Part shown: in pieces, positions 1 to 64,000 of the stretch
Numbering within the stretch: position 1 is the first letter of the stretch
Layout: each line of letters opens with the position of its first letter
Assembly: GCA_964504195.1 (NCBI GenBank)
Contig: CAZDDI010000010.1
Span: 22,956 to 86,955 of the forward strand
Reading direction: 5' to 3'
Length of the DNA: 64,000 nucleotides
DNA from: an uncultured Anaerolineales bacterium
GTDB lineage: Bacteria > Chloroflexota > Anaerolineae > B4-G1 > SLSP01
Made by a program: the position numbers and the translations under genes
The notes under the pieces: generated by a model
Told to the model about the DNA's origin: nothing
Databases searched by the model: none
Seen by the model: only the letters and a program-made list of their open reading frames with translations

Positions 1-2446
1 CCGTCTCTTCGTGATCCAGGCGGGCGACGGATGCGACACGGTCGCTGCCTTTGAGATCCATCATGCGGACACCCTGCGTGTAGCGTCCCATCTTGGGGAT
101 GTCGGCGACGCGGGTGCGGAGCATGATGCCGCTCTCGGAGATCATCGTCACCTCGTCGCTATCCTGCACCACCCGCGCGGATGTGACCGGGCCGGTGCGT
201 TCTATGACTTTGTACGCGCGCATCCCCTTGCCGCCGCGTCCCTGCGTGCCGAACTCGGCCAGCTCGGTGCAGCGTCCATAGCCGCTCACGGTAGCGATGA
301 AGACATAGCTGGCCTCTTTCACCACTTCCATGCTGGTCACATGATCGCCGGCCCGGAGTTGAATCGCCCGCACGCCACCCGCGATGCGCCCGGTGGGCCG
401 CACCTGGCTCTCGTTGAAGCGGATGGCCTGCCCTTGCTCTGTAACGAGCAACAAATCATCCTGGCCCTGCGTCAGGCGCACCCAGTTCAGCGCGTCCCCC
501 TCATCCAACCGCAACGCGATCAGCCCGCTGGGACGCACCGCGTTGTACTCGCTGAGCGCCACGCGCTTGATCTGCCCGTTGCGGGTCGCCATCGTCAGAT
601 AGCGCGCATCGGCAAAATCTGGCACGGCCACCACCGCCGTCACCCGCTCGGAGGCATCCAGCGCCAGAATCCCGGCGATCAGCGAGCCTTTGGCCGTGCG
701 ATCGGCTTCGGGGATCTGGTAGACCTTTTCCTGGTACACCTTGCCGCTATCGGTGAAGAAGAGCAGTGTGTCGAGCGTGCTGGCGGAGAGCAGGTAGATG
801 ATTTCGTCCTCGTCGCGGGTCGCCATGCCGATGATACCCTTACCGCCGCGGCCCTGCGCGCGGTAGGTGGCCGCCGGCACGCGCTTGATGTAGCCGCGCT
901 GGGTGATGGTGATGAGCACCCGCTCCTGGTGAACGAAGTCCATTTCATTGAAATCGCCATTGGCCTGCGGGATGATTTGCGTGCGCCGCCGGTCGGCGTA
1001 CTTCTCGCGCAGCGCGGCCAGATCTTCGCGGATCACGCCGCGCTGGCGCACCGGCGAGGCGAGCAGATCTTCGAGATAGGCGATTTGCTTGAGCAGCGCT
1101 TCGTATTCATCCAGTAACTTCTGGCGCTCCAGCCCGGTGAGGCGCCGGAGCTGCATGTCCAAAATCGCCTGCGCCTGGAGCTCGGTTAGCCCGAAGCACT
1201 CCACGAGCCGCACGCGGGCGGTATCCACGTCCGGCGATTCGCGGATGGTTTTGATAACTGCGTCGAGGTGATCCAGAGCAATGAGCAGCCCTTCGACGAT
1301 GTGGGCGCGCTCGCGAGCCTTCATCAGCTCGTAGCGCGAGCGGCGCACGATGATATCAATGCGATGCTCCAGGAAGATCAGCAACAGCCGCTTGAGCGGC
1401 AACACACGCGGGACGCCCTCCACCAGCGAGAGCAATTGCACGCCGAAGGTGCCTTGCAGCGGGGTATGCTTGTAGAGCCGGTTGAGCGCCTTCTGCGGTT
1501 GCGCGCCGCGTTTGAGCTCCACGATGATGCTCATGCCACGCTTGTCGGACTCGTCACGCAAATCGCTGATCTCATCCAATTTGCCTGAACGCGCCAGTTC
1601 GGCAATGCGCTCCAGTAGGCTAGATTTGTTGACCTGATAGGGAATTTCGGTGATGACGATGCGGTGGCGACTGCCGCGCATCTCTTCGATATTGGCGACG
1701 GCGCGCACGGTGAGCTTGCCGCGCCCCGTAGCATACGCCTGAGCGATGCCTTCCTTGCCCAGAATCAACCCGCCAGTGGGGAAATCCGGCCCCTGGATGA
1801 ATTCCATCAGCCGATCCACGCCGATCTCTTCTTGCTGCTCCCAGTTGTCGAGCAGATAGAGCAGCGCATCGCTAATCTCGCCCAGATTATGCGGGGGGAT
1901 ATTAGTCGCCATCCCCACCGCAATGCCCGATGCGCCGTTGACGAGCAGGTTGGGCAGGCGGGCGGGCAGCACTTGTGGCTCTTGCAGCGAGCCATCGAAG
2001 TTGTCCACCCAATCTACGGTATCCTTCTCGATGTCCACGAGCATTTCCATGGCAATAGGCGAGAGGCGGGCCTCGGTGTACCGCATCGCCGCCGGGGAAT
2101 CGCCATCAATGGAGCCGAAGTTACCCTGCCCATCTACCAGCATATAGCGCACGGAGAAATCCTGCGCCAGCCGCGCCATCGCCTCGTACACAGCTGAATC
2201 GCCGTGCGGGTGGTACTTACCCAGCACCTCACCGACGATACGGGCGGATTTCTTGTAGGGCGTAGAGGCCCGAATGCCCATATCGTACATGGCGTAGAGG
2301 ATGCGGCGTTGCACGGGCTTGAGGCCATCGCGTGCATCGGGCAGCGCGCGCGCCACAATCACGCTCATGGCGTAATCGAGATACGCTGTGCGCATCTCGC
2401 GTTCGATGTCTACGGTTTGAATGTTGCCGATGTCGTTTTCCGTCAC
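1..2446 (-). CDS. gyrA: DNA gyrase subunit A, N-terminal about 815 aa; the C-terminal end runs off the window. GTG start at 2446.
   Basis: The minus-strand translation begins [53 protein letters not shown]...[23 protein letters not shown]. This carries the GyrA active-site region and the QRDR-like motif, followed by GyrA C-terminal beta-pinwheel repeats. The plus-strand ORFs 11..1117 and 1664..2197 are antisense artefacts. Confidence 0.93.
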
Positions 2447-2552
2447 TGTCTGTCACCTTCTTGACTGTGTAACGCGCGCGGCGTTACGGGATAGCTAGGG
2501 CGTAATTCTTGTTCTATACGTTCTTGCAATAACATTTTTATCAATAGAGCTT

Positions 2553-2700
2553 ATCAGGAATTTTCTACCGTACATTTCTCAGCCGCACGCACTTTTAGCC
2601 ACGAATTAACACGAATTCTACGAATTTTCTTATTGCTTTCGTGCTAATTCGAGTAAATTCGTGGCAAAATTCTGAAGTGTACGGTAGCAAAATCAGGAAT
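2553..2700. mobile_element. MITE-like element. The 9-bp direct repeat atcaggaat (2553-2561 and 2692-2700) flanks imperfect 13/14-bp terminal inverted repeats (tttctaccgtaca ... tgtacggtagcaaa). The AT-rich core holds three direct CACGAATT repeats and two inverted AATTCGTG repeats at about 10-bp phasing.
   Basis: Seen directly in the sequence between gyrA and the PLD gene. Confidence 0.55.
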
Positions 2701-2942
2701 AGCACTTGAAAGTAGCGGGAGAGTTTTTTACCACAGAGATCACGGAGTTTTTTTATTTTGGTAAATTCTCTGTGCCCTCCGTGATGAATCTGACATACTT
2801 TCCACAGCGGCGTTTTATTTCCGCTAATGTCTATTGGACACATTGAGCCACGTCGTATCTGCGACACGCTGCACCTTCGATAAAAAATACCCGGTAATGC
2901 ACGTTGCCAGCAGGCCACGCATAGCAGTGGCGGGGGCAATGA

Positions 2943-5900
2943 TTAGCGCGCACTATAGCGCAACACGACCGGCAAGTAAATGGAATACCCCGTGATGAAC
3001 TGCCGCGCCGGCGTCCAAATGTTTTGCAGCGCGGGGTCTGTAAATCCAACCCGCCAGTAGTAGCTCCCGATGTGCGGGACAGCGAATGGATATGCGTAAT
3101 CCGAGACCAGGGTATCCACCAACGGCGTGAGGAATTGTCCGTTAGCCGCTACTTGCACCCGGTAACTCGTGGGCGTCAACGGCTGGGTACTGCTGATGGG
3201 ATGTACCCACTGCCACTGTAAAGCCGGGGCGCGATTCACCGTGGCGCCCGCGGCCGGGGCTTGCAAAGCCACATAGCCCGTTGGCGCAAGCGGGTACGCG
3301 CGCCCTAGCGCACCGATATTGCTGCGGATCATCCCGTCGCCGTCATCATCCGTATCGTAAGGCGTGGTGGCGGCCGGGTCGCCAGCATCCAGCGCCGGGG
3401 AATCTGCGGCCAGAGTGTAGTCGCCGCTCGCGGCAGCGTGAAAGCGCGAATCGAGGTTGATAAGGTTGTGTGAAGCGGTGGGCGTGAACGGGGTCGCGCT
3501 GACCAACCAGTCTTCCGGGCATACGCCGCCAACAGCCCGGATGCATTGATCGAACAAGTTGTAAGTATACTGCACGCCGCCATCATCCGGCGTGTTGAGC
3601 CGCACCGGCGCTACGGTTTGCCCGGAGAACAGATTGTTGCGTATCAGCCGCGCCCCGCCAGCAGCCCCGCCGCCGCTCAAATCTATCCCGACCGTCCCGC
3701 CCACGAAAGTGTTGTTTTCCAGCGTATACGTTAGCGGCGTACCCGCAGCCACATTGATGTTGACCCCGCCCTGGGCATTATCGGCAAAGAGCACGCCGCC
3801 GATATAGAGATTATCCAAAGGCGTTCCCGAACCAGCGCCGATTTCTAGCGCGTAGCCCTGGCTGTTGGTCAGCGCCAGCCCCACGAGGGTGACATTCCCT
3901 GAAGTGATGCGCACAGCAGGGCCAGGCCCAGTCGCCGCCAGCGTGGTGCTCAAGCCGCTACCACCCACCAGCGTCAGGGGTTTATCTATGATGAGGGTGG
4001 CTGAGGTCGAGAACGCCGCGTCATCCAACCAGATAACGGCGCCCGGTGCCGCTTGGGCTACGGCGGCGGACAGATCAGCTCCCGCCAATAGCCAGGTAGG
4101 GGTGATAGTCCGTAGAGAAGTCCATTCTTGCTCGAAATAAGTCTGGTAGGACTGAATGGCGGGATGCGTTCCCATCAGGCCCCCATCCAGGCCCAGATTG
4201 TACTCAGCCAGATCAACCCCACCGCTGCCCCAGGCGGCATGATCCCAATTTTGGCTCCCCACAATCAAGAACTGTCCATCAATGGCGAGGGCCTTCGCGT
4301 GCGTATTGCCACTTGCGCCGGTGGCATACATCTGCACTTGAAACTTATCCGCAGCACTGCCGAGAGCTTTCCACAAACGCAAGGTGACCCGGCGATTGCC
4401 ATCTAGTGTCAACCTATGGATATCCTCACCCGATCCCATCAACAGCCGCACGGTGACGTTGCGATCACGGATGGCCGTTTCTAAAGCGGGTTCGAATGGC
4501 AATTTTGTTCCGAATACATCGCTGGTGAACGAGGTTTGTGTCAAATCAATGGTGGCGCTGGCGGCGTTCAAAGCCGCGAGGATGGCATTATCCGAAGTCT
4601 TGTCTCGGCGATCCCGGTAGAGGGAGAACACGGCGGTGCCGGTGGCGACCTGGTGGCTCCAGATTTGTGGCGCATGAGCAATCGCGTAGGGATAGGGCAG
4701 GTGCGGATCGAACGCCGGCCCTGGGACGGCAGACCGGATGCGAGCGTCCCGCCAGAGCGTGTCGAACGCCGTCAACGCCTCGAAACCGGCCATGCCGCGC
4801 ACCTGCAATCCCATATCTGGGCGTACCTCGTCCTCAATTTCAGTATAATAGTTATGAACATTGTAACCGCCGGCAATGACGGTACGCCCATCCACCACCA
4901 ACAGCTTCGCGTGGCTATACTGGAAAGACCAAAACTCATTCCGAAAAGTCGCCACTTCGATCTGCCAGGTGATGGTATCCGCCCCCGCCTGAAATTCTTG
5001 ATACACCGGAATCCCAACCGTGGTGCTGGATGCCGTATTGGTGATGGTGGACAGCGCTTGCAATACCTCGTTGTGTGTCTGGCCCAATATCATGCCCGTG
5101 CCGCCAATCAGGATGCGCACACGCATGCCTTCCAGGTACTGTTGGGGATTCTGTGCCACCCGCCGGTAGAGTTCCTTGAGGCCACTGTTGTAAGGGTCAG
5201 TTCCTTGCAAGATGATGTTGCCAGCATGTATATCTTTCTTATCAGATATATGCCAACTCAGCGTTGCCAGGTTCACCTCATACTGCGCATTGGCAATCGC
5301 CGCGGCCATCCTTGCAAAGGCAGCCTGCCCTGAGTTCATGTCCTGAATCATGGTCAAATCCTGATACTGGTTGCTGCAGAAGGCCGGGGTTTCCAGTGCG
5401 CCTAACACCGCCTGCCCAATCGGCGACAAATCACCTTCGAATGCGCTGCAATCCAGGTCTGCCCATAGCGGGCCGAAAACGGCCGTGGAACTATAAGTGA
5501 TGTAGCCGATTTTGCCCGAGGTAAACGCGGCATCCCGAATATCGAAGACCGGCGTGGCGGCCCCATCCAGATATACCCGGATCCGGGCGCCACGCAGCAC
5601 GATTTTGACATGATGGGTCTCGGTTGGATCATACCCGGAGACTGCCGCTAACACCTGGGGCATACCGAGCACACTGCGCCCGATGGCAAAGACCACCTGC
5701 CCATTGATCCGGGCAAACCCGACGCCATAGCCGTTGTTGGCATCTTGGTAGCGAAACACAATCCCGCCGGGCACGACCCCATTGATATCCGAGGTGAACC
5801 GCATACACCCGGCGATCACGCCATCGCCAATATCACGCGCGGTCTCATAGGCAATATTGCGCCCAACGTTGTTGCCTTGCTGATGCAACTCGCTTGCGGT

Positions 5901-6125
5901 AGAGATCAGCCAATCCCCACTGGTGATAGCCCAGGGATAGCGCGAATGGGGCAAAACGCGCGCCAGGCCCCACGGTTCAGCAAAAAGCCTCCCGGCGCCT
6001 TCTGGAATCTCACAATTGGGTGGGGGATCAACGCGCGCAGGGGACACCGCCCCCGGCTGCGCCAACACCGGCGTAGATGATAAAAACGAGCACAAGCACA
6101 AGATGAGTATGAATTTGTATAACAT
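2943..6125 (-). CDS. Secreted multidomain phospholipase D-family (HKD) protein. It has a signal peptide, a LamG/ConA-like domain, two HKD motifs, parallel beta-helix repeats and a C-terminal Ig-like region.
   Basis: N-terminal MLYKFILILCLCSFLSSTPVLAQP. Two HxKxxxxD motifs: HAKLLVVDGRTVIAGGYN and HAKALAIDGQFLIVGSQN. Gly/Asn-rich beta-helix-like repeats such as NNTFVGGTVGIDLSGGG. Confidence 0.8.
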   Translation of the reverse strand: MLYKFILILCLCSFLSSTPVLAQPGAVSPARVDPPPNCEIPEGAGRLFAEPWGLARVLPHSRYPWAITSGDWLISTASELHQQGNNVGRNIAYETARDIGDGVIAGCMRFTSDINGVVPGGIVFRYQDANNGYGVGFARINGQVVFAIGRSVLGMPQVLAAVSGYDPTETHHVKIVLRGARIRVYLDGAATPVFDIRDAAFTSGKIGYITYSSTAVFGPLWADLDCSAFEGDLSPIGQAVLGALETPAFCSNQYQDLTMIQDMNSGQAAFARMAAAIANAQYEVNLATLSWHISDKKDIHAGNIILQGTDPYNSGLKELYRRVAQNPQQYLEGMRVRILIGGTGMILGQTHNEVLQALSTITNTASSTTVGIPVYQEFQAGADTITWQIEVATFRNEFWSFQYSHAKLLVVDGRTVIAGGYNVHNYYTEIEDEVRPDMGLQVRGMAGFEALTAFDTLWRDARIRSAVPGPAFDPHLPYPYAIAHAPQIWSHQVATGTAVFSLYRDRRDKTSDNAILAALNAASATIDLTQTSFTSDVFGTKLPFEPALETAIRDRNVTVRLLMGSGEDIHRLTLDGNRRVTLRLWKALGSAADKFQVQMYATGASGNTHAKALAIDGQFLIVGSQNWDHAAWGSGGVDLAEYNLGLDGGLMGTHPAIQSYQTYFEQEWTSLRTITPTWLLAGADLSAAVAQAAPGAVIWLDDAAFSTSATLIIDKPLTLVGGSGLSTTLAATGPGPAVRITSGNVTLVGLALTNSQGYALEIGAGSGTPLDNLYIGGVLFADNAQGGVNINVAAGTPLTYTLENNTFVGGTVGIDLSGGGAAGGARLIRNNLFSGQTVAPVRLNTPDDGGVQYTYNLFDQCIRAVGGVCPEDWLVSATPFTPTASHNLINLDSRFHAAASGDYTLAADSPALDAGDPAATTPYDTDDDGDGMIRSNIGALGRAYPLAPTGYVALQAPAAGATVNRAPALQWQWVHPISSTQPLTPTSYRVQVAANGQFLTPLVDTLVSDYAYPFAVPHIGSYYWRVGFTDPALQNIWTPARQFITGYSIYLPVVLRYSAR

Positions 6126-6148
6126 GATTACCCTCTGTTGTTACTAAA

Positions 6149-6955
6149 CTACCGGTAGGTTTCCGGCAGGGTGAACTTCAGCACTGGTTGCGGCACCGGG
6201 TAGTTGGTTCCAGGCAAGTATTCACCATACTGCGAGAAAATTAACAATTCCAGCCCCCACACGCTACCAGGTACCAGGATCAGCCCTTGATTCTCTGGTA
6301 ACCATAGGCACGGCCTAAAGTAGTGGATAGAAGGTTGCGAATAGGGTAAATCATACCCTAAACCATAGTTTAACAACTTTTCGCCACTCATGGCATCATA
6401 AATACCATCGAATCGGGCAATCCGCCGCCCATCTGCCGAGAATAGTCCTTCTCTAAAATTGTAATCTCGCCCGCATTCTTCTAAGGTTACGCTGCCAGGA
6501 TGCGTAGTAATGACCTCTCGTGTGTCAAGGTCAATCCAAATCGTGATGCGCTGATTGTTTTCGTCCAGATTATACCGGGTAACATATTGCACATTGGGTG
6601 GGCGCGTTGATAGGATTTGTCCTGTAGCAATTTCGAGCCAGTAACCACTTCTTTCCTGATCATGATCTACGCGCAGATATGCTTTATCCGAAGTAAAGTA
6701 AGTGGGCCGATGCGATACTCGCACCAGATTCTCGCACGCGGGCACGAGGATTTCCACATTCGCCGGATAGAGCGTCTGCTCGAAGTCCGGCGGCGCATCG
6801 CAGAGCCAGAGATAGCGCGCCACCGGGTTATCGCGCCCCCACCAGCCCTGGTAATAACTCCACCGCGCGCCGTGGTAGAGCAACCAGCCCGCCAGCGCCA
6901 CCACGCCCACGGCCGCCACGGTGTAGGTCAAACAACTGCGTAATTTCGGGGACAT
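6149..6955 (-). CDS. Membrane-anchored hypothetical protein, paralog A of a tandem pair.
   Basis: N-terminal transmembrane segment. It shares long identical blocks with the downstream paralog, for example YNGARWSYYQGWWGRDNPVARYLWLCDAPPDFEQTLYPANVEILVPACENLVRVSHRPTYFTSDK, and an identical C-terminus GTNYPVPQPVLKFTLPE. Confidence 0.7.
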   Translation of the reverse strand: MSPKLRSCLTYTVAAVGVVALAGWLLYHGARWSYYQGWWGRDNPVARYLWLCDAPPDFEQTLYPANVEILVPACENLVRVSHRPTYFTSDKAYLRVDHDQERSGYWLEIATGQILSTRPPNVQYVTRYNLDENNQRITIWIDLDTREVITTHPGSVTLEECGRDYNFREGLFSADGRRIARFDGIYDAMSGEKLLNYGLGYDLPYSQPSIHYFRPCLWLPENQGLILVPGSVWGLELLIFSQYGEYLPGTNYPVPQPVLKFTLPETYR

Positions 6956-6971
6956 AGGTTTCTCCTTTCAA

Positions 6972-7006
6972 AATGGCGAATGGCGAATGGCGAATGGTGA
7001 ATGGCG
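6972..7006. repeat. Heptanucleotide tandem repeat (AATGGCG)x5 with one variant unit AATGGTG.
   Basis: aatggcgaatggcgaatggcgaatggtgaatggcg lies between the two paralogs. Confidence 0.9.
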
Positions 7007-7027
7007 CGCAACGTTCATGCGCTGCGC

Positions 7028-7816
7028 TTACCGGTAGGCTTCCGGCAGGGTGAACTTCAGCACTGGTTGCGGCACCGGGTAGTTGGTTCCAGGCAAGTAT
7101 TCACCATACTGCGAGAAAATTAACAATTCCAATCCCCACACGCTACCAGGCGTCAGGATTAGCCCTTGATTATCAGGCAACCAGGCGCAGGGATAAAAAC
7201 TGCTCAAGGTTTGACCCTGCCCCGGAACGTACCCCAGACCATAATCTAATAGATTTTCCCCACTCGCAGCATCGTAGATACCATCGAACCGGGCAATCCA
7301 CCGCCCATCTGGCGAGAATAGCCCCTCCCAAAAATCATAATCCATCCCACATTCAGCAAGCGTCACTACACTTCCAGGCGAAGTTGTAATGACTTCTCGG
7401 GAATCCAGATTGAACCACCAATCCACGCGCTCTCCGGATTCGCGTTGCCAACCCGTTGCATACTGCACATGAAGTGGTCGAGTTGTCGTGATCTTGCCTG
7501 TAGCGATCTCCAACCAATAGCCGCCTTCCAGATAATGATCTACATGTAAATACTGCTTATCCGAAGTAAAGTAAGTAGGCCGATGCGATACTCGCACCAG
7601 ATTCTCGCACGCGGGCACGAGGATTTCCACATTCGCCGGATAGAGCGTCTGCTCGAAGTCCGGCGGCGCATCGCAGAGCCAGAGATAGCGCGCCACCGGG
7701 TTATCGCGCCCCCACCAGCCCTGGTAATAACTCCACCGCGCGCCGTTATATATGACAATGACACCCACAATGAAAATAGCTAAGGCTATCAAACATCCGC
7801 TAAGTTTTTTAGGCAT
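7028..7816 (-). CDS. Membrane-anchored hypothetical protein, paralog B of the tandem pair. The likely start is the MPKKLS ATG at 7816; the ORF stays open up to 7906.
   Basis: Same architecture as 6149..6955. About 190 nt in the N-terminal region and about 130 nt at the 3' end are nearly identical to paralog A at the nucleotide level, while the middle has diverged. Confidence 0.7.
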   Translation of the reverse strand: MPKKLSGCLIALAIFIVGVIVIYNGARWSYYQGWWGRDNPVARYLWLCDAPPDFEQTLYPANVEILVPACENLVRVSHRPTYFTSDKQYLHVDHYLEGGYWLEIATGKITTTRPLHVQYATGWQRESGERVDWWFNLDSREVITTSPGSVVTLAECGMDYDFWEGLFSPDGRWIARFDGIYDAASGENLLDYGLGYVPGQGQTLSSFYPCAWLPDNQGLILTPGSVWGLELLIFSQYGEYLPGTNYPVPQPVLKFTLPEAYR

Positions 7817-7937
7817 ACCTATCTCTATTGCTTGGTTCAGGCGCAACGATCCATGAATAAGCGAGCTACATACTCGGTTGAGTCGTGCCTGGCCCAAAAC
7901 TCGCACTCCGCGTCTTCAGTTTCCAAAAAAAATATCC

Positions 7938-8832
7938 TTATTGAGCCAATGCTGAGTCAAGAAAAAGTAGTATCTTCCTTTTGTACTCTGCTTCGTTCCC
8001 CACAATAGGATTGATATGAGGCACCCCCTCCACAATCCAAAGTTCCTTTATGCCATTCGCTGCCGCATACATCTGTTGCGCATGATGATGTAGGGGAAAG
8101 ATATTATCATCCGCGCTATGAATAATGAAAACCGGGCGGGGGCAACATGGTGGCTAAATCGTAACACGAGCTAACTTGTCCTATTTCAAACCCGGTTCTG
8201 AGCTCCGCCAAAGAGACAATGAGCGGGGCAAACGGCCATTTGGGAAATATTGAAAAAACCTCAAAACTATCATCAATTGCTTGCGAGAGGCTGCTGTAAC
8301 TGCTTTGAATAACGATGGCTTTCACACGGTCATCTGTGGCAGCAGCCCGAACTGCCGCAGCTGCACCCAATGAATGTCCCACAACTGCTATTTGCTCTAC
8401 TTCCGGCAACACAAGAGCATAATCTATGGTCGCTGCTACATCTAAGGCCTCACTATATCCGTAAGTCATTAGGTTGCCTTCGCTGTTGCCGTGACCTCGC
8501 AAATCAATCAGCAATACATGGTATCCGGCCTCAGATAAAAGACGTGCTTGCGGCAATAAGTATGTCCGATTAGCATGAATTCCATGTACCAGGACAATTG
8601 CATCGGGGCGTGTTCCGGCGATGTACCACCCTGATATTTTGAGACCATCAGCCGTTGTTAAAGTGATATCCTGGTAGGAGAGTCCAACAGGTATGCCAAT
8701 GTTTTGATTTCTTACTGGCGTAGTCAGATAAACTGCTTGAATGTACGAAACGCCCAGGGTTAGCAAGATAACAATTGAGCAGATGGCAGATAAAACGTAC
8801 AAGACCAGTTTCAAATGAAAACGGCGTAACAT
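7938..8832 (-). pseudogene. Alpha/beta-hydrolase-fold protein, membrane-anchored, broken by a frameshift near 8115-8125.
   Basis: The 238-aa ORF (8116..8832) has a transmembrane N-terminus and a GHSLGAAAA nucleophile elbow, but lacks the Asp/His region. The adjacent frame continues RPVFIIHSADDNIFPLHHHAQQMYAAANGIKELWIVEGVPHINPIVGNEAEYKRKILLFLDSALAQ*, the expected Asp and His part, ending at 7938. The break sits at a G-run (ccgggcgggggc). Confidence 0.7.
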
Positions 8833-9064
8833 ACAAGCAATTGCTCGCTGGTGCTTAGGCAGTTCCAGGATTTAAATCGTCCCAAAATCACCGGAATTCG
8901 TAGGGGAACAAGCAGTTTTTGGGATGATTATTTTCCTGGAATCGCCTTATCTTCAGTGACACTTATTTTGCGCCGCCTAACGCCAAATTTCATCGGGCGA
9001 AAAAGGCGAGCGCAGCTGAACACGGGGGAAGAGCAAGCCATTGTTGGGCATAATTCTCGTGAGA

Positions 9065-9727
9065 TTATACCCGCACCAAACTACCGCTTACGGCCTTTTG
9101 AATATTCCCCAAATATTCTATGTGTTCACCATTGACAATGATCCCATCCCCATCCGGGCAACCGTAAATCACCCGCTGATAGTTCTGTGAATATTCTTCT
9201 AATACATTCGTCGCAGCCTCCACGTCATTAAGATGCGGTAAAAACGCAAAATCCACCAATCCCAATGCGCTGCTATCGGTCATCTCCTCGCCTGTCAGGG
9301 GCGCATCGCCACATAAACGAGCCGTGCCGATCTCCGGTGTCATCAAGATCGCACCGGCACTTGTTCCAATCAATGTTCCTCCATTCGCTACATACTCTTG
9401 TAACGGGACGATCAAGCCTCTGACTCGTAACCAATAGAGAAAATGATACGTATTTCCCCCTGAGAGATGAATCGCATCGCACCTCAATAACGAATGGAAC
9501 ATGCTTGGTTCATAGTTCACATCAATCTCAAAATACACCGACAAATTGAGTCCTAGTGTTTCATAATATACTTGTTTTTGCTTAAACCAGATTCGTTCGG
9601 GATCACTTGATGATGGTATATAGCCGATTATTGGATTTTGTTTGCCTATCAGAGAGGCTAATCGGCGGTCAATCTTTGCATTTTCTGGGATCACTTGATC
9701 ACTATAGAGTACGAGTTTACGTATCAT
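9065..9727 (-). CDS. Peptidase family S51 (dipeptidase E-like).
   Basis: HLSGGNTYHF and GTSAGAILM match the PepE GGNTF and SAGA serine-nucleophile motifs. Confidence 0.7.
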   Translation of the reverse strand: MIRKLVLYSDQVIPENAKIDRRLASLIGKQNPIIGYIPSSSDPERIWFKQKQVYYETLGLNLSVYFEIDVNYEPSMFHSLLRCDAIHLSGGNTYHFLYWLRVRGLIVPLQEYVANGGTLIGTSAGAILMTPEIGTARLCGDAPLTGEEMTDSSALGLVDFAFLPHLNDVEAATNVLEEYSQNYQRVIYGCPDGDGIIVNGEHIEYLGNIQKAVSGSLVRV

Positions 9728-10074
9728 TTCAGTTCTTTCTCTTGAGGCATCCTAACATCTCGAAATGTTGGTAACGAAGTCTCATCATCTCCTGTCCTGA
9801 TGGCATATCATGTTTTGGTATATTTGACCCACTGGGTTGATTCGGAGATATAAGACACAGATTTTACGGATAAAACGGATTTTTCCGGTTCTTATCCGTA
9901 AAATCCAAGCAAATCCATGTCTTATCAGCATTCTGACGAACCGGTAGCAACTTGGATTAAGCTAGCCGTTTTTGCCTGAACGGCAATGGTCTAGCGCCTC
10001 ATTATACCCCAAACAGAACAGAGGGCGAATCAGCGGGAGAACTTGCAGACAACGTAGTTTGTCCCCCACAAGCT

Positions 10075-12009
10075 TTATGGGCAGGGCATGATTTCAACGG
10101 TACTAATGCAGAATCTGTCTAAATCATCACATCCAGTCGGCGATAAAACGTTGAGGCGTGTGTTATCCACGGGATTATACACGCCTACATAGAGCCGGTA
10201 TTCTCCTGGGAGCGTGTCAAGCGGGATTAGCAACGCATGCCGCTGAAGCACCGACACAGAGGCGTCCCCGTCATTTGGGGCAAGATACAAAGTTATATCA
10301 GCGTCGCTCTGCGCAAGTGGCAGAGTGTCTGGACATCCCAGATGCACAAAGGCTTTGTAGGCGCGTTCGTGGGGCGCGCTGATATGCCAGCGCAAGTCCA
10401 GGCTGAGCACCTCGCCTGGTTGGAGCGAAGTAATAGGCGATACATAATCCAATGCAACCTGATCTTCGTAAACTGCGTGAGCCGACCAAACCAGGGGCAG
10501 CTCACGCGCGCGCACGAATAAGGCCAGTTGTGAATCGCCATACCAGGTATCAAATACAAACACCGCGTACCGATTGAGCCATTCATTAAAGGGATTGCCG
10601 GTGTCATGCACATCGGCAAAATAGTTGACTACCCAAAGCCGTTCATGTGAATCGAATATGTCGCCAAGTAGCTCAGAGACAGTTGCGGGGTCATAGGTGT
10701 TACGATAAAACACCACCGGCAGATGTGGCGCGTAGCTCGCAAAATAGCCATCTTGCCAGACGTAGGTCGCCAGCAGAGCGTCGTTGGGTTGAGCCAGTGC
10801 CTGGACTTCAGCAATGAGCGGGCGATAGTCCTCATCCGCATCAACCGGCCCATGATAAGAGCGGGCTATAGTATGCCCGGTGCTGGTGATGATCAAGAGC
10901 ACTGCGGCCAGGCCGGCCCAAGGCCATCTACGGAGGACATAAGAGGTCCCTAATGCCGTCAACAGTAGCCATAAGGGGACGCCCGGAAACGCGAGCTTGA
11001 TCCCGCGCATGAGGTCTTCATCAGGCGCATACTGCACAAGTGCGATGAGCAGCACCGCGCCTAGCGCGCCAAGTGCAAGCGCGACGGCGGCTGTATGATG
11101 GCGTTTGAACAGCGTCGCCCCACCTAAGAAAGCGAGCAGCGTCAACGCGAGTGTAGCTATTGGGGCGCTCGCATTGCCGCTCGCAGTCCCAATGACAATC
11201 TGCTGGAAAACGGGCAGCATATCTCCTAGAACTTGTAAATTGGGGAGTGGATTCACGCGCTCGGCTTGCAATGAGCGCAGTTGTGAACCGGCATAGAGCA
11301 GCCAGGGTGCCAGAAGCACACCTGCGAGCAGCATTGCAATCAGCCAGCGCTTCAAGATAGTGGATGACTGCCGGTAAGTTAGCAGCAAAGCCGCAGCGTG
11401 GGCCATAGGGAGCAACGCAAAAACGTACTGTGTACTCACCCCCAGGCTGATGCTGAGCAGGTACACCAGCCACCAGATACGCGCTGTCTGCAAATCCGTC
11501 AAGATACGCAGAAAGGCATAGGTGGCGAGCATTGCTAGCAGTATCCCCAAACTGTACATGCGAATCTCGCGGTCATAGTAGAACACAAATGGGGCCACGG
11601 CGCTCAATGTGGCGGCCAGCATCCCGGCGCGTTTGCCATCCAAACGTTGCGCAGTCACATAGAGCAAGGGGATCGTCAGCATACCCGTCAGGACAGAGAA
11701 GAAGCGTGTGCTAAACGGCGATGCGCCAGCCATTGCCATCCAACCATTGAGCAACACATAATACACGGGCGGGTGGACATCGGCAGCGGTGGCGCTTAAG
11801 AGATCGCCTAGCGGCAACTGCGCTACATAGATACTGAAACCCTCATCCCACCATAAGGGTTTTACATCGAGCCGGTAAGTGTAGAGTGTAAAAGCCAGCA
11901 GGCATAGCGCAACACACGCCCCATTGGCGGCCAATCTCCCGGGGGCGATTGCGAGTTGCGCAGCGCGCTTAAAGTTTCTATCCATCTTTTTTGTATGAGC
12001 CTGGATCAT
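10075..12009 (-). CDS. PMT/ArnT-family (GT-C fold) membrane glycosyltransferase.
   Basis: N-terminal region with more than ten transmembrane segments. PLWWDEGFSIYVAQ matches the ArnT/PMT family (a DE in the first loop). There is a soluble C-terminal domain. Confidence 0.65.
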   Translation of the reverse strand: MIQAHTKKMDRNFKRAAQLAIAPGRLAANGACVALCLLAFTLYTYRLDVKPLWWDEGFSIYVAQLPLGDLLSATAADVHPPVYYVLLNGWMAMAGASPFSTRFFSVLTGMLTIPLLYVTAQRLDGKRAGMLAATLSAVAPFVFYYDREIRMYSLGILLAMLATYAFLRILTDLQTARIWWLVYLLSISLGVSTQYVFALLPMAHAAALLLTYRQSSTILKRWLIAMLLAGVLLAPWLLYAGSQLRSLQAERVNPLPNLQVLGDMLPVFQQIVIGTASGNASAPIATLALTLLAFLGGATLFKRHHTAAVALALGALGAVLLIALVQYAPDEDLMRGIKLAFPGVPLWLLLTALGTSYVLRRWPWAGLAAVLLIITSTGHTIARSYHGPVDADEDYRPLIAEVQALAQPNDALLATYVWQDGYFASYAPHLPVVFYRNTYDPATVSELLGDIFDSHERLWVVNYFADVHDTGNPFNEWLNRYAVFVFDTWYGDSQLALFVRARELPLVWSAHAVYEDQVALDYVSPITSLQPGEVLSLDLRWHISAPHERAYKAFVHLGCPDTLPLAQSDADITLYLAPNDGDASVSVLQRHALLIPLDTLPGEYRLYVGVYNPVDNTRLNVLSPTGCDDLDRFCISTVEIMPCP

Positions 12010-12039
12010 GTTAGATGATGGCCCACGCAGCTCCGTAAA

Positions 12040-13662
12040 TCAATCCACGTGGAAGGCGTCGAGGGTCACGTCGCCATGCTGCGCAGTGAGGGTGAGGTGC
12101 TGCGCGCCCGGCAAGAGCGCGCGCGCCACGACGACCGGGCGGCCATCCAGGGCGATGGTGCGCGGTGCGCCATCCGCCACAGTTACCGCAATTGTACCGG
12201 CACCAGGGCCAGGATGCAATGTGAGCGCGCGACCCTCCCAGCGCAGGGCCACGCTCGCGCCCGGCTGGAGCGCGCGACGATAGCTGCCCAGCTCGGCGAC
12301 GGGATCGGCGACCGTATCCCAAGCGCCTGTATACGCTAGCTGCCAGGCTGTCGCCTGATGCGCGCCGGGGTAGAGCGTCGGCTCAAGCGTGGTGAGGTAA
12401 TCGTGCAGCGCAGTATACAGCGGCAGGGGCGTGAAATCCGGCTCCACCATGCGGAAGTAGTACATCGGCTGGTCAAGCTCGGCATCGGTGGCGCGCTTGA
12501 AGAACCAGACCGTCGTCACGCCCGCCCAGGGCCACTCCCGCTGGATGCGCTCGTAGGCCAGCACGGCATAGCGCGCCTGCTGCTCCAGCGTCACCCGCCC
12601 GTAGGTGTCGGGCAGCCCATCAGGAACGGCGTTGCTGTTCATCTCACTGATCCATACAGGCTTGGTGGCGTCACCATTGGCGACCATCACATCGCGCACC
12701 CAGACGGGGCGGGCAAAGTTGATGAGGTCAGGGCGCATCCGCCGGTCGGTTGGACCGGAGCGCAGCATATAGGCGTTGACCGCGAGGATGTCGAAGCAGT
12801 CGCCCGCGCCCGCGTCATACATACGTTGGAGGAAGACCGTGTCCATGAGATTGTTGCCCTCGTAGGCGGGGTTCCACGAACCGAGCTCGGCGGTGGGGGC
12901 CAGCGCGCCGGTGATGATGACCGCGTCGGGGTCAGCGGCCTTGATGCGGCGGTAAGCCAGGCAGAGCATCTCGGTATAGGCGACCGGATCCACCGGCTGG
13001 TTGCCCCACTCAGGGTAGATGTTCGGTTCGTTCCAGATTTGGTAGAAGCGGATGCGACCCCGATAGCGAGCCGCCACCGCCGCGACATAATCGCCGTAGT
13101 CGGTGAGATCATCGGGGGGCGCGAACGCGCCGCGCGCTGTGCCATCGGCACGAGTCCAGGCGGGCGGGGCTTCCAGCCGCGCGATGATGCCCAGCTCGTA
13201 CTGCTCAGCCAGAGCGACAATGGTATCGTATTTGTCCCACGCGGAACGGTAAGGTTCCCAGCGGCGATCCTCATAATCATCCTTGCCATGGATTTCCAGA
13301 TCGTACCAGGGGAACGATTGGCGAATCCACGCGAACCCGGCATCCGCAATCATCTGGACGGTCTGTTCGCGCTTGACGAGTTCGACCTCTTGCTCCAGAA
13401 AGGTGTTGACGCCAAAGGGGGACAGATCAGCATAGGCGATGGGAACAGCATCCGCTGTGTTGGGCAGCGGGCGGAGGGGATTTAGGAGCCATTGGCCGAA
13501 GCCGCGCACTTGAGAAGGGAGCGCCTCCTCGCCGGTAAGCGCAAAGATGCGCGCGCGCGGAGCAGGCCAGAACCAGGCGGCAATCAGCAACAGCGCGAAT
13601 AAGCCAGCGCCCAACAGCACCCACAGCCAGGGGCGACGGCGAGACCGCAACGAGGGTATCAT
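12040..13662 (-). CDS. Membrane-anchored clan GH-A (TIM-barrel; GH5/GH39-like) glycoside hydrolase.
   Basis: N-terminal transmembrane segment. YQIWNEPN is an acid/base NEP motif and WISEMN is a nucleophile-Glu motif. Confidence 0.6.
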   Translation of the reverse strand: MIPSLRSRRRPWLWVLLGAGLFALLLIAAWFWPAPRARIFALTGEEALPSQVRGFGQWLLNPLRPLPNTADAVPIAYADLSPFGVNTFLEQEVELVKREQTVQMIADAGFAWIRQSFPWYDLEIHGKDDYEDRRWEPYRSAWDKYDTIVALAEQYELGIIARLEAPPAWTRADGTARGAFAPPDDLTDYGDYVAAVAARYRGRIRFYQIWNEPNIYPEWGNQPVDPVAYTEMLCLAYRRIKAADPDAVIITGALAPTAELGSWNPAYEGNNLMDTVFLQRMYDAGAGDCFDILAVNAYMLRSGPTDRRMRPDLINFARPVWVRDVMVANGDATKPVWISEMNSNAVPDGLPDTYGRVTLEQQARYAVLAYERIQREWPWAGVTTVWFFKRATDAELDQPMYYFRMVEPDFTPLPLYTALHDYLTTLEPTLYPGAHQATAWQLAYTGAWDTVADPVAELGSYRRALQPGASVALRWEGRALTLHPGPGAGTIAVTVADGAPRTIALDGRPVVVARALLPGAQHLTLTAQHGDVTLDAFHVD

Positions 13663-13673
13663 ATCACGCGCGC

Positions 13674-14051
13674 CTAGCGCGTAGGGGATTTTTCCAGCTT
13701 TTCATTGAGCATCTTTTGCAGCGGGAAAGGTTTCGCGCGGTCGTTAATATGCTCATTGACTTCGGCAAGAGCCTTGTTATAGACCTCATACAGCTCATCA
13801 TCATCGCCCTTAAAACCGGTGATGGTGCGGCGAGCGCAAGTACAGCAGCCCAGCGAGGCACGGTAGCTGTCCAGGTCACACGTGAGGCAGCTGCCGAGCT
13901 TGATCATCATCAAACCAAACGCTAACACTTCCGGGTGATTGTGCGGCAAAAACGAGGCTCGATCCACCACCCGCTGCCATTTAGAACCGCGCAAATCACG
14001 TAACTGAGGGATGCAACGCGGTGGAAAGAGAATCTCACTATCAGGATACAT
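13674..14051 (-). CDS. Small Cys-rich hypothetical protein.
   Basis: 125 aa. Cys cluster GSCLTCDL...LGCCTCARRT. No family recognised. Confidence 0.4.
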   Translation of the reverse strand: MYPDSEILFPPRCIPQLRDLRGSKWQRVVDRASFLPHNHPEVLAFGLMMIKLGSCLTCDLDSYRASLGCCTCARRTITGFKGDDDELYEVYNKALAEVNEHINDRAKPFPLQKMLNEKLEKSPTR

Positions 14052-14090
14052 TAGGGCCTTCTATAAATAAGTTAGATAAACACGGTGCAA

Positions 14091-14229
14091 TCATAACACA
14101 TTTAAGGCCGTTTTTCAAGGGTATTTTCGGAAAATTTCGGGGAATTCTTGGGTTAGTTACAACAACTGAACAAATAGACACGAAACCCAATTTGTGCGAA
14201 ACCTGCCAGGTCTTAACTTAATGACATTG
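14091..14229 (+). mobile_element. Degenerate copy of the roughly 133-bp MITE-like element (family with TIR caatgtcatta). The right arm gcgaaacctgccaggtcttaacttaatgacattg is intact; the left end (caatcataaca) has decayed.
   Basis: Its right half is nearly identical to copies at 42515-42548 and 57778-57818. The internal segment cccaatttgtgcgaaacc is also shared. Confidence 0.55.
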
Positions 14230-14962
14230 GATGGTTACGACTTGCCACTCTCTGGGGTCGCCCAATCCAAAACACGCACCAGAGACATGCGGCAAGGGTC
14301 AACGACAGCAACGTATCAACGCGATAGGCCCCCCAGAGTGGAACAGGATCGGCGCGCAAAGTAGTCAACGCCGCCTCGCCTACCCAGTAAAGCGCGAGGG
14401 CTGCACCACCGCAACGGCCCAAGGCGACCGCCGCGCCAACCATGAGCAAGGCCCAACCCATGCCCAAGGTCGCCGTCGCATAGCGCGAAGCGAGCAGGCC
14501 ATAGAGATCGCGCGTCTCTGCGATCAGCCAGACGGGCGTTACCGCATCCTGCCCCCAGGCGCACCCCGCCGCAGCACAGCCCCACCAGGCTCCAGCAGCT
14601 GTCAGCAAGACCGCCGGGGTAAGCCAGGTCAGCAAACGGGCCAGGGGTAAGTGAACGCGGCGCACGAACCACATCGCCGCGAGCAAGCCACCCACGAAGG
14701 CGCTGCCTCCGTACAAACCGCCCACGCGCCCCAGCGCCAGAATCGCACCAGGATTCTGAGAGAAGTAGAGAGGATTGCCCAACACATAGCCCAGGCGACC
14801 CAAGAGGAGTGTGCTCGCAAGAAGCATCCATAGCAACGCCGGGATAGCGGCTCGTGAGACGCCCCAGCGCGGCGCGCGCCATATCAACCATGCTGCCCCC
14901 AGCAACACACCGAGGCTCAAACGCAGCGTATAAGGGTGAATCCAAAGTGAACCTATCCGCAT
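14213..14962 (-). CDS. lgt: Prolipoprotein diacylglyceryl transferase-like membrane protein.
   Basis: Polytopic membrane protein. GRLGYVLGNP and LGRVGGLYGGSAFVGGLL match the Lgt ARLGY and GGxxxHGG motifs. The last 10 codons, ASRNHPMSLS, are encoded by the MITE-like element. Confidence 0.5.
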   Translation of the reverse strand: MRIGSLWIHPYTLRLSLGVLLGAAWLIWRAPRWGVSRAAIPALLWMLLASTLLLGRLGYVLGNPLYFSQNPGAILALGRVGGLYGGSAFVGGLLAAMWFVRRVHLPLARLLTWLTPAVLLTAAGAWWGCAAAGCAWGQDAVTPVWLIAETRDLYGLLASRYATATLGMGWALLMVGAAVALGRCGGAALALYWVGEAALTTLRADPVPLWGAYRVDTLLSLTLAACLWCVFWIGRPQRVASRNHPMSLS

Positions 14963-15013
14963 GATGCGTTGAGTATAACATGGCAGCGCATAAGCGCAAT
15001 GGCGTGAAGGGCA

Positions 15014-15874
15014 TTAGTCTACCGCGATGGGTGTGGCTAGTCCCGTCAAAGTTGTGATTGGACGGCACTGCAAGAGATAGAGCTGCCGCCGCTGATAGGC
15101 GCATTCCAGATCCACGGGCCAGCCCTCACCTACTTCTAACGAGCGGGCCAACCGTGCCAGCGCCACAATCTGCGCGTCCTCCAGCGCAGGCTGAGCGCGC
15201 AATAGACGCGGGATGGCAACCTCGCGCGTGCCGGCGGAATATGCAACCGTCATCACCGTTTTCTCAGATACCTGCCGTGCGATGATCCTCAAGTCACGCT
15301 TGCTCACAATGTACAGATCAGGCGTGACAGTACCGCCTACCAGGCTCTCACCCAACCCCCAGGTGGCGTTGATGACGATGTGCTCGCGCTCGCCCGTGCG
15401 TGGATCAACGCTGAAGACGACGGCGGAGGCATCGGCCAGCACCAGCTGTTGCACCAGTACGGCAATCTCGGTGCGCTCGCTCAGGCCATGCGTATGCCGG
15501 TAAACCCGCGCACGATCGCTCCGCGCTGAGGCCAGGCAATGCTCAACCGCGTGTGCCACCGCCTCCGCACCGACCACGTTGAGATAGCTCTCATGTTGTC
15601 CGGCGAACGAGGCCAGCTGGCCGTCTTCATCCACCGCTGAAGAGCGCACTGCCACGCGTGGAGCGGGATGTCCGCAGCGCTCGCCGAGTTGATTGTACGC
15701 CGCACCTAAGCGCCGGGCCAGCACAGGCGGGATACGCTCAGCGGCTTGCGTCGCGGTAAGGCAAAAGCCCGGTGGCACCGGATGGGTTGCCGCGAGCCGT
15801 CCGAGGTTAGCAGCCTTCCCGCCCACCAGTTGGGGATTGCGACAAATGGGATTATCCAGCCAGTAGATGTCCAT
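15014..15874 (-). CDS. PEP-utilising enzyme, PPDK_N (ATP-grasp nucleotide-binding)-like domain protein.
   Basis: LVGGKAANLGRL and the downstream pattern match the PEP synthase / pyruvate phosphate dikinase N-terminal domain. Confidence 0.6.
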   Translation of the reverse strand: MDIYWLDNPICRNPQLVGGKAANLGRLAATHPVPPGFCLTATQAAERIPPVLARRLGAAYNQLGERCGHPAPRVAVRSSAVDEDGQLASFAGQHESYLNVVGAEAVAHAVEHCLASARSDRARVYRHTHGLSERTEIAVLVQQLVLADASAVVFSVDPRTGEREHIVINATWGLGESLVGGTVTPDLYIVSKRDLRIIARQVSEKTVMTVAYSAGTREVAIPRLLRAQPALEDAQIVALARLARSLEVGEGWPVDLECAYQRRQLYLLQCRPITTLTGLATPIAVD

Positions 15875-15959
15875 CGTACACCTCCAAAAGAATCAGCGAA
15901 TCGCAAATCACAAATCGTAAGCGTATGTTTGAGTGAAACGCGAGGGTGCATTCTCTCCC

Positions 15960-17663
15960 TCACGCCTCACGCAACAACCGCACTACGCCCTGATTGCCGT
16001 CCACTTCCAGCCATTGACCATCGCGGATGATTTCGGTGGCGCTGCGTGTGCCCACAACGGCGGGGATGCGATACTCACGAGCCACTACCGCACCATGCGA
16101 GAGCAGCCCCCCCATATCGGTCACGACAGCAGCGGCGGTGAGGAACAACGGCGTCCAGGGGGGCGAGGTCGTCGTGGTCACGAGAATTTCGCCGGGTTGC
16201 AAGCGATGCGCATCGTTCAACGAGAGGATGACACGGGCAGGCCCGCGCACCTTGCCCGCTGCGCCGGCCTGCCCCACCAATGTGTCCGGCTCGGCCTGGG
16301 GAAGGTCCATCTCGGCAACATGGCCGCCCACATAGCGCAGCATCCGCCGCGCGTCCGGTGAGTAAAGGTAAAGCGGCTCAGCAGGACGAAGGCCCAGTTC
16401 GCCCGGTTCATCGTAAGCAGCCCAACGCTTAACTTCGGCCAGACGCTCAGCGGCGCGCTCACGATATTCCAGAGTCGTATCGGTCGCCAACGCGCGGAGC
16501 TCGTTGAGCAGCAGATAGAACACATCGTCAGGCTGGTGCAGTTGCCCGGCAGCGGCAAAGCGGTTGCCGAATTCCCGCACGATGCGATGAATCCACCCAA
16601 AGCCGTTAAAGTCAATGTAATAAGTATGATTCTCAGTCAACACCAGTGCCAGCTGCGCCGAACGGAGCAATTGCTCGAAGTGCTCCACCACTGGCGTGGG
16701 ATAGGTCACCAGAGCACGGCGTGCCTCAACGATGGCGGCTTCCCGTTCAGCCGCTGCCTCTGCCAGTTCCGCCTGCAAATCCCGATCAGGCTGCGCCAGA
16801 TACGCCTTAAGATTATTGAAGACTGGCATGGGATCATCTTGCCAACTGGGATAGCCCCAATCCCACAGATCGCTGCGCCCGCCGTAGGCCGCCAGAAAAG
16901 CGCGTACCTCGTCCAAAAACGCCCGCCCCGTTGCGAAACTATCCAGAATGGCCCACAGCATCTTCGTCGGCAATACATTAATCGCCAAGGCTACATCTGG
17001 CGTCTGGAGCGCCAAATCACGCAGATGCCACAACGCTCGCCCAATCTCCAGCGTCTTGTTATCGAAGCCCTGGAGCAAGCGGTGCGCGTCCAGTTTGGTT
17101 TGATCGGGAAACAAATCGCAGTAGAGCGTTTCGAACTCGTCAATGGCGAACCACATGGGCGACCCCATCAGGTAGTGGATTTCGTACAGTTGCGAGCCAC
17201 GCAAAACGCTCTCATTTAGATGTGCCAGCAAGGCTTCCCGCGATGCGCCCCGCACATCGAACGCGTGCCAAAAATCCCAGTGCGCTTCGAGTCGGGGTAG
17301 CCATTCCTCACGCCACACCTGTTCCAGACGCAAACTGATGGTGCTGAGCTTCTCGCGATTGCGTTGAGCGCGAGCGGCGAGCGCTTCCGGCGGGCCAGCG
17401 TAGGGCGTGATGTGCGTGTAGATGTAGTTGTTGATGAGAATATCACGGCGTTGCGCTACAGCCTCATCATAAGTTTCAGTGACACGATTGCGACTCTCGA
17501 CTCCCATCTCCCCGGCGGTACTGAAGAACATCGGCGTCAGCGGGTCGGGCATGTGTTCGCGATCGCGCGTCCAATGCCCCATAGCGAATGCGGGATCAGG
17601 CCAAACAACCGGGAAATCATCCGGCGCTGTTAGCGGGGTTCCTACTAAAGTCTGGGTATCCAT
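15960..17663 (-). CDS. Protein with a C-terminal PEP-utilising-enzyme mobile (phosphohistidine) domain and a large N-terminal region of unknown function.
   Basis: The C-terminus TTTSPPWTPLFLTAAAVVTDMGGLLSHGAVVAREYRIPAVVG is the classic mobile domain, with the catalytic His in GGLLSHGA. Confidence 0.6.
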   Translation of the reverse strand: MDTQTLVGTPLTAPDDFPVVWPDPAFAMGHWTRDREHMPDPLTPMFFSTAGEMGVESRNRVTETYDEAVAQRRDILINNYIYTHITPYAGPPEALAARAQRNREKLSTISLRLEQVWREEWLPRLEAHWDFWHAFDVRGASREALLAHLNESVLRGSQLYEIHYLMGSPMWFAIDEFETLYCDLFPDQTKLDAHRLLQGFDNKTLEIGRALWHLRDLALQTPDVALAINVLPTKMLWAILDSFATGRAFLDEVRAFLAAYGGRSDLWDWGYPSWQDDPMPVFNNLKAYLAQPDRDLQAELAEAAAEREAAIVEARRALVTYPTPVVEHFEQLLRSAQLALVLTENHTYYIDFNGFGWIHRIVREFGNRFAAAGQLHQPDDVFYLLLNELRALATDTTLEYRERAAERLAEVKRWAAYDEPGELGLRPAEPLYLYSPDARRMLRYVGGHVAEMDLPQAEPDTLVGQAGAAGKVRGPARVILSLNDAHRLQPGEILVTTTTSPPWTPLFLTAAAVVTDMGGLLSHGAVVAREYRIPAVVGTRSATEIIRDGQWLEVDGNQGVVRLLREA

Positions 17664-17786
17664 TACATGCCTCCTTATATATGAATCGAGTATGAATTCG
17701 AACGGGCGATTGCCCTGTGTCTACTTTCAGTATACTCTTTTCTAACCGCTGAGGCTATGACCCGTATCACACACCCTGAAACAAAC

Positions 17787-17819
17787 AAAACGCCCCTTCC
17801 CGGATGGGGAAGGGGCGTT
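17787..17819 (-). terminator. Rho-independent terminator downstream of rplL.
   Basis: Minus-strand cgccccttccccatccgggaaggggcg hairpin followed by a T-run. Confidence 0.7.
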
Positions 17820-17843
17820 GCTCAAAAACGCTATATCTGAGAG

Positions 17844-18224
17844 CTACTTGAGCTCTACGACCGCGCCGACTTCCTCGAGCTTGGCCTTCGCCTCAGCAGC
17901 GATTTCCTTACCAACAGCCTGCATCACAGGCTGCGGAGCGCCTTCGACCATATCCTTGGCCTCTTTCAAGCCCAGGCTGGTAAGCTGGCGCACAACCTTA
18001 ATGACATCAATCTTCTTCGGGCCAAAGTCCTTGAGAATGACGTCGAACTCAGTCTTTTCCTCTTCTTCCTCAACCTGAGCAGCGGCGGTGGGCATTGCGC
18101 CCATCATCGCCACCGGAGCCGCTGCGCTCACACCCAGCTTCTCCTCCAGTTTCTTAACCAGATCGGCCGCTTCCATCAAAGAAAGTGCGCTGATTTCCTC
18201 TACCAGTTTTTCCAGGTCTGCCAT
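17844..18224 (-). CDS. rplL: 50S ribosomal protein L7/L12.
   Basis: [32 protein letters not shown]...[12 protein letters not shown]. Confidence 0.95.
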
Positions 18225-18281
18225 TTTAAATTCTTCTCCTTGAACTTTGAGTTATGTTTGATTTAGAAACAAGCGCGCGGG

Positions 18282-18836
18282 TCAGGCCGCGGCCTCAGCG
18301 GTTTGATTACCGCCTTCGAGCTTATCTACATACGCCTGCAACACATTCATGACCTGCCGAATACCGCTGGCAACCACCCCGACCGTCTGCGTCGCGGGCG
18401 CATTGATGGTACCTAACAGTTTCGCAAACATGACTTCGCGCGGCGGCATATCTGCCAACGTTGCTACATCTGCTGCCCCATAGAAATGCCCTTCCACCAG
18501 CGCCCCACGCACCATGAAACGTGTATCATTTTCTTTAGCGTAGTCGCGGAAAAGTTTGGCAACAGGGGGAGCATCCTTATAGCAGAAAGCCACCAGCGTT
18601 GGCCCGCTGAACAAATCAACGGGAGGGGTCAGCGAATGCTCCTGCAAGACACGCTCCAAAAGTGTATTTTTGATAACAAAAACTTCACTGTCTTGCTCGC
18701 GCGCACGCCGACGCAAATCTTGCATCTGCGCCACGCTGAGGCTGCTGTAATGAGCCAGGATCGCGCCCTGGCTTCGCTCTAATTGTTGAGCATAGACCTC
18801 TACCAGATCTTCTTTACGAGCGCGTGATATAGCCAA
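18282..18836 (-). CDS. rplJ: 50S ribosomal protein L10.
   Basis: Position between rplA and rplL. The L10-like sequence ends in an Ala-rich C-terminal tail. Confidence 0.9.
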   Translation of the reverse strand: MAISRARKEDLVEVYAQQLERSQGAILAHYSSLSVAQMQDLRRRAREQDSEVFVIKNTLLERVLQEHSLTPPVDLFSGPTLVAFCYKDAPPVAKLFRDYAKENDTRFMVRGALVEGHFYGAADVATLADMPPREVMFAKLLGTINAPATQTVGVVASGIRQVMNVLQAYVDKLEGGNQTAEAAA

Positions 18837-19047
18837 CTATCTCACCTCCTTATGTAATTAACAACCAGCCTGAATTCAGGCTTACAACAGCAAAACGGGC
18901 CTTACTTCGACTACCGAAGTAAGGCCCGGCTCTTTACAGAGGTGCTTTGCCAACAAAGCCCGGTCTTACCTCGGCAGGACATTAAGCGCTGGGGGCGCAC
19001 CTGCTGTCTTCGGCAGACAGACTCAAACCCAATGGGTTAAGATCTAC
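18837..19047 (-). promoter_or_regulatory. Probable L10 (rplJ) leader, a structured autoregulatory 5' UTR.
   Basis: A 210-nt untranslated gap between rplA and rplJ. It holds stable hairpins: ggccttacttcgactaccgaagtaaggccc and ctgtcttcggcagacag with a ttcg tetraloop. Confidence 0.5.
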
Positions 19048-19767
19048 TTATAATGAGCTCTCCAGAGCTAACGCTTGCGCAGTATCCACTTTAATGCCCG
19101 GCCCCATGGTAGCAGCAACAGTGACCCGCTTGACATAGATACCTTTGGCCGCAGGAGGCTTGACCCGGCGGATAGTCTCCATAATGGCAGCTAAATTTTC
19201 AACCAGCTGCTCAACAGGGAAACTCACCTTGCCAAGTGCGCAGTGAATATTACCAGTACGATCCAGACGGTACTCGACACGCCCGGCCTTCGCTTCGCTA
19301 ACCGCCCGCTTGAGGTCTTCAGCAGCTACAACCGTGCCGGTCTTGGGATTGGGCATAAGCCCCCGCCGCCCCAACACACGTCCTAACCGCCCGACTTTAG
19401 GCATCATCTCCGGCACAGCAATAGCAACATCAAACTCTGTCCAGCCGTCGGAAATTTTCTTAATGCCCTCATCGTCGTTGATAATGAAATCAGCTCCTGC
19501 CTCACGAGCTGCCGCTTCGGCCTCGGCTGCGGCGAAGACCAACACCCGTACCGTCTTGCCCAAGCCATGCGGCAACCGCACCACCCCACGAATCTGCTGA
19601 TCCGCGCGCCGGGGGTCCAGGTTCATGTTCAGGTGAAGTTCCACCGTGCCGTCAAAATTGGTGTAGCTGGTCTTCTTGGTAAGTTCTAGCGCCACTTGCG
19701 GACTATAGGACTTCTCCAGATCTACCTGTTCCACCGCTTGAATATATCGTTTTCCTCGTCTAGCCAT
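19048..19767 (-). CDS. rplA: 50S ribosomal protein L1.
   Basis: MARRGKRYIQAVEQVDLEKSYSPQVALELTKK... Confidence 0.95.
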   Translation of the reverse strand: MARRGKRYIQAVEQVDLEKSYSPQVALELTKKTSYTNFDGTVELHLNMNLDPRRADQQIRGVVRLPHGLGKTVRVLVFAAAEAEAAAREAGADFIINDDEGIKKISDGWTEFDVAIAVPEMMPKVGRLGRVLGRRGLMPNPKTGTVVAAEDLKRAVSEAKAGRVEYRLDRTGNIHCALGKVSFPVEQLVENLAAIMETIRRVKPPAAKGIYVKRVTVAATMGPGIKVDTAQALALESSL

Positions 19768-19819
19768 GCTAATCCTCCTTGTGGTTCTGCGGGATTTCCC
19801 CTCCCACGTAGGGCAGGAC

Positions 19820-20248
19820 TTAGTCCACTACCTGGATGCCCATACTGCGGGCAGTACCGGCAATCATCCGCTCAGCAGCTTCGATATCGTTCGCGTTGAG
19901 ATCTTTCATCTTTGTCTCAGCGATCTCGCGCAGCTGCTTGCTGGTGATCCGGCCCACCTTATCGCGGTTAGGCTCAGCAGATCCTCGCGGCACACCGGCA
20001 GCTTTACGCAGCAAATCCGGCGTGGGCGAGGTCTTTAGTAAAAAAGTGAACGATGAATCCTGATAAATGGTGATTTCCGCAGGGATAATGTTTCCCGCCA
20101 AGTGTGCTGTACGAGCATTGTACTCTTTACAGAAGCCCATCAGGTTGATACCATGCTGAGCCAATGCTGGACCAATCGGCGGTGCGGGATTTGCCTTCCC
20201 TGCCGGAATCTGCAACGTCACAATCGCTTTAATCTTCTTTTTTGCCAT
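19820..20248 (-). CDS. rplK: 50S ribosomal protein L11.
   Basis: [44 protein letters not shown]. Confidence 0.95.
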
Positions 20249-20292
20249 CTTCCAACTCCCTCTGTGGGTTCGCCCCCCAGGCGCTAACTCCG

Positions 20293-21144
20293 CTAAGCTT
20301 TTTCTACCTGTAAGAAATCCAACTCCACAGGCGTTTCCCGACCGAAGAAGGATACCAATGCACGCAGCTTGGTGCGTTCTTCGTCAATACTATCCACAAC
20401 ACCGATAAAATCGGCAAACGGGCCTTCAATGATGCGTACTTTTTGCCCTGGCTTGAATGTCGCCCGCACTTGCGGCGCAGCGGCTTCCATGCGCCGGAGA
20501 ATACCTTGCACCTGTTCCTGGCGCAAGGGAATGGGCTTATTTCCCATACCCACAAAACCAGTCACACCGGGAGTGTTGCGTACAACATACCAGGAATCAT
20601 CAGAGAGCAACATTTGCACCATAATATACCCAGGGAACAGACATCGTTCTACAGTGCGCCGCTTGCCTTCTTTGATTTCGATTTCTTCAACTGTAGGGAC
20701 GACTACTTGATAGATGTAGTCTTGCATATCCATAGATTCAATGCGCTGCTCCAGGTTAGACTTGACTTTGTACTCGTAACCAGAGTAGCAGTGAATGACA
20801 AACCAAGCGCGCTCATCGGCGACAGGTTTCTCTTCTTGCTGCGGCGGCATACTGGCGAGACGCGCCCACCGTTCAGCAGCAGTTTCACCCTCAATAGTTT
20901 CGGGCAACGACACGCCATCTGTATCAGGCAGCAGGTCTTCATCTTCAGCCGCTACTGTTGGTTCTGGTTCGGCAACCGGCTCGGCGGTCGGCTCATCCTC
21001 AGGCACGGCAGAGTCATCCAAATCGAAGCGACTCAGCAGTCCTTCAGCCGTGAGCAAGCTATCGAAAACCGCCGTCGACTCCGAAAGGTCTTCGGGGTCG
21101 AGCAGCGGCAATGACAGCCCGTCAACAGAATGATCTTGAGTCAT
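20293..21144 (-). CDS. nusG: Transcription antitermination factor NusG with an N-terminal acidic/Pro-rich extension of about 100 aa.
   Basis: An NGN domain ([14 protein letters not shown]) and a C-terminal KOW domain ([16 protein letters not shown]). The preceding 100 aa are D/E/P-rich. Confidence 0.85.
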
Positions 21145-21150
21145 GCGCGA

Positions 21151-21450
21151 TTAGACCTCGCGACCCGATTGGGCAATCCAATAAGCAGCGCCCGAAAGCC
21201 CCAGAATAACAATAACACCCAACCCGTAGTAAAGGGGTTGGGCGCGCAGCACGCCGCTGAGCAACTGGCGGAACACAAAGTCCAGGACTCCCAGGAACAC
21301 CGCCATCGCCAACGTGACCACCAACACCACACGGGTCAACATCCAGGTTTCTTCGCGGCTAGGCCAACGCACCTTGCGCAGTTCCGCCATAGTTTCTCGG
21401 AAATAGCGAACCAGGGAGTTTTCCTTACCTTTTTTCTCTTCGGCGGCCAT
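21151..21450 (-). CDS. secE: Preprotein translocase subunit SecE.
   Basis: MAAEEKKGKENSLVRYFRETMAELRKVRWPSREETWMLTRVVLVVTLAMAVFLGVLDF. Conserved position just upstream of nusG. Confidence 0.9.
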   Translation of the reverse strand: MAAEEKKGKENSLVRYFRETMAELRKVRWPSREETWMLTRVVLVVTLAMAVFLGVLDFVFRQLLSGVLRAQPLYYGLGVIVILGLSGAAYWIAQSGREV

Positions 21451-21523
21451 CAGGCCCTCCTCACTTTGGACTTACACTTGAAGACACCGTCCATTATGGC
21501 GACGGTGTCTTGCAGTTAGCAGG

Positions 21524-21596
21524 CAGGCGAGGCAGGAATCGAACCCGCAACCTACGGTTTTGGAGACCGTTGCTCTGCCAGTTGAGCTACTCGCCT
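21524..21596 (-). tRNA. tRNA-Trp (anticodon CCA).
   Basis: The minus-strand sequence AGGCGAGTAGCTCAACTGGCAGAGCAACGGTCTCCAAAACCGTAGGTTGCGGGTTCGATTCCTGCCTCGCCTG folds as a cloverleaf with anticodon loop CTCCAAA. Confidence 0.85.
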
Positions 21597-21605
21597 GCGT
21601 TATCC

Positions 21606-21773
21606 TTATTTGGTTTCCCGGTGCATCGTGTGCTTACGACAGCGCGGACAATACTTATTTAATTCCATGCGCGAGGGATCGTTACGCCGATTTTTCTCGC
21701 TCGTGTAACTCTGCTCTTTACAGTCGGTGCAGGCCAGGGTAATGGTTAACCGAATCGCCTTTTTCTTTGCCAT
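21606..21773 (-). CDS. rpmG: 50S ribosomal protein L33 (55 aa). It is below the ORF-track length cutoff.
   Basis: Minus-strand translation [55 protein letters not shown], an L33 zinc-ribbon (CxxC...CxxC) signature. Confidence 0.85.
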
Positions 21774-21825
21774 TGGATTGCCTCTTATTTCTTTATCACA
21801 AATTACGAAGGGTGAGCCTTCCTCA

Positions 21826-21898
21826 AGCCCATGCTCGGATTCGAACCGAGGACCCCTTTCTTACCAAGAAAGTGCTCTACCTACTGAGCTACATGGGC
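21826..21898 (-). tRNA. tRNA-Thr (anticodon GGT).
   Basis: GCCCATGTAGCTCAGTAGGTAGAGCACTTTCTTGGTAAGAAAGGGGTCCTCGGTTCGAATCCGAGCATGGGCT. The anticodon loop is TTGGTAA. Confidence 0.85.
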
Positions 21899-21925
21899 GC
21901 ACATCTCACGCTTACATAAAAAAGG

Positions 21926-22007
21926 TGGGCAGAGGCGGATTCGAACCACCGAAGGCTTAGCCAGCTGATTTACAGTCAGCCCCCTTTGGCCGCTTGGGTA
22001 TCTGCCC
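21926..22007 (-). tRNA. tRNA-Tyr (anticodon GTA) with a long variable arm.
   Basis: GGGCAGATACCCAAGCGGCCAAAGGGGGCTGACTGTAAATCAGCTGGCTAAGCCTTCGGTGGTTCGAATCCGCCTCTGCCCA. The anticodon loop is CTGTAAA. The D-arm is similar to E. coli tRNA-Tyr. Confidence 0.8.
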
Positions 22008-22011
22008 AGAA

Positions 22012-22084
22012 AGCCGACGGTGGGAATTGAACCCACAACCCTCCGCTTACAAGGCGGATGCTCCGCCGTTTGAGCTACGTCGGC
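22012..22084 (-). tRNA. tRNA-Thr (anticodon TGT).
   Basis: GCCGACGTAGCTCAAACGGCGGAGCATCCGCCTTGTAAGCGGAGGGTTGTGGGTTCAATTCCCACCGTCGGCT. The anticodon loop is CTTGTAA. Confidence 0.85.
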
Positions 22085-22364
22085 GTCCGGCTATTATAGC
22101 ACAGGGTCGCTGAGGGTCAAGGGTTCATTCCCCCCAAAGGCAGGTTGCAGTATACACAACTCGCAAGATTTGTCAACCGATACCGCCGTATACAAGTTGC
22201 ATTAATCCCTGCCGCGCCTTTGATAGCTGCAATTGCCCTCAAGGAGCAGCGATGCGATGTTTACCAGCATAATTGCCCGAACAACGCCATGAAAAAGCAA
22301 CCTTGACCCGCTCGAAATCGTGGTACAATAACTTGTGGAAAAATTACCGATAAAGGTGCGTAGA

Positions 22365-23087
22365 ATGAAAACTACGGTGATTGTACCGACGTATAACGAG
22401 AAGGAAAACCTGGAGGCGCTAATCACGCTGCTCCTAGAGTTACCGGTGACAGTTGAAGTTATCGTTGTGGATGATAATTCTCCTGATGGCACTGGCGCGA
22501 TTGCAGATACGTTGGCGGGACAACATCCAGAACGCCTCCATGTCATCCACCGGGCGGGTAAGTTGGGGCTGGGAACCGCCTACATTGCGGGCTTCCAGTA
22601 TGCATTGGCAGAGAGGAGCGATTTAGTCATTACGATGGATGCAGATTTCTCACATCACCCACGTTATATCCCGGCGATGGTAGATAAAATTAGTGTAGGC
22701 TATGATCTAGTCATCGGCAGTCGCTATGTGCGTGGTGGCGGGACGGTGGAGTGTACGTTTCTCCGCAAGTTGCTCAGCTGGGGAGCGAACACTGTGGCTC
22801 GCACGCTCCTGGGGCTACATGCGTACGATGCAACAGCTGGCTTCCGTTGCTATCGCCGTCAGGTATTAGAATCCATTGCCCTCGAACAGATTTTCTCTAA
22901 CGGGTATTCGTTTTTGATTGAGATGTTATATAAGGTACAACGCCGCAAATGGCGTGTGGGTGAGGTGCCGATTGTTTTTCAGAATCGCCAGCAAGGCACC
23001 TCTAAAATCTCCAATAACGAAGTACGTCGGGCGCTCTACACAGTGCTGCGTTTGTTTTGGGAACGCTTACGCGGAGAGCCGGTATGA
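22365..23087 (+). CDS. GT2-family polyprenol-phosphate mannosyltransferase (Dpm1/Ppm1-like). The ORF is open from a GTG at 22335.
   Basis: MKTTVIVPTYNEKENLEALI...VIVVDDNSPDGTGAIAD...ITMDADFSHHP are the GT2 DXD-region motifs typical of dolichol-phosphate mannose synthase. An RBS aaaggtg precedes the ATG at 22365. Confidence 0.8.
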   Translation: MKTTVIVPTYNEKENLEALITLLLELPVTVEVIVVDDNSPDGTGAIADTLAGQHPERLHVIHRAGKLGLGTAYIAGFQYALAERSDLVITMDADFSHHPRYIPAMVDKISVGYDLVIGSRYVRGGGTVECTFLRKLLSWGANTVARTLLGLHAYDATAGFRCYRRQVLESIALEQIFSNGYSFLIEMLYKVQRRKWRVGEVPIVFQNRQQGTSKISNNEVRRALYTVLRLFWERLRGEPV

Positions 23088-24022
23088 CCCACTCGCCACT
23101 CGACGCCAGCGACTGCGAACGCGTATGCTGCAATTTATGCGGAGCAGATGACGCTTTTGTCCGTTTCCCATCCACCCTACCCAACGGCGAACACGACGAC
23201 TGGCGCGCTTATGCCTGCACAAGCAATGGATATGGGCGGCACGGGCCAATTGCACAGTGTCGCCGTTGTGGCCTGGTTTATGCTGTACCTCGCCCTTCCA
23301 CACAGGCAGTGCTAGAAACATACACCGCCGTAGAAGACCCGCTCTACCAGGAAGAGCGAGAGGGACGTGTATTAACATTTGAACATCACCTGCGCCCATT
23401 GGAGCGATTTACCGGGCCGCCAGCGCAACGCCGATTGCTAGACGTGGGGGCCTACACTGGCGTCTTTGTGGAAATCGCTACACGCCACGGTTGGAATGCC
23501 TGGGGCGTAGAGCCAAGCGCATGGGCCGTGGAGCAATCCCGCCAACGGGGGCTGAACATGGTATCGGGCACGCTAGAGACTGCGGGGCTGGATGACAACA
23601 GCTTTGATGTGATTACACTTTGGGACGTAATCGAGCATCTGACAGATCCACAGAGTACGTTACAAGAGGCCTGGCGCATTCTTACACCAGGCGGCGCTTT
23701 GATTGTTCATACGATTGATATGGACAGTGCATTCGCACGAGCGCTAGGGCCACGATGGCCCTGGCTGATGGAAATGCATCTCTACTATTTCTCCCGCCGT
23801 ACATTGCGCGCCATGCTGGAGCAAACTAGCTTTGAGGTAGCCTGGATGGGCGCACAGGGACGTTATCTGCGCGCTGGCTACCTGGCTAATCGGTTAGCAG
23901 CATTGTTTGCGCCATTGGGCCGACCTGTGGAATGGCTCGTCACCACGCTACAGGCACGGCAAATCCCTTTACATGTGAATCTAGGTGATTTGTTTACAGT
24001 GTATGCACGCAAACCGCACTAA
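23084..24022 (+). CDS. Class I SAM-dependent methyltransferase with an N-terminal Cys4 zinc ribbon.
   Basis: CNLCGADD...CRRCGLVYAVP is followed by the SAM motif LDVGAYTGVFVE. Its start overlaps the upstream stop (ATGA), which suggests translational coupling with the GT2 gene. Confidence 0.75.
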   Translation: MTHSPLDASDCERVCCNLCGADDAFVRFPSTLPNGEHDDWRAYACTSNGYGRHGPIAQCRRCGLVYAVPRPSTQAVLETYTAVEDPLYQEEREGRVLTFEHHLRPLERFTGPPAQRRLLDVGAYTGVFVEIATRHGWNAWGVEPSAWAVEQSRQRGLNMVSGTLETAGLDDNSFDVITLWDVIEHLTDPQSTLQEAWRILTPGGALIVHTIDMDSAFARALGPRWPWLMEMHLYYFSRRTLRAMLEQTSFEVAWMGAQGRYLRAGYLANRLAALFAPLGRPVEWLVTTLQARQIPLHVNLGDLFTVYARKPH

Positions 24023-24289
24023 GGGTCTGTAAAAGTATAGTTTCCCGCTACAACCGCCCCCGGGACGGGGGCGGAGAGCAAAAAAGCCCCCCGTGCTACC
24101 GGCTACTGAAACATACACTCGCCTGCCCATCCTTGGCGGCATTCCCTTGACCCGGTACCCTCTTCGTCGTTCTCAGTCTGCGGAAAAATGATACGCCCCA
24201 TACACGCCTCTTCTGTTGACCTTAACCCAGTTGCATACTATAATGGACTTATCAGTCCTTTGATAGTAATATGATTGTGAGGTCATACC

Positions 24290-27200
24290 ATGATCCAAAT
24301 AAGCGCTTACTCAAAAAAATTCCCCATTATTATACTCGCCTTGATTTTGGGAGCTTTCTTACTGGCCTTGCCGCTACTTCTGATACAACCAGCCCAAAGT
24401 GCCGCGCCCATTGATACGTTACCCCATCCTGAATCCCAGAGCACCTGGCTAATCCTTGATAAAACAGGGCCAGACACCACTTACGCCGGAGATCCGGTGC
24501 GTTACACAATCCGATTGACCAACACTTCAGACAGTGAGTTGACCAACGTGGTGTTGACCGATACCTGGACAACCCGTATCCCGTCGGCACAGGATAGGGA
24601 AGCGACGTGGTTACGGGGTATTCTAGCGCTCTATAACGGTGATTACACGGTCAATCCACCTGACGCAGTGAACTATCACACCTATGGTTCCTATGTAAAC
24701 TTGCGTAAGGGAGAAGCTTACTGGCATCTCAACCCAATTCCTGCCGGGCAATCCGTGGAAATTGTGTTGACAATGACTACCCCAATCACACTTCAACCAG
24801 CTTTGAACGGGCATCTCCCGTGGGGGCGTGTAGGGCCGTCGAATGTGGAAAATTCCATCGTAGCGGGAGCACCAGGCCGTGGGAATGTTGAAGGTCCGGT
24901 TGTTACTTCATTGGTGGTAGGGCCATTACTGCAACTGACCAAAACCGCCGTAGGCGAAGCAGCACCGACCGGGCAAACCCGGGTTGGCCGGCTCGTGACC
25001 TATACTATCCAGATCCAAAATGTCACGGCTGAAGGTAGTTTTCAACGCCCTGATGCCGTAGCAGCTCAAAACCTCGTGGTTTGGGATGAAATCCCTATTC
25101 AGCTGCAGGGAACAACTTACCTAACCTATAGCGCCAGTCAGCCGGGCGTGGTAATACATTATAATACAACCGGATACACGCTGACCTGGACTTTCCCGGA
25201 GAGTTTCGCGCTGCAACCAGGAGAAAACACCCATGTGTATTTCACCGCTCGCGTGCCGGCAGGTACAGCTTATAATCCCACCACCAATTTGATTAATGCT
25301 AAAAACAAATTGTTAGCAATTGCTGATACCATGCTAAAATCAGCTAACTTGGCATCCGATTTGAGATCGCGGGTACTTAGTCCCTTTGATAAGACAGTGG
25401 CTGCGTCCACGCCACCCGCACAAGCGAATTACACCTATCCCAACCGCATCGTCACCTACACGGTCACTATCTATAACCCTCTGCAAATTGACATCCATGA
25501 TATGGTGTTTACAGATACGCTCAATATTGTCTCTGGAGCAACCTACGCAAGTATGGTACAAGGCCCAGCCCCAGTCTCTGGTGGCAGTAGCCCGCGGTGG
25601 GAGGGTTTATCGTTACCGGCCAATGGAGCAATCACTTTGATCTTTCGAGCTTTCATCCCACCGGATGTACCACTAGGGCCGCTCGGAACCACTTGTCGTA
25701 ATGCGAGTTATTTCAATGGCGTAATGGCCGCACATCCGGCTTTCCCGGTCGTCTACGTTGGGCATGATAATAACGCCTTAGCACGTTTATATGTCGTACC
25801 GCAATTGCAAATGTCCAAAACAGTTACCCCGACTACACAAATCCCCGGTGAATCGGTGGTTTACACCATTCAGTTACAAAATGTGGGCGATACTGACATT
25901 CCAACGCCCCTTATCATCACCGACACCCTGCCCCTATTTTTCACCTATGAACACATGGTCTCAACAGCTCCACCTGGCGAACCTGCTGTAAACGATAATG
26001 TCCTAACCTGGAATGATGTGCCGGGGATTCCGGCGGGACAATCTATCTCTTTCTCATTTAGTGCCATAACTGGAGGCCTCTCCGGGGTTGGTTATAAGAA
26101 TGTTGTTTCCGGCTACAATGCAGAAACCTCAGTGTGTACTATTTCTAGCGCCGAAGTCAAACTGGAAATACCCATCACCAAGGTCGTTTCTCCAACCACG
26201 GTTATCCAGGGAGAGATTGTGCAATATCAAGCCATGCTCCAAAACGCTTCGACGCAGGATTATGTAGTTACAGATTTCAAAGACATCTTGCCAACTGGTT
26301 TTGTGGCTGCCAGTAACCTGAACGATGTTTACGAAATCACCTACGATCCGCCGTTTACATTACCATCCAATCAAACCCTAACGGAACAATTTGATGTATT
26401 GGTGCGCGGCTCTGGTGTTGGCACTACATGGTGTAATGCTTCTTATCCCTCACGAGAAGTCTGGCAAGATAAAGGCAAGTTCGGATTCAACATACAGGAC
26501 ACGGGATGGGCCTATAACACCGTCAAACAAGCCATGGTTGAGGTTATTCCTCAAGGGTATCTGCTCCAAACGAGCCACCCACAGCCGGTGGCAGTGAATG
26601 ACACTCTCGTATTGACCCTGACTTTACAGGACAATCGGATTGATCCGGTTACTCCTTTGGCTGGCATTCACTTGAAATGGACCGTGCCTAGCTACGGCTC
26701 CGGCGATGCGCAAGAAATATTCACGCTTCTCGCCAGTTCCCTGCCCCCCGCTGAGTCATCCGCCCCACCTATCTATTACTGGGAGGGCCTTGAAATACCG
26801 CTTGCCGGCCAGCTACACATTATTTTGGAATTACGCGCACCACAACCCAACAACGATGATTGGGCACGCGACTACACCAGTACAGCTGAAGTGCTCACGC
26901 TTAATGATATGAATATCTGCATCCCCCGCTCTTCTTATAAAATCAAAGTCGTCCGCGGCATCGAAATTATCAAGACACCTTCACCCTCTCAAGTTGGGCC
27001 TTATGGCATTGTGCAATACACCTTGCGCGCCAACAATCTTACCGGCGCGCCGGTATCGAATGTCGTACTTACCGATGTATTGCCCCCGGGCTGGGAATTT
27101 ATAGCACTGGTGAGTGGGCCACCTCCTACTGCCACAACCCCTTTGGTCTGGCACTTGGATACTATTCCCGCCCTAAGCGAGATCGCCATCAAATTCACCG

Positions 27201-29002
27201 CACGCGCCTATACATCGGTAGGGGGAGAGATTAATAAAGTAGCAGGCCTTGCGCCCATCAATCTAGGGTATCATAAAAATTACACTAATACGGTGCGAGT
27301 ACAAGTGGTTTCAGGGGTAGGATTTTTCAAAACGGCCAACCCGAATGCGGTCAATGCGGGAGATTTAGTTAATTACACTATTACGCTTTACAATGGTGTT
27401 CCTAACAGTGAAAAGATGAGCAACATCATCATCACCGATACACTGCCGGCATATTTTACCTTTGTAAGAATGCTGGAAGGGCCGGCACCCAAACTACTGG
27501 CGGGGAATGAACTACGCTGGGACACGCTGACTACATTAAACAATGGGCAACGTCAGATATTACGCTTTGAAGTGCGGGTTGCCGAGGATGCGCGCACGGG
27601 CAACTATTACAATCAAATTATTGGCGAAGCGCGCAGTAGTAGCGGCGTCCCCCTCACGATTCCACCCTCTGGCCCAACTGCCCCTGTCTACGTTTCAGGA
27701 TTGCCTTCTATTCAGGTGAACAAACAAGTATCTCCTAATGCTGTACGTGCCGGTAATTCAGTGACCTATACCCTGACGCTCTACAATGAAGCAGAGGGAT
27801 CTTACGCCGTAGTAGTGACCGATACGTTACCCTACTCGCTCACCTTTGAAACAGCTTTAGGCTCCCCCCAGCCTACCGTCATTCCCGGGCCACGCGAGCG
27901 CGTGGTCTGGTCTGGCTTCGACTTGGCACCTGGTGAAACGCGGACGTTGACCTTCCGTGCCAGCGTAGACCGGCGAACCCCCAATGATGTTTACTGTAAC
28001 GATGTGCAGGTCAAAATGGGCGAATGGATTCTGCCGCCACACCTGGGATTGGCCTGTTTGAACGTTTCAGCTATCCCACGGGTGGATGCACAAATCAGTA
28101 AAGATGATGGGGTCACGCAGGTGGCAGCCGGGGATAGACTGACCTATACCATCCGCTATACCAACAGTATAGACTCCGAAGCTGCACTTTATAACGTAGT
28201 CCTCACCGAGACCATTGCCCCGCTTGCTTATCTCACTGTTTTGGAACACCCGAACTGGTTGCCGCTGGGGGAAGGGCGTTACCGCCTGGAAGTGAGCGAG
28301 CCGCTGTCACCTGGAGTTTCCGGAGAAGTGCTATTTGTGGTAGATCTACAACAAAGCGTCCCGCTGACCGAGGTACTGTCAGTGCATAATCGTGTTGAAA
28401 TCGGTTATACGACGCTAGAAGAGACAGTAGAGGCCACTCCGGATGACAACATTGCCGAAGACATCAATCTCTGGCAAGGGCCGGATATCATCATTACCAA
28501 CTTATGGTTTGAGCCAGCTAATCCCCTAATCGGAGAGCCATTGGCAGTTCACATTGAATTGACCAATCAGGGTACTTCGAATATAGACCGTCGTTATGAT
28601 GGAAGCACCGACCCCGGCTGGTGGCTCTTCGTCACAGAGCTGTACTTGAAGAACACTTCTTTTGTCCCGGCTGGCCCGCCGACAGGGGTCTTTGATCATA
28701 TCGGGGGGTATTGTCCCGATGCAGCTTGTTCCGCAACTCGAGGTGAATACCTGGTATGGCCTAACACCCTCGCGGCTGGTGAATCGCGCCAGTTCACATT
28801 CAACATTACTGCCCCAAACGCAGGAGTTTATAGCGTATACGTTCAAGCCGATGTTACTTGGCTTAATTGGCGAGGCGGAAAGGACTATGGGTTAATCCTA
28901 GAAGCCATCGAGGACAATAATATTTACAGGGGATCTGACTTGGTCATTTCAGGATCTGTTATAGGGCGTAAGGTTTACTTACCACTCATTTTACGCCATT
29001 GA
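24290..29002 (+). CDS. Giant (1570 aa) secreted/cell-surface protein with many DUF11 (conserved repeat domain) repeats.
   Basis: Signal peptide or transmembrane N-terminus. Recurrent DUF11 hallmarks include VVLTDTWTTRIP, FTDTLNIV, IITDTLPLFFTYEHM, VLTDVLPPGWEF, IITDTLPAYFTFVRM and VVTDTLPYSLTFE. GC content is lower than in flanking DNA. Confidence 0.8.
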   Translation: MIQISAYSKKFPIIILALILGAFLLALPLLLIQPAQSAAPIDTLPHPESQSTWLILDKTGPDTTYAGDPVRYTIRLTNTSDSELTNVVLTDTWTTRIPSAQDREATWLRGILALYNGDYTVNPPDAVNYHTYGSYVNLRKGEAYWHLNPIPAGQSVEIVLTMTTPITLQPALNGHLPWGRVGPSNVENSIVAGAPGRGNVEGPVVTSLVVGPLLQLTKTAVGEAAPTGQTRVGRLVTYTIQIQNVTAEGSFQRPDAVAAQNLVVWDEIPIQLQGTTYLTYSASQPGVVIHYNTTGYTLTWTFPESFALQPGENTHVYFTARVPAGTAYNPTTNLINAKNKLLAIADTMLKSANLASDLRSRVLSPFDKTVAASTPPAQANYTYPNRIVTYTVTIYNPLQIDIHDMVFTDTLNIVSGATYASMVQGPAPVSGGSSPRWEGLSLPANGAITLIFRAFIPPDVPLGPLGTTCRNASYFNGVMAAHPAFPVVYVGHDNNALARLYVVPQLQMSKTVTPTTQIPGESVVYTIQLQNVGDTDIPTPLIITDTLPLFFTYEHMVSTAPPGEPAVNDNVLTWNDVPGIPAGQSISFSFSAITGGLSGVGYKNVVSGYNAETSVCTISSAEVKLEIPITKVVSPTTVIQGEIVQYQAMLQNASTQDYVVTDFKDILPTGFVAASNLNDVYEITYDPPFTLPSNQTLTEQFDVLVRGSGVGTTWCNASYPSREVWQDKGKFGFNIQDTGWAYNTVKQAMVEVIPQGYLLQTSHPQPVAVNDTLVLTLTLQDNRIDPVTPLAGIHLKWTVPSYGSGDAQEIFTLLASSLPPAESSAPPIYYWEGLEIPLAGQLHIILELRAPQPNNDDWARDYTSTAEVLTLNDMNICIPRSSYKIKVVRGIEIIKTPSPSQVGPYGIVQYTLRANNLTGAPVSNVVLTDVLPPGWEFIALVSGPPPTATTPLVWHLDTIPALSEIAIKFTARAYTSVGGEINKVAGLAPINLGYHKNYTNTVRVQVVSGVGFFKTANPNAVNAGDLVNYTITLYNGVPNSEKMSNIIITDTLPAYFTFVRMLEGPAPKLLAGNELRWDTLTTLNNGQRQILRFEVRVAEDARTGNYYNQIIGEARSSSGVPLTIPPSGPTAPVYVSGLPSIQVNKQVSPNAVRAGNSVTYTLTLYNEAEGSYAVVVTDTLPYSLTFETALGSPQPTVIPGPRERVVWSGFDLAPGETRTLTFRASVDRRTPNDVYCNDVQVKMGEWILPPHLGLACLNVSAIPRVDAQISKDDGVTQVAAGDRLTYTIRYTNSIDSEAALYNVVLTETIAPLAYLTVLEHPNWLPLGEGRYRLEVSEPLSPGVSGEVLFVVDLQQSVPLTEVLSVHNRVEIGYTTLEETVEATPDDNIAEDINLWQGPDIIITNLWFEPANPLIGEPLAVHIELTNQGTSNIDRRYDGSTDPGWWLFVTELYLKNTSFVPAGPPTGVFDHIGGYCPDAACSATRGEYLVWPNTLAAGESRQFTFNITAPNAGVYSVYVQADVTWLNWRGGKDYGLILEAIEDNNIYRGSDLVISGSVIGRKVYLPLILRH

Positions 29003-29027
29003 AAGTCACAGCAAAAAGGAAACCATC

Positions 29028-29573
29028 ATGAGTACAAAATTTAGGTTTTGCAGTTTAATATGCATTATATTAGCCGTAACCTTAATAATACTTACTACAC
29101 CCAGTGTTAGTAGCGTTATGGCACAAGACCCGCCAACAGATCCACCACCACCAACGGCCATACTGCCAACAGCCATACCACCAACAACCGTGCCGCCGAC
29201 AGAACCGCCCACACCGGTGCCGCCAACAGCCATACCACCGACAGCTGTGCCGCCAACAGCCGTGCCGCCAACAGCCGTACCGCCGACAGCCGTACCGCCG
29301 ACAGCCGTGCCACCGACAGCCGTGCCACCGACAGCCGTGCCACCGACAGCCGTGCCACCAACAGCCGTGCCGACCACGCCAACCGAATCACCACCACCAC
29401 CACCAGCGCCCGCTGAGCCTACTGCGCCGGCAATTGCCCCGCAAGCAGCCGAGAATCATCGCTTACCTCAAACCGGCCTGCTTGAGGGATTCACGGTGAT
29501 TGGATTGGGACTGGCAATTATCATGCTGGCATTTGCGACCATGCGTCGGCATCGCACAAACAGCGAACAGTAA
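29028..29573 (+). CDS. LPXTG-motif cell-wall-anchored Pro/Thr-rich repeat protein, a likely sortase substrate.
   Basis: Signal peptide, a (PTAVP)n linker, then LPQTG followed by a hydrophobic segment and the basic tail RRHRTNSEQ. Confidence 0.8.
   Translation: MSTKFRFCSLICIILAVTLIILTTPSVSSVMAQDPPTDPPPPTAILPTAIPPTTVPPTEPPTPVPPTAIPPTAVPPTAVPPTAVPPTAVPPTAVPPTAVPPTAVPPTAVPPTAVPTTPTESPPPPPAPAEPTAPAIAPQAAENHRLPQTGLLEGFTVIGLGLAIIMLAFATMRRHRTNSEQ
29150..29390. repeat. 15-bp tandem repeat array of about 12 units encoding (PTAVP)n within the LPXTG protein gene.
   Basis: Units such as ccgccgacagccgtg / ccaccgacagccgtg repeat. The protein segment is PTAIPPTAVPPTAVPPTAVPPTAV... Confidence 0.85.
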
Positions 29574-29745
29574 ATCCTTCAGTTTACAGCAGGGGGCAGC
29601 GCAACTGCCCCCTGCTGTGTTATTGCACACCGTCCACCATCCGACTTCCCTTTTTTGCGATTTTGTGCTACAGTGAGTAGGAAGAATTTGTGAACGGCAG
29701 AGACTAAACGCCGACACGCTACAGGATTCCACGGGAGAAGCGAAC

Positions 29746-31290
29746 ATGACTACCTTCTTACGATTCTTGTTTTTGATAGGTTACGCCATCGGCGTATATT
29801 TTATCCACCGCTACCTGCGCGCCCACCCGCCCAAGTTCGATGGGGAATTTGTATTTCCAGAGTCACGCCCCTTCAAGGCGTCCTGGTATATGGGACTCCC
29901 CCTGCTCTGGCCGCTCCTGGCGCTATTCTGGCTAAATCAGCCCCCCACTTCCCCAGGACTGTTGATCTATTTATTTATCATCGTACCGCCGCTGGTCATC
30001 TTTTTGCCCTGGCTCTGGTATTGGGGCGTACGCCCGCCATTCGTTGTTTTGCTGTTTACCGCCCTGCTCCTGTTAGTGCTACCCTTATTGATAACTGCCA
30101 CCCTCTTTTTGATAGACGGTGTGCGCATCACTATCGGCGTGCTGCCGATGCTCTTCTTCATGCTCGCGCCGCCAGCCTTTATGCTGCTCTTGGTATACCT
30201 GTGGGGCCCGCAAATTCTACCGCTCAGCCCGGAAGAGCAGCGCGCGCACCGGGGCGATATCGCCAAACTTTTCGCGGCCTTCTGGACAACCTTCGCCAAG
30301 CCCTCTATCGTTGTTGTCAATGCGGAGGCTCAAACACGCGTCGCTGGCAACCCGTTCCTAGGTATCGCACCGGGGCTACTAGTAACGGAACCGGAAAACG
30401 CCGTGATTCTACGCGATGGCTCTAAAATCGCCGCAATCATGGATCCGGGCGTTCATTTTGTCGGCTACACCTCCGCGAATCTCGTGCATGAGGTACTAGA
30501 CCTGTTCAAACAATTCCGCTCGGAGCCGAAGGTGGAAGCCATCACCAAAGACGGTATCCATATTCACGTTCCTATCTCCTCAATTTTTTCTATTGGAGGT
30601 GTCCGTCCGCCAGAAAAGCCAGGCGAATCCTGGCGCTATCACAAGAGCGCCGCGTTCAAAGCCTTTATGGCGCAAGAAGTCAACCCTACCGGGCGCACCC
30701 CTCTCGACGCACATCAGGTACGCTCATGGAAGGACATTCCCTTGCAAACTGTGATCCCCTATCTAAAACAACGGATTGCCGGATATACGCTAGATGAATT
30801 ATACGGTGCCAAAGAACCTTCATCACCGAAACTATTGCGCATAGTATTGGGGCAGGAAATGCAGACCTACACAAAAGCTCAAACCACACGCAGCGGCATT
30901 GAGGTGAGCGGCGGTGGCATGGGTAACAAGGTCAGCCCAGTGGATCATAAGGTCGTCGAACAGCGCATGGACGCCTGGAAAGCCCGGAAGACACATGAGA
31001 GCCTCGTGCGGAAAGGACAAATAGAAGCCACCTATCTCACGCAGCTGGGACGCGTGCGCAGCAAAATGCTTGAGGAAATCCTACAACAAATCAAGAGACA
31101 TGCGCAAGAATTGGAAAATGTACCTACCGAAAAACGCGACAGTATGCTCAAGATGATGAGTGCCGTACGTTTAATAGAAACGCTTGACGCGATCGCTCGT
31201 GACCCAGCTGTAGAACCACTCTTACCAGAAACAGTAGCCCAACGGATGCTGGCCTTACGTAAACAACGCGAAGAAGGGGGTAAAGCATGA
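29746..31290 (+). CDS. SPFH/band-7 (flotillin-like) membrane protein, paralog 1.
   Basis: Polytopic N-terminus, then an SPFH-like core: AVILRDGSKIAAIMDPGVHFVGY...EAITKDGIHIHVPISSIF. The C-terminal region is helical. Confidence 0.6.
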   Translation: MTTFLRFLFLIGYAIGVYFIHRYLRAHPPKFDGEFVFPESRPFKASWYMGLPLLWPLLALFWLNQPPTSPGLLIYLFIIVPPLVIFLPWLWYWGVRPPFVVLLFTALLLLVLPLLITATLFLIDGVRITIGVLPMLFFMLAPPAFMLLLVYLWGPQILPLSPEEQRAHRGDIAKLFAAFWTTFAKPSIVVVNAEAQTRVAGNPFLGIAPGLLVTEPENAVILRDGSKIAAIMDPGVHFVGYTSANLVHEVLDLFKQFRSEPKVEAITKDGIHIHVPISSIFSIGGVRPPEKPGESWRYHKSAAFKAFMAQEVNPTGRTPLDAHQVRSWKDIPLQTVIPYLKQRIAGYTLDELYGAKEPSSPKLLRIVLGQEMQTYTKAQTTRSGIEVSGGGMGNKVSPVDHKVVEQRMDAWKARKTHESLVRKGQIEATYLTQLGRVRSKMLEEILQQIKRHAQELENVPTEKRDSMLKMMSAVRLIETLDAIARDPAVEPLLPETVAQRMLALRKQREEGGKA

Positions 31291-32714
31291 CCCGCACCAC
31301 TGACCGCCTTGACAATTTAACCCTCCCTTTGTTGATAGTAATAGTTGCCACATTAGTGTTTTCCGTGCTATATATTGTGGCGATGCCCGAATCACTAGAC
31401 GGTGTAAAACTAGCCCTAAGCCGCTATGGCGAAACACGCAACCCTATCACTTTGCTGATCACGCTAGGAATGGCCTTTTTGAACAGCAGAGCCTTCGCAT
31501 TTATGCTGGTTATGATCCTCGCCTGGTTCTCAGCGCATCTGTTACTAGGCCAATATCTGCAACAGCTTTATGCACTCACCTGGGAGGATACCTTGGGCGT
31601 GACCGAGGCAGCCGACAGAAACGCTGACTCACCAACGCGAGCGTCTGGCCTATTGTTTCGCATTCTCTACGGGCTGCCAGAGGAACCACCTTTTGCGCCA
31701 ATCCTTGGCGCACGCGAAGGGCAAGTAGACCCGGACGGGCCAGAAATTATGCGCAAGGTGGGCGGGCCAGGCTTCCTCAGCATAGGCCACGATACCGCCG
31801 TCGTCATCGCGCGCGGGGGTACAATTATTAACGTGCTAGGCCCTGGTTGGCATCGCGTCGGCCCCTTCGAGCGGATATGGGATGTAGTAGACTTACGCCC
31901 ACAACGCCGCAATCTACATGTAGAAACGCACTCGCGTGACGGCATCCCCATCTATTGCGATGCCGAAATTCTTTTCCGGCTCGACAACGGCGAAGAACCG
32001 CCCGAAGAAACAGAAACTTTCGACTATCCGTACCCCTTCACCGAGAAGGCTGCCGATAATGTGTTGAAAGTAACCGCCGGAAAAGTCGTGCTCAAACCGG
32101 GGGGCAAACGCTTCACCGATTGGAGCACACGCATGCCCAACGGCATCCTTGACGGGGTCATCCGCAACACCATTGAACAGTACCGACTGGATGAGTACCT
32201 CACCCCCGCCGATAACGGCGAACCGCTTTTTGCCAAGTTGGAAAGAGACATCGAAAAGCAAGTGCGCGAGGATGGCCTCAAGGCAGGGGCACGGGTATTA
32301 CGTGTCACGCTTGGGCCAATCCTCCCGATGGAAGAAGCGATCTCGCAACAATGGGTGGAATCCTGGCGTTCCGAGTGGGATATGGCTACGCACGAACTAG
32401 AAGCTGAAGCCAAAGCTCTGGGCACAGAGGCCATCAAGAAAGCCCGCGTTCTCGCACAAGCAGACCTGGTTACTACAATCATGGAAGGGTTGCGCGATTT
32501 CGATACGGTTGACCCCAACCTGCAAGAGACAATCATTATGATGCGCTTTATGGACGCAATGCGGTCGCTGGCAGAAACGGATCCGCTCGTGCGGGGGCTG
32601 ATGTTCAAAGAGGCTGAAGGCCTACAGCGCATCATCAAGACCATGACAGAGATTACGCAGCAGCCATCGCCCCCACCACAGCTGCAGCTGCCACCCACAA
32701 ATCCTGATCTGTAA
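31287..32714 (+). CDS. SPFH/band-7 (flotillin-like) membrane protein, paralog 2.
   Basis: AVVIARGGTIINVLGPGWHRVGPFERIWDVVDLRPQRRNLHVETHSRDGIPIYCDAEILFRL is an SPFH core. There is a flotillin-like EA-rich coiled coil, ELEAEAKALGTEAIKKARVLAQADL. A 4-nt overlap (ATGA) joins it to paralog 1. Confidence 0.65.
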   Translation: MTRTTDRLDNLTLPLLIVIVATLVFSVLYIVAMPESLDGVKLALSRYGETRNPITLLITLGMAFLNSRAFAFMLVMILAWFSAHLLLGQYLQQLYALTWEDTLGVTEAADRNADSPTRASGLLFRILYGLPEEPPFAPILGAREGQVDPDGPEIMRKVGGPGFLSIGHDTAVVIARGGTIINVLGPGWHRVGPFERIWDVVDLRPQRRNLHVETHSRDGIPIYCDAEILFRLDNGEEPPEETETFDYPYPFTEKAADNVLKVTAGKVVLKPGGKRFTDWSTRMPNGILDGVIRNTIEQYRLDEYLTPADNGEPLFAKLERDIEKQVREDGLKAGARVLRVTLGPILPMEEAISQQWVESWRSEWDMATHELEAEAKALGTEAIKKARVLAQADLVTTIMEGLRDFDTVDPNLQETIIMMRFMDAMRSLAETDPLVRGLMFKEAEGLQRIIKTMTEITQQPSPPPQLQLPPTNPDL

Positions 32715-32764
32715 AATTTATCGGCAAGTGCATTGCACCACAGGGACTCACATGGAGGGTCAAT

Positions 32765-33631
32765 ATGAGCCGTATCTTCATCCCGGAAGAGCTCACGCTA
32801 TTGCATCTAGTCGCCTTTCCTGACGCAGTAACTCTTCCCTTCCGCACTCTGCACGAAGCGCTACACATAGAGATGCTGCGCGGCGATAGCCGAGAGGCTA
32901 AAAAGGCCGCTGAAAACCTGGAACGCATCGCCAGCAGCGCAGGGGAAACGTACATCGCGGCCCTGGCACACCTCTATCTCGCCGATGTCACGCGCCACCA
33001 ACATACCACTGCGCTTAGAACGCTCACCCGCGCCGTGACCAGCCTTCACAATGAAAGCCGTGCCATCGCCCGCTATAATGAAGCCCTGGGCTACTACCTG
33101 CAAGGTATCATTCATTGCGCCAGAGACAAAGACGCTGAGGTAAGCCAGTCTTTTGGACGTGCCACGCAATTGCTGGAACAAGCACGTCACCGAGAATCCT
33201 TTTTTGGCGCCCACCCGCGTAGCCCCGATATTGAAAAACTTATCCGCTGGATGACCGAGCTATTGATGCTAGGCATCAATACGCGCAATTTGAACATCGC
33301 GCCACTCTACGAACCAGCCGAGAATGGCACATTGCAATTCTGCGGCGCCACCGCCATTGACACCGGCGAAATCGAGCTACCTCGCTCCACCCTTCCCCCA
33401 CTTGAGGAAACCTACTTTGTGATCGAGTTGCCCCCCGCGCCCGCCAGTTCCAGCTTGGAAATCGCCGCTCCCAAACGGCGCTATTTAATCAAGCCTGTCT
33501 GGGGTGAAGACCCCCAAAGCGTCCCCAAACTGGATCAGTATGGGCGTTTCCGCCCTGGCGAACGCCGTAGCTTTGAGTTCGAGACTGATGACAGAATCAC
33601 GCTAGGAGACTTCGCCGGCATGATTCTGTAA
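32765..33631 (+). CDS. Hypothetical protein; helical N-terminal half and beta-rich C-terminal half.
   Basis: No motif recognised. The ORF has high coding potential and sits in the operon-like array. Confidence 0.5.
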   Translation: MSRIFIPEELTLLHLVAFPDAVTLPFRTLHEALHIEMLRGDSREAKKAAENLERIASSAGETYIAALAHLYLADVTRHQHTTALRTLTRAVTSLHNESRAIARYNEALGYYLQGIIHCARDKDAEVSQSFGRATQLLEQARHRESFFGAHPRSPDIEKLIRWMTELLMLGINTRNLNIAPLYEPAENGTLQFCGATAIDTGEIELPRSTLPPLEETYFVIELPPAPASSSLEIAAPKRRYLIKPVWGEDPQSVPKLDQYGRFRPGERRSFEFETDDRITLGDFAGMIL

Positions 33632-33638
33632 CGGAGGT

Positions 33639-34580
33639 ATGCAGATGAGCAAAAGCGAGCATCACGCCATCGTTATCGGCGCGGCAGGCTTTGATATCAA
33701 GGTCTGGCCGCAAACGCTGGCCGTCGAGCCGGGGCAATCCAACCCGGCGCACATCCAGTGGAGCGCCGGCGGTGTGGCCCGCAACATCGCTGAAAACCTC
33801 ACGCGGCTGGATACCGAAGTGCATCTCATCACCGCTGTGGGCAACGACCGCGCCGGTGAAGATTTGCTGGCCGAACTCGAGCAGTTGGATATTGACACGT
33901 CCGCCTCAGCAATCTGTGAAGACCAGCACACAGCGGCTTATGTAGCGCTCTACCAGGCCGACGGGCAGTTGCGCCTGGCCTTCGATGACATGGTGGTAGC
34001 CCGCGCCATCACGCCCAAGCATCTCATACGCAAGCGCAGCCTCTTCAAACAGGCTGACATCATCTGCATTGATGCCAACCTGACCGCCCGCGCGCTGGAG
34101 ACGATCTTCCGGCTGGCCCGCGAGTATCACGTCCCCGTGTGCGCCGATCCTACGGCGGCGCTACTCGCGCCGCGCCTGCACCCCTACATCAATGAGCTCG
34201 CCGCGCTCACGCCCAACCGGCTCGAGGCCGAAGCATTGTTGGGCGAGGCGCTACTCGATGAAGAAAGCCTGATGCGCGGCGCGCGCCGCCTGGTGCAGTT
34301 GGGCGCACAGCTGGCCGTCATCAACCTGGGGGCGCAAGGCTTGTGCTACGCCACCAGCGAGGAGAACGGACGTTTACCCGCGTTCAAAGTCGAGACGATA
34401 GACACCAGCGGCACCGGCGATGCGCTTACCGCTGCCATCGCCTACAGTCTCATGGAAGACCTCCAGCCAGCCGAAGCCGTGCGCCTGGGCCTCGCCGCCG
34501 CCGCCATGACCGTCTCTTGCAGCGGCAACGTTTGCCCCACGCTCAGCGTGGATGGCCTGTACGATTGGTTGATTGTGTAA
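33639..34580 (+). CDS. PfkB-family carbohydrate/nucleoside kinase (ribokinase / pseudouridine-kinase-like).
   Basis: N-terminal IGAAGFD and C-terminal DTSGTGDALTAAIA match the PfkB DTxGAGD signature. Confidence 0.75.
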   Translation: MQMSKSEHHAIVIGAAGFDIKVWPQTLAVEPGQSNPAHIQWSAGGVARNIAENLTRLDTEVHLITAVGNDRAGEDLLAELEQLDIDTSASAICEDQHTAAYVALYQADGQLRLAFDDMVVARAITPKHLIRKRSLFKQADIICIDANLTARALETIFRLAREYHVPVCADPTAALLAPRLHPYINELAALTPNRLEAEALLGEALLDEESLMRGARRLVQLGAQLAVINLGAQGLCYATSEENGRLPAFKVETIDTSGTGDALTAAIAYSLMEDLQPAEAVRLGLAAAAMTVSCSGNVCPTLSVDGLYDWLIV

Positions 34581-34658
34581 AAGCAACCAATCATACAGGC
34601 TACAAGCCTCAGCCAATGGAGGCTGTACGCATCCATACCTTGTTGCCCCATAACTTTT

Positions 34659-37600
34659 ATGTTCCAACACCTGACCTTCCGCCATCCCTTCCGCAAATAC
34701 CAGCGCCTCATCCTCGCCCAGGTTGAATCGGGCCAGGGCGATCAGCGCTACCACCTCGTCGCGCCGCCCGGCGCCGGCAAAACCATCGTGGGGCTGGAGC
34801 TCATCCGCTACTTCAACGCGCCCGCGGTGATTTTCGCGCCCACCACCACGATTCAGGAGCAGTGGCGCGACAAGCTCGCGTTGTTTCTCCCCGCCGACGC
34901 GCCTCTGGAAGACCTGCACACGCTCGTCAGCCTCGATCCGGCCCGCACGGCCCCCATCAACATCTTCACCTACCAGCTCATCTCCACGCCCGGCGAATCG
35001 CAAACGCACGTTGAAGCGATGGCGCGGCAGCGGTGGATCGAAGACCTGCTCCACGAGGGCAAGGCGCGCGAGCCTGCCGACGCCGAGGCGCGGCTGCTCA
35101 CGCTGGCGCAGAACAACCCGGCAGAATACCGGCGCGAGCTCGCCCGCCGCTACCAGCGCATCAAGCGCGAGCTGCTCCGCAGCGGCGAGGCCGAAATCCT
35201 GCCGTTCCTCCATCCCAACGCCCGCCAGCTCATTGAGACGCTGGTGGAGTACGGCGTGCGCACCATCGTGCTGGATGAGTGCCATCACCTGCTCGATTAT
35301 TGGGCCATCGTGCTGCGCTACTTCATCGCCCGCATCGCCGACCCGCGCATCATCGGCCTCACCGCCACGCTCCCCAGCCCCGAAGACGACATCGCTTATG
35401 AGAACTACACGGAGCTGCTGGGGGAGGTGGATTTTGAGATTCCCACGCCCGCAGTGGTCAAAGAGGGCGATCTGGCCCCCTACCGCGATTTGGTGTATTT
35501 TGTCGAACCCAGCCCGCGCGAGATGGCGTACCTCAAGAACATCCAGCAGGCATTCGAGGCCGCCATCAGCGGGCTAACGCGCAGCGCTGCCTTTCGCGGC
35601 TGGGTGATCCAGGCCGTGTTGCAGCCCACCACCGCCACCGGGACGCCGCTCACTTGGGAGCAGTTCGTGCGCCAGCACCCGCTTTTCTCGCTGGCCGGGC
35701 TGCGCTTCCTGCTGCACATTGCCTATCCCCTGCCGCCGGACTTGCCCCTGCCCGTCGAGGCCGAGCAGCGCATCACGCTCGACGATTGGGCCATCCTGCT
35801 GGAGCGCTACGGACTGGACGTGCTCGCGCTCAGCCCGGAGCCGCAGGATCACGTTTTGCTCAAGCGGCTGCGGCAAATCCTGTTCCCGTTCGGCTTCACC
35901 CTCACCGAGCGCGGCCTGCGCCAGAGCCGCTCCCCCGGTGACCTCATCCTCACCTTCTCCGAATCCAAAGACGAAGCGGTGGCGCACATCCTCAGCCTGG
36001 AGGCCGAGGCGCTCGGCCAGCAGTTGCGGGCCGTCGTTGTGAGCGATTTTGAGCAGATGAGCAGCAGCGTCCGCCGCGCCGGGGACGTGCTGGATCGGGA
36101 TGCGGGCAGTGCGGTGCGCGTCTTCTACCACCTGGTACGCCACCCACAGACGGGCAGGCTCGAGCCGCTGCTGGTGACGGGGCGCACGTTTTTAATGGAT
36201 GCCGACATCGGGGCCGAAGTCATTGCGCGGTGCAACGCCGCATTAGAAGCGGAGGGGGCGCGGGCGACGTGCCGCGCAGTCCCCACCGCCATGCAGGGCG
36301 TGCTGGAAGTGGTGGGCGAAGGCCCTGATTGGGGATCGCGCACCTATGTGCGCCTGGCGACCCGGCTCTTCGAGGACGGCCTCACGCGCTGCCTGGTGGG
36401 CACGCGCGGCATCTTCGGCGAGGGGTGGGACTCGCTGAGCCTCAACACGCTCATTGACCTGACCAGCGTGACCACGAGCACCTCGGTGCAACAGTTGCGC
36501 GGGCGCAGCATCCGGCTCGATCCGCGCTGCCCGCGCAAGGTGGCGCACAACTGGGACGTGATTTGCGTCGCCAAGCACTTCGAGCGCGGCGATCTCGATC
36601 TGCGGCGGTTGGATACACGCCACGGGCGCTATTGGGGCATCGTGCCGCTTTCCCGCCGCGAGGCGCTGGTGCGCGACGCGCAGAGCGTCATCGCTGGCGA
36701 CCTGCTGGCGGGCGAACTGCGCGGGCAGATCGTCAAAGGCCTCAATCACCTCAGCCCGGAGTTGGCTTACCAGCTGGCGACGCGCGGCTTTAAGCACGCA
36801 GACTACCCCGGCATCACCCGCCAGATGCTCGGCCAGATCAAGCAGCGCGATAAGATGTACGACTTGTGGGACATCGGCGGGGAGTACAGCAACTTCGCCT
36901 ACAAAGCCACCCGGCTCGACGCCACCGATCTCAAAATCCGCACGGTGTTTACCGTGCAGCACACGCTCAAGCGGATGCTGCGCGCGTTCCTCGCCTCGCT
37001 GGTATCAGGCTTGCTGATGACACTCTGGCTCGCCGCGTATATCTTCCTGCAAGGCTTCACCTCCGGCGATGAGGAATTCCTGGGGGTGATGTGCGGCTGC
37101 TCCGGCGGCATCCTGGCGCTGGGCCTGCTGTTGACCCTGGCATTCAACACGCTCTCGGCCTACCGGCTGGGCAAAACCTTGCTGGTGGAGCAGCCCACCG
37201 ATGGCATCCTTCTGGACATGGGGCGCGCGCTGCTCGCCACGCTCAAGGAGCTGGGACTGGTGAGCCGCCACCTCCAGCCGGACTACATCCGCGTGGTGGA
37301 GCATCCCGATAACAGCTACGATGTCCTGCTGGATTACGCCTCGCCAGAAGAGGCCGCGCTGTTCATCGAGACCTATCAGGAACTCTTCGAGCCGGTACGC
37401 GACCAGCGGTATCTCATCTACCGCGACGACACGCGGCTGCCGAGCCTGCCATTGCGCCCGCTGTGGTACTTCCTGCGGCGGTTGCTCCACGATGAGGGCC
37501 TCTACAAGCCCGCTTACCATCCCGTCCCCAAGCTGCTCGCCAGCCGCAAAGACCGCGCCGAAGCCTTCGCCCACGCCTGGCAGAAATACGTCGGCGGCGG

Positions 37601-37706
37601 TTATCTCATCTACACCCGTAGCGACGCAGGCCGCCGCATCCTCCTCGAAGCCCGCGCCCAGCAACGCCCCAAAGTTAAGGGCCTGGCGTTTGAGCTGTGG
37701 CGGTGA
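34659..37706 (+). CDS. SF2 (DEAD/DEAH, ResIII-like) helicase-family protein, 1015 aa, with C-terminal transmembrane segments.
   Basis: Walker A LVAPPGAGKTIVG. DExH box VLDECHHLL. Motif VI-like QQLRGRSIRL. Two hydrophobic helices near residues 775-830, LLMTLWLAAYIFL and ILALGLLLTLAF. Long antisense ORFs in this 70%-GC stretch are artefacts. Confidence 0.75.
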   Translation: MFQHLTFRHPFRKYQRLILAQVESGQGDQRYHLVAPPGAGKTIVGLELIRYFNAPAVIFAPTTTIQEQWRDKLALFLPADAPLEDLHTLVSLDPARTAPINIFTYQLISTPGESQTHVEAMARQRWIEDLLHEGKAREPADAEARLLTLAQNNPAEYRRELARRYQRIKRELLRSGEAEILPFLHPNARQLIETLVEYGVRTIVLDECHHLLDYWAIVLRYFIARIADPRIIGLTATLPSPEDDIAYENYTELLGEVDFEIPTPAVVKEGDLAPYRDLVYFVEPSPREMAYLKNIQQAFEAAISGLTRSAAFRGWVIQAVLQPTTATGTPLTWEQFVRQHPLFSLAGLRFLLHIAYPLPPDLPLPVEAEQRITLDDWAILLERYGLDVLALSPEPQDHVLLKRLRQILFPFGFTLTERGLRQSRSPGDLILTFSESKDEAVAHILSLEAEALGQQLRAVVVSDFEQMSSSVRRAGDVLDRDAGSAVRVFYHLVRHPQTGRLEPLLVTGRTFLMDADIGAEVIARCNAALEAEGARATCRAVPTAMQGVLEVVGEGPDWGSRTYVRLATRLFEDGLTRCLVGTRGIFGEGWDSLSLNTLIDLTSVTTSTSVQQLRGRSIRLDPRCPRKVAHNWDVICVAKHFERGDLDLRRLDTRHGRYWGIVPLSRREALVRDAQSVIAGDLLAGELRGQIVKGLNHLSPELAYQLATRGFKHADYPGITRQMLGQIKQRDKMYDLWDIGGEYSNFAYKATRLDATDLKIRTVFTVQHTLKRMLRAFLASLVSGLLMTLWLAAYIFLQGFTSGDEEFLGVMCGCSGGILALGLLLTLAFNTLSAYRLGKTLLVEQPTDGILLDMGRALLATLKELGLVSRHLQPDYIRVVEHPDNSYDVLLDYASPEEAALFIETYQELFEPVRDQRYLIYRDDTRLPSLPLRPLWYFLRRLLHDEGLYKPAYHPVPKLLASRKDRAEAFAHAWQKYVGGGYLIYTRSDAGRRILLEARAQQRPKVKGLAFELWR

Positions 37707-37996
37707 GGTGTCGGGCATGTTTGCCCACGCGCAATGAGCCACGCACGATGAAAATCTGACCCGCTTATAATCCGTACTGCGTAAAGCGTAATGCGTAAAG
37801 AAGAATTCTCTCCGTTGGAACATAAGAACGCTTTCAAAGTATACTTCCTGAACGCGAAATAATTTCGCGGCTACATGCCAAACTACCTGCGGTTTGACAC
37901 ACACCCTCACCTGTGTTACCATAATCGCATTCAACAGCTGTCCCTTACAAAGGCTCAAAAACCTTCGCAAGGGTAACGTTTCACGAAAGGCTCATA

Positions 37997-39658
37997 ATGG
38001 AAAAACTAAATATCATTCCCCTGGGTGGCCTGGGCGAAGTGGGCAAGAATATGATGGCCCTGGAATATGGTCGCAACATCCTCATCATTGATGTAGGCAT
38101 CATGTTCCCCGAAAGCGATATGCCGGGTGTGGATTATGTCATCCCCGATTACGCCTACTTGCGCGGCAAGGAAGACCGGATTCGCGGCATTGTCATCACG
38201 CACGGGCACGAAGATCACATCGGCGGGCTACCGCACTTTTTGCGCGAGTTCAACGCGCCCATTTACGCCACCAAACTCACGCGCGGCCTCATTGAAGTCA
38301 AACTGCGCCCAGCGGAGCACTTCAAGCAGGTCAAAATCAACACTTTTGCGCCGGGTGATGTGGTCAACGTTGGCCCGTTCATCGTGGAACCCTACCATGT
38401 ATGCCATAGCATCCCCGACGCGGTAGGGTTGGGAATTACCTCCCCAGTAGGGTTGGTAGTCCACAGCGGCGATTTCAAGCTCGACCAGACCCCGGTAGAC
38501 GGCTGGCCTACTGACATCGCCAAACTAGCCGAGTTCAACCGGCGCGGCGTGTTGGCGCTACTGTCCGACAGCACCAATTCCGACCACGCCGCTACCACGC
38601 CTTCCGAGCGCACACTTACGGTTGGGCTGGAGGCCGCATTCCGCAACGCCAAAGGGCGCATCATCGTGGCAACCTTCGCCTCGTTGATTTCGCGCATCCA
38701 GCAGGTGATGGACGTGGCACAGCAGTTCGGGCGCAAGGTAGCTGTGACCGGCACCACCATGCTCGACAATACCAAGATGGCGCGACGGTTAGGCTACCTC
38801 AACGTACCGGACGATCTACTGCTTTCATTACAAGATATCAACAAGCTGCCGCCGCATCAGGTCGCCATCATCAGCACAGGCGCGCAAGGTGAGCCGACTT
38901 CAATCATGGGGCGGCTAGCGATGGGTAGACATCCCTCGCTACGCATTACCCCCGGCGATACGGTGGTGCTTTCGTCGCACACCATTCCCGGCAACGAAGA
39001 GACCGTGCATCGCGTCATCAACCGGCTCTTCCAGAAGGGTGCGCATGTCTTGTACCATCCGCTTGCGCCAGTGCATGTCTCCGGTCATGCCGGGCAAGAA
39101 GAGCAGAAGATGCTAATGGGCATGTTACGCCCCAAGTTCTTCATCCCCATCCATGGCGAACTGCGTCACCTGCACCACCATGCACAACTGGCACAACAGG
39201 TAGGGATTCCCCATGAGAACATCGCGGTCGTGGAAAACGGCTACATCTTGCGCCTGTCGCAGGAAAAATTGGAGATTGGTGAACGCATCCCCGGGGGCTA
39301 TGTCTTTGTAGATGGGGCCTGGGTGGGCGATGCCGTCAGCCAAGAGGTCATCAGTGAGCGCGAATCATTGGCGAGCGCGGGCGTTTGCATGGTGACGCTA
39401 CGCTACGATCCGGCGCGCTCCGCGCTGGTAGGGCGGGTGCGCATAGCCTCGCATGGCTTCGCATCGTCGGATGTGACCGCCGCGTTACTGGAAAAAGCGC
39501 AGCCGCTCATCCGCCGCGCAGTTCACGCGATGCCACATAACACACCGGCTACCGATGTAGAAACCACTGTCAAGAAAAATCTTTCCGATTTCTTCTATCA
39601 ACAGGCAAAAAATCGCCCTGAAATTTTCGTGATAGCACTTCCCGAAAACCCAATGTAA
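37997..39658 (+). CDS. rnj: Ribonuclease J (metallo-beta-lactamase / beta-CASP).
   Basis: VITHGHEDHIGGLP matches the HxHxDH motif. Length and C-terminal domain match RNase J. Confidence 0.9.
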   Translation: MEKLNIIPLGGLGEVGKNMMALEYGRNILIIDVGIMFPESDMPGVDYVIPDYAYLRGKEDRIRGIVITHGHEDHIGGLPHFLREFNAPIYATKLTRGLIEVKLRPAEHFKQVKINTFAPGDVVNVGPFIVEPYHVCHSIPDAVGLGITSPVGLVVHSGDFKLDQTPVDGWPTDIAKLAEFNRRGVLALLSDSTNSDHAATTPSERTLTVGLEAAFRNAKGRIIVATFASLISRIQQVMDVAQQFGRKVAVTGTTMLDNTKMARRLGYLNVPDDLLLSLQDINKLPPHQVAIISTGAQGEPTSIMGRLAMGRHPSLRITPGDTVVLSSHTIPGNEETVHRVINRLFQKGAHVLYHPLAPVHVSGHAGQEEQKMLMGMLRPKFFIPIHGELRHLHHHAQLAQQVGIPHENIAVVENGYILRLSQEKLEIGERIPGGYVFVDGAWVGDAVSQEVISERESLASAGVCMVTLRYDPARSALVGRVRIASHGFASSDVTAALLEKAQPLIRRAVHAMPHNTPATDVETTVKKNLSDFFYQQAKNRPEIFVIALPENPM

Positions 39659-39664
39659 CCACGC

Positions 39665-40822
39665 ATGACCCATATTCTCATCGTGTATAAACAATTCCCT
39701 GGCCCTACGGTGAGTCACGCGGGGGGGGAATCCGTCTACAGGCTGATGCAGGCCCTCCACGCGCGCGGGCATACACTAACGCTGGTGGCACGCATCCACG
39801 AGACAGAACGCCCACAGTTACCAGCAGTCCAGACGCTTTGCGACCGCATCGTGACCGTGCCGCATCACCGCTCGCTGTCCGGCCCACGTCCGCTAGAGAT
39901 GGCGCGTAGCTATTGGCTACTGCGCCAGGCCACACGGCGAACGTTGCTTGAAACCCGACCCGATCTGCTCTATGTGGAATTTGCCCAAACCGGAGCCGTG
40001 CTACTGGGACTCAAAGGCGTCCCTACCGCCATCCGCGCGCATGACATCAACTGGTTCCTGATGGAGCAAGAAATCGCGCAGCACAGCGGCCTGGCACGCT
40101 GGCGTAGTCGGCTGTTGCGCACATTGTTCCTGTGGCTCGAACCCTGGCTCTACCGACAGTTCGATCTAGTCGCAGCTATCTCTGAAGGCGATCGCCGCCT
40201 GCTCGCGAAACGCTGTGCGCCTAAGCCCATCCTTCTGCTCCCCCTGGCACCGGCTTTTCAGCCTACCCCCGACATGGCCCCGGCTGTCGCCTCCGGCCCC
40301 AACGTACTCTTCGTAGGCGCGATGTCCCGTGCCTACAACGTCCAAGCCGTGACCTGGTTCCTTGATGACGTATGGCCCACGGTACTGGCGCAAGTTCCTG
40401 CCGCGCGTTGTTACATTGTCGGCGCGCAACCGCCGCCCAGCATCCAGTCCCGGCACGATGGCGCGCGGGTGTTCGTCACCGGTTTTGTGGACGACCTCGC
40501 CCCCTGGTACCAGGCCGCTGCTGTATGTGTGGCCCCCTTGTTGGTAGCGGGCGGATTGCTGCAAAAAGTGATTGATGCGCTAGGCATGGGCGTTCCGGTT
40601 GTAGCGACCAGTGCAAGCAATCACGGCGTCGGGGCGACGCCCGACGAGCACTTGTTGATCGCTGATGACCCGGCGACGTTTGCCGCAGCCGTAACGCGCC
40701 TGCTCAAAGACACGACGGCGCGGGAACAATTAGGCCGCGCCGGGCGTCTCTTTGTGGAAACACGCTATAATTTCGGCCCGGCAGTGGCGCGGTGGGAAGA
40801 AACCGTCAAGAATCTGGTATAA
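39665..40822 (+). CDS. GT4/GT1-family (GT-B fold) glycosyltransferase.
   Basis: The C-terminal domain pattern VTGFVDDLAPWYQAAAVCVAPLLVAGGLLQKVIDALGMGVPVVAT fits the EX7E-like region of GT4 enzymes. Confidence 0.7.
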   Translation: MTHILIVYKQFPGPTVSHAGGESVYRLMQALHARGHTLTLVARIHETERPQLPAVQTLCDRIVTVPHHRSLSGPRPLEMARSYWLLRQATRRTLLETRPDLLYVEFAQTGAVLLGLKGVPTAIRAHDINWFLMEQEIAQHSGLARWRSRLLRTLFLWLEPWLYRQFDLVAAISEGDRRLLAKRCAPKPILLLPLAPAFQPTPDMAPAVASGPNVLFVGAMSRAYNVQAVTWFLDDVWPTVLAQVPAARCYIVGAQPPPSIQSRHDGARVFVTGFVDDLAPWYQAAAVCVAPLLVAGGLLQKVIDALGMGVPVVATSASNHGVGATPDEHLLIADDPATFAAAVTRLLKDTTAREQLGRAGRLFVETRYNFGPAVARWEETVKNLV

Positions 40823-40856
40823 TGGAAGTAAAACACAATGCTATTAAATTTTGGAC

Positions 40857-40906
40857 GTAGACTTGGCAGGTTTCAAGACCTTGAGTTTAAAAAACGTCGT
40901 TATTCA
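40857..40906 (+). repeat. Fragment (left arm only) of the MITE-like element family, in the leader of LCP gene 1.
   Basis: gtagacttggcaggtttcaagaccttgagtttaaaaaacgtcgttattca matches 42433-42485 of the full copy. Confidence 0.55.
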
Positions 40907-40940
40907 TTTGATTAAGTAAAAGCTCTGAGGATGTGTAGCT

Positions 40941-42305
40941 ATGACATCAGTAAAACTAAGAGGCGCTCAGCGCAAGAATATCGTTCCGATGTTGTTAACG
41001 CTGGCCCTCCTGCTACTGCTTGTGGTGATTGCTGTGATGGCCGGATTACTCCTGCTCTCGCAGGTACGCGCTGCGCTTTTCGGCGACAGCTCCTTCCCCG
41101 GTCTGCCGGGCGGCACAGTCAGCCAAAACGTGGAGTACCGCTTCGGCAATCCGCTGCCGGTGTGGACAAGTGAAGATACGGTGACGGTATTGCTGCTCGG
41201 CATTGATCAGCGCCGTGATGAACCCGGCCCTTGGCGCACCGATACGATGATGCTCCTCACACTTGATCCTAAGACAATGCGCGCTGGCGTGCTCTCTATC
41301 CCCCGCGACCTCTGGGTCCCTATTCCGGGCTACGGCGACGGGCGCATCAACACGGCCCATGTACAGGGCGAACTCTATAACCACCCCGGCGGGGGCCCCG
41401 CCCTGGCCCGTGAAACAGTCGAGTACAATCTGGGCATCCCGATAAATTACCATGTGCGGGTCAATTTTGATGCTTTCGAGAAGCTGGTGGATATGATCGG
41501 CGGCATTGATATTTACGTTGAAGAAACTATCAATGATCCACTCTACCCGGATCACCACTACGGTTACGATCCGCTGTATATCGAAGCCGGCTGGCAACAC
41601 TTCAACGGGGAACTAGCGTTGAAATATGCGCGCACCCGTCACGGCAATAGCGACTTTGATCGCGCCCGCCGCCAGCAACAGGTGCTCCTCGCTGTGCTGG
41701 AGAGAGTGACTAGCTTGCAACTATTACCACAAATCGCAGGACGCTCCAGCGAAATCTACCAGATGTTCCAGGATTCAGTGGAGACCAATCTGGCGATGGA
41801 TCAGATTCTCGCCCTGGCAGGCGTCGCCATCAAGGTAGAGCGTCCCAACATCCGCTTCGCGGTCATTGATCGCCAGGCAACCCAAAACTGGGTGACGCCG
41901 CAGGGCGCACAGGTGTTGATCCCACTCCGCGAGGAAATTCGGCGGCTGCGCGATTACATTCTCTGGACCGACGGCGTCATTGCAGATGTACCACTCCAAC
42001 AGGCTCCGCCAGAAGCGGCCACGATAGCTGTGCTTAACGGCACATCGCGCGCGGGGCTGGCCGGTTCTACCGCCGCCTATCTACAAGGGCTGGATATTCC
42101 CGTGTCTGCTTATGCCAACGCCGACCGTGACTCTTACGGAGCATCGCAAATCATCCTCAACCGCGATACGCCTGTGCGTGCAGCCCAATTGCTCAATGTG
42201 CTGGGTTTACCGCCGACTGCGTTACTGCGCGGCAGCGAAGCCAACGCCGCTTATGATATCGTTATCATTCTGGGTGCGGATTACATCGGCCCGCCCGCGC
42301 CGTAG
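40941..42305 (+). CDS. LytR-CpsA-Psr (LCP) family cell-envelope phosphotransferase with a LytR_C-like C-terminal domain, paralog 1.
   Basis: N-terminal transmembrane segment. LLLGIDQRRDEPGPWRTDTMMLLTLDP...LSIPRDLWVPIPGYGDGRINTAH are LCP core motifs. Confidence 0.85.
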   Translation: MTSVKLRGAQRKNIVPMLLTLALLLLLVVIAVMAGLLLLSQVRAALFGDSSFPGLPGGTVSQNVEYRFGNPLPVWTSEDTVTVLLLGIDQRRDEPGPWRTDTMMLLTLDPKTMRAGVLSIPRDLWVPIPGYGDGRINTAHVQGELYNHPGGGPALARETVEYNLGIPINYHVRVNFDAFEKLVDMIGGIDIYVEETINDPLYPDHHYGYDPLYIEAGWQHFNGELALKYARTRHGNSDFDRARRQQQVLLAVLERVTSLQLLPQIAGRSSEIYQMFQDSVETNLAMDQILALAGVAIKVERPNIRFAVIDRQATQNWVTPQGAQVLIPLREEIRRLRDYILWTDGVIADVPLQQAPPEAATIAVLNGTSRAGLAGSTAAYLQGLDIPVSAYANADRDSYGASQIILNRDTPVRAAQLLNVLGLPPTALLRGSEANAAYDIVIILGADYIGPPAP

Positions 42306-42414
42306 CAACTGCTACACCGGTGGACTTTTCCACCGCAGAGAATGCAAAAGAAAGAAGCCGCTGTGATTTTTGCACCCTTCGTAGTGAAAAGTCTCCTTGT
42401 GGTATAATCCTATT

Positions 42415-42548
42415 CAATGTCATTACGTTTAGGACATAGACTTGGCAGGTTTCAAAGCCTTGAGTTTACAAGAAATCGTTATTCACCGGTAAAATCCCAC
42501 CCAATCCAATTTGGGCGAAACCTGCCAGGTCTTAACTTAATGACATTG
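42415..42548 (+). mobile_element. Complete MITE-like element of 134 bp. The TIR pair is caatgtcatta / taatgacattg. It is flanked by the 9-bp direct repeat aatcctatt (42406-42414 and 42550-42558). Internally a 16-bp arm pair can form a long hairpin: agacttggcaggtttc ... gaaacctgccaggtct.
   Basis: Seen directly. It sits 25 bp upstream of the LCP paralog 2 start codon. Confidence 0.7.
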
Positions 42549-42572
42549 CAATCCTATTGAGTGTAATCAGCT

Positions 42573-43910
42573 ATGACGAATAGAGCAACTGCCAATAAAT
42601 TGATCCGCTTCGGTATGATACTAATTTACTTGATCAGCACCGTAAGCGCCAGCACACTGGTATTTTTCCAAGTGCGCGAACTCGTATCTGCCTCGGAAAT
42701 TCTACCGGACATCACGCTCGGCAACGAAGCTATAGAAAGCCCAAACATCGTTTACGAAGAAGGCCAACCCTTGCCTATCTGGACCGGCACCGAGCGCCTC
42801 ACGGTGTTAGTATTGGGCATAGATCAACGTGAGACAGAGGAAGGCCCTTGGCGTACAGACACGATGATGTTGCTCACCCTCGACCCGGTCACGTTGCAGG
42901 CGGGGGTGCTCTCGATTCCGCGCGACCTTTGGGTACGCATCCCCGGCTACACCGAGAACCGCATCAATACCGCGCACTTTATCGGCGATGCCTACAACCA
43001 TCCCGGCAGCGGCACGGCGCTCGCTATCGAGACGGTCGAATACAATCTTGGCATCTCCATTGATTACTATGTGCGCTTCAATTTCAATGGGTTTGTGAAT
43101 GTCATTAACGAAATTGGCGGCATTGAAATCTATGTCGAAGAACGCGTTGATGATACCAAATATCCTACACCTGATCTTGGCACAGAGCATCTCATCATCG
43201 AGCCGGGCTGGCACCATTTCGATGGCGAAATGGCCCTCAAGTATGCGCGCACGCGCTATTCCAGCCGGGGCGACTTCGACCGCGCACGGCGACAACAGCA
43301 AGTAATGTCTGCTGTGCTGGAGCAAGTGACCAAGCCCGGCAACCTGCCACGTCTGGCGAGCCGCGCGCCCACGCTCTATGCCACGCTCTCCGATGCAGTG
43401 CAGGTAGGGCCTGCTCTGCGGATGGATCAGATGATCGCTTTGGCTGCGCTGGCCGTTAAAGTGGATCGTTCACAGATTCGCTTTGGCGTCATTGACGAGA
43501 ACTGCACCTTACCACGCGAGACACCCGATCATCAGCAGATTCTGGTGCCCTTGCGCGATGAAATCCGCGCCGTACGTGATTATGTCTTTGGGGTGAATGG
43601 GCCTGAGACCGAGGAAGGCACAACGATCACGCTCTCTGTGCTGAACGGGACAGGCCGCGCGGGATTGGCTGGCACAACCCGCGATTATCTGGTGGCGCAG
43701 GGCTTTTATGTAGGTACGCACAGCAACGCCGACCGGCAAGATTATGAGAATTCGCTCATCATTCTGAACCGCCCGCATCCCACTGTGGCGCTACGCCTAT
43801 TGGAACTGCTAGGATTACCACAATCGGCGGTAGTCAACGGTGATAACCGCAGTGCGGTATACGACATCGTCATCATTCTGGGCGCAGATTACACCGGCCC
43901 GCCGGAATAG
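42573..43910 (+). CDS. LCP family protein, paralog 2.
   Basis: LVLGIDQRETEEGPWRTDTMMLLTLDP...LSIPRDLWVRIPGYTENRINTAH. About 55% identical to paralog 1. Confidence 0.85.
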   Translation: MTNRATANKLIRFGMILIYLISTVSASTLVFFQVRELVSASEILPDITLGNEAIESPNIVYEEGQPLPIWTGTERLTVLVLGIDQRETEEGPWRTDTMMLLTLDPVTLQAGVLSIPRDLWVRIPGYTENRINTAHFIGDAYNHPGSGTALAIETVEYNLGISIDYYVRFNFNGFVNVINEIGGIEIYVEERVDDTKYPTPDLGTEHLIIEPGWHHFDGEMALKYARTRYSSRGDFDRARRQQQVMSAVLEQVTKPGNLPRLASRAPTLYATLSDAVQVGPALRMDQMIALAALAVKVDRSQIRFGVIDENCTLPRETPDHQQILVPLRDEIRAVRDYVFGVNGPETEEGTTITLSVLNGTGRAGLAGTTRDYLVAQGFYVGTHSNADRQDYENSLIILNRPHPTVALRLLELLGLPQSAVVNGDNRSAVYDIVIILGADYTGPPE

Positions 43911-43997
43911 ACCGTATATTCGAGTTAGCTCAACCCAAAGCGCGCCTGATTGCATACCGCATCAGGCGCGCTTTTTTCGTACATCATGCTTCACACT

Positions 43998-45806
43998 TCA
44001 TTCGCGCAACGGTTGCATGATGATATAGTTGAATCCGTTCATAGGGATATGTTCCACAATCCCGTAATGCTGCCCGATGGTCGCCAGCACCGGCCAGGGG
44101 TAGAATTGCGCGCGCATGATGACCAAATCAAATGCCTGCTCGCGGAGCACGCCTTCGATTTCGGTAGTATCCAGCAGGCCGTTGTTGTAAAGGTTGAGCA
44201 GCTGCGTGGGATTGGTGACGACGGGCTTGCCCGCCAGCAGGGTGAACATGGCCTCTTCGCTGAAGACCGGCCCTTCGGCGGCGCGGACGTAGGCCATGAT
44301 GCGCTCCCCGGCCTCGTAATCGGCAGGCGACATCAGATGCCCCACTTGCGTGTAGCCTACCGCGTCATAGTAAGGGTAGTTGGCGTAGGATGATAGCCCC
44401 TGCACGCCCAACGCCCGCGCGACCGGCCCCCACACCGGGCCGTCGGTGGGTAGGTGGAGCATCCGTGTGGATTGCCACATCAACAGCAACGGCACCAGCG
44501 CGGCCAGCGCGAGCGCCCGGCGCGGCGGCTGCTCCGCCGCCCACAGCCGCAGTTTGCCCAGCGCGAATCCCATCAGAATCAGCGCCGCTGCAACGGAGGT
44601 GTTCCAGTACGCCTCGCCCGCACCCCATTTGCCGGACATCAGGCCCGTGCCGATGGCAAAGGCAAACCACAGCGAGTACACGGAAATTTTAGCGAAGTAG
44701 ACTTCGTAAGCTACATATCCGGTCGCCAAGAGCAGGATGACGGTGTGGATTTTGAACCAGGAGCGGGTGAGCGCGATGAGCTGCTGCATATCGTAGGCGT
44801 TGACGTTGGCCGCGATGATATTGGTCCACCAGTGGCCGTTAGTGATGAGGTTGATAGCGCCAAACGAGAGCAGGAACACCGCCGCAAAGCCCAGTCCCAA
44901 CATAATGGCACGTTTGGGGTGGCAGAGGAAAAGGTAGGTGAAAATTGCCAGCGCGGTGAAGATCGCCAGCTGTTTAGTGTAGGCGGCGATGAGCAGCAGC
45001 GCCAGGCCGATGAGAGCGTTACGCCAACCCTTGCGTGTTTCCAGCGCGCCTGCCCCGGCGATACACAGCACCGCGAGCGTCTCGAACAGCACCATCGTCA
45101 TGTGTTGCCGGCTCAGTGGGCCGACGTGGTAGACGAAATTGGAGGCCAGGAAGCCCAGGCCGCTCATCAGCGGGATGTAGCGCCCGCCCACGCGCCGCCG
45201 CACCGCCCAGGCGATAGCAGCGGCGTTGACCAGCGTCGCTATGAACGAAAGGACGCGCCCGGCCAGCAAAGTCTGCCCGAAGATGGGGAACAGTGGGATC
45301 ATCAGCCAGTGAAAGAAGGGCATATAATTGGAGGAGTAAAAGGGGTAGGCGGCGTTATCGAGATACGGCCATTCGCCCCGCGCGAAGAGGATGGCGGCAT
45401 AGAGCTCGAAGCCCTCACCCTGATCATAATCGTAGGGCCAGCGGAAGAGGTCTACGGCGTAGGTGACATAGACGGCAACATAAGCCAGGAACGCCACGAG
45501 CGCGAACGCGGCCAGCACCAGCCCGGCAATGCGTAAGGCGCGTTCCAGCGTATCACGGGGCGTGGGGAGCGCGGATTGCACGCCGGGTGGTAGCGGCGTT
45601 GTCTCCATCGCGGGCCGGTCGCCGCCCCACAGCACCAGCGGAACGCCCGCCAGTGCTACGAGCAGCCCCGCCACGAGCGCGGTCAGCTCCACCGGTCCGA
45701 TGCCACTCCACGCGCCTGCGCCCAGGCGGCCAGCGATGAGAATCAGCGCATCCCCACCCAGACCGAGAATAAGTAAAACCATACCGAGATGTCGTTTGGA
45801 AATCAT
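43998..45806 (-). CDS. Large polytopic membrane protein, possibly a GT-C-like glycosyltransferase or DUF2079-like.
   Basis: More than twelve predicted transmembrane helices. An acidic YDYDQGEGF loop follows the first helices. Confidence 0.45.
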   Translation of the reverse strand: MISKRHLGMVLLILGLGGDALILIAGRLGAGAWSGIGPVELTALVAGLLVALAGVPLVLWGGDRPAMETTPLPPGVQSALPTPRDTLERALRIAGLVLAAFALVAFLAYVAVYVTYAVDLFRWPYDYDQGEGFELYAAILFARGEWPYLDNAAYPFYSSNYMPFFHWLMIPLFPIFGQTLLAGRVLSFIATLVNAAAIAWAVRRRVGGRYIPLMSGLGFLASNFVYHVGPLSRQHMTMVLFETLAVLCIAGAGALETRKGWRNALIGLALLLIAAYTKQLAIFTALAIFTYLFLCHPKRAIMLGLGFAAVFLLSFGAINLITNGHWWTNIIAANVNAYDMQQLIALTRSWFKIHTVILLLATGYVAYEVYFAKISVYSLWFAFAIGTGLMSGKWGAGEAYWNTSVAAALILMGFALGKLRLWAAEQPPRRALALAALVPLLLMWQSTRMLHLPTDGPVWGPVARALGVQGLSSYANYPYYDAVGYTQVGHLMSPADYEAGERIMAYVRAAEGPVFSEEAMFTLLAGKPVVTNPTQLLNLYNNGLLDTTEIEGVLREQAFDLVIMRAQFYPWPVLATIGQHYGIVEHIPMNGFNYIIMQPLRE

Positions 45807-45888
45807 GATTTACCTGTTTATGTTATTTGTACAATAGCAACGCTTCGTCCTACAAGGCGTGAAACGTGAAGAAATTTCTGGTCACGTC

Positions 45889-46716
45889 TCACGTCAGCAT
45901 CACCAGCACGCCGAAGCGCCCGGTGCGGCCCTGCTCGGCGCGATGGGAGTACCATTCATCGGTACGGGCGGCGGTGTTGATGCCGGAAGCTACGATGTGG
46001 GCGACGCCTGCTGCGGCCAGCTGCGCCGCCGCCGCGCCCGGCAAATCGAGCTGCCACGCACCGTTGGTCTGCTGCGCAACCTGCGCGCCTTGTGGCAGGG
46101 TCGCCAGCACCGCCTGTACTACGTCCACGCCGACTTCGTAATGCTCCGGGCCGATCGCCGGACCGATGCCCGCCCACAAATCTTCCGGGCGCGAGCCGAA
46201 TGCCTCGCCCAACGCCTGCACGGTCGCCGGTACGATGCCCGCCGCCACCCCACGCCAGCCCGCATGCGCCAGGGCCGCGACGTGCCGCGCCCGGTCGTAG
46301 AACAACACCGGTACACAATCGGCGAAGCGCAGGAGCAAGGCTACGCCCGGCTCATCCGTCATCAGTGCATCGCTCTCCGGGATGATCTGCCCGCCATCGG
46401 CACGGGTCACGTGGGTCACGCGCTGCCCATGCACCTGATGCGGGCTGACCACCTGCTCCGGCGTGAGATTCCACAACGCCCGCACCCGGCGCAGGTTCTC
46501 CTGCACCGCTGCGGGCGCATCCCCAACCGTGCCGCCCAAATTGAGCGACGCAAACGGTAATTCGCTCACGCCGCCCAACCGGGTCAACACTACATGCCGG
46601 AACTCCGGTGGGGGTGACGCAAAAGCGTACCCCACCAGAGTCCCGGCTTGAAATCGGTGAATCACTTCTTCCCGAATAGCGCCTTCAGCACCAGCGCGAA
46701 GCAGCCGGCAATCCAC
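45889..46716 (-). CDS. pgeF: YfiH/PgeF-family (DUF152, Cu-oxidase_4) purine nucleoside phosphorylase / polyphenol-oxidase-like protein.
   Basis: HQVHGQRVTHV, ADALMTDEPGVALLLRFADCVPVLFYD and HAGWRGVAAGI match the family's conserved His/Cys/His triad regions. Confidence 0.8.
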   Translation of the reverse strand: MDCRLLRAGAEGAIREEVIHRFQAGTLVGYAFASPPPEFRHVVLTRLGGVSELPFASLNLGGTVGDAPAAVQENLRRVRALWNLTPEQVVSPHQVHGQRVTHVTRADGGQIIPESDALMTDEPGVALLLRFADCVPVLFYDRARHVAALAHAGWRGVAAGIVPATVQALGEAFGSRPEDLWAGIGPAIGPEHYEVGVDVVQAVLATLPQGAQVAQQTNGAWQLDLPGAAAAQLAAAGVAHIVASGINTAARTDEWYSHRAEQGRTGRFGVLVMLT

Positions 46717-47159
46717 GCGGACAGGAAGATACCCGCCAACGCGATCTTCTGCTCGTCCATAATGGGACGCACGGTAGCGCCTTCGGCAGTGACTTCAATG
46801 AAGGCAATCGGACGGGCCATTCCACCGCCGCCACCACCACCGCCCATGACGGGCGCGTCATCATAATCTTCGCAGTCGCAGTCACAATCACAGTCGCATG
46901 CATCCTCGAAGCCTTCGGTATGACAATCGCATTCGCAGTCATCGTCGCAAGTCTCGTCACAATCACAGAAATCGTCGTAATCACAGTCGCAACCGCCCTC
47001 TGCCCCGCTACCAAACCCGACCCCGAACCCATAAGCGATCTCAGCAACCGGGATAATCATGCGGCCTTCGAACATCTGTGGCTCACCGAAGACGTTATCC
47101 ACGTTGAACATTTCGCTCAAATCCGCGAACTCATCTAACATCACCATTACTTCTTCCAT
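46662..47159 (-). CDS. YtfJ/GerW-family (PF09579-like) protein with an inserted Cys/Asp-rich low-complexity segment and a C-terminal transmembrane helix.
   Basis: FGEPQMFEGRMIIPVAEIAYGFGVGFGSGAEGG ... GGGGGGGGMARPIAFIEVTAEGATVRPI resembles YtfJ. The intervening block is CDCDYDDFCDCDETCDDDCECDCHTEGFEDACDCDCDCDCEDYDD. Confidence 0.55.
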   Translation of the reverse strand: MEEVMVMLDEFADLSEMFNVDNVFGEPQMFEGRMIIPVAEIAYGFGVGFGSGAEGGCDCDYDDFCDCDETCDDDCECDCHTEGFEDACDCDCDCDCEDYDDAPVMGGGGGGGGMARPIAFIEVTAEGATVRPIMDEQKIALAGIFLSAWIAGCFALVLKALFGKK

Positions 47160-47202
47160 CTTAGTTCCTCCTTGGGGAAATCGGTAAATCTAAAAATCTC
47201 GT

Positions 47203-47502
47203 TTATCTGCGCGCCAGACGCGCCAGTACGATGACAACAAACGTAGCCGCAGCGACGATGGCGCCCACTGCGGCCATCTGGCTCAGCGCTGCCTGTGTGG
47301 CATCGGGGAGGGCGTGCCAGCGCGCGCCCTCTGGCCCTTGCGCTACTACTGAAACCGGGCGCATTCGCACCTGGCTAAAGTAACCCGTGTCGGGCATTCC
47401 ACCCTGCTGAGACATGACCAACACTGCAGGCAATAACCGAAATTTACCCGCCTCAATCGGTGTGGCGGATACAATGCGGGTACGTTGATCAGATTTGTGC
47501 AT
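47203..47502 (-). CDS. Small (99 aa) hypothetical protein with a C-terminal transmembrane helix. Starts at MHKSDQ; a longer 126-aa ORF is also possible.
   Basis: An RBS CCAGGAGG lies 6 nt upstream of the ATG at 47502. Its leader shares the motif agatttaccgatttc with the leader of the downstream YtfJ-like gene. Confidence 0.5.
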   Translation of the reverse strand: MHKSDQRTRIVSATPIEAGKFRLLPAVLVMSQQGGMPDTGYFSQVRMRPVSVVAQGPEGARWHALPDATQAALSQMAAVGAIVAAATFVVIVLARLARR

Positions 47503-47680
47503 GTGATACCTCCTGGAAAATCGGTAAATCTCAAAACTTATGTAGCCGCGCGTAACCTTGGGCGCGCTAACAAATCTTTTCACTTTGTGTACTTTATTGT
47601 GAAGCCAATCTTAGTAGCCCTTATTATAGACGGCCTGGCTTTAAGAGCAAGCCGCATTTGGATAGCCCCGGCTGGTTTTC

Positions 47681-47735
47681 TGAAACCTGCCAGGGCTTCA
47701 GGTTTCAACTGACTTGCCAGCAAACCCACCTTGCA
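47681..47735. repeat. Palindromic fragment related to the MITE family arms.
   Basis: tgaaacctgccagggcttcaggtttca is a perfect hairpin. The adjacent gacttgccagc resembles the MITE left arm. It sits in a divergent intergenic region. Confidence 0.4.
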
Positions 47736-47781
47736 GTATCATTGAATTGAAGCTCCGGCCATACCGGATAGTTGAAGAGGA

Positions 47782-49734
47782 ATGATGCAACATAACCGCG
47801 ATGTATATCTACAAGAAATGCCTTTGGAAGATGCTTGGGCGCGATTGCGCGTGGCGCTGGCTGAGGCCGGACGCGATGCACCGCTGGCGGGGGAGGAAGT
47901 ACTACTGGCTGAGGCGCTCGGTCGCGTGACCGCCGCCCCGGTGTGGGCGTTGCTCTCATCGCCGCACTATCACGCCTGCGCAATGGACGGTTACGCCGTG
48001 CGCGCTGAAGACACGCACGGGGCGAGCGATGCACATCCCGCACGGTTGGCGCTGGAGTCGCAGGCTGCGCCGGTGGATACGGGCGACCCGCTGCCGTCCT
48101 GGGCTGATGCGGTGTTGATGGTGGAGCACGTTCAACAAGCCGGCGAGCACATCCTGCTGCGCGCGCCGGCGGCGCGCTGGCAGCACGTCCGCGCGGTAGG
48201 CGAAGATATCGTCGCAACGGAGCTGCTGTTGCCCGCCAATCACCTGCTGCGCCCGGTGGATTTGGGCGCGGCGGCGGGCGCGGGTCACGCGCAGCTGCTG
48301 GTACGCCGCAAGCCCCGCGTCGCCATCATCCCCACCGGCGACGAGCTCATCCCCCCCGGTCAACCGCCCCAGCCGGGCGAGATTGTGGAGTACAACAGCC
48401 TGATCCTCTCCGCGCAGGTGCGGGCGTGGGGCGGCGAACCGCTCTGCTGGCCCATCGTGCGCGATGACCTGGAAGCGCTGGTGGCAGCGGTAGCCGAAGC
48501 TGCGACCCAAGCCGATCTGGTGCTGGTGAATGCCGGCTCCTCTGCCGGACGCGGCGATTTCACCTCGCGCATCGTCGAGCAGTTGGGGGAGTTGCTCGTG
48601 CATGGCATTAATGTGCGCCCCGGCCACCCGGTCGTCATCGGGATGATAGGGACAGAGCGTGTGCCGCTCATCGGCGTACCGGGCTATCCGGTCTCCGCCA
48701 CGCTCACCGCCGAGCTGTTCGTCGAGCCGCTGCTGCGCCACTGGTTGGGGCTGCCCGCGCCGCAACGGCCCACGCTCGAAGCACACATCACCCGCAAACT
48801 ACTCTCGCCCGCTGGCGATGAGGAGCTGGTGCGTGTGGTGGTGGGGCGGGTAGGCGAACGCACAATTGCCGCGCCGCTCTCGCGGGGCGCGGGCACGCTC
48901 ACCTCGCTGGTGCGCGCCGATGGGCTGGTGCGTATCCCGCGCTTCTTGGAGGGCGTCAACGCAGGCGAACGGGTGACGGTTCACCTGTACCGTGCGCCGT
49001 ATGAGATCGAGCACACGCTGCTAGCTATCGGCAGCCACGATTTGCTGCTCGATCTGCTGGCGCAGACGTTGGCGGAGGGCGCAGATCCGCGCCGCCTGGT
49101 GAGCGCGCACGCGGGCAGCCTGGGCGGACTCACGGCCCTGGCGCGCGGCGAGGCGCATCTGGCCGGTTCGCATTTGCTCGATCCGGAAACCGGCGAGTAT
49201 AACCTATCTTACATCCGCCGGTATCTGCCGGAGACGCCGGTGCGCGTGGTGACGCTCACCCGCCGGGAGCAAGGGTTCATCGTGGCGCCCGGCAACCCGC
49301 AGAGGATTACTGGCCTCGCAGATTTGACCCGCCCGGACGTGGTCTACGTCAACCGGCAACGTGGCGCAGGCACGCGCGTGCTGCTCGATTACGGGCTGGC
49401 GCAAGCTGGCATCACGGCAGAACAGGTGCAAGGCTACACCCGTGAAGAAGTGACGCATCTGGCGGTGGCAGCGGCGGTGGCGACCGGCCTGGCCGATTGT
49501 GGGCTAGGCATTCGCGGCGCGGCGGCGGCGTTAGGGCTGGATTTCGTGCCCTATACCTGGGAGCGTTACGATTTAATTATCCCGCGCGCGTATTGGGAGA
49601 GCAAGCTGCTCGCGCCATTGCGTGATGTACTACATTCGCCGGGCTTCCGGCAGGCGGCTGCGGCGCTGCCCGGCTACGATCCAACGGACATGGGCGACGA
49701 GATTGTTCCGAGACTCAGCAGATCACATATTTAA
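47782..49734 (+). CDS. moeA: Molybdopterin molybdotransferase MoeA fused to a C-terminal periplasmic-binding-protein-like (molybdate/tungstate-binding-type) domain.
   Basis: MoeA N-terminal and MoCF-binding domains (LVLVNAGSSAGRGDFT). About 220 extra C-terminal residues have a PBP-like pattern (LAIGSHDLLLDLL...VVYVNRQRGAGTR...). Confidence 0.7.
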   Translation: MMQHNRDVYLQEMPLEDAWARLRVALAEAGRDAPLAGEEVLLAEALGRVTAAPVWALLSSPHYHACAMDGYAVRAEDTHGASDAHPARLALESQAAPVDTGDPLPSWADAVLMVEHVQQAGEHILLRAPAARWQHVRAVGEDIVATELLLPANHLLRPVDLGAAAGAGHAQLLVRRKPRVAIIPTGDELIPPGQPPQPGEIVEYNSLILSAQVRAWGGEPLCWPIVRDDLEALVAAVAEAATQADLVLVNAGSSAGRGDFTSRIVEQLGELLVHGINVRPGHPVVIGMIGTERVPLIGVPGYPVSATLTAELFVEPLLRHWLGLPAPQRPTLEAHITRKLLSPAGDEELVRVVVGRVGERTIAAPLSRGAGTLTSLVRADGLVRIPRFLEGVNAGERVTVHLYRAPYEIEHTLLAIGSHDLLLDLLAQTLAEGADPRRLVSAHAGSLGGLTALARGEAHLAGSHLLDPETGEYNLSYIRRYLPETPVRVVTLTRREQGFIVAPGNPQRITGLADLTRPDVVYVNRQRGAGTRVLLDYGLAQAGITAEQVQGYTREEVTHLAVAAAVATGLADCGLGIRGAAAALGLDFVPYTWERYDLIIPRAYWESKLLAPLRDVLHSPGFRQAAAALPGYDPTDMGDEIVPRLSRSHI

Positions 49735-49960
49735 GCTCGCAGTATATTTTTGGCATACCAGAAGCACGATAAATCGTGCTCTACAAGCAAATTCTACTAA
49801 GCCTGTAAGCATTCCGCTCTTTGTGAAACATGCTGTGTTTCACGGATCACGCATTTAGTACCTGTTCCAAACTTCCGCTGTCAATCGCGTCTTTCAAGAT
49901 CCGATGCTGGTTTGGATAGGTTCAACTAGATTTTTAGTATCATAACGAAAGGCTGTTATT

Positions 49961-50803
49961 GTGAAGCGCAAGCATAAGCTCATCCTGATAATTTTTGGAG
50001 CGGTGAATTTACTGTTCTTCTGTGGACTCGGCGGCGCCGCATGGTGGCTAACCCGTTCCCCCACGCCGGCTGTAACGCTGATCGCTATGCAGCCGCTTTC
50101 ATCGGCTACGCCGACCCTCATCTTCCAATGGACGGCGACGCCCACGCTCACACCCTTACCGGAAATCGAAGGCCGGCCCACGCGTACCCCCACACCCACG
50201 CGCACACCGTTTCCTACCCGGATCCCCAATACGGCGACGCCTACACCAACCGTGGTCTCCGAACCTATCCTATTACAGAACGCCAATTTCGATGTACTGA
50301 TGCTTAACAATATTCCTGGCTGGGAATGGGACGCCACAATCAATTACATCCCTGGTCGAGAATATGATCCGGTCACATCTTACGCCGAACCCATGTTTAT
50401 GCCGGCGGACGACCCGATGCGCCGCATTCAAGGGAGCACATTAAAAATCGAGACTGTGCGTTGGCTCAAGTTCCAGACCTGGATCCACCAAACCATCACC
50501 GTGCCTACGGGCAGCCTGGTCACTTTCCAGATCAAGGCGGGTGCTTTTTCCTCCATAGATTCCATCATGGTCAAGGCCGGAGTTGATCCTAACGGCAACG
50601 GGAACTGTGAACGCGCACGCTGGGGGGAGGAGCTATCTATCAATCAGGATAGCGGTGTGGTCACGCTAAGTTCGCCGCGCCTAACAGTAGGGGCAGAAGG
50701 ACGCATCACGGTCTGTTTTTTTGCCGAACCACGCTATCCTGACGTGAACAATGCGGCGTTTTTCGATGTAGCTGAACTGAAAGTTATTCTACCACCGCCC
50801 TGA
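49961..50803 (+). CDS. Membrane-anchored/secreted hypothetical protein with a Pro/Thr-rich linker and a C-terminal beta-sandwich-like domain.
   Basis: N-terminal transmembrane segment, then a TPTPTRTPFPTRIPNTATPTPT linker. Confidence 0.5.
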   Translation: MKRKHKLILIIFGAVNLLFFCGLGGAAWWLTRSPTPAVTLIAMQPLSSATPTLIFQWTATPTLTPLPEIEGRPTRTPTPTRTPFPTRIPNTATPTPTVVSEPILLQNANFDVLMLNNIPGWEWDATINYIPGREYDPVTSYAEPMFMPADDPMRRIQGSTLKIETVRWLKFQTWIHQTITVPTGSLVTFQIKAGAFSSIDSIMVKAGVDPNGNGNCERARWGEELSINQDSGVVTLSSPRLTVGAEGRITVCFFAEPRYPDVNNAAFFDVAELKVILPPP

Positions 50804-50826
50804 TGGCGGCAAACAAAGGAGCTACT

Positions 50827-51900
50827 ATGCACACCAAGAGTATACCTGTTGCGTGCGATGTGGTCGTCGTAGGAGCCGGGCTTGCCGGAGCGCTGATAGC
50901 ACGCCGGCTGGCAGAAGAAAATGTGAGCGTCGCGGTACTGGAAGCAGATACGCCGGCCAGGGGGGCCACTGCGCGCGGGCTGGGACTGGCCCTCTTAGGC
51001 ACACCAGAACCCTATGCCCGGCTCGTCGAGCGGCTGGGCGCAACGGCAGCCCGCGACTTATGGGCATTGACGCGCGAGAATCTCAACCTGCTCACTGCAA
51101 CCGCCGAGCGCCTGGAGCAACCAGTCGCAACAGTGGGCAGTCTGCGTATCACAGATAGCAGTGCTGAGGCGACGCTGGTGCAGCAAAGTGCTATGCTGCT
51201 GGCTGAGGCTGGATTCGATGCTACACTGGAAGACGCCACCGACCTGGGGTTTTTAATCGGCGTACAAACGGCAGGCGATCTGGCCTTCGATCCGCCCGCG
51301 CTCACCCACGCGCTGCTCAATCATCCGGGGGTGGTAGTGCAATCCCACACTACCGTGCAACAAATCATCCCCCGTGAAGACGATTTGGAGATTTGGGCGC
51401 GCAAACACTTCATTCGCACCAAAGCGGTCGTGCTGACGGCAGGAGCACATGTAGTGCATCTCAATCCGGGACTGAGCGCGCAGCTCGTGCCGCTGATGGT
51501 GCATAGTGCGGCTATGCCGGCGGCGGAAAACCTGGCTACACCGTTGGTATTGCACGATGGACAGGTCATCGCTTACGCACAGAATGCAACGTGGCAGTTG
51601 AACGCCTGGACGCCCGCCCCTGACGTAGAAGCCTGGACGCTGCTCAGTGAGACGGCACAACAGCTTGCCCCAGATGCGCAGCTACACCGCCGGGATACTA
51701 CATGGGTGGCGTATAGCCGCGATGGATTGCCCATTGTGGGCGAGCTACCCAGATTACCGCGCGTCTACACGCTCAGCGGATTAGGGCCATGGGGCTGGAG
51801 CTGGATCTTCACAGCGGCGGAACACCTGCTAGCGCTCATGCTACACGATACCCCACCCACATCCTACTTCGCGCCGAAGCGGTTCACCGAAGGGAAATAA
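50827..51900 (+). CDS. FAD-dependent oxidoreductase (DAO family).
   Basis: DVVVVGAGLAGALIARRLAEENVSVAVLEAD is a Rossmann GxGxxG with a beta-alpha-beta fold. RBS aaaggag precedes the ATG at 50827. Confidence 0.75.
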   Translation: MHTKSIPVACDVVVVGAGLAGALIARRLAEENVSVAVLEADTPARGATARGLGLALLGTPEPYARLVERLGATAARDLWALTRENLNLLTATAERLEQPVATVGSLRITDSSAEATLVQQSAMLLAEAGFDATLEDATDLGFLIGVQTAGDLAFDPPALTHALLNHPGVVVQSHTTVQQIIPREDDLEIWARKHFIRTKAVVLTAGAHVVHLNPGLSAQLVPLMVHSAAMPAAENLATPLVLHDGQVIAYAQNATWQLNAWTPAPDVEAWTLLSETAQQLAPDAQLHRRDTTWVAYSRDGLPIVGELPRLPRVYTLSGLGPWGWSWIFTAAEHLLALMLHDTPPTSYFAPKRFTEGK

Positions 51901-52034
51901 CTTTGTACCTCCGGGGGATTTGTGCTATACTAAAGATGGTATTGCAAAATTCGCAGTACAATAGCAAAAGCATTCCCGACATACCATCCTGATCCGCGCT
52001 CCGAGCGCACCAAACTATGCAGAAGGAGTGAAGC

Positions 52035-52742
52035 GTGTCAACCGAACCAGCCAGCATCCCGCAAATAATTCGAGTCGTCATTGTAGACGATCACCCATTC
52101 TTCCGGCAGGGATTGCGCGACGTGTTGAGCGCCGAACCCGATATTGATGTCATTGGCGAAGCCGAAAATGGCGATGATGCGGCCATCCTGCTACCTAAAT
52201 TAAATCCGCACGTCACGTTAATGGATGTGAACCTGCCCGGCAGCAACGGTCTTCAGGTAACGCAGAAAGTCAAGTCCCGTTGCCCCCATATTAACTTCAT
52301 CATCCTCACAGCCTACGATGACGAAGAGCAAATCTATCACGCGGTACGCATCGGAGCTTCGGCCTATTTTGCCAAAGACGTGTCCCCAGAACAACTTATC
52401 GAGACGATCCGTACAGTGGCCGCCGGTTATTATGTGATTGCCGGGCATCGAATGGCACAGGAGGAAGCGGAGCAATGGCTGCTAGACGGCTACCGGCGCT
52501 ACGGCGTGAAACCCGAAGACATCGCCTTTTCGCCGCTTAGCACGCGCGAGATGGAGATTTTGGAGCTCATCATTGAAGGGTTGAGCAATAAAGAAATCGC
52601 CTTCAAGCTAGGCATCAGCCAGCAAACTGTCAAAAATCATGTTACTTCGATTCTCTCCAAACTAAATCTATCCGATCGCACGCAGGCTGCCATCTACGCC
52701 CTCCGGCGCGGCTGGGTGCGATTGCCTACTGCGCACGAATAA
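52035..52742 (+). CDS. NarL/FixJ-family response regulator (REC + LuxR HTH).
   Basis: VVIVDDHPFFRQGL...LSTREMEILELIIEGLSNKEIAFKLGISQQTVKNHV. Confidence 0.9.
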   Translation: MSTEPASIPQIIRVVIVDDHPFFRQGLRDVLSAEPDIDVIGEAENGDDAAILLPKLNPHVTLMDVNLPGSNGLQVTQKVKSRCPHINFIILTAYDDEEQIYHAVRIGASAYFAKDVSPEQLIETIRTVAAGYYVIAGHRMAQEEAEQWLLDGYRRYGVKPEDIAFSPLSTREMEILELIIEGLSNKEIAFKLGISQQTVKNHVTSILSKLNLSDRTQAAIYALRRGWVRLPTAHE

Positions 52743-52788
52743 ACCCGTCCGAATTCGAATTCAACTCTATGTCTAAGAGGAGCTAACC

Positions 52789-53841
52789 ATGACCGACACC
52801 GCCTGGCAAGAATTCATCGAAACGACTCGGAAAAACTATGAGCAAGTCCAACGCGAACTCAAAGAGGTAGATATGTTGATCCAACAAACCACCTCGGAAG
52901 TGGATCGGTTGACACAACAAAACGCCAAATCCGTCGCTCGCGTGCGCCAAATGGAAGCGCAATTTGACACACTACCCCGCGAGGACATCAAAGGCGCGTA
53001 TGTCTCAATGATCGAGAACCAACAGCGCTTGTTCACAATGCGGGGGCAGCTGGAAAAGTTGCAGAGTGACCAGAGAAATCTCACCCGCCTATCCGAAACC
53101 CATCAAGTTTTACTGAATTCCTTCGCCCCACAAGAAGCTGATCTCGTTGAAGAAGGGTACGAGCCACCATCACAGCAAGCCTTGGTCATCAACATTATTG
53201 AGGCCCAAGAGCGCGAACGGTTAAGACTCTCGCGCCAGATGCACGATGGGCCAGCGCAGGCACTTACCAATCTGGTCATCCAGGCAGAAATTTGCGAGCG
53301 CCTTTTTGACCGGGACCCGACCCGCGCCAAAGTGGAACTGGCCGAACTCAAAGACAACGTCTCCAGCACCTTCCACAAGGTCAAAGGGTTCATTTTTGAG
53401 CTTCGCCCCATGATGTTGGATGATTTAGGGCTAGTGCCCACAATGAAGCGCTATGTGGATGGGCTTTCGGAAAGCGGATTCAGCGGCGTGATGCTCACCG
53501 TCACCGGCAAAGAGCAGCGTTTGGCGCGACACAAAGAAGTGACCTTGTTCCGCGTGACACAAGAGCTAATCCATCTGGCGCGTGAGTACAGCCACGCTTC
53601 CAATATCAAAATTATGCTGGATATGGGCGAAGAACAAGTACGTGTGATACTGGAAGACAACGGCAATGGTTTCGACCTGGATCCAGAACTCTCCTCGCCT
53701 GAGGCGACGCGGCTAGGGTTGAATACGCTACGTGAGCGGCTGGAAATGCTAAAGGGCACCTTCATCTGCGAGACTTCACTGGGCCAAGGATTGCGCATCA
53801 CCTTCACCCTGCCTGCCGATGAGGAAATCGAAATCCAGTAG
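52789..53841 (+). CDS. Cytoplasmic sensor histidine kinase (HisKA_3 + HATPase_c) with an N-terminal coiled coil.
   Basis: H-box ERERLRLSRQMHDGPAQALTNL. C-terminal ATPase G-boxes. No transmembrane segment. Confidence 0.85.
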   Translation: MTDTAWQEFIETTRKNYEQVQRELKEVDMLIQQTTSEVDRLTQQNAKSVARVRQMEAQFDTLPREDIKGAYVSMIENQQRLFTMRGQLEKLQSDQRNLTRLSETHQVLLNSFAPQEADLVEEGYEPPSQQALVINIIEAQERERLRLSRQMHDGPAQALTNLVIQAEICERLFDRDPTRAKVELAELKDNVSSTFHKVKGFIFELRPMMLDDLGLVPTMKRYVDGLSESGFSGVMLTVTGKEQRLARHKEVTLFRVTQELIHLAREYSHASNIKIMLDMGEEQVRVILEDNGNGFDLDPELSSPEATRLGLNTLRERLEMLKGTFICETSLGQGLRITFTLPADEEIEIQ

Positions 53842-53845
53842 TGGC

Positions 53846-53874
53846 TTGACAAGCTTTCTAAAAACGCATACAAT
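53846..53874 (+). promoter_or_regulatory. Near-consensus sigma70-type promoter: TTGACA, 17-bp spacer, TACAAT.
   Basis: ttgacaagctttctaaaaacgcatacaat. It lies about 285 nt upstream of the eRF1-like gene. Confidence 0.55.
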
Positions 53875-54156
53875 GAAAGTGTAACCTTACGGAGATAGCG
53901 TACACGGTAACTTCGTGAGCAAATATGTAACAACTTGGGGTGCAGGTACAGCGTATGCGAAACAACACCTTTCATGTTACCAACTATCAGACAACTGCGG
54001 GTCAATTTTGTGACCCGCAGTTGTGTATCTAACCACATTTCACATCCCGCCAGGGAGAAAGGAGGCTTATCCCAAACATTGACCGTACATCTTCCGTTAC
54101 ACTTGAGCTTTTTGTATGGAGCTCACCATCAAATCCATTGGGAGAAAGGATGAACT

Positions 54157-55260
54157 ATGTTCGATCAAAAAGTGCTGCGAGAACTGGCTACCACTGTTAC
54201 CGCCGGGCCTATCCTAAGCATTTACCTCAATGTTGACCCCCTGCAACGCAATGCTGATGAGTACCGACTCACCTTACGCGAAATGCTCAAGCAAGTGGAG
54301 GGCGAAGCCGATTCCGCAGACATCGAAGCGGTTAAGCGGTATTTGGATTTGGAATATGATTGGGCGGGACGCGGACTCGTGCTCTTTTCTCGCCAGGCTG
54401 AACGACTATGGCACGCTTTCGCGCTCTCAGTTCCCGTGCGTTCCGGCATCACTGTAGCCAAGAAACCCTACATTTCACCGCTGGTTGAACTAGAAGGACT
54501 GTACGGGCGCTATGGCGTCATTCAGGTGGATCAACAGGGGGCACGTTTCTTCTTATTCCACCTGGGTGAATTGATCGCTCAAGAAGGGGTTATGGGTGAA
54601 GGCGTCCGGCGGACGCGCAAGGGACGCGGTTCTTCAATGGTGGGGATGCGCGGCGGGGCACCGGCTTCTGGGCGCAAGGAAGCCGAACTGGTACAGCGCA
54701 ATCAACGGGAAATCGCCGAAGCCGTCACCGGCTTTGTCCAACAACATCGCCCCCGCCGGTTGTTATTGGCCGGAGCCGAGCATACACTAGCGCAATTTCA
54801 GGAAGCGTTGCCCGCAACATTGCGCGAGAGCGTCGTTGCCACGTTCAGCGCAGATATGGATGCTAACGAAAACGAAATTCGTGATCACTCGCTGGCTCTG
54901 TTGCAACAGCTGGAAGAACAGCGCAAACAGACCCTGGTGGAGGCCGTCATCACGGCGGCGGCGAAGGGACTGAATGGGGTAATTCGCCTGGACGATACGT
55001 TGACCGCCGCCTACGAGGGGCGTATCCAGGTGCTAGTGGTGGAGCGCGACTTTCACCAGCCAGGCTATCAATGCAGCGGGTGTGGGGCCCTCACTACACA
55101 AGCTTTGCCAATGTGTCACTTCTGTGGCAAGTCTTTCACTGAAATCCCCGACGCGGCTGAAGCCGTGGTCGCGCAAGTGGTGGAGAAAGGCGGCACAGTA
55201 GAAGTGGTGGATAACAATATAATGGGTGAGGCTCACATCGGAGCCTTGCTACGCTACTAA
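54157..55260 (+). CDS. eRF1/Pelota-superfamily-like protein (bacterial baeRF1 / host-attachment-like) with a C-terminal Cys4 zinc ribbon.
   Basis: A C-terminal VLVVERDFHQPGYQCSGCGALTTQALPMCHFCG motif. The overall three-domain layout resembles release-factor-like proteins. Family assignment is tentative. Confidence 0.4.
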   Translation: MFDQKVLRELATTVTAGPILSIYLNVDPLQRNADEYRLTLREMLKQVEGEADSADIEAVKRYLDLEYDWAGRGLVLFSRQAERLWHAFALSVPVRSGITVAKKPYISPLVELEGLYGRYGVIQVDQQGARFFLFHLGELIAQEGVMGEGVRRTRKGRGSSMVGMRGGAPASGRKEAELVQRNQREIAEAVTGFVQQHRPRRLLLAGAEHTLAQFQEALPATLRESVVATFSADMDANENEIRDHSLALLQQLEEQRKQTLVEAVITAAAKGLNGVIRLDDTLTAAYEGRIQVLVVERDFHQPGYQCSGCGALTTQALPMCHFCGKSFTEIPDAAEAVVAQVVEKGGTVEVVDNNIMGEAHIGALLRY

Positions 55261-55272
55261 ACGACTATTCAC

Positions 55273-55307
55273 AAAAAGCGGGGAGACTCATCAGCTCCCC
55301 GCTTTTT
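55273..55307. terminator. Bidirectional rho-independent terminator between convergent genes.
   Basis: The hairpin aaaaagcggggagactcatcagctccccgcttttt has A/T runs on both sides. Confidence 0.75.
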
Positions 55308-55337
55308 GCTTCCGGTTCATCCTCTTAAAAAGCCGTC

Positions 55338-57755
55338 TTATTCCTGTTTGGTGGAACGCAAGGGCAACAAAACATGGAACGTGCTGCCTGGACAGGTAGC
55401 CTCATCATAGCCGGGGCTTTCTACCCACAGATGCCCGCCATGCGCCTCGGTGATGCCTTTGGCTATTGCCAGCCCCAACCCAGGCCCGCCGCCTTTGAAT
55501 TTAGTCTTGCCGGATGAGTGCAGGGCCACCTCGCCCGTCTGGTAAAATTTGGTGAAGATAAGTTCCTGAAAATCGGGATCAATGCCGATACCGGTATCCC
55601 GCACCACAATCTCTACGCCCTCCGCCGCAAGACGCTCTTCCCCGACAGGCACAGCCCGCCCGGTCACGGTAATGCTGCCACCATCCGGCGTGTACTTGAT
55701 CGCGTTAATCAGCAATTGCTGGAAAACCTTCTTGAGCTCATTGCTGTCGGCTTCGAGCGTAGGAAGCGCGGGTAAATCAAACACGAGTGTAAGGTCGCGA
55801 TCAGCCAACGTGTCTTTGAAGCCCTCATGGACATGCTGCAATACAGTCGCAAGTTTAACAGTCTGCATGTGCAGCTGCAAGGCGCGACTGTCAATCTTCG
55901 CCATATCAAGCATGGTATTGATGATTTCATGCAAGCGCACCGCCCCGTCATAGATGCCACTGACCATCTGCTGGTGCATAGGGCTGGCCTCGATGATGGC
56001 ATCCTTGAGAAGGATTTGGCTGTAACCGCGTAGCGTAGTAAGTGGGGTGCGCAGCTCGTGCGCGGCGACATTGATGAAATCACTCTTGGTGCGGTCGAGG
56101 CGTTCAAGCTGGGCATAGGCACGGGTAACATTGGCGTAGAGGCGGGCATTTTCCAACGCGGCCGCGGTTTGTCCGGCAAAAGCCGTCGTCAGCTCGGCCT
56201 CAGCCGGGATATAAGGGTCCGGCGACTCACGGGTAAGGGAAAGCATCCCGATCACCTCTTCCTGATGTAGCAACGGCACGCCCAACCACGAACGCGCACG
56301 CGGCAGATTATCCACATAAATCCAGCTCGCCCACGCTTCTACATCGGCAATGAGCAAGGGCTGGCGCGTGCGATAGATCTGCCAAAAGAGATCGTTGTCA
56401 TCGTCAATGGCGATGCGAATTGTTTGGAAGTTTGCCCCAGGGGGAAAACCGCGCGCGGCGACAATTTCCAAGTCTTCGTCGGAACGCAACATGACCGAGC
56501 CGCGATCAAAGGGAACAAGCGAATGCAAGTAATCGAGCAGTAGATCGAGGATTTTAGCCAAGTCGAGGGTTTGGGAAAGAGCCTGGCCGACCTCAGAAAG
56601 CGTCTCTGCCAGTACACGCCGCGAGCGTTCACTTTCGTAAGCGGAGGCATTCTGGATGGCGATAGCCACTTGCGAGGCCAATGATTGAAAAACGACCATA
56701 TCCTGCTCGCTAAAGACGCCCGTCTGCGTACTTTGAATGTCCAGCACCCCCAATAACGTTCCGGTCGCTTCGAGTGGTAACACCAGCTCAGACTGAGTGT
56801 CCGGAATGATGTCTACTTTGACATAACGTTGATCACGGGCGATGTTATTGACGAGAGCGGGCCGGCGATACTGGGCAACCCAGCCGATCAGCCCCTCTTC
56901 GCCTACCTTCATGCTGAACCCGCGCTGACAAAGCGCACGGCCCACCTCGCCGGTGCCAGCGCGGGACACAACGGCCTCGCCGGTCTCGTCGAGCAGAAAA
57001 ATACCAACGTAGTAATAACCATACTGCTTCTTGATCAACTCGACCACCTGGTTAAGCAGCACATCGAGGTTCAAAATCGAAGAAATACTCTGCCCCACAC
57101 CAATGGTAGTTTCGAGAGCGCGACGCGCACCTTGTGTAGATTGCAACGTAGTAACGAGCTCCTGCTGGCGCAGGTCATCGCTTAGGCGTAACCGCACCTG
57201 TTGACGCATCGCGCGCACACGGTTGAGATGTACAACAATACTTAAGGCAAAACCAAAAGCCAATGCAAAACCAAAGTGTATCCAGGCCGGATCAGCTGGG
57301 GAATTGTATGCAACGATGAACCACAATACAACAGAGGCTAGCAACACTGGTAATAACCATTGTGTAGAGAGGAAAAACAGGCTCAGGCCAATAATAAATA
57401 AAATAAAGTTAGTGGTCTGAAGTGGGTTCTGGTCAAAATAGATATGAAGGAAGATATTGACTAAAACCAAACCGGAAGCGCCGAGCGCAGTGGGGTAGAC
57501 TCTGGAAAGTGACACTTTACCCTTACGGATGCGGGTATAAATCAAGAACAACCCCAGCGCAGCAAGAATAGCAGCGACGAACATCACATTTCTGATGACG
57601 CCTTCGAGTAAGACAATATGCGCAAAGGCCAGCAGGGCCATGACCACACCCAGGCCCAGCGTGGCGGAGCGCATATCCTCGCGCATCATTACTGTCAGCG
57701 CCTCACGGAGAGCACGCTCACTAATGTGCGTAATTTTGGAATAGTCGTCGCTCAT
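55338..57755 (-). CDS. Membrane sensor histidine kinase with tandem GAF domains.
   Basis: Six to seven N-terminal transmembrane helices, then two GAF-like domains, HisKA (AAHELRTPLTTL) and HATPase_c (GGPGLGLAIAKGITEAHGG). Confidence 0.85.
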   Translation of the reverse strand: MSDDYSKITHISERALREALTVMMREDMRSATLGLGVVMALLAFAHIVLLEGVIRNVMFVAAILAALGLFLIYTRIRKGKVSLSRVYPTALGASGLVLVNIFLHIYFDQNPLQTTNFILFIIGLSLFFLSTQWLLPVLLASVVLWFIVAYNSPADPAWIHFGFALAFGFALSIVVHLNRVRAMRQQVRLRLSDDLRQQELVTTLQSTQGARRALETTIGVGQSISSILNLDVLLNQVVELIKKQYGYYYVGIFLLDETGEAVVSRAGTGEVGRALCQRGFSMKVGEEGLIGWVAQYRRPALVNNIARDQRYVKVDIIPDTQSELVLPLEATGTLLGVLDIQSTQTGVFSEQDMVVFQSLASQVAIAIQNASAYESERSRRVLAETLSEVGQALSQTLDLAKILDLLLDYLHSLVPFDRGSVMLRSDEDLEIVAARGFPPGANFQTIRIAIDDDNDLFWQIYRTRQPLLIADVEAWASWIYVDNLPRARSWLGVPLLHQEEVIGMLSLTRESPDPYIPAEAELTTAFAGQTAAALENARLYANVTRAYAQLERLDRTKSDFINVAAHELRTPLTTLRGYSQILLKDAIIEASPMHQQMVSGIYDGAVRLHEIINTMLDMAKIDSRALQLHMQTVKLATVLQHVHEGFKDTLADRDLTLVFDLPALPTLEADSNELKKVFQQLLINAIKYTPDGGSITVTGRAVPVGEERLAAEGVEIVVRDTGIGIDPDFQELIFTKFYQTGEVALHSSGKTKFKGGGPGLGLAIAKGITEAHGGHLWVESPGYDEATCPGSTFHVLLPLRSTKQE

Positions 57756-57776
57756 CGTAGTGACCTACCTGAACAC

Positions 57777-57910
57777 GCAATGTCATTAAGTTAAGACCTG
57801 GTAGGTTTCGCTAAAATTGTGTTTGACCATATTTTCCAGGTGAACAGGGATGGTTATAGCGTTAAGCCCCTCAACCCTGCCAGTTCTATGTGCTAAACTA
57901 AATGCCATTG
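57777..57910 (-). mobile_element. Complete MITE-like element, same family as 42415..42548 but in the opposite orientation. It is flanked by the perfect 9-bp direct repeat cctgaacac (57768-57776 and 57911-57919).
   Basis: The TIR caatgtcatta is at 57778-57788. The other end is aaatgccattg at 57900-57910. The internal arm is gcgaaacctaccaggtcttaacttaatgacattg in reverse complement. It sits 22 bp upstream of the GAF kinase start. Confidence 0.7.
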
Positions 57911-58052
57911 CCTGAACACTTGGATAATCCGGATTCAAGAACCTGTCGAAACCAGCACCGGGTCTCAACAGACTCGTGGTGTAGCGAAACAGCTTCTATA
58001 GCATAGCACAAGAATGGCGTTGAGCAAGTATATTCGCGCCCAAGCGCCCTTT

Positions 58053-58850
58053 TTACGCTTCCGCGCAAAGCAGCGTACCTATGACTTTCTCCGGTTCCAG
58101 CAACGCCTGCCGCAGATTGCCCGGCGCGCGCCCGCTCAAAATCCACACCCGCAGGCCCGGCGTTGCTTGCGCCAGCTTAAGCATCCGGCTGACCTTGTCT
58201 GCCATGCCGCCGGTCACATCCACCCCGCCGGAGCCGCCCAAGAACTGCGCCACGGCGGGATAGCTCGCCGGCGTGATGCGCGCAATCACCTGCCGTGCAT
58301 CATCGAGCACTCCCGGCGCATTGCCCACCAGCAGAATCTGCTCCGGGTGCAGTTCGCCGGTTAAGTACACAAAGAGATCTTCCGTCGAAAAAATTGTGCC
58401 GCCCCAAGCCGTATCGAACGCCACATCACCGTAGATGAGCGGGATCAGCCGCTGCGCCAACGCCTGGCGCAGCGGCTCGAGCGCGAGCGTCGTAAGGGTA
58501 CCCCCTTCGCCCTGTGCTGAAGCCGAAGGTTGCAGCGATAGCACCGGCAGCCCAGCTTCCAGGAAGGTATCGGTCACGATGCGATTGAGGCGCGCGGCGG
58601 CGGCGCTTACTTTGGCGAAGCCCTGCCACTGCGCCGGGGTGTGCGCCCCCTGGCGCGTCCCGTGATGGCTGGCCTCCCAATGTCCAAACGAGCCAGAGCC
58701 ATGCCCCAAGACAACCTGCAATGCCGGGTTGATCTCGCGTGCCTCGCGCAACTCGTGCGCCAACCGGCGGAGCACCCCAAAGCGCACGGTAGCCTCACGA
58801 CGCTTATCCGTAATCAGCGAGCCACCAAGTTTGACGAAGATCAGGGACAT
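58053..58850 (-). CDS. Amino-acid-kinase-fold protein, most like isopentenyl phosphate kinase.
   Basis: LIFVKLGGSLITDK glycine-rich loop and VLGHGSGSFGH. An IPK-type His-containing motif. Confidence 0.5.
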   Translation of the reverse strand: MSLIFVKLGGSLITDKRREATVRFGVLRRLAHELREAREINPALQVVLGHGSGSFGHWEASHHGTRQGAHTPAQWQGFAKVSAAAARLNRIVTDTFLEAGLPVLSLQPSASAQGEGGTLTTLALEPLRQALAQRLIPLIYGDVAFDTAWGGTIFSTEDLFVYLTGELHPEQILLVGNAPGVLDDARQVIARITPASYPAVAQFLGGSGGVDVTGGMADKVSRMLKLAQATPGLRVWILSGRAPGNLRQALLEPEKVIGTLLCAEA

Positions 58851-59191
58851 GAGGGGGCCTCTTTCACAGCAGCTTCCAGCCAGGCGAGATACGCCGCGCT
58901 ACCCACCGTAACCGGCACAGCCAGGATTTCCGGCACAGCGTAAGGATGTATGGCAATGATTGCCACCTCCACCGCCGCATACCGCGCTTGCTCGGTCTTG
59001 ATCAGGCACAGCCACTCGCGAGCGGTCTCCACGGCGTCCTCCCAGCGGTAAGTGCTGGTAATCGGCCCGATGACCTGGACACACGCGGCCAGATTCTGCT
59101 CTACTAACGCCTGCGCAATCTGCGCCGCGCTGGCTTCGCTATCCGTCGTTGTGAATACCTGAATCGCGCTCATAACCTCCTCGATTTTCAA
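58841..59191 (-). CDS. cutA: Divalent-cation tolerance protein CutA.
   Basis: 116 aa with the CutA1 fold signature ...LAACVQVIGPITSTYRWEDAVETAREWLCLIKT. Confidence 0.8.
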   Translation of the reverse strand: MKIEEVMSAIQVFTTTDSEASAAQIAQALVEQNLAACVQVIGPITSTYRWEDAVETAREWLCLIKTEQARYAAVEVAIIAIHPYAVPEILAVPVTVGSAAYLAWLEAAVKEAPSCP

Positions 59192-59230
59192 AGCGTGGTG
59201 CGCTCCAAAAATACGCTACACTTGATATAG

Positions 59231-60301
59231 CTACACAAACAGCACCGCCACTGCCGCCAGGCTGACCAATGCCCACACGACGCGATTCCAATCCCAAATC
59301 CGCCGCCCGTTGAAACTGATCAACGGGAAGAACACGATGAGCGTTTCCAGCAGCGTCAACATTCTGCCGATGGCAAACAGCATCTCCCAAAACGAGAGCA
59401 GCCCTGACGCTACTTGCCAATGCAACGCGGCCCAGCTGCCCCAGGTCAATAGTAGCGAAGCCAACGTGCCCGCCAGCGCCATCGGGCCGATCTTGGGGAG
59501 CAGCTCGCGGTAACGCCAGCGGTCGCCTACGGGATAAAAGCTGCCGGGGAAGGGGAAGAAGCTACCAAAGGCCAATGCAATACCCAACACCAACGTGGTG
59601 CTCGATTCCCACGCACGGAAGCGCACCGCAAGACCTTGCGCCTTTGCTGCGCTCAGCATCGCCAGAGAACGCAGGCCGAAAAGCAGCAAAAATACCAGGG
59701 GAATCGTCCACAATGCGTTGGGATTCAGCGCCCCCTGCCGCCACACGGCCAGCCAGAGCAGCAACGTGTTGATGAGCCATGTCCCTAGCCATTGCAGCAC
59801 GGGACTATCGGGCTGCTCTGCACCGGGCTTGACCCACAGGAAATGCCCTACATCTATGAAGTGAAAGGAATGCCACCAATAGGGGAGGATGCCCAGGCCG
59901 TAGCGGCGCAGTTGCTCGCCCAGCGAAAGGATCTCGAAACCGCGCGTGGAGAAGACCTTGCTGGAGCTGGTATTGTAGCCCTCCACGCAAGCGGAAAGTT
60001 CCGTGCAACCTTGCGCATCGAAAAATTCCAGCGCGCCTTCAACCAATGCCTGCCCCACGCCCAAGCCGCGCGCGTCAGGATCGGTGAAGAGCCAGGAAAC
60101 GAATCCGACTTTGCGCTCTTTGATGGTGAAAATCTTGAGGACCACGCCACCTACGATGTGGCCGGCGTGCTCGGCTACCAGCACATCTTTGCCCCACGAG
60201 AAAAACAGCCAGGTGGGGGGCGAAAACGCCCGGCGCATGACGCGCTGTACCGCAGCTTTTTCACCATCTTGAATGGGGCGGATAATGACACTGTTGTCCA
60301 T
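59231..60301 (-). CDS. GNAT N-acetyltransferase fused to a polytopic membrane domain. Start at MDNSV; the ORF is open to 60472.
   Basis: The N-terminal acetyl-CoA-binding pattern is ...VLVAEHAGHIVGGVVL...ARGLGVGQALVEGAL. About 200 aa with six hydrophobic helices follow. Confidence 0.6.
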   Translation of the reverse strand: MDNSVIIRPIQDGEKAAVQRVMRRAFSPPTWLFFSWGKDVLVAEHAGHIVGGVVLKIFTIKERKVGFVSWLFTDPDARGLGVGQALVEGALEFFDAQGCTELSACVEGYNTSSSKVFSTRGFEILSLGEQLRRYGLGILPYWWHSFHFIDVGHFLWVKPGAEQPDSPVLQWLGTWLINTLLLWLAVWRQGALNPNALWTIPLVFLLLFGLRSLAMLSAAKAQGLAVRFRAWESSTTLVLGIALAFGSFFPFPGSFYPVGDRWRYRELLPKIGPMALAGTLASLLLTWGSWAALHWQVASGLLSFWEMLFAIGRMLTLLETLIVFFPLISFNGRRIWDWNRVVWALVSLAAVAVLFV

Positions 60302-60387
60302 GTTGTTTCCCCCTATTAGAAAAGTAGGGCGAGGCATACCTCGTCCTACTTTTCGATTGTACTCTACAAGCCCAATTTTACCATCTT

Positions 60388-61905
60388 CTACGTGGCTTCC
60401 GCGCGCTTGATCAGCGATTTCTCCCCAAAGATGAAAAAGACCATCCCGGCCAGACAGAGCCACCCGAACCAATCGCCCAGGCGCACGGCGATGCTGTCGC
60501 CGCTGCCCAGTGGTACATCGGCTACCAGCGTGGCCTCGCCACCTTCCGGGAACATCGCCAGCGCAATGACGCGCCCATAAGGATCAATAATGGCGGAATC
60601 GAAGCCGCTATCGCTCTTCACCATCGCCACACGGTTCTCCACCGCGCGGAAGACAACGTGTGTATAGTGCTTGTCAGCGATGCCGGCCCAGTCATTGGAG
60701 GGCACGGCGATGAGCTGCGCGCCCTGCCGCGCCAGCTTCCGTGCCGTATCGGTGAAGTCGAGATCGTAGCAGATGATGGTCCCCAGCACGCCCAGTGGCG
60801 TCTCGTAGACCGGGTAGGTCCCCCGCGTGATGCTGGTCTCGCCGGCGAACGTCACCGGATGATCTTTGCCGAAGACGCCCAGGAATTCCCCCGCCGGGCT
60901 GATGAGGGTGGCTTCGTTGCGCAGACCCTCGTCCGTGTTGATCATGTACCCGATCACCAGATAGGCTCCCGTTTCGCGCGCCAACGCGGGCAGCCCCAGC
61001 GGATCATCCACTTGCGGATCGTATTGCAGCGCGCCCTCCGGCCAGACGATGACCTGTGCACCCTGCGCCGCGGCCTCACGGGTCTGCTCCACCGCGCGCG
61101 CATGGAGCAGCGCCAAACGCTCATATTCCCCTGTAAACCCCAAAATGCCCAGTGAGGTTTCCGGCTGAATGGCAGCCACGCGCAGGATCGGGCCGGCAGG
61201 GGCGGGAAACAGCGCCAAACTCAGCCCCACCCACACAACCAGCGTGACACCCGCTGCGATCAGCCAGCGGCGCGTCAGCGGCGACGCCGCCACAGGCGCA
61301 TCAGCATCAAGCGTCCAGCGCGTATCGAAGGCCCTGATCGCGGCCAGTCCCAGCGCGTAGTTGATCAAGAGGATCAGCGTGCTCACGCCAAAGATACCGA
61401 AGATGCTGGCGGGTTGGATGAGCCAGGGCTGGGTGTGCAGTGTGTACGCCACAAAGCCCCACGTCCCGGCGAGGGGAATGAAGATGCGGACGAACTCGAA
61501 GCCCATCCAGGCGGCCACGCCCTGCCACACGAACCAGCGGTAGCCCGTTTTCTCGTGGAAGCGGCGCAGCGTGCCATCGGTCAGCAAAGAAAAGACCACT
61601 CCAAAGACAGGCAAATACTCCATAAAGAGGCCGGAGCCACCGAAGACCGGGCCGATATAGCCCCATAGAAACAACCCATTAAACGCCGCGGATGCAAACA
61701 TGGAGAATTTTGCGGGCATGATCCGATATTGTGCTAGAATAGCCGGCACAAAGCTGAACCAGACCAGGAACCACAGATTGTACGGGGGGAAAGCCAGTAC
61801 CAGCAATCCCGCGCCGATGGCCGCAAGCGCCAGTCCCAGCACGATGCGCCCGACAGTGGATGTAGATAGTGTTTTCATTGTCATGCTCCTGTAAAAAATC
61901 TGCAA
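60388..61905 (-). CDS. lnt: Apolipoprotein N-acyltransferase.
   Basis: Polytopic N-terminus plus a C-terminal CN-hydrolase domain with VIVWPEGAL (Glu), a Lys region and TIICYDLDF (Cys). Confidence 0.8.
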   Translation of the reverse strand: MQIFYRSMTMKTLSTSTVGRIVLGLALAAIGAGLLVLAFPPYNLWFLVWFSFVPAILAQYRIMPAKFSMFASAAFNGLFLWGYIGPVFGGSGLFMEYLPVFGVVFSLLTDGTLRRFHEKTGYRWFVWQGVAAWMGFEFVRIFIPLAGTWGFVAYTLHTQPWLIQPASIFGIFGVSTLILLINYALGLAAIRAFDTRWTLDADAPVAASPLTRRWLIAAGVTLVVWVGLSLALFPAPAGPILRVAAIQPETSLGILGFTGEYERLALLHARAVEQTREAAAQGAQVIVWPEGALQYDPQVDDPLGLPALARETGAYLVIGYMINTDEGLRNEATLISPAGEFLGVFGKDHPVTFAGETSITRGTYPVYETPLGVLGTIICYDLDFTDTARKLARQGAQLIAVPSNDWAGIADKHYTHVVFRAVENRVAMVKSDSGFDSAIIDPYGRVIALAMFPEGGEATLVADVPLGSGDSIAVRLGDWFGWLCLAGMVFFIFGEKSLIKRAEAT

Positions 61906-61953
61906 ATCTCAAATCAAAAAATCTTTTACGTGGGGCGAGCAACCAGTAACCAG

Positions 61954-62475
61954 TTACTCCTGCAACCCCTTGCGCCAGAGCAGCAGATAGAGGCCGACTG
62001 CGATGAGCACGATGGGCCAGCCCTGGCCGAAGTATTCCAGCATCGCCAGGCCCGCTTCGCCGCTGAGCAGCGCGCCACCGATGAAGGCCATGACGCCGCC
62101 AGGAATCAGGGGCCACCACGCCGCCCTGCGGATGAACAGCGCCGAGGTCAGCGTAATGAGCGCCCACCCGCCCGCGAAACTGACCAGAAAGAGTCCATCG
62201 CTGGCCGGATATTCCAATCCACTGAACGGCCCATTGAGCAACAACCCACCCACGCCGATACCGGTAAGGATGCCGCCGGGAATCACATACCCCAAACGCC
62301 GCGCGAGGCTGCCCCACACGAGGAAGAGCAGTCCCAGCGCCAGGGGGAAGGCCGCGCCGAGATTCCACTTGAAGATATTGCTCGCCAACAGCCATAAGCC
62401 GAGGCCCAGCAATACCACGCCCCAGGCGAGCTGGTCGCGCTTTTCTGTGTTCTGAGCCGAAATGTTGTTATTCAT
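61954..62475 (-). CDS. Hypothetical membrane protein with four to five transmembrane helices. Starts at MNNNIS.
   Basis: A strong RBS aggagg precedes the ATG at 62475. The hydrophobic, Gly-rich helices are reminiscent of LiaF/DUF-type stress proteins. Confidence 0.55.
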   Translation of the reverse strand: MNNNISAQNTEKRDQLAWGVVLLGLGLWLLASNIFKWNLGAAFPLALGLLFLVWGSLARRLGYVIPGGILTGIGVGGLLLNGPFSGLEYPASDGLFLVSFAGGWALITLTSALFIRRAAWWPLIPGGVMAFIGGALLSGEAGLAMLEYFGQGWPIVLIAVGLYLLLWRKGLQE

Positions 62476-62669
62476 CGTAATCCTCCTGCGAAAACAAGCG
62501 TAACGCGGAGCGTCTGCTCCGCACACGAACGGCGCATTATGAATTTTAAGAAATCAATCTGTAAATAAGGTTTTGTGTGAAATCGGTCGCTCTAAAAATA
62601 AAATGATCCCCCCTTTCCCCCTGCCCCCTTTCCCCCGCAAGCGAGGGAAAGGGGGGATTTTTTTGTGGG

Positions 62670-62704
62670 TTTTTTGGGCGGCGGCTTTGCCGCCGCCCAA
62701 AAAA
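62670..62704. terminator. Bidirectional rho-independent terminator.
   Basis: ttttttgggcggcggctttgccgccgcccaaaaaa. Two more GC hairpins flank it (62600-62660 and 62720-62760). Confidence 0.75.
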
Positions 62705-62935
62705 CCCGTTGTTTTCTCCCCCTCCCCGCACCGCACAGCGGCGTGGGGAGGGGGCCAGGGGGTGGGGTAAAATTCTCAATTCGTAAATTTTTTCATCCAC
62801 ACTGGCTTTGAACGATGAAGATACTATACCATGCCGGGAAGCAAACGGGATGGCCCAGAGGTCACGGTTGCAGTCACATTGAAGGGTATGACCCGCAGGC
62901 TTGCCGCTTGTGACTTGCGGCTTTAGGCTTGAGGC

Positions 62936-63586
62936 TTACAACAGCCCGAGCTCGCGCGCGCGGAGGGCCGCCTGGGTGCGGTCGCGCACATCGAGCTTGG
63001 TGAGGATATTGGTGAGGTGATTCTTTGCCGTGCCTTCGGCGATGAAGAGGGCGGCGGCAATTTCCTTGTTGCTCGCGCCCTGGGCTACCAGCCGTAACAC
63101 ATCCAGCTCGCGGTCGGAAAGCGCCTCGACGGGCGCGGCAGCGCGGGGGGCGTGTTCTGCCAGCCGCGCGAACTCGGCTACCACCTTCGCCGCCACCGAG
63201 GGTTGCAGGAAGGATTCGCCACGCGCGGCGGCCCGCACCGCCTCGAAGAGCTTGGCAGAGCTGGCATCCTTGAGCAGATAGCCCAATGCGCCTGCTCGCA
63301 GCCCCTCGAAGATGTCTTCATCATCATCGAAGGTGGTGAGGACGATGACGCGCGCTTCGGGATGGGCAGCACGCAGGCGGCGGGTCGCCGCCACGCCATC
63401 GAGCACGGGCATCCGCAAATCCATCAGCACCACATCCGGGCGAACAACAGGGCAAAGGCGCAGCGCTTCCTCGCCATGCGCCGCCTCGCCCACCACCTCG
63501 AAATCGGGATGGGTGGCGAGCAGCGTGCGCAGCCCCTCGCGGAACATGGCTTGATCATCTACCAGCAGAATGCGAATTCGGCCCAT
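62936..63586 (-). CDS. NarL/FixJ-family response regulator.
   Basis: ILLVDDQAMFREGL...LSDRELDVLRLVAQGASNKEIAAALFIAEGTAKNHL. Confidence 0.9.
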   Translation of the reverse strand: MGRIRILLVDDQAMFREGLRTLLATHPDFEVVGEAAHGEEALRLCPVVRPDVVLMDLRMPVLDGVAATRRLRAAHPEARVIVLTTFDDDEDIFEGLRAGALGYLLKDASSAKLFEAVRAAARGESFLQPSVAAKVVAEFARLAEHAPRAAAPVEALSDRELDVLRLVAQGASNKEIAAALFIAEGTAKNHLTNILTKLDVRDRTQAALRARELGLL

Positions 63587-63588
63587 GG

Positions 63589-64000
63589 TTAGCTCTCCCG
63601 CAGTGTGATGTCTAGCACAAAGCCAGCGCCCAGCGTGGAGGTGATCTCCAACTCGCCGCCGAGCAACTGCACCCGTTCCCGCAACCCCACGAGACCGAAG
63701 CCGCCCGCGTGCTCCGCGCTGCCGATGCCATCATCTTCCACGCGCAGATGGACGCTTTCGGCGGCGTAGGTCAGCGTCACCGAGACATGTTGGGCCTGAG
63801 CGTGCTTGCGCACGTTGGTCAGCGCCTCTTGCACAGCACGGTAGAGGGCCAGCTCGAACATCGGCGACAAGGGGCGCAGCGTGCCGGCAATCGTGCAGGC
63901 GGTCTCGATTCCGGAAGCGCGACAGCCCTCCGCCAGGGTCTCGATCAACAACGGTAGGGGTTTATCCGCCAGCGGCGAGGTGCGCAGCGCGGCGACCGAG
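63589..64000 (-). CDS. Sensor histidine kinase, C-terminal HATPase_c part; the 5' end lies beyond the window.
   Basis: VEDDGIGS...GGFGLVGLRERVQLLGGELEITSTLGAGFVLDITL. Confidence 0.85.
   Translation of the reverse strand, partial: SVAALRTSPLADKPLPLLIETLAEGCRASGIETACTIAGTLRPLSPMFELALYRAVQEALTNVRKHAQAQHVSVTLTYAAESVHLRVEDDGIGSAEHAGGFGLVGLRERVQLLGGELEITSTLGAGFVLDITLRES

Follow-up and report, generated by a model that had tools for sequence, protein, structure and literature searches.

A gyrA-upstream element of an uncultured Anaerolineae bacterium as a very probable MITE of a large, mainly Anaerolineae family with hairpin interiors

The DNA analysed here is a stretch of 64 kb (hereafter, the window, meaning the whole stretch at its full length) from an uncultured Anaerolineae (Chloroflexota) bacterium. 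Among the GyrA matches with a named source, the best are Anaerolineae MAGs, and a base-for-base identical locus is found on contigs of ENA ERZ27252296, JGI 3300033177 and Logan SRR10872584. All contigs found were identical, with no strain variants of the locus among them. At the left end of the window lies gyrA, whose product is recognised by Pfam as DNA_topoisoIV (E = 3.9e-160), plus DNA_gyraseA_C. Between gyrA and the PLD-like gene upstream of it there is a non-coding gap of 496 bp (2447-2942), AT-rich as originally described: the GC content of 2501-3000 is 43%, versus around 60% in the adjoining 500-bp stretches. The following features can be differentiated:

1 to 2446, minus strand: gyrA coding sequence, with its GTG start codon at 2446 and its last few codons beyond the left end of the window
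2553 to 2560: left target-site duplication ATCAGGAA (modal length in the family 8 bp, beginning 4 nt outside the CTACCGTACA core)
2561 to 2574, plus strand: left terminal inverted repeat TTTTCTACCGTACA (family consensus TTCTCTACCGTACA, from end base counts in 97 copies)
2575 to 2596: 22-nt subterminal spacer, kept within the subfamily (alignment of the window copy, L224, L203 and L046)
within 2597 to 2665: hairpin core, left arm AGCCACGAATT-aa-CACGAATT-c-tACGAATT, followed by the loop
within 2597 to 2665: hairpin core, right arm ctTTCGTG-ct-AATTCGaG-ta-AATTCGTGGC
2666 to 2677: 12-nt subterminal spacer (subfamily alignment)
2678 to 2691, minus strand: right terminal inverted repeat TGTACGGTAGCAAA
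2692 to 2699: right target-site duplication ATCAGGAA
2730 to 2786: second hairpin, with no terminal repeats, made of CACAGAG/CACGGAG units
2943 to 6125, minus strand: gene of 1060 aa with a PLD-like domain, upstream of gyrA
2952 to 2980, minus strand: candidate gyrA promoter (TTTACT, 17 nt, TATAGT), containing TTGCGCTATAGT

The element at 2561-2691 is 131 bp long and is located 114 nt upstream of the gyrA start codon. A direct repeat, ATCAGGAAT, is perfect at 2553-2561 and 2692-2700, and the inverted repeats TTTCTACCGTACA (2562-2574) and TGTACGGTAGCAA (2678-2690) differ by one mismatch. The interior contains two sets of units: (i) direct units, with exact CACGAATT at 2600 and 2610 and tACGAATT at 2619; and (ii) inverted units, with exact AATTCGTG at 2656, AATTCGaG at 2646 and ctTTCGTG at 2636. 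Three units therefore converge on three, with spacings of 10 and 9 on one side and 10 and 10 on the other, and 3 of the 6 are exact. The array announced by the original prediction is present, but its count of three direct and two inverted copies has to be changed to two exact direct copies, one exact inverted copy and near-matches for the rest.

No inverted-repeat pair found in the 64-kb window is longer than the segment 2546-2706, which folds as a single long hairpin, both as DNA (z = -5.65; 0 of 200 shuffles as good) and as RNA on the gyrA sense strand (-53.3 kcal/mol; z = -4.83; 0 of 200 shuffles as good). No second copy of the element was found in the 64-kb window, and in Rfam 15 the matches for this region of the window all fell below threshold and were to unrelated microRNA precursor models. 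The element carries no transposase gene: the sole ORF called across it encodes 82 aa with no Pfam match. This predicted ORF (2595-2843, minus strand) covers the second hairpin and half of the element, and is probably spurious. One contig of the locus (L003, from Logan SRR10872584) ends in the hairpin loop, at around position 2642 of the window, the kind of break to be expected at a repeat or hairpin.

The terminal repeats were searched as CTACCGTACA-N88-118-TGTACGGTAG in species-representative genomes (one per species; 596 Gb), with at least 100 matches versus the approximately 17-34 expected by chance (uniform-random estimate). Among the matches listed, around 92 correspond, by their record titles, to Chloroflexota (mostly Anaerolineae or Anaerolineales) and 8 to Saprospiraceae; judging from accession prefixes, they are distributed over around 55 MAGs, with up to 15 matches in one MAG. 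These repeats are thus present at 100 places or more, in around 55 species-level genomes. One of the matches belongs to a MAG labelled Anaerolinea thermophila (L102). Regarding other sources, a scan of viral contigs gave one match only, and blastn of two family members against the PLSDB plasmids gave chance-level matches only. Conservation reaches 4 nt past the searched cores, to TTCT/AGAA (97 copies), and the family ends are 14 bp long, with the consensus TTCTCTACCGTACA ... TGTACGGTAGAGAA. The imperfect inverted repeats, formerly given as 13/14 bp, do exist, with their length corrected to 14 bp.

In 68 of 97 copies the ends are flanked by an identical direct repeat of 7 nt or more, versus 2.5% when the flanks are randomly re-paired, and 69 of 99 copies have, always at the same offset, an 8-bp duplication in which no more than one base differs. 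These 8-bp duplications are 70% AT, vary in sequence between copies and stand in a weakly palindromic context, TYTN-N8-NARA. In the window, the 9-bp direct repeat is indeed a perfect match, but a duplication length of 9 is at odds with the 8 bp of the family. From this comparison, the true duplication is the 8-bp ATCAGGAA, and the ninth T matches only by chance, because the element ends in a T-rich stretch.

Several dispersed, near-identical copies within one genome, a hallmark of MITEs, are found for this family in the MAG Bin_53R, which holds 11 copies, 97-100% identical, at 11 loci; 8 of them have perfect and 2 near-perfect 8-bp duplications, all of different sequence. In another MAG, C15_maxbin.104, 4 copies share 99-100% identity. 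The combination of 8-bp duplications with near-identical copies at different loci points to recent transposition, either cut-and-paste or copy-and-paste, with an 8-bp staggered cut of the target. The family is abundant in Anaerolineae, and was recently active in some genomes. As to their location, 101 copies were classified: at least 64 lie between long ORFs, 17 lie inside short mechanical ORFs and 20 are near a locus end, where no class can be assigned.

While the ends are constant, the interior is not: those of 103 copies fall into 21 clusters, and in 70 of the 103 the interior folds with a z below -3. Between the same terminal repeats, other subfamilies have analogous hairpins of CGCCAAG, ACGCGGA, ACGCAGA, GCGAAT and other unit types, and some of them carry quite different nested hairpins. 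In two subfamilies, one arm of the hairpin is lengthened in the longer form by a CTTCGaCAAGCTCAGgACAGGC-like mini-insert of 23-26 nt: L017 and other Bin_53R copies (129 nt) versus L076:1052-1154 (103 nt), and L004 and other C15 copies (123 nt) versus L029:983-1082 (100 nt), the two inserts being similar. This suggests yet another tiny mobile repeat. The copies from Saprospiraceae-labelled MAGs (L019, L022, L023, L033, L052, L058, L064 and L083) have terminal repeats extended to CTACCGTACACTTTT, different hairpin interiors and, in some cases, 8-bp duplications. They reflect either a transfer across phyla or binning contamination among filamentous bacteria with activated-sludge habitats in common.

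The window copy clusters with three others: L046, from an Anaerolineae MAG, and L203 and L224, which are JGI contigs from a sister sample of the window's contig. When the four are aligned, similarity begins and ends exactly at the terminal repeats (on the left, at 2561-2574) and the flanks are unrelated. The duplications differ as well, being TACAGGAT in L203 and CCTCCGTA(T) in L046. The L203 copy sits away from gyrA, between divergent genes that, judged from their translations, are TetR-like and MFS-like. The GC content of L203 is 57.2%, versus 56.7% for the window, and the tetranucleotide correlation between them (r = 0.962) equals the value for 8-kb pieces of the window itself. Base composition and sample origin indicate that L203 probably, and L224 possibly, comes from the same organism as the window. 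If L203 does so, the source genome probably has at least two copies, around 80% identical, a degree of identity that implies an old insertion.

At the orthologous position, four gyrA relatives (74-80% GyrA identity) were compared. Their gaps upstream of gyrA measure 101-209 bp, one of them being cut at 157 bp by a contig end, and none contains a terminal-repeat-like sequence or the unit array; these intergenic regions are not alignable with that of the window. Two findings had been named beforehand as counting against an insertion, namely the same sequence upstream of gyrA in relatives with no duplication, and terminal repeats with no other copies. What was found is the reverse on both counts, since 4 of 4 relatives do not have the sequence and the repeats occur at many other places. 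An exact 21-nt query for the empty site had no match in the JGI metagenomes. Downstream, the four relatives keep the order gyrA, Schlafen/AlbA_2-domain gene, PNPOx-like gene. On the source contig (L001), gyrA and the Schlafen/AlbA_2-domain gene are separated by a 734-aa Beta_helix gene (7240-9444); as the two are adjacent in 4 of 4 relatives, the Beta_helix gene is a lineage-specific insertion beside gyrA.

The hairpin core also exists on its own. The JGI metagenomes were scanned for AGCCACGAATT, 30-60 nt and AATTCGTGGC, with at least 120 matches; among the matches listed, 2 have the CTACCGTACA terminal repeats, L203 and L224, and hairpins devoid of those terminal repeats are found on at least 118 metagenome contigs. 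These stand-alone hairpins have the same base and 1-3 further CACGAAT-like units per arm, with a spacing of 9 or 10, sometimes 8, nt. Their flanks are A/T-rich, with no direct repeats above the shuffled control, and they are usually found between co-directional genes, with a median distance of 13 nt from the preceding stop codon. The contigs span 32-68% GC, which indicates that they come from very different organisms. In 20 hairpin-bearing loci, no Rfam match was found. Stand-alone hairpins of the unit types carried by the other subfamilies are likewise present in the Chloroflexota loci of the family. Based on this recurrence, the CACGAATT array is the stem of a REP-like hairpin module carried by the MITE family.

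Nesting is also observed. In metagenome loci L213 and L201, CACGAATT hairpins lie within the loops of other GCCAC-type hairpins, and several copies of the MITE lie in or beside small CGCAAA-, GCGAAT- or CACGGAT-type hairpins (flanks of L005, L010, L011, L027 and others). The possibility that the hairpin units form a CsrA/Rsm-type GGA-repeat RNA was weighed and discarded: GGA is absent from most unit types, and the units are base-paired.

Upstream of gyrA, a promoter scan of 2300-3100 found a single sigma-70-like site, the TTTACT/TATAGT pair, which falls among the final codons of the PLD-like gene. The gyrA start of the four relatives is preceded, at around 40-117 nt, by a motif TTGnGGTATAAT. 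Its only match upstream of the window's gyrA is TTGCGCTATAGT (2963-2952, minus strand), with two mismatches; the estimated chance probability of such a 12-nt match within around 500 nt is approximately 0.06. Across the window, there are 19 matches with at most two mismatches, versus 10.1 +/- 3.2 expected (0 of 100 shuffles reach 19), for example at 10001-10012 (minus strand) and 42397-42408 (plus strand), and the two perfect copies each precede a gene and are correctly oriented towards it. TTGnGGTATAAT is probably the usual promoter -10 region of the lineage. No plausible promoter was found between the element and gyrA, and inspection by eye of the gyrA-side end of the element gave no plausible -35/-10 pair for an outward hybrid promoter. 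The picture suggested is that of a MITE within a gyrA leader of around 500 nt, downstream of the candidate promoter. If this promoter is right, the leader holds both hairpin elements, the MITE is transcribed and an essential gene tolerates a stable -53 kcal/mol hairpin in its leader. For gyrA expression, a neutral insertion is the default reading. Reading the AT-rich gap as a replication origin with DnaA boxes was also considered and rejected: over the whole window the cumulative GC skew runs monotonically, and the two hairpin elements already explain the repeats.

Several explanations of the element have to be weighed. The original prediction had left room for an operator or iteron array, in which a transcription factor or replication protein would bind the phased CACGAATT units and control gyrA, the flanking repeats being incidental. 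Three direct and three inverted units with a 9-10 bp spacing, in AT-rich DNA upstream of a supercoiling-related gene, do invite such a reading. However, the same array is found within other copies of the element at unrelated loci, and the same hairpin in the at least 118 contigs of 32-68% GC described above, typically 13 nt after a stop codon. Unit spacing varies (8, 9 or 10 nt), the array is absent from the gaps of 101-209 bp in the four relatives, and CACGAATT shows no significant enrichment in the window (4 matches versus 2.0 expected). Since the array recurs as a hairpin module beyond gyrA, the operator or iteron reading is rejected; it is largely refuted and, by our estimate, highly improbable. 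Nor is there support for the idea of transcription-factor sites brought in at helical phasing. A REP/REPIN element moved by a RAYT-like (IS200/IS605-type) tyrosine transposase acting on single-stranded hairpins, instead of by a cut-and-paste DDE enzyme, is given an equally slight chance. It would agree with the long hairpin, with stand-alone cores that have no target duplication, and with a right terminal-repeat core that ends in GTAG, superficially like the GTAG-tagged REPs (PMC3733652). Nevertheless, this GTAG continues outward with 4 more conserved bases, and the copies bounded by terminal repeats have varied 8-bp duplications at a fixed offset. Transposition of the IS200/IS605 type is not known to produce such target duplications.

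Two further proposals concern what the hairpins do and where they come from, rather than the nature of the element. One of them accepts a MITE by origin and supposes that its leader RNA hairpin is now regulatory, as a processing site, stabiliser, attenuator or small-RNA precursor. The stability of the fold on the gyrA sense strand, the probable position of the element downstream of the candidate promoter, and a second MITE-like element of the window that likewise comes directly after a perfect promoter motif speak for such co-option, as does the fact that MITEs can affect mRNA stability and carry promoters (PMC3184786). As opposed to this, there is no Rfam family match, the element is not kept at this locus in relatives, and no outward-facing promoter is evident at its gyrA-side end; co-option is considered unlikely. 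The other proposal is that the hairpin cores constitute a distinct class of hairpin repeat, selfish or functional, distributed across phyla, with stems of 2-3 tandem 8-10-nt units and the skeleton C-R-C-N-R-A (e.g., AGCCACGAATT...AATTCGTGGCT). They would spread without duplication, settle after stop codons, nest, and have repeatedly been captured by, or invaded, the Anaerolineae shell, while their units would bind a hairpin-specific protein. This is a tentative idea, to which we give the lesser chance of being right; if true, the MITE family is a modular carrier of hairpins. Some hairpin-specific protein may, in any case, bind the units.

The preferred reading, with a probability of about 0.9, is that 2561-2691 is a non-coding, non-autonomous MITE of a large, mainly Anaerolineae family, whose interior is a hairpin module and not an operator array. 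Its small size, the shared terminal repeats, the 8-bp duplications and the dispersed copies agree with the definition of MITEs in the review PMC3184786, and the MITE-like insertion first proposed on the basis of a single copy is upheld by at least 100 terminal-repeat places, 8-bp duplications and near-identical copies at different loci. According to the mechanism proposed, (i) a transposase supplied in trans would bind both terminal repeats; (ii) it would make an 8-bp staggered cut in an AT-rich target with the weakly palindromic context TYTN-N8-NARA; and (iii) gap repair would duplicate the 8 bp, here ATCAGGAA. The inserted interior would comprise two hairpin arms, each with three tandem 9-10-nt CACGAATT-type units, and, if downstream of the promoter, the MITE would be transcribed as a stable stem-loop inside an unusually long gyrA leader of around 500 nt. 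In search of the autonomous partner, around 1.5 Mb of fetched loci were inspected: they contain no terminal-repeat pair at insertion-sequence distance, no solo terminal repeats adjoining long ORFs and no transposase gene. All-against-all clustering of the 1,515 locus ORFs, followed by Pfam on eight of the largest clusters and one smaller within-genome cluster, yielded housekeeping families only.

Bacterial MITEs, such as Correia/NEMIS of Neisseria, ERIC, RUP and Nezha, are defined in PMC3184786, and the present family resembles them in that (i) it is shorter than 200 bp; (ii) terminal inverted repeats straddle a non-coding core; (iii) there are target-site duplications; and (iv) it is multi-copy, mostly intergenic and forms a long stem-loop. 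It differs from them in its constant short terminal repeats, within which the interior is swapped among at least 21 clusters of mostly hairpin modules, and in that the TTCTCTACCGTACA repeats and the host range (Anaerolineae and some Saprospiraceae) were not found in the searchable literature. Literature searches on the repeat sequences and on MITEs in Chloroflexi/Anaerolineae returned only primer coincidences and general reviews, the searchable literature being incomplete; the family appears to be undescribed. REP/REPIN/BIME elements and GTAG- or CGTC-tagged stem-loops (PMC3733652, PMC3116915, PMC2817692) are comparable with the hairpin core only. Like REPs, the stand-alone CACGAATT-type hairpins are short, intergenic, abundant and sometimes clustered, have no target duplication and usually lie just after stop codons. 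Unlike REPs, their stems consist of 2-3 tandem 8-10-nt units and they have a conserved AGCCAC...GTGGCT base instead of a GTAG or CGTC tag. The whole element of the window has, in addition, terminal repeats and a duplication, both of them absent from REPs.

Duplications of 8 bp are typical of the ISL3, IS6, IS66, IS1595 and IS256 insertion-sequence families. With them the present family would share the duplication length and short terminal inverted repeats, a likeness that serves as a lead only; their typical ends, of the GG- or GTAAGCG-type, are not known to resemble TTCTCTACCGTACA.

The most unusual aspect is the modular nature of the family, in which constant short terminal repeats surround interchangeable tandem-unit hairpins that also live independently across phyla, and these modular cores may merit a dedicated survey. 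For gyrA, a tempting but wrong regulatory reading of the upstream region is removed, and the MITE explains both the spurious 82-aa ORF and the contig break in one assembly. Anaerolineae are important in wastewater and sediment communities, and TTCTCTACCGTACA, around 100 nt, TGTACGGTAGAGAA and an 8-bp duplication provide a masking signature for their MAGs.

Other repeats of the window deserve mention. The further palindrome reported next to the element is real (2730-2786), though weak as a simple hairpin (z = -1.1), since its two unit types are in swapped order between the arms. The same swapped order is found in L065, and the same unit types in L047 and L089, all of them Anaerolineae loci; the palindrome is another stand-alone hairpin of the same general class as the core. 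An unrelated MITE-like element at 42415-42548 (flanks 42397-42558), with terminal repeats CAATGTCATTA / TAATGACATTG and a 9-bp direct repeat, AATCCTATT, immediately follows a perfect TTGTGGTATAAT promoter-like motif (42397-42408) and precedes an ORF that starts at 42573; it is probably the one that had been counted as the first MITE of the window. Finally, an AT-rich, leader-like gap at 9728-10074, downstream of a perfect promoter motif, contains at around 9850-9960 (minus strand) an ACGGAT-unit hairpin, TTTTACGGATAAGAACCGGAAAAATCCGTTTTATCCGTAAAA, preceded by TTGCTACCGG, which may represent a decayed member of the MITE family to which the gyrA-upstream element belongs.

Follow-up and report, generated by a model that had tools for sequence, protein, structure and literature searches.

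A conserved gene pair for a CLIPPER-domain rod and a small LPXTG-type protein in an Anaerolineae bacterium

The window, by which we mean the whole 64,000-nt stretch of DNA analysed here, carries on its forward strand a long gene for a repetitive protein, hereafter the rod, and immediately downstream a short gene for a Pro/Thr-rich protein. The preliminary description of this DNA had placed two open reading frames here, separated by 25 bp, and both are real. Signal peptides of the two proteins were called by eye, as a basic stretch and a hydrophobic stretch followed by an AxA-type site. The features of the locus are:

24216..24244, +, promoter-like site TTGACC-17 nt-TATAAT, 46 bp 5' of the rod-gene start codon
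24279..24282, +, GAGG ribosome-binding site, 7 nt 5' of the rod-gene ATG (read from sequence)
24290..29002, +, gene for the 1570-aa rod protein, DUF11/CLIPPER family (open reading frame, family HMM matches, homologues)
24290..24403, +, predicted signal peptide of the rod, residues 1-38, cleavage placed between PAQSA and A (read from sequence, cleavage inferred)
24437..28474, +, ten tandem CLIPPER-like Ig domains, residues ~50-1395 (core strand motif, domain profile, models)
28475..28951, +, CARDB-like C-terminal beta-sandwich, ending in a conserved E-x-NNI motif
28973..28999, +, YLP-box VYLPLILRH at the extreme C-terminus of the rod, putative sorting motif (NF050076, NF053834)
29017..29020, +, AGGA ribosome-binding site within the 25-bp intergenic gap (read from sequence)
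29028..29573, +, gene for the 181-aa Pro/Thr-rich protein with an LPXTG-type signal (open reading frame; same-position partners in 25 loci)
29028..29123, +, predicted signal peptide of the small protein, residues 1-32, cleavage placed between SVMA and QD (read from sequence)
29147..29372, +, pentapeptide array, 5-6 degenerate units then 9 perfect PTAVP units (Tandem Repeats Finder and unit table)
29463..29555, +, sorting signal: LPQTG (29463-29477), hydrophobic helix (29478-29543), RRHR (29544-29555)
29580..29632, +, terminator-like hairpin, 15-bp GC-rich stem then UGUUAUU (folding energy)

The promoter-like site matches 11 of 12 consensus positions and is the top-scoring one of the region 23900-29900. 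Because the total number of such sites in this region is not above that of shuffled sequence, it is only suggestive as the promoter of the rod gene. A simple terminator scan found no terminator-like site between the two genes. The hairpin at 29580..29632 has a minimum free energy of -32.8 kcal/mol (z-score -6.06), and none of 200 shuffles folds equally well; it is absent from the list given by the simple scan. We favor a two-gene operon encoding two co-expressed envelope components, at the same strength as the interpretation below to which it belongs.

The product of the first gene is, as originally described, a 1570-aa DUF11-repeat protein. Pfam DUF11/CLIPPER (PF01345) matches it in five stretches (E 4.6e-53), TIGR01451 in six (E 1.4e-46), and the isopeptide-forming fimbrial domain TIGR04226 scores 69 bits against a cut-off of 30; the core strand motif occurs ten times. 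The signal peptide proposed for its N-terminus agrees with our prediction from the sequence. The N-terminal region consists of two further Ig-like domains, and orthologues share this N-terminal architecture. At the other end, the CARDB match is weak (residues 1492-1522), and the beta-sandwich region that contains it is matched by 241 representative proteins at E<=1e-10. The 46 homologues found cover 71-100% of the length at 34-59% identity, and about 35 of them are full-length (1530-1602 aa). Domain searches and models gave no adhesive or ligand-binding tip, lectin and thioester domains included, and Pfam and NCBIfam domain searches reported neither SLH nor any other known S-layer anchoring domain.

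Nine of the ten CLIPPER domains contain a Lys/Asp-or-Glu/Asn triad. Among 29 orthologues, the K/D/N triad is invariant in domains 3, 7, and 9 (29/29). In domain 2 all three residues are present in 16 orthologues and all replaced by hydrophobics in 13, and in domain 4 the corresponding counts are 24 and 5, with zero mixed cases in either; domain 10 has 17 all present, 9 all replaced, and 3 mixed. That the triads are kept or lost together argues for internal isopeptide bonds, and we think that nine of the ten domains probably form such Lys-Asn bonds by themselves. CLIPPER isopeptide chemistry has been demonstrated (PMC12617251). A profile of a rod domain hits the solved CLIPPER domain PDB 9IFR (E 1.9e-4); in this alignment the Lys and Asn that make the bond in 9IFR fall on K1145 and N1237, both invariant, and the Asp of the TDTL motif is aligned too. 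The invariant Lys residues of the rod all belong to triads, leaving none outside as a possible acceptor for a sortase link.

AlphaFold models of residues 38-365 and 1240-1570 are all-beta (pLDDT 90 and 89.9, respectively). The closest specific fold matches of the first, which takes in the rod's N-terminal two domains, are C-terminal domains of streptococcal antigen I/II adhesins (SspB 2wza, SpaP 3opu, AspA 4ofq; TM 0.5-0.57), Ig-like domains that contain intramolecular isopeptide bonds; sequence identity is only 8-12%. In contrast to the rod, these adhesins carry an LPXTG anchor of their own, along with alanine-rich and proline-rich arms and a V-domain. Foldseek with the C-terminal model returned only generic tandem beta-sandwich matches such as transglutaminase C-domains and integrin legs (TM ~0.3). 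Since phmmer with the whole giant found no matches among PDB sequences, a single-domain profile was needed, and its best PDB match is the grappling-hook protein GhpA of Aureispira (9flp). GhpA and GhlA build surface filaments of DUF11 domains arranged as beads on a string, and GhlA, from Litorilinea, establishes experimentally that such fibers exist in Chloroflexota (PMC13319060). Those proteins, however, are about 5900-6600 aa long with 49 domains, form multimers, and end in a hook, whereas the rod has 10 domains and shows no sign of a hook or oligomer, so that the similarity is at the single-domain level only. The rod shares with the CLIPPER adhesin stalks (9IFR; PMC12617251) a long secreted chain of tandem CnaA-like Ig domains and a C-terminal sorting element. 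Their anchors are OmpA-like, LPXTG, or archaeosortase signals where the rod has a YLP-box, and in contrast to these fibrillar adhesins, the rod has no separate adhesive tip that we could detect, but is instead paired with a gene for a small LPXTG-type partner.

The giant had been thought to lack an obvious anchor. This needs revision, as its isolated tail, VYLPLILRH, scores above the cut-offs of both YLP-box models (NF050076, 16.8 bits against 15; NF053834, 13.7 bits against 10); searching NCBIfam with the full-length protein does not report these short models. The models match 41 of 45 homologue tails, and all of the 29 orthologues compared keep L1564 and P1565. In the AlphaFold model the tail is unstructured with low pLDDT and would be flexible and exposed; a membrane-spanning segment is lacking. 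The PLD-like secreted protein at 2943-6125 of the window, unrelated to the rod, also ends in a YLP-box (IYLPVVLRYSAR), and so do other unrelated open reading frames in related loci. The rod thus has what typifies the NCBIfam YLP-box family, namely an above-cut-off tail at the extreme C-terminus, of a kind that unrelated proteins secreted by this organism also have. In DUF11 giants at a greater distance, the corresponding C-terminal position is occupied by LAxTG, LPxTG, or PEP-CTERM-like tails. The sorting role of the YLP-box is a proposal of the curator of this uncharacterized NCBI family, and literature searches for 'YLP-box' and YLPLVLR-type strings returned nothing relevant.

The small protein begins with the signal peptide first ascribed to it, again by prediction, and most partners likewise have a Gln directly following the site of predicted cleavage. 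Its predicted mature form of 117 residues is 39% Pro and 19% Thr, contains no Lys, Cys, or aromatic residue, and has no folded domain. What had been called a perfect 15-bp tandem repeat is perfect in protein, with nine PTAVP units, but not in DNA, where synonymous differences separate the units and no more than three identical ones follow each other; Tandem Repeats Finder gives a period of 15, 15.3 copies, and 81% matches. The sorting signal is composed as claimed of LPQTG, 22 hydrophobic residues, and RRHR. Its scores are 14.0 bits with TIGR01167 (cut-off 15.9) and 19.2 bits with PF00746 (cut-off 20).

The preliminary description had made its case depend on conservation of the LPQTG segment in orthologues. 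The same architecture of PxTG, hydrophobic helix, and basic tail is found in all 16 distinct partner tails, in which P, T, G, a helix Leu, and one Arg never change and at least 90% have another Arg beside it. The LPXTG-type signal is therefore conserved, and the objection falls away. Position 1 of the motif varies ([LMV]PxTG), and outside the PxTG-helix-Arg signal the partner protein drifts freely. Homology searches with the small protein gave only unrelated proteins sharing PPTAVPPTAIPP-type linkers and no true homologues, so the family is defined by position and architecture.

In having PxTG, a hydrophobic helix, and a basic tail, the small protein is like the sortase substrates described by TIGR01167 and PF00746, but it differs from the usual ones in lacking a folded domain and in allowing L, M, or V at the first motif position. 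Actinomyces oris GspA is a small glycosylated sortase substrate. The window protein is similarly small and dominated by a probably glycosylated region, and LCP-family genes lie in the window. Streptomyces long chaplins and FctB-like basal pilins with proline-rich tails are wall-anchored tethers of surface fibers. They are alike in concept, each a small sortase-anchored protein that holds or spaces a fiber or layer at the wall; however, they have folded or amyloid fiber-binding domains or a linkage Lys, and the window protein has neither. A GT2 gene resembling polyprenyl-phosphate-sugar synthases lies directly 5' of the module and adjoins the giant gene in the closest relatives, while a PMT_2 glycosyltransferase and two LCP genes are found elsewhere in the window. 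These glycosylation genes belong to generic families.

We counted the pairing in 30 distinct orthologue loci of the ~1550-aa class from Anaerolineae and Thermoflexales. A complete small partner lies just 3' of the giant in 20, and in a further 5 the partner is truncated by the contig end. The partners share a signal peptide, a Pro/Thr-rich stretch, [LMV]PxTG, a hydrophobic helix, and RR, and the gap to the giant is mostly 3-150 bp (400 bp in one locus). The giant stands without a partner in two loci (L003, L025), and in three others a second giant takes the partner's place (L007, L013, L026). These counts support the view that the rod and small-protein genes form a conserved unit, and the rod-thread pair recurs in many relatives while being built of known parts.

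Taken together, we consider it reasonably probable that the locus is a rod-and-thread operon specifying a surface fiber or outer layer plus a wall-spanning spacer. The first gene would yield a Sec-exported rod ~40 nm long, built from ten CLIPPER/DUF11 domains and a CARDB-like end domain, with Lys-Asn isopeptide bonds that form by themselves probably locking nine of the ten. It would end in the flexible YLP-box tail, the putative sorting signal of this lineage; giants related to it in other phyla have sortase or PEP-CTERM-type signals at that place. The second gene would yield an extended polyproline-II thread of ~36 nm from the 117-residue mature polypeptide, probably O-glycosylated on Thr. 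Cleavage of [LMV]PxTG-helix-RR by a sortase-type transpeptidase would link the thread to peptidoglycan, and rod and thread together would make up the fiber or layer and its spacer. Counting against this are the failure to find a sortase in the window, its near surroundings, or the related loci, the window tail just below the LPXTG model cut-offs, the lineages with a giant but no partner, and the missing distinct adhesive tip, as well as the curator-proposed role of the YLP-box, the generic nature of the glycosylation genes, and the lack of an acceptor Lys on the giant.

Instead, the two could be independent surface proteins, sharing an operon only for co-regulation or adjacent by common descent. 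Export and sorting signals are complete in each of them, some lineages do without the partner, and the order of the SPFH pair and PfkB genes nearby is also conserved, probably by descent alone. However, the adjacency is kept in seven loci where all other neighbors differ (L002, L005, L009, L024, L027, L028, L033), with gaps down to 3-30 bp, and every credible LPXTG-type open reading frame in about 1.25 Mb of related loci is a giant's partner. We regard independence as the lesser possibility, though one to be taken seriously. Should co-regulation be all that connects the two proteins, the locus would count as an ordinary case of the CLIPPER surface-protein class.

Rather unlikely, in our estimation, is the more specific idea of a physically coupled two-part fiber, in which the wall-anchored thread is the tether or receptor of the rod and the YLP-box a docking or ligation signal. 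It would fit the tight and deeply conserved adjacency, the flexible, exposed YLP tail of the model, and the partner's lack of a folded domain, which makes a purely structural or tethering role plausible. Rod and thread lengths, as estimated from the GhlA paper and the rise of a polyproline-II helix, would also be similar. However, other YLP-box proteins have no adjoining partner, among them the PLD-like protein and most giants above 1700 aa. The giant persists alone in several lineages and can thus function without the thread. The partner, moreover, has no linkage Lys, and its predicted mature N-terminus is Gln. More speculative still, and in our opinion doubtful, the YLP-box might dock or ligate the isopeptide-locked rod to the thread or to an outer envelope layer by a new sorting pathway. 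If true, this pathway would be unrelated to sortase, exosortase, or rhombosortase signals.

The small protein might not be a sortase substrate at all, but be held in the membrane by its C-terminal helix with the proline-rich ectodomain exposed; PxTG would then be recognized by another enzyme or by none. As the preliminary description stated, the window contains no sortase gene, there being no signature in its open reading frames and no PF04203 in the precomputed Pfam tables, which covered parts of the window and 7-10 kb beyond each end, about 17-20 kb of outside sequence in all. Motif, phmmer, and Pfam-table screens of about 1.25 Mb from about 70-77 related loci found none either. The motif and phmmer screens used a TLxTC pattern and an approximate S. 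aureus SrtA sequence, and as one pattern and one such query they are weak for distant sortase classes. The sub-threshold HMM scores of the window protein and the departures of MPVTG, MPRTG, and VPKTG from classic LPXTG point the same way, and we found almost nothing in the literature on sortases, their substrates, or C-terminal sorting signals in Anaerolineae or Chloroflexota. Sortase-family genes are nonetheless annotated in Chloroflexota genomes. Against membrane retention, TIGR01167, the LPXTG anchor model, matches 10 of the 16 partner tails at E<=1 (best 1.7e-4), and P, T, and G stay invariant at a fixed distance from the helix as the upstream sequence drifts, the pattern predicted by enzyme recognition. 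We therefore think this reading improbable and retain sortase-type anchoring of the thread in the preferred one.

Base composition had been taken to suggest a separate evolutionary history or a strong difference in codon usage, with a module clearly more AT-rich than flanks of 65-70% GC. The module is indeed lower (51.1% GC against 56.7% for the whole window), but its flanks, measured over 5 kb on each side, are at 53.6% and 55.9%, and one has to go as far as 12-13 kb and 34-37 kb to meet 1-kb bins above 63%. At 0.51 and 0.46, GC3 of the two genes is below the average over genes (0.64, sd 0.10), yet still lower values, 0.43-0.44, occur in the window at 8-10 kb. Ribosomal-protein and NusG genes are also low (0.53-0.58), suggesting that low GC3 may go with high expression. 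A GT2 gene on the 5' side and an SPFH pair, a 288-aa gene, and PfkB on the 3' side are conserved neighbors, flanking the module even in relatives whose giant is only 35-50% identical, which argues against recent horizontal acquisition. The homologues found are all from Anaerolineae or Chloroflexota, and no mobility gene adjoins the module in the window. With so small a GC dip among conserved neighbors, a separate history finds no support, and a recently transferred island is very unlikely to explain the lower GC.

A sortase-assembled pilus of the Gram-positive type with the small protein as basal pilin is hardly credible, for although the TIGR04226 fimbrial domain matches the rod and basal pilins such as FctB have proline-rich tails, the large subunit ends in a YLP-box rather than an LPXTG signal and offers no conserved free Lys for a pilin motif, the small protein has neither Ig domain nor Lys, and no class C sortase gene lies near the giant in more than 50 loci.

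Attachment of surface proteins is almost unstudied in Chloroflexota, a phylum with an unusual multilayered envelope. The locus offers a compact, conserved test case, combining an abundant-looking YLP-box rod, a minimal LPXTG-type proline-rich spacer, and repeat-length variation between strains. It bears on whether the YLP-box is a real sorting signal, on the enzyme that would read it, and on whether spacer length sets envelope geometry. The length variation foreseen for the repeat array is seen in close strains of other species, with partners of 144, 152, and 154 aa in one case and 185 and 204 aa in another, and the 181-aa protein of the window occurs in identical form on five assembled contigs.

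The module consists of two plus-strand genes, and the two open reading frames, 25 bp apart and encoding 1570 and 181 amino acids, are as first described:

24216-24244, plus strand: sigma-70-like site TTGACC-17-TATAAT, the top-scoring such site of the region
24290-29002, plus strand: giant gene, encoding the 1570-aa rod
29028-29573, plus strand: small gene, encoding the 181-aa thread

A ribosome-binding site lies 7 nt ahead of the ATG in both genes, and a 15-bp GC-rich hairpin (free energy -32.8 kcal/mol, z-score -6.1) is found 3' of the small gene. On the simplest reading, the two genes would form a single two-gene transcription unit. The source is an uncultured bacterium of the Anaerolineae (Chloroflexota). 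JGI metagenome 3300033177 also contains this contig, and all named homologues come from Anaerolineae, Anaerolineales, Thermoflexales or Chloroflexota MAGs.

The giant matches Pfam DUF11, renamed CLIPPER (E 4.6e-53), TIGR01451 (E 1.4e-46), and the isopeptide-forming fimbrial domain model TIGR04226 (69 bits; cut-off 30). Its core strand motif occurs in ten copies spaced about 125-150 residues apart, with a CARDB-like beta-sandwich C-terminal to domain ten. A single-domain profile matches the solved CLIPPER domain 9IFR (E 1.9e-4), whose isopeptide Lys and Asn align with K1145 and N1237 and whose Asp, in a TDTL-like motif, aligns with D1178. The top PDB match of the same profile is the DUF11 part of GhpA, the grappling-hook protein of Aureispira. 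Nine of the ten domains carry the triad of Lys, Asp or Glu, and Asn. Across 29 orthologues, the triad is invariant in domains 3, 7, and 9 and nearly invariant in domains 5 and 8. Domain 2 has all three residues in 16 orthologues and only hydrophobic ones in 13, and domain 4 splits 24 to 5 in the same way, neither with a mixed case; in domain 10 the triad is complete in 17, replaced throughout in 9, and mixed in 3. Residues that are kept or lost together fit the prediction for a functional isopeptide triad, and we infer that Lys-Asn isopeptide bonds probably form within the giant's domains.

The two N-terminal domains are modeled as Ig-like (pLDDT 90.1), and the closest fold to the pair is that of the isopeptide-bonded C-domains of streptococcal antigen I/II adhesins (TM 0.5-0.57). 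The rod adds a new member to the CLIPPER/DUF11 class of surface proteins. However, a typical fibrillar adhesin has an adhesive tip, and no separate adhesive domain was found in the giant. A 49-domain DUF11 protein from Litorilinea, also a member of Chloroflexota, builds filaments about 180 nm long (PMC13319060); scaled from this, the giant's eleven domains would span about 40 nm.

Although the preliminary description saw no obvious anchor in the giant, its C-terminus reads ...GRKVYLPLILRH, and this tail in isolation exceeds the cut-offs of two NCBIfam models titled 'YLP-box putative sorting motif', NF050076 (16.8 bits; cut-off 15) and NF053834 (13.7 bits; cut-off 10). L1564 and P1565 are invariant across the 29 full-length orthologues, and 41 of 45 distinct homologue tails match a YLP-box model. 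Distant DUF11 giants of other phyla have LAxTG, LPxTG or PEP-CTERM-like tails at the equivalent position, and thus the YLP-box takes the position of a sorting signal. AlphaFold, applied to residues 1240-1570 (pLDDT 89.9), leaves the last ~16 residues unstructured at low confidence, suggesting a flexible and exposed tail. A literature search on the motif returned no paper; its sorting function is a curator's proposal and is putative. A second protein of the window carries the motif:

2943-6125, minus strand: secreted PLD-like protein of 1060 aa, unrelated to the giant, with two PLD-like domains and a beta-helix region, ending in the YLP-box IYLPVVLRYSAR

Downstream of it are an 82-aa ORF and gyrA, with no gene for an LPXTG-type partner.

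The small protein reads as a signal peptide, a proline-rich stretch, LPQTG, 22 hydrophobic residues, and RRHR. By sequence, this is the architecture that defines a sortase substrate. No family model matches the small protein, its own tail scores just under the LPXTG HMM cut-offs, and a homology search with it returned only unrelated proteins having PTAVP-like linkers. The tandem repeat, reported as perfect in 15-bp units, is so only as protein: nine PTAVP units follow five to six degenerate ones, but the 15-nt DNA units vary at synonymous sites, with at most three identical units adjacent and 81% matches in Tandem Repeats Finder. Predicted signal-peptide and sortase cuts would leave a thread of 117 residues that is 39% Pro, 19% Thr, and 16% Ala and lacks Lys, Cys, and aromatic residues. 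Such a thread cannot form a folded domain. Its length as a polyproline-II helix, given a rise of about 0.31 nm for each residue, would be about 36 nm.

Orthologous loci were drawn from species-representative genomes, metagenomes, and exact protein look-up, and were dereplicated on the last 60 residues of the giant, with one locus (L049) assigned by hand. Giants of the ~1550-aa class have a complete partner in 20 loci and a partner cut by the contig end in 5; in 3 loci a second YLP-box giant of 2250-2500 aa replaces the partner, and 2 show neither. Of 15 giants longer than 1700 aa, only 2 have a partner. The gap between the genes is mostly 3-150 bp, though it reaches 400 bp in L049, and the adjacency is kept even where the other neighbors are unrelated. 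The ~1.25 Mb of fetched loci contain no LPXTG-type ORF other than this partner, a handful of clearly spurious frames aside. Across 16 different partner tails, P-x-T-G, one helix Leu, and one Arg are invariant, so the signal is conserved in orthologues; a second adjacent Arg is nearly invariant, the first motif position is L, M or V, and TIGR01167 matches 10 of the 16. N-terminal of the motif, partners share only composition and a signal peptide, usually with Gln at the predicted mature N-terminus; in most, the predicted mature chain opens with Gln and then P-T-P.

The repeat array had also been proposed as a length-variation hotspot, and this is borne out in other species, where partners of near-identical strains differ only in unit number. 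Partners of 144, 152, and 154 aa (L047, L050, L048) differ in their counts of PPPTT and TAEPPAP units, and other such sets measure 185 aa (L052, L066) against 204 aa (L057), and 170, 175, and 178 aa (L070, L005, L053). In the window's own species, the small protein is identical on 5 of 5 contigs, as retrieved by exact-sequence look-up, which is blind to variants.

In L007, L013, L026, and L061, the small partner's position is taken by a further YLP-box DUF11 giant (2250-2500 aa), and in L020 a 294-aa partner lies between a 1161-aa YLP-box protein and a 2145-aa giant. A conserved glycine-rich pattern, G-x-S/V-G-W-x-W-G-G-x-G-L-G, occurs in the hydrophobic segment after PxTG in many partners (L005, L016, L024, L028, L033, and L052-L074). 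In the partner-less lineage of L003, L004, and L011, a gene of the release-factor-like baeRF_family10 immediately follows the giant (L003 15240-16343), and a DDE transposase also adjoins it; the window has a baeRF_family10 gene at 54157-55260 on the plus strand.

In line with the preliminary description, no sortase gene was found in the window. The TLxTC pattern found none there or in the related loci, phmmer with S. aureus SrtA (a query weak for distant sortase classes) found none, and neither did precomputed Pfam tables covering the window, 7-10 kb past each end, and the exact-look-up loci. PxTG is strictly conserved at a constant spacing from the helix, which argues that some enzyme reads the motif. 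A sortase-assembled pilus is very unlikely, since the large subunit lacks an LPXTG signal, no conserved Lys is free, and no class C sortase gene was found nearby.

We propose that giant and thread would be exported via Sec, that the rod domains would lock themselves through Lys-Asn bonds, and that the YLP-box would steer the rod to its place. The thread would probably be O-glycosylated at Thr adjoining Pro, cleaved between the Thr and Gly of PxTG, and then linked to peptidoglycan. The glycosylation context comprises a gene directly upstream of the module and three elsewhere in the window:

22335-24022, plus strand: GT2 gene, like the polyprenyl-phosphate sugar synthases PpgS, AglJ, and ArnC, overlapping the 5' end of a class I methyltransferase gene
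10075-12009, minus strand: GT-C glycosyltransferase of the PMT_2 family, a relative of protein O-mannosyltransferases and of ArnT
40941-43910, plus strand: tandem pair of LytR-CpsA-Psr (LCP) genes, 11 kb downstream of the module

The PMT_2 glycosyltransferase is a candidate enzyme for glycosylation of the Pro/Thr repeats. LCP enzymes join glycopolymers to the wall; in Actinomyces they also glycosylate a sortase substrate. An LCP pair with 53-57% identity to that of the window lies 5-7 kb from the giant in L002 (2631-5352).

The thread might tether the rod, or it might only be co-regulated with it. The tight and old adjacency of giant and thread favors coupling, as does the absence of any other visible function for the thread. 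However, other YLP-box proteins do without a partner, the giant persists by itself in some lineages, and the thread offers neither Lys nor a folded domain for binding, all of which speak against direct coupling. The searchable literature gives no description of a conserved pair made up of a YLP-box rod and an LPXTG-type polyproline protein lacking any folded domain.

The preliminary description saw the module as more AT-rich than flanks of 65-70% GC, suggesting a separate evolutionary history or a strong difference in codon usage. The 5-kb flanks measure 53.6% and 55.9%, against 51.1% for the module and 56.7% for the window. GC3 is 0.51 in the giant gene and 0.46 in the small gene, below the window gene mean of 0.64 (sd 0.10). 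Two genes at 8-10 kb fall below the module's GC3. Because ribosomal-protein and NusG genes are low as well (0.53-0.58), the low GC3 of the module may simply accompany high expression. Neighbors that recur in relatives argue against a foreign island. The upstream GT2 gene has 69% identity to its counterpart in L022 and L035, the closest relatives, where it lies immediately 5' of the giant. Downstream is a further set:

29746-34580, plus strand: genes for a pair of paralogous SPFH/Band_7-like membrane proteins (514 and 475 aa), for a 288-aa protein that matches no family, and for a PfkB kinase

The SPFH-like pair, 288-aa gene, and PfkB recur beside giants in L003/L004, L007, L013, L020, L025, L026, and L030, which may reflect inherited gene order or a functional link to the two envelope proteins of the module.

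Across the window, GC in 1-kb bins spans 44% to 70%. The lowest-GC patch is 8001-10000 (44-46% GC, GC3 0.43-0.44), with an alpha/beta-hydrolase gene and a peptidase S51 gene. At 6149-7906 on the minus strand, two tandem paralogous genes encode proteins of 268 and 292 aa with a near-identical C-terminus, ...LELLIFSQYGEYLPGTNYPVPQPVLKFTLPE[A/T]YR, and no Pfam or NCBIfam match. At 1-2900, where the gene table of the matching contig places gyrA on the minus strand, long plus-strand ORFs at 11-1117 and 1664-2197 show odd codon-position GC and look like antisense artefacts of gyrA.

Follow-up and report, generated by a model that had tools for sequence, protein, structure and literature searches.

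A lineage-specific, previously undescribed SPFH operon of Anaerolineae and Thermoflexia and a probably independent, uncharacterised membrane helicase adjoining it

The locus raises the question of whether five neighbouring genes that are read in the same direction make up one membrane-associated system or separate units lying side by side. They are found in a window of 64,000 nucleotides, the whole stretch of DNA that was analysed, which is core-chromosome DNA from an uncultured member of the Anaerolineae, with a ribosomal-protein operon, a tRNA cluster and an RNase J gene close by; no integrase or transposase gene is present among the annotated genes covering about 8-64 kb of it. An earlier note on this DNA had taken the five genes for a single operon and had suggested a defence or DNA-uptake context. 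The genes are as follows.

29746-31290, + strand: SPFH1, open reading frame of 514 aa, first gene of the conserved module
31287-32714, + strand: SPFH2, open reading frame of 475 aa
32765-33631, + strand: X, open reading frame of 288 aa, soluble protein
33639-34580, + strand: PfkB/ribokinase-family kinase, 313 aa as the longest open reading frame, last gene of the conserved module
34659-37706, + strand: SF2 helicase/ATPase, 1015 aa, adjacent gene outside the conserved module

Open reading frame calls confirmed the five genes, their strand and their spacing as previously described, with gaps in order of -4, 50, 7 and 78 nt, the start of SPFH2 overlapping the stop of SPFH1 by 4 nt. Five public contigs contain the same DNA, and independent gene calls on them differ only in the kinase start, which they place 6-21 nt later, giving a protein of 311 or 306 aa. 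We looked for a terminator-like site in the 78 nt that separate PfkB from the helicase in the window and found none, and the two genes are therefore likely to be co-transcribed there. Tight spacing is weak operon evidence at this locus, because the RNase J and GT4 glycosyltransferase genes of the window are only 7 nt apart. Taking the evidence given below together, we consider it probable that two units lie side by side, a four-gene SPFH1-SPFH2-X-PfkB operon and a separate membrane helicase, neither of them recognisably anti-phage.

The conservation of the gene order was surveyed by scanning genomes with an SPFH2 profile and counting, by HMM and open reading frame analysis, in 45 species-representative loci, all of which come from Anaerolineae or Thermoflexia. 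Wherever a locus has enough sequence, SPFH1 precedes SPFH2; of 43 informative loci, 39 have X next after SPFH2, and an orthologue-level PfkB follows X in 31 of 41. The gap between SPFH2 and X is at most 16 nt, overlaps included, in 24 of 26 loci, and at the X-PfkB junction a 4-nt overlap is found in 16 of 26 loci and some overlap in all 26 under longest-reading-frame calls. This order is maintained while identity drops to about 28-30% for SPFH2 and about 17-25% for X. Neither X nor PfkB is obligatory, since X is absent from 4 of 43 loci and PfkB from 10 of 41, and in three loci without X (L048, L051 and L058) PfkB lies between or beside SPFH pairs; L048 has the order SPFH-SPFH-PfkB-SPFH-SPFH with gaps of at most 5 nt or overlaps, and the other two are similar. 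Order, tight or overlapping junctions and domain content are shown by these loci, and we take SPFH1-SPFH2-X-PfkB to be a conserved operon of Anaerolineae and Thermoflexia. The proposed five-gene operon thus holds for these four genes, a conserved, co-directional and tightly packed unit, but not for the helicase, which follows PfkB in only one of the 45 loci.

A different account of this conservation is a housekeeping 'superoperon', in which the SPFH pair, perhaps with X, would form a membrane scaffold, PfkB would act as an ordinary kinase in cytoplasmic salvage, and the helicase would be a nucleic-acid enzyme of the ordinary sort, all of them co-transcribed and co-inherited with no shared function. 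The hfq-hflX-hflK-hflC superoperon of E. coli is a known case of co-transcribed genes of this kind. We regard such an arrangement as unlikely here, though as a serious competitor. All module loci belong to a single class-level lineage, and partial synteny there also extends to a larger block (DUF11, the module, LCP, GT4 and RNase J), so that the conservation may partly reflect inherited gene order and not selection. The family-wide identity of PfkB, 47-74%, is far higher than that of SPFH2 or X, as would be expected from a metabolic constraint of its own, and the loci lacking PfkB, the equally tight packing of the functionally unrelated RNase J and GT4 genes, and a literature search that returned no paper naming SPFH, PfkB and operon together all fit this account as well. 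However, it does not readily explain why the 4-nt X-PfkB overlap is kept in most of the loci despite the low identity of X, and the company that PfkB keeps with SPFH pairs in the rearranged, X-less loci is not predicted by passive inheritance of one ancestral order.

As to the helicase, all five genes could instead form one membrane system, possibly serving in anti-phage defence or DNA uptake, whose SPFH scaffold would organise the tethered helicase. In favour of such a system are the co-directional genes of the window with no terminator-like site before the helicase, and three further loci: the order recurs in L028, the one species-representative locus in which the helicase follows PfkB, in L009 with a restriction-modification pair inserted between the two, and in L058, where the helicase comes directly after PfkB and X is missing. 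The PfkB-to-helicase spacing is 5-78 nt where the two are directly adjacent (window, L028 and L058), and in a neighbour-joining tree of PfkB the four loci with a linked helicase are spread over three separate branches; an ancestral five-gene operon may later have been broken up. Against a five-gene system, the helicase is absent from 44 of the 45 module loci, and among six helicase-anchored loci five have no SPFH or PfkB gene, the helicase following PfkB in only one. The helicase family is far larger than the module, with full-length homologues in Bacillota, Bacteroidota and Alphaproteobacteria (25-31% identity in Paenibacillus, Chondrinema and Tritonibacter), and in both annotated distant records, Paenibacillus and Chondrinema, the helicase gene stands alone. 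In other genomes, then, the four genes recur together while the helicase comes close to showing no synteny with them, and this sample largely refutes the idea of a five-gene system.

Nor did PADLOC-DB v2 give any system-level match: four of the five proteins matched nothing, and the helicase gave weak, generic helicase-domain matches (typeIV_DinG, 23.7 bits; PbeA, 22.2 bits). Neither SPFH2 nor X has plasmid matches. Together with the core-chromosome context and the lack of mobile-element genes among those annotated at about 8-64 kb, these results speak against the earlier suggestion of defence or DNA uptake; neither the module nor the helicase is a recognisable anti-phage system, and we judge a single five-gene system to be very improbable.

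Within the four-gene operon, which we hold to be a unit distinct from the helicase, SPFH2 matches Band_7/SPFH with 45.4 bits against a Pfam gathering score of 23.6, and SPFH1, whose SPFH domain is divergent, stays below that score with 20.3 bits. The two are paralogues, as had been proposed, though distant ones with 20% identity over 283 aa (E = 3e-8), and we assign both by sequence to the SPFH/Band 7 superfamily, SPFH1 through its paralogy to SPFH2. A word search with SPFH2 returned 30 homologues, all from Chloroflexota. By Kyte-Doolittle hydropathy, the N-terminus of SPFH1 has about four hydrophobic segments, and that of SPFH2 has two, predicted to form a hairpin that is kept across the SPFH2 family; SPFH1 also has a putatively helical C-terminal region after its SPFH domain. 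Both proteins have N-terminal helices predicted in even number and lack a signal peptide, which makes a cytoplasmic position of the SPFH domains most likely, a topology read from hydropathy only. As paralogues made from overlapping genes, the two proteins may form a hetero-oligomeric membrane scaffold like HflK/HflC and flotillins.

The resemblance to HflK/HflC, the bacterial SPFH3a/b pair, lies in the tandem, translationally coupled paralogous SPFH genes, each encoding a product with an N-terminal membrane anchor, predicted by hydropathy in SPFH1 and SPFH2, and by this analogy SPFH1 and SPFH2 would be expected to build a hetero-oligomeric ring or cage. Nevertheless, we rejected an identification of the pair as HflK and HflC: neither protein matches the NCBIfam HflK or HflC families, and no FtsH gene is found among the annotated genes at about 8-64 kb of the window. 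HflK and HflC have one transmembrane helix each and an extracytoplasmic SPFH domain, whereas the approximately four and two hydrophobic segments of SPFH1 and SPFH2 imply a cytoplasmic one, and the partners in the module are a putative TPR-like protein and a kinase.

The stomatin/flotillin-NfeD operons are alike in that an SPFH gene shares a conserved operon with the gene of a small partner protein specific to its family (PMC2636767). X, in contrast, is soluble and appears to combine a TPR-like with a beta-rich half, and the module adds a second SPFH paralogue and an enzyme; the SPFH survey of Hinderhofer et al. 2009, in which the survey's own groups SPFH1, 2 and 5 occur with NfeD, mentions no kinase partner, and the word 'kinase' is absent from its text (PMC2636767). 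NfeD was not detected in X and its 33 homologues at E values up to 1, nor in their C-terminal halves at E values up to 10, and an SPFH-NfeD operon was therefore rejected. The N-terminal part of X, about 175 aa, appears to consist of TPR-like helical repeats and the C-terminal part, about 110 aa, to be beta-rich. Among 33 family members, 15 match TPR_12 (best E = 5.7e-7); the window copy has no Pfam match, its best TPR-type match being TPR_21 at E = 0.013, and its AlphaFold2 model is poor (pLDDT 50) and, at low confidence, all-helical over residues 9-172. HMM searches of PDB and Pfam gave no match for the C-terminal half. A possible LexA/S24-like fold of this half was probed by a single pre-chosen hhalign comparison with LexA, UmuD and lambda cI, which gave P = 0.0085 with a probability of 4.7%; the expected motifs align, but in this register there is no conservation at the positions of the Ser-Lys dyad. 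X is rare, since 1.84 billion representative proteins yielded only 38 clusters of it, and the only apparent X fusion protein is a transposase junction, no fusion tying X or PfkB to SPFH. In most lineages the genes for X and the kinase are translationally coupled; X therefore probably binds the kinase, and as a soluble adaptor it would link the kinase to the SPFH scaffold.

The kinase had correctly been called PfkB: it matches PF00294 with 166 bits, which places it by sequence in the PfkB/ribokinase family. Its closest solved structure is the E. coli pseudouridine kinase PsuK/YeiC (EcPsuK; PDB 7vkp, E = 5.8e-45), and residues were mapped through an alignment to EcPsuK, with the substrate contacts taken from PMC9247573. 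The kinase keeps Asp19, Ser34, Gly45, Val46, Asn49, Tyr101, Met118, Asn147 and the GxGD aspartate, the G-T-G-D motif, invariant in the family, aligning with G-A-G-D256 of EcPsuK. Conservation extends to the ribose contacts, to Asn143 of EcPsuK (Asn147 in the window), to Ser30 (Ser34) and to the catalytic Asp, and the enzyme is probably catalytically intact. Two or three base-contacting residues, on the other hand, are replaced: Lys170 of EcPsuK corresponds to Leu176 and Val166 to Thr172, both invariant in the family, and Ser167 to Ala173 in the window kinase. With a score of 162 bits against a cut-off of 540 for the pseudouridine-kinase equivalog, altered base contacts and no PsuG-type glycosidase gene among the annotated genes at about 8-64 kb of the window, the kinase was rejected as PsuK. 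The module-linked PfkBs make up one tight orthologous group (455-546 bits, against 31.5 for the second PfkB in L058), which on these comparisons is nearest to pseudouridine kinase yet distinct from it. Since the ribose-binding residues are kept and two or three base contacts are replaced, the kinase probably phosphorylates a ribofuranosyl, nucleoside-like compound, maybe one other than pseudouridine, at or near the membrane.

For the adjoining gene, the claim of an SF2 helicase was borne out. The translation contains APPGAGKT (Walker A, residues 35-42), DECHH (206-210), TAT (235-237) and QQLRGRSIR (motif VI, 611-619). ResIII and DEAD matches span only residues 10-242 of the 1015 aa; a confident AlphaFold2 model (mean pLDDT 86) has two RecA-like lobes whose top fold matches are SF2 enzymes. 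There is a helical insertion of about 120 aa in the first RecA lobe, and fold comparison places the core nearer to the dsDNA translocases XPB, Hef and Snf2 than to DEAD-box RNA helicases.

The nature of this core bears on whether the locus could be a membrane RNA-turnover platform, in which the SPFH scaffold would concentrate the helicase together with RNase J and the kinase would salvage modified nucleosides from RNA decay. By open reading frame and domain calls, RNase J is encoded in the same direction as the helicase and 290 nt downstream of it, and RNA-end-processing genes occur at other helicase loci, the KptA stop overlapping the helicase start in L006 and a Ro-Hen1-Pnkp cassette lying 1.5 kb downstream of the helicase in L008. 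Possible precedents come from H. pylori, where floA comes directly after rhpA, a DEAD-box helicase gene, and RNase J degradosome foci are promoted by flotillin, and from S. aureus, where FloA promotes RNase Y oligomerisation (PMC7492731). The H. pylori case shares with ours an SPFH gene beside a helicase gene and the involvement of RNase J (PMC7492731), but there a soluble DEAD-box helicase is encoded and the connection was tested experimentally, whereas the window helicase is XPB-like and predicted to be membrane-inserted, and it seldom lies next to SPFH genes or to RNase J. Of the window, L009 and L028, only the window has RNase J directly after the helicase, no RNase J being seen in the other two; in L014 and L044 the RNase J gene accompanies GT4 and LCP, several kb off and on the opposite strand. 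Given also how rarely the helicase is linked to the module, we attach very little credence to such a platform.

We favour instead a helicase that is independent of the SPFH operon and its neighbour in only few lineages, and that would act as an XPB/Hef-like SF2 translocase held at the membrane by a hairpin. An identification as XPB (Rad25) itself was rejected, the likeness being at the fold level only: the protein scores 40.1 bits where the XPB equivalog cut-off is 610, with the match covering only residues 11-126, and no neighbour resembling Bax1, the XPB partner, is present in nine neighbourhoods examined. Unlike XPB/XPBII and Hef/FANCM, it has the insertion in the RecA lobe and two further features.

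36990..37133, + strand: predicted transmembrane hairpin in the helicase, residues 778-796 and 807-825, by Kyte-Doolittle hydropathy
37197..37703, + strand: alpha/beta domain at the helicase C-terminus, residues 847-1015, about 170 aa, with many invariant residues in the family alignment

Hydropathy windows and the AlphaFold2 model, in which two long helices (H763-800 and H805-843) form a helical hairpin, both support a conserved membrane hairpin; at a hydropathy threshold of 1.6 the pair is predicted in 83 of 120 homologues and one segment in 26 more. Since seven K+R residues flank the hairpin on its N-terminal side and the 10-aa loop between the helices has none, both large domains would be placed in the cytoplasm. 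Of the two C-terminal transmembrane helices described earlier, the pair itself stands as this conserved hairpin, but it is not at the extreme C-terminus, the conserved domain of about 170 aa coming after it. This domain has no Pfam or NCBIfam match; it is modelled with pLDDT mostly 80-95 and is recognisably conserved in Paenibacillus and Chondrinema, the hairpin being found in the Paenibacillus copy as well.

Five consecutive open reading frames on the plus strand, with intergenic distances of -4, 50, 7 and 78 nt, were found in the window just as the earlier note had placed them:

29746-31290, plus strand, SPFH1
31287-32714, plus strand, SPFH2
32765-33631, plus strand, X, the 288-aa middle protein
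33639-34580, plus strand, PfkB-family kinase
34659-37706, plus strand, 1015-aa helicase

An identical region is present on five public metagenome contigs, where the gene calls agree except for a PfkB start lying 6-21 nt later. SPFH2 matched Pfam Band_7/SPFH at 45.4 bits and the kinase matched Pfam PfkB at 166 bits; SPFH1 reached 20.3 bits for Band_7/SPFH, which is below threshold, and the window copy of X had no Pfam match. SPFH1 and SPFH2 share 20% identity over 283 aa (E = 3e-8) and on this alignment are distant paralogues, as had been proposed. They carry about four and about two N-terminal hydrophobic segments, respectively, and because the number of anchor helices is even and a signal peptide is absent in each, their SPFH domains are probably cytoplasmic. 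The SF2 motifs ascribed to the 1015-aa protein could all be read in its translation (APPGAGKT, DECHH, TAT and QQLRGRSIR), with the Pfam ResIII and DEAD matches confined to residues 10-242. Its two transmembrane helices, which had been called C-terminal, do appear as hydrophobic segments (778-796 and 807-825), but they are internal, since about 190 further residues come after them.

In an index of 5.8 billion proteins, SPFH2 had 30 detectable homologues, all from Chloroflexota, and X had two, and the order SPFH-SPFH-(about 300 aa)-PfkB recurred on three homologue contigs. An SPFH2 profile run against a single genome of each GTDB species yielded 45 loci, all from Anaerolineae or Thermoflexia, whose gene content was counted with tblastn, called ORFs and HMMs derived from our own alignments. 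A tandem SPFH pair was present at all loci with enough sequence, X followed SPFH2 in 39 of the 43 informative loci, and an orthologue-level PfkB followed X in 31 of 41. The junctions are tight: the gap from SPFH2 to X is at most 16 nt, overlaps included, in 24/26 loci, and X overlaps PfkB by 4 nt in 16/26, or by some overlap in 26/26 under longest-ORF calls. This order is kept even though identity drops to about 28-30% for SPFH2 and to about 17-25% for X. The module-linked kinases belong to a single orthologous group: they score 455-546 bits with their own profile, to which some of them contributed, while a second PfkB in one locus (L058) scored 31.5 bits. A metagenome scan with a single PfkB protein as query gave no match, nor did plasmid searches with SPFH2 and X, and in the literature SPFH, PfkB and operon were not found together in any paper. 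We conclude that SPFH-SPFH-TPR-PfkB, in which X is the TPR-like member, is an undescribed, lineage-specific operon. That the locus combines four genes of a conserved operon with a helicase from a family of its own is, in our judgement, somewhat more likely than not.

X is absent from some related arrangements. In L048 the order is SPFH-SPFH-PfkB-SPFH-SPFH (5790-12166), with the five genes at most 5 nt apart or overlapping, and in L051 a second, inverted SPFH pair comes after PfkB (2780-10690), so that in some Anaerolineae and Thermoflexales genomes two SPFH pairs flank the kinase. L058, also without X, reads SPFH-SPFH-PfkB-helicase.

The main rival to a functional module is a superoperon of unrelated housekeeping genes. 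All evidence for the module is drawn from a single lineage in which a wider block is syntenic, and the rate of evolution of PfkB is far below that of the genes beside it. Giant proteins homologous to a 1570-aa DUF11/CLIPPER-repeat surface protein, encoded upstream of the module in the window (24290-29002), occupy the equivalent position in five other loci (L019, L028, L029, L032 and L043), which means that the syntenic block exceeds four genes. Furthermore, close packing in this lineage extends to genes without a functional relation: downstream of the module, only 7 nt separate RNase J from a GT4 glycosyltransferase (37997-40822), a spacing as tight as that within the module, and two LCP genes come next. 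RNase J also lies beside GT4 and LCP genes, on the opposite strand, in L014 and L044, and the L024 locus ends straight after GT4. Between the DUF11 gene and SPFH1 the window holds a 181-aa ORF (29028-29573; 171 aa in some calls) with a hydrophobic helix at each end, for which we found no family match and, by tblastn of the related loci, no homologue. No riboswitch or leader was detected by Rfam upstream of the module; promoter-like sites were in modest excess (9 against a shuffled mean of 4.2), and terminator-like sites were not commoner than in shuffled sequence. Taken over 2-kb windows, the GC fraction varies between 0.45 and 0.65 (for example, 8001-10000 versus 34001-36000), being about 0.53-0.56 in SPFH1, SPFH2 and X and about 0.63-0.65 in PfkB and the helicase gene.

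The proposal of the earlier note that all five genes make up one system is largely refuted by the synteny sample, in which the first four genes recur as a unit and the helicase gene follows PfkB in only 1 of 45 module loci (L028). Conversely, when six neighbourhoods were anchored on helicase homologues picked for long contigs alone, five had unrelated neighbours, the exception being L058 with SPFH-SPFH-PfkB upstream. The helicase family is also, by sequence searches, far larger than that of the module, with at least 928 proteins, the best 120 of which are full length and 52-70% identical. In tblastn against plasmids and chromids, Paenibacillus, Chondrinema and Tritonibacter yielded homologues that align over most of the query and are 25-31% identical to it; the Paenibacillus and Chondrinema records are annotated, and there the gene stands alone amid unrelated neighbours. 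The conserved C-terminal domain, ending in W-R, is recognisable in both, and the hydrophobic hairpin is kept in the Paenibacillus protein. The replicons carrying such distant full-length homologues (L062:6971-9793 and L063:6983-9673) are large and non-mobilisable, their hosts being Paenibacillus cellulositrophicus, Chondrinema litorale and Tritonibacter mobilis. The protein is an SF2 helicase with an XPB-like fold and not an XPB orthologue, and we conclude that its family, large and uncharacterised, consists of XPB/Hef-like helicases from several phyla that are predicted to be membrane-inserted. Our literature search found nothing relevant on membrane-anchored helicases. In at least four phyla the family combines an XPB/Hef-like motor, predicted to enter the membrane by a hairpin, with a conserved C-terminal domain of no assigned family.

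Adjacency of helicase and module may nevertheless be ancestral and usually lost, because the four helicase-linked loci are spread over three branches of the PfkB neighbour-joining tree, the spacing is 5-78 nt where the two genes are directly adjacent (the window, L028 and L058), and the 78 nt between the two genes in the window showed neither a promoter-like nor a terminator-like site. Co-transcription of module and helicase gene is probable in this genome. That the helicase gene was lost from the great majority of lineages, however, argues against an obligatory functional tie. In L009, from a related genome, genes for an N6/N4 DNA methyltransferase and for an SfiI/BglI-like restriction endonuclease (13275-15015) sit exactly between PfkB and helicase, which suggests that this junction tolerates insertions.

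A defence role, raised in the earlier note, was not borne out: four of the proteins had no PADLOC match, and the helicase had only weak matches to generic helicase domains. Homology assigns the window to an uncultured member of the Anaerolineae, a class of Chloroflexota. The locus is ordinary core chromosome and not a defence island, with secE-nusG-rplKAJL and its L10 leader plus four tRNA genes upstream of the module; the genes listed for roughly 8-64 kb of the window include neither an integrase nor a transposase. The leader RNA lies at 18881-19031 and the tRNA genes at 21524-22084, both on the minus strand. The net result is neither a five-gene system nor a defence island; what merits recording is the SPFH-SPFH-TPR-PfkB operon and the helicase family member.

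The closest solved structure to the kinase is that of E. coli pseudouridine kinase, EcPsuK (7vkp, E = 5.8e-45), whose published substrate contacts (PMC9247573) we mapped onto the window protein. The ribose contacts Asp19, Gly45, Val46 and Asn49 are retained, as are Ser34, Tyr101, Met118, Asn147 and the catalytic Asp. Lys170, Val166 and Ser167 of EcPsuK are replaced by Leu176, Thr172 and Ala173, Leu176 and Thr172 being invariant in the family, and with the pseudouridine-kinase equivalog model, whose cut-off is 540 bits, the protein scores 162. Judged by these residues, the protein is an intact ribokinase-type enzyme of the PfkB family that falls short of a PsuK equivalog, with a substrate pocket related to but unlike that of PsuK.

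The X family comprises 38 clusters among 1.84 billion representative proteins, nearly all of 300-330 aa. In a 33-member alignment the N-terminal half is helical and conserved, with TPR_12 matches in 15 members (best E 5.7e-7), and the C-terminal half is more variable, with the motifs GD-LLVE, F-RR-DGRV-F and G-PR-LIR. By eye this half looks like a LexA/S24 catalytic domain; its profile found no match in HMM searches of PDB and Pfam, and in a single pre-chosen hhalign comparison with LexA/UmuD/lambda cI the expected motifs aligned weakly (P = 0.0085, probability 4.7%), in a register lacking the Ser-Lys dyad. The likeness is an unproven lead. An AlphaFold2 model of X from a two-sequence alignment reached pLDDT 50. 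Fusion of X to a partner was considered for P0176, the sole long homologue (715 aa), in which a DDE_Tnp_1-associated domain takes over from about residue 200 of X; here a transposon seems to have inserted into the X gene, and the join does not look like a functional fusion.

How might these parts work together? Encoded by overlapping genes, SPFH1 and SPFH2 would form a hetero-oligomeric scaffold, by analogy with HflK/HflC and flotillins, and X, co-translated with the kinase in most lineages, would be the likely adaptor joining scaffold to kinase, which at the membrane would phosphorylate a nucleoside-like substrate of the ribofuranosyl type. The helicase would be an independent duplex translocase fixed in the membrane. 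The module would work in the manner of an HflK/C-type pair, but family models, predicted topology and the lack of FtsH among the genes listed for roughly 8-64 kb of the window all set it apart from HflK/C. Nor is it an SPFH-NfeD operon; a 2009 survey of prokaryotic SPFH operons gave NfeD as the sole conserved partner, and the word kinase is absent from it (PMC2636767). None of the SPFH operon types compared here consists of an SPFH pair, an adaptor and a kinase. We give a real physical coupling of kinase to scaffold somewhat less than an even chance; an SPFH scaffold recruiting a small-molecule kinase via a dedicated adaptor would, if true, be a new kind of SPFH client. To our knowledge, most bacterial SPFH proteins have no known client, and an operon of an SPFH pair, a small adaptor and a soluble kinase offers a concrete, testable scaffold-client candidate.

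A degradosome-like reading of the cluster is suggested by RNase J downstream of the helicase gene in the window, with a precedent in H. pylori rhpA-floA and RNase J (PMC7492731). Elsewhere, the stop of a KptA/Tpt1 RNA 2'-phosphotransferase gene overlaps the helicase start (L006:9450-10001), and an RNA-repair cassette, Ro(TROVE)-Hen1-Pnkp, is found 1.5 kb downstream of the helicase gene (L008:14600-20225), so that with RNase J in the window these RNA-end-processing neighbours make an RNA theme possible. However, the helicase is similar in fold to DNA translocases, and only in the window does RNase J come straight after the helicase gene, none being found in L009 or L028. A full membrane RNA-turnover platform, in which the SPFH scaffold and TPR-like adaptor gather helicase and RNase J while the kinase recycles released modified nucleosides, is very improbable. 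Farther along the window, genes for a GerE-type response regulator and a DegS-like histidine kinase are followed directly by one (54157-55260) for a 367-aa protein with baeRF_family10 (bacterial eRF1-like) and Host_attach domains.

Follow-up and report, generated by a model that had tools for sequence, protein, structure and literature searches.

A family of short non-coding elements with IS4-family (IS1675-type) ends in an uncultured Anaerolineales bacterium

The repeated element that lies, among other places, at 42415..42548 of a 64-kb stretch of DNA from an uncultured Anaerolineales bacterium (this whole stretch is referred to as the window) is best explained as a member of a MITE family which is mobilised in trans by an IS1675-like transposase of the IS4 family, a reading to which we assign a probability of about 0.88. 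It is regarded as a MITE and not as a conserved regulatory RNA because its target-site duplications are specific for each locus, the flanks of its copies are unrelated and its ends are identical to those of IS4-family elements. According to the proposed mechanism, the outermost 18 bp, CAATGTCATTAAGTTAAG, would serve at both ends as the binding and cleavage site of an IS1675-type IS4-family DDE transposase, which, encoded elsewhere, would excise the element and paste it into a new target. Staggered cuts 10 bp (occasionally 9 bp) apart in this target would, upon repair, give rise to the copy-specific direct repeats. By analogy with characterised IS4-family members, transposition is presumed to be of the cut-and-paste type, and we infer from the sequences that this host has, or once had, a cognate IS1675-like element.

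Two full-length copies are present in the window. The first, a 134-bp member of subfamily A on the plus strand (42415..42548; nhmmer profile E 3.8e-41), has its left arm at 42415-42453 and its right arm at 42517-42548; it starts with CAATGTCATTA and ends with TAATGACATTG, and its longer imperfect left and right arms read CAATGTCATTACGTTTAGGACATAGACTTGGCAGGTTTC and GAAACCTGCCAGGTCTTAACTTAATGACATTG, respectively. The second, a 133-bp member of subfamily B on the minus strand (57778..57910; nhmmer E 2.5e-33), is ~74% identical to the first. The profile used for these searches was made from 15 family members. The termini caatgtcatta...taatgacattg are present as originally predicted; the terminal inverted repeat had however been given as 11 bp, and this length was too short, since it consists of an 18-bp core inside imperfect arms of ~32-39 bp, with 29 arm pairs kept across the alignment of 15 copies. 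The element is non-coding, shows no similarity to transposases and, with 133-134 bp, is too short to encode one.

In addition to these two copies the window contains fragments. A left-half copy of ~73 nt (profile positions 1-73) is found on the plus strand at 40836..40908 (nhmmer E 2e-13) and is 83% identical to the 42.4-kb copy, and a solo right end of 49 nt (profile positions 86-134) occupies 14181..14229, also on the plus strand (nhmmer E 3e-13). The truncated 40.8-kb copy has an 8-nt direct repeat, AAGTAAAA, on both sides, which was not counted as a target-site duplication because it overlaps with the MITE-internal GGTAAAA motif. No homology to the element and no left arm were detectable in 14091-14180. 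A 32-nt right-end probe matched three sites in the window with at most one mismatch, with none expected from shuffled sequences.

A further site, on the plus strand at 47663..47698 (AGCCCCGGCTGGTTTTCTGAAACCTGCCAGGGCTT), is probably what is left, after decay, of an arm-to-arm form of the element that had lost its interior; the evidence for this is weak. Its outer termini are absent, it has a 13-mer and nothing more in common with the full element, and the nhmmer search of the window found no match to the family profile there at E<=1. There is, on the other hand, a match to the central part of a 72-bp mini-element from a metagenome (L005:4894-4965) at 30 of 35 positions, with a score of 43 that none of 300 shuffles equalled (maximum 25). 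Of the five copies that the original prediction had listed, the two full-length ones and the 40.8-kb left half are thus real, whereas the 14-kb copy is reduced to its right 49 nt and the 47.68-kb copy to a probable remnant.

Several other features of the window may be recorded here. An ORF of 650 aa at 47782-49734 encodes a MoeA protein (MoeA_N, MoCF_biosynth, MoeA_C) fused to a C-terminal PBP_like domain of the periplasmic-binding type. At 29120-29401 a unit of 15 bp is repeated about 13 times or more (e.g. GCCGCCAACAGCCGTGCC...), presumably encoding a five-residue protein repeat. The segments 6150-6873 and 7029-7746 (repeat families D3-D5), arranged in tandem ~876 bp apart, are 79-95% identical and probably represent a recent tandem gene duplication. 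Finally, the GC content of 8001-10000 is 0.44-0.46 as compared to 0.57 for the window, and this region could be foreign DNA.

To retrieve the family, an exact 24-mer from the right end was scanned over metagenome and genome contigs. The JGI metagenome contigs (Ga0334882 to Ga0334886) gave 18 stretches with this 24-mer, and the genome contigs a single partial match, in the Anaerolineae MAG OZ241372.1 (L001). As retrieval was by an exact right-end 24-mer, the conservation of the right end is inflated and the copy counts are lower bounds. In BLAST comparisons of the retrieved loci with the window the match was limited to the element and never included the flanks. After loci found in several samples had been counted once, at least 14 non-redundant copies at unrelated loci remained in the JGI metagenome contigs. 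The sequence around the retrieved loci contained further copies; based on these and on the 4-5 copies or fragments in the 64-kb window, a density of roughly one copy or fragment per 15-25 kb may be estimated. The alignment of 15 full-length copies over 134 columns gave pairwise identities of 69-94% (median 84%) and two subfamilies that are distinguished by their interior, with the 57.8-kb copy grouping with L008 and L014:2485-2618. A blastn search of plasmids with the consensus yielded no match, and a literature search on MITEs in Chloroflexi returned no description of such a family.

Shorter and unrelated forms with the same ends also exist outside the window. A fragment was found at L003:5520-5568, and L014:2302-2445 is a 144-bp element with an unrelated interior and the same 18-bp ends, which lies 39 bp from the MITE at L014:2485-2618; each of the two has its own 9/10 duplication. 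The 72-bp mini-element at L005:4894-4965, the same locus as L006:9803-9874, consists of the two arms only and is flanked by ATGTAACATC and ATGTAACACC, i.e. by a 9/10 duplication ATGTAACAYC. As this mini-element has a duplication of its own, ~35 bp per end would seem to be enough for mobilisation.

Some metagenome contigs terminate within or next to the element (L021:1-28, L007:84-217, L009:1494-1585), and many matches to IS1675-like sequences in viral contigs lie 50-130 nt from the contig ends. The element thus acts as an assembly breakpoint in metagenomes.

For the analysis of the target-site duplications, the 10 bp abutting each terminus were compared in 17 non-redundant copies. The two flanks agreed at 9 or more of 10 positions in 10/17 copies and at 8 or more in 12/17, and four duplications were perfect (AATTCGGGTT, TTTTCTGCTC, GTATTTCACC and GCGGCGGAAT). 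When left and right flanks of different copies were paired as a null, the mean agreement was 2.8/10 and 0.4% of the pairs reached 8/10 or more. The duplicated sequence is different at every locus, and the 150-bp flanks of different copies show no cross-match. The flanking repeats are therefore copy-specific and do not belong to a conserved unit, as had been predicted.

Both full-length window copies show 9/10 identity in a 10-bp register. The 42.4-kb copy is enclosed by TAATCCTATT (42405..42414) and CAATCCTATT (42549..42558), the 57.8-kb copy by CCTGAACACG (57768..57777) and CCTGAACACT (57911..57920). In each case the mismatch adjoins one terminus, which explains the earlier reading of 9 bp with an extra 'c'. 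Indeed, the 9-bp repeats aatcctatt and cctgaacac are exactly present, but the duplication of the family is 10 bp and only occasionally 9 bp; the 9-bp register fits better for the copy in L007.

The terminal 18 nt, inverted at both ends of the element, recur without a difference at the two ends of full-length IS4-family elements. A scan of viral and prophage contigs with the 18-mer CAATGTCATTAAGTTWAG gave 58 stretches, in three of which (L042, L043 and L080) inverted 18-mer pairs lie 1605-1653 bp apart. Between the ends L043 contains one intact ORF of 435 aa, which in L042 is split into pieces of 315 and 120 aa. The transposase of the L043-type element matches the NCBIfam IS4 family model NF033592 (164 bits, cut-off 115) and Pfam DDE_Tnp_1 (E 8e-30), and YHLRWEIETSFRELK in its translation represents the Y(2)R(3)E(6)K motif, which is a signature of the IS4 family (PMC2266710). 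A related transposase of 452 aa with the same ends is present in L028; as it is only 44.5% identical to that of L043, the 18-bp end is conserved across a deep lineage. Using tblastn against plasmids, an "IS4-like element IS1675 family transposase" of Lactococcus lactis with 41.6% identity was found. The Lactococcus IS1675 in plasmid p229A (L083 207-1810) measures 1604 bp, carries the exact 18-mer at both ends and is flanked by the 10-bp duplication GAGTATACTC; other full-length and short elements with the same ends have duplications of 9 or 10 bp.

Short deletion derivatives are known from these elements as well. Derivatives of the L043-type IS with a length of 210 bp show 9-bp duplications in Firmicutes. 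MITE-like derivatives of IS1675-like elements of 210-215 bp were seen at L032:5648-5857, L054:8601-8810, L059:1882-2091 and L066:1002-1216 and 1450-1664, in low-GC (Firmicutes-like) prophage or viral contigs and with 9-10-bp duplications; the two in L066 form a tandem pair with identical flanks.

Published end signatures agree with this assignment. The IS4 subgroup is characterised by the ends -AATR--------WTW and a duplication of 10-13 bp, the IS231 subgroup by CAT-------AA--TAA and 10-12 bp (PMC2266710 Table 1), and the ends of the element fit the former at 7/7 and the latter at 7/8 positions. We would thus classify the element, at family level, as derived from an IS4-family IS of the IS1675 type. 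Mobilisation in trans by an IS4/IS1-like element had been proposed; the IS4 part of this proposal was correct, whereas an IS1-family origin was rejected, because the elements bounded by these ends have one ORF only, of the IS4-family DDE type, and no IS1 model was among the NCBIfam matches. IS1 ends, which begin with GGT..., also do not match the CAATG... of the element. REP/BIME sequences, as defined in PMC3733652, are RAYT-mobilised palindromes of 20-40 bp with GTAG/CGTC heads and without target duplication; an identity with these was ruled out by the length of 134 bp, the 10-bp duplications and the CAATG ends.

Full-length IS with the same 18-bp ends are thus represented by L042, L043, L080 and IS1675, but the window and ~170 kb of related Chloroflexota contigs showed neither a transposase nor a complete element bounded by these ends. 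In detail, when two IS4-family transposases were used as tblastn queries, neither the window nor any of the Chloroflexota loci yielded a match below E=1, which agrees with the earlier statement that the window lacks a matching transposase. No transposase was found near the solo ends in L003 and L018, where a full-length IS was sought, and the relatives of the L028 transposase obtained in a protein search came from Paenibacillus and other Firmicutes, with no Chloroflexota copy among them. The link to IS1675 consequently rests on other phyla, mostly Firmicutes. The sub-terminal arm AAGACCTGGCAGGTTTC occurs in none of the full-length IS seen, and the extended arm TTAAGTTAAGACCTGGYAGG had 0 matches in viral contigs.

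The gene context within the window is as follows. The 42.4-kb copy ends 24 nt 5' of the ATG of LCP paralog 2 (42573-43910), the 40.8-kb half copy lies 32 nt 5' of LCP paralog 1 (40941-42305), and the 57.8-kb copy lies 22 nt 5' of the ATG (57755) of a GAF histidine kinase (55338-57755, minus strand). All three are oriented alike with respect to the gene that follows (n=3), and for the two full-length copies the distances agree with the ~22-25 bp that had been predicted. Next to the LCP-side copies lie a glycosyltransferase gene and, in tandem, two LytR-CpsA-Psr (LCP) genes, whose products share 52% protein identity, while the 57.8-kb copy is flanked by the GAF histidine kinase and a gene of the amino-acid-kinase family. 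An LCP protein of the window is also present on ENA and Logan metagenome contigs. The closest homologues of the GAF histidine kinase are 55-62% identical, not syntenic and without the element; those that are named are labelled Anaerolineae or Thermoflexales MAGs.

The solo right end at 14 kb enters a coding region. The terminal 17 nt of the element contribute the stop and the final 5 codons (PMSLS) to an Lgt-like ORF on the minus strand (14213-14962; Pfam LGT). It had been claimed that the element provides the stop and the last 10 codons, which is right for the stop but doubles the number of codons. The Pfam LGT domain stops at residue 232/249, before the element-derived C-terminus, and the 18-bp end contains TAA in two of three frames. 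A minus-strand ORF at L003:8417-9019 enters the terminus of the copy L003:8295-8428 by 12 nt and stops there, and its ending resembles that of the Lgt-like gene in the window.

Upstream of both LCP-side copies an extended -10-like motif, TGGTATAAT, is found, which has only two occurrences in the 64-kb window (40815-40823 and 42400-42408); two matches were equalled in 1 of 100 shuffles. The match at 42400-42408 lies 6 nt 5' of the 42.4-kb copy and its TATAAT is overlapped by the left target-site duplication, the match at 40815-40823 lies 12 nt 5' of the 40.8-kb half copy. The glycosyltransferase stop codon also overlaps with the latter match.

This arrangement raises the question whether the 40.8-kb half copy was inherited together with a tandem duplication of the LCP genes, or arose by gene conversion from the 42.4-kb copy, an explanation that would apply to the LCP pair only and that we consider unlikely. 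Both LCP genes are preceded by TGGTATAAT and then by the element in the same orientation, and the sequence around both ATGs is similar (AGCTATGAC), as would be expected from co-duplication. However, the proteins are 52% identical while the element halves are 83% identical, a value that falls inside the 69-94% range between independent copies, and the distance from TATAAT to the element is 12 nt in one case and 6 nt in the other, with unrelated intervening sequence. As the elements are more alike than the genes and lie at different distances from TGGTATAAT, we favour independent insertions at the two LCP leaders over co-duplication; gene conversion may nevertheless have taken place.

A second possibility is that the element is now a functional cis-regulatory leader, transcribed from TGGTATAAT, whose hairpin acts on the LCP and kinase mRNAs at the level of stability, termination or translation, and that the copies are kept by selection; it is an addition to a MITE origin and not an alternative to it, and we regard it as very improbable. 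The common orientation of the three upstream copies in the window and their distance of 22-32 nt from a start codon could hint at selection (n=3), and both TGGTATAAT matches in the 64 kb lie directly 5' of a copy. The hairpin of the 42.4-kb copy is strong (-49.8 kcal/mol, z -7.2 against shuffles), as predicted, but that of the 57.8-kb copy, called the older one, is no better than that of shuffled sequences (z -1.7). RNAalifold recovers the pairing of the arms, with a covariation term of +0.49 and compensatory changes in 0 of 29 arm pairs; substitutions in the arms break pairs and are never compensatory. An Rfam search over 40000-48500 gave no match at E<=1. Consensus scans for promoters and terminators inside and around the copies found nothing above chance, and the suggestion that the element itself supplies a promoter was not confirmed, as no promoter-like or terminator-like site lies within it. 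Across the metagenome loci, copies are located after stop codons, between convergent genes and 5' of genes, in both orientations (crude ORF calls), and consequently neither the proposed link to leaders of cell-envelope genes nor the uniform orientation holds for the wider family.

A structured regulatory RNA (riboswitch, leader or sRNA) was thus rejected as the identity of the element, given that there is no Rfam match, that no arm changes occur on both sides and that position and orientation vary. The preference of the original prediction for a non-autonomous transposon over a regulatory RNA is upheld by the unrelated flanks and IS4-family ends together with the missing Rfam match and covariation.

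Although MITEs arise by internal deletion of an IS and fragments are known (14181-14229, 40836-40908, L003:5520-5568), it is hardly conceivable that the short copies are full-length IS copies which each decayed in situ by internal deletion, since 15 copies at unrelated loci have one 134-bp interior and identical deletion boundaries, an outcome not to be expected of independent deletions, every copy is flanked by an intact duplication of its own, and the family has diversified into subfamilies.

The mobile, non-autonomous family that we favour can be compared with several known systems. IS1675 and the IS1675-like elements of Firmicutes have the same 18 bp at both ends, a similar target duplication of 9-10 bp, and have likewise spawned short deletion derivatives of 210-215 bp. 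In contrast to the non-coding element of 134 bp, they are 1.6 kb long and encode a DDE/YREK transposase; the arms of the element beyond the 18-bp core (…AAGACCTGGCAGGTTTC) match no full-length IS1675-like element seen, and its host belongs to the high-GC Chloroflexota instead of the Firmicutes. In E. coli IS4 (insG), with the ends TAATGCCAGTCAGTTAAG and the end signature xAATGxCxxTxAGTTAAG, 13-14 of 20 positions match the ends of the element, whereas InsG is only ~20% identical to the transposases with the exact 18-mer. The duplication of IS4 is 12 bp in MG1655, about one helical turn, within an IS4 range of 10-13 bp, and the duplication of 10 bp, rarely 9 bp, of the element is inside the IS4-family range of about one helical turn (8-13 bp).

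IS231 prefers the target GGG(N)5CCC, a preference that is not evident in the duplications of the element, and the third base of the ends is A in the element as opposed to T in the IS231 signature. The MIC231 or IS231 cassettes of the Bacillus cereus group are non-autonomous units with IS231 ends that are mobilised in trans (refs 2-3 in PMC2266710). MIC231 and the element have IS4-family ends, movement in trans and ~10-bp duplications in common; MIC231 is however kilobase-sized and carries passenger genes, neither of which applies to the element.

The general appearance is that of the classical bacterial MITEs. Correia elements (Neisseria), RUP (pneumococcus), ERIC and Nezha (cyanobacteria) are likewise small, non-coding and intergenic, occur in many copies and have inverted ends that form hairpins, and such MITEs sometimes extend or truncate neighbouring ORFs. 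They differ in that they derive from other parental IS families and have other duplication lengths, e.g. TA for Correia and RUP, and a similarity in sequence to the element would not be expected.

For the organism, the insertions 5' of two LCP genes and a histidine kinase gene most likely reflect tolerance of insertion in short intergenic DNA. If transcription starts from TGGTATAAT, it would carry the element as a structured 5' leader, and a regulatory effect on the LCP and histidine-kinase genes is possible. We consider it rather unlikely that two wider claims hold jointly. The first is that an IS1675-like lineage with an invariant 18-bp end was horizontally acquired, is active in hosts from Firmicutes to Chloroflexota and needs no more than ~35 bp per arm; the second is that the copies close to TGGTATAAT and to the GAF kinase now serve, after co-option, as structured 5' leaders that control genes of the cell envelope.

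The MITE family is newly seen in Anaerolineae-type Chloroflexota; its mechanism is ordinary and this kind of selfish DNA is well known, so that the general concept of MITE function is unchanged and the taxonomic and annotation value is modest. With respect to annotation, the element rewrites the C-terminus of an Lgt-like protein and could pass for a conserved regulatory motif. The activity of IS4-family elements of the IS1675 type would be extended to uncultured Anaerolineae, and the natural series of the 134-bp element, the 72-bp mini-element and the unrelated 144-bp element with the same ends would delimit the sequence that is needed for mobilisation.
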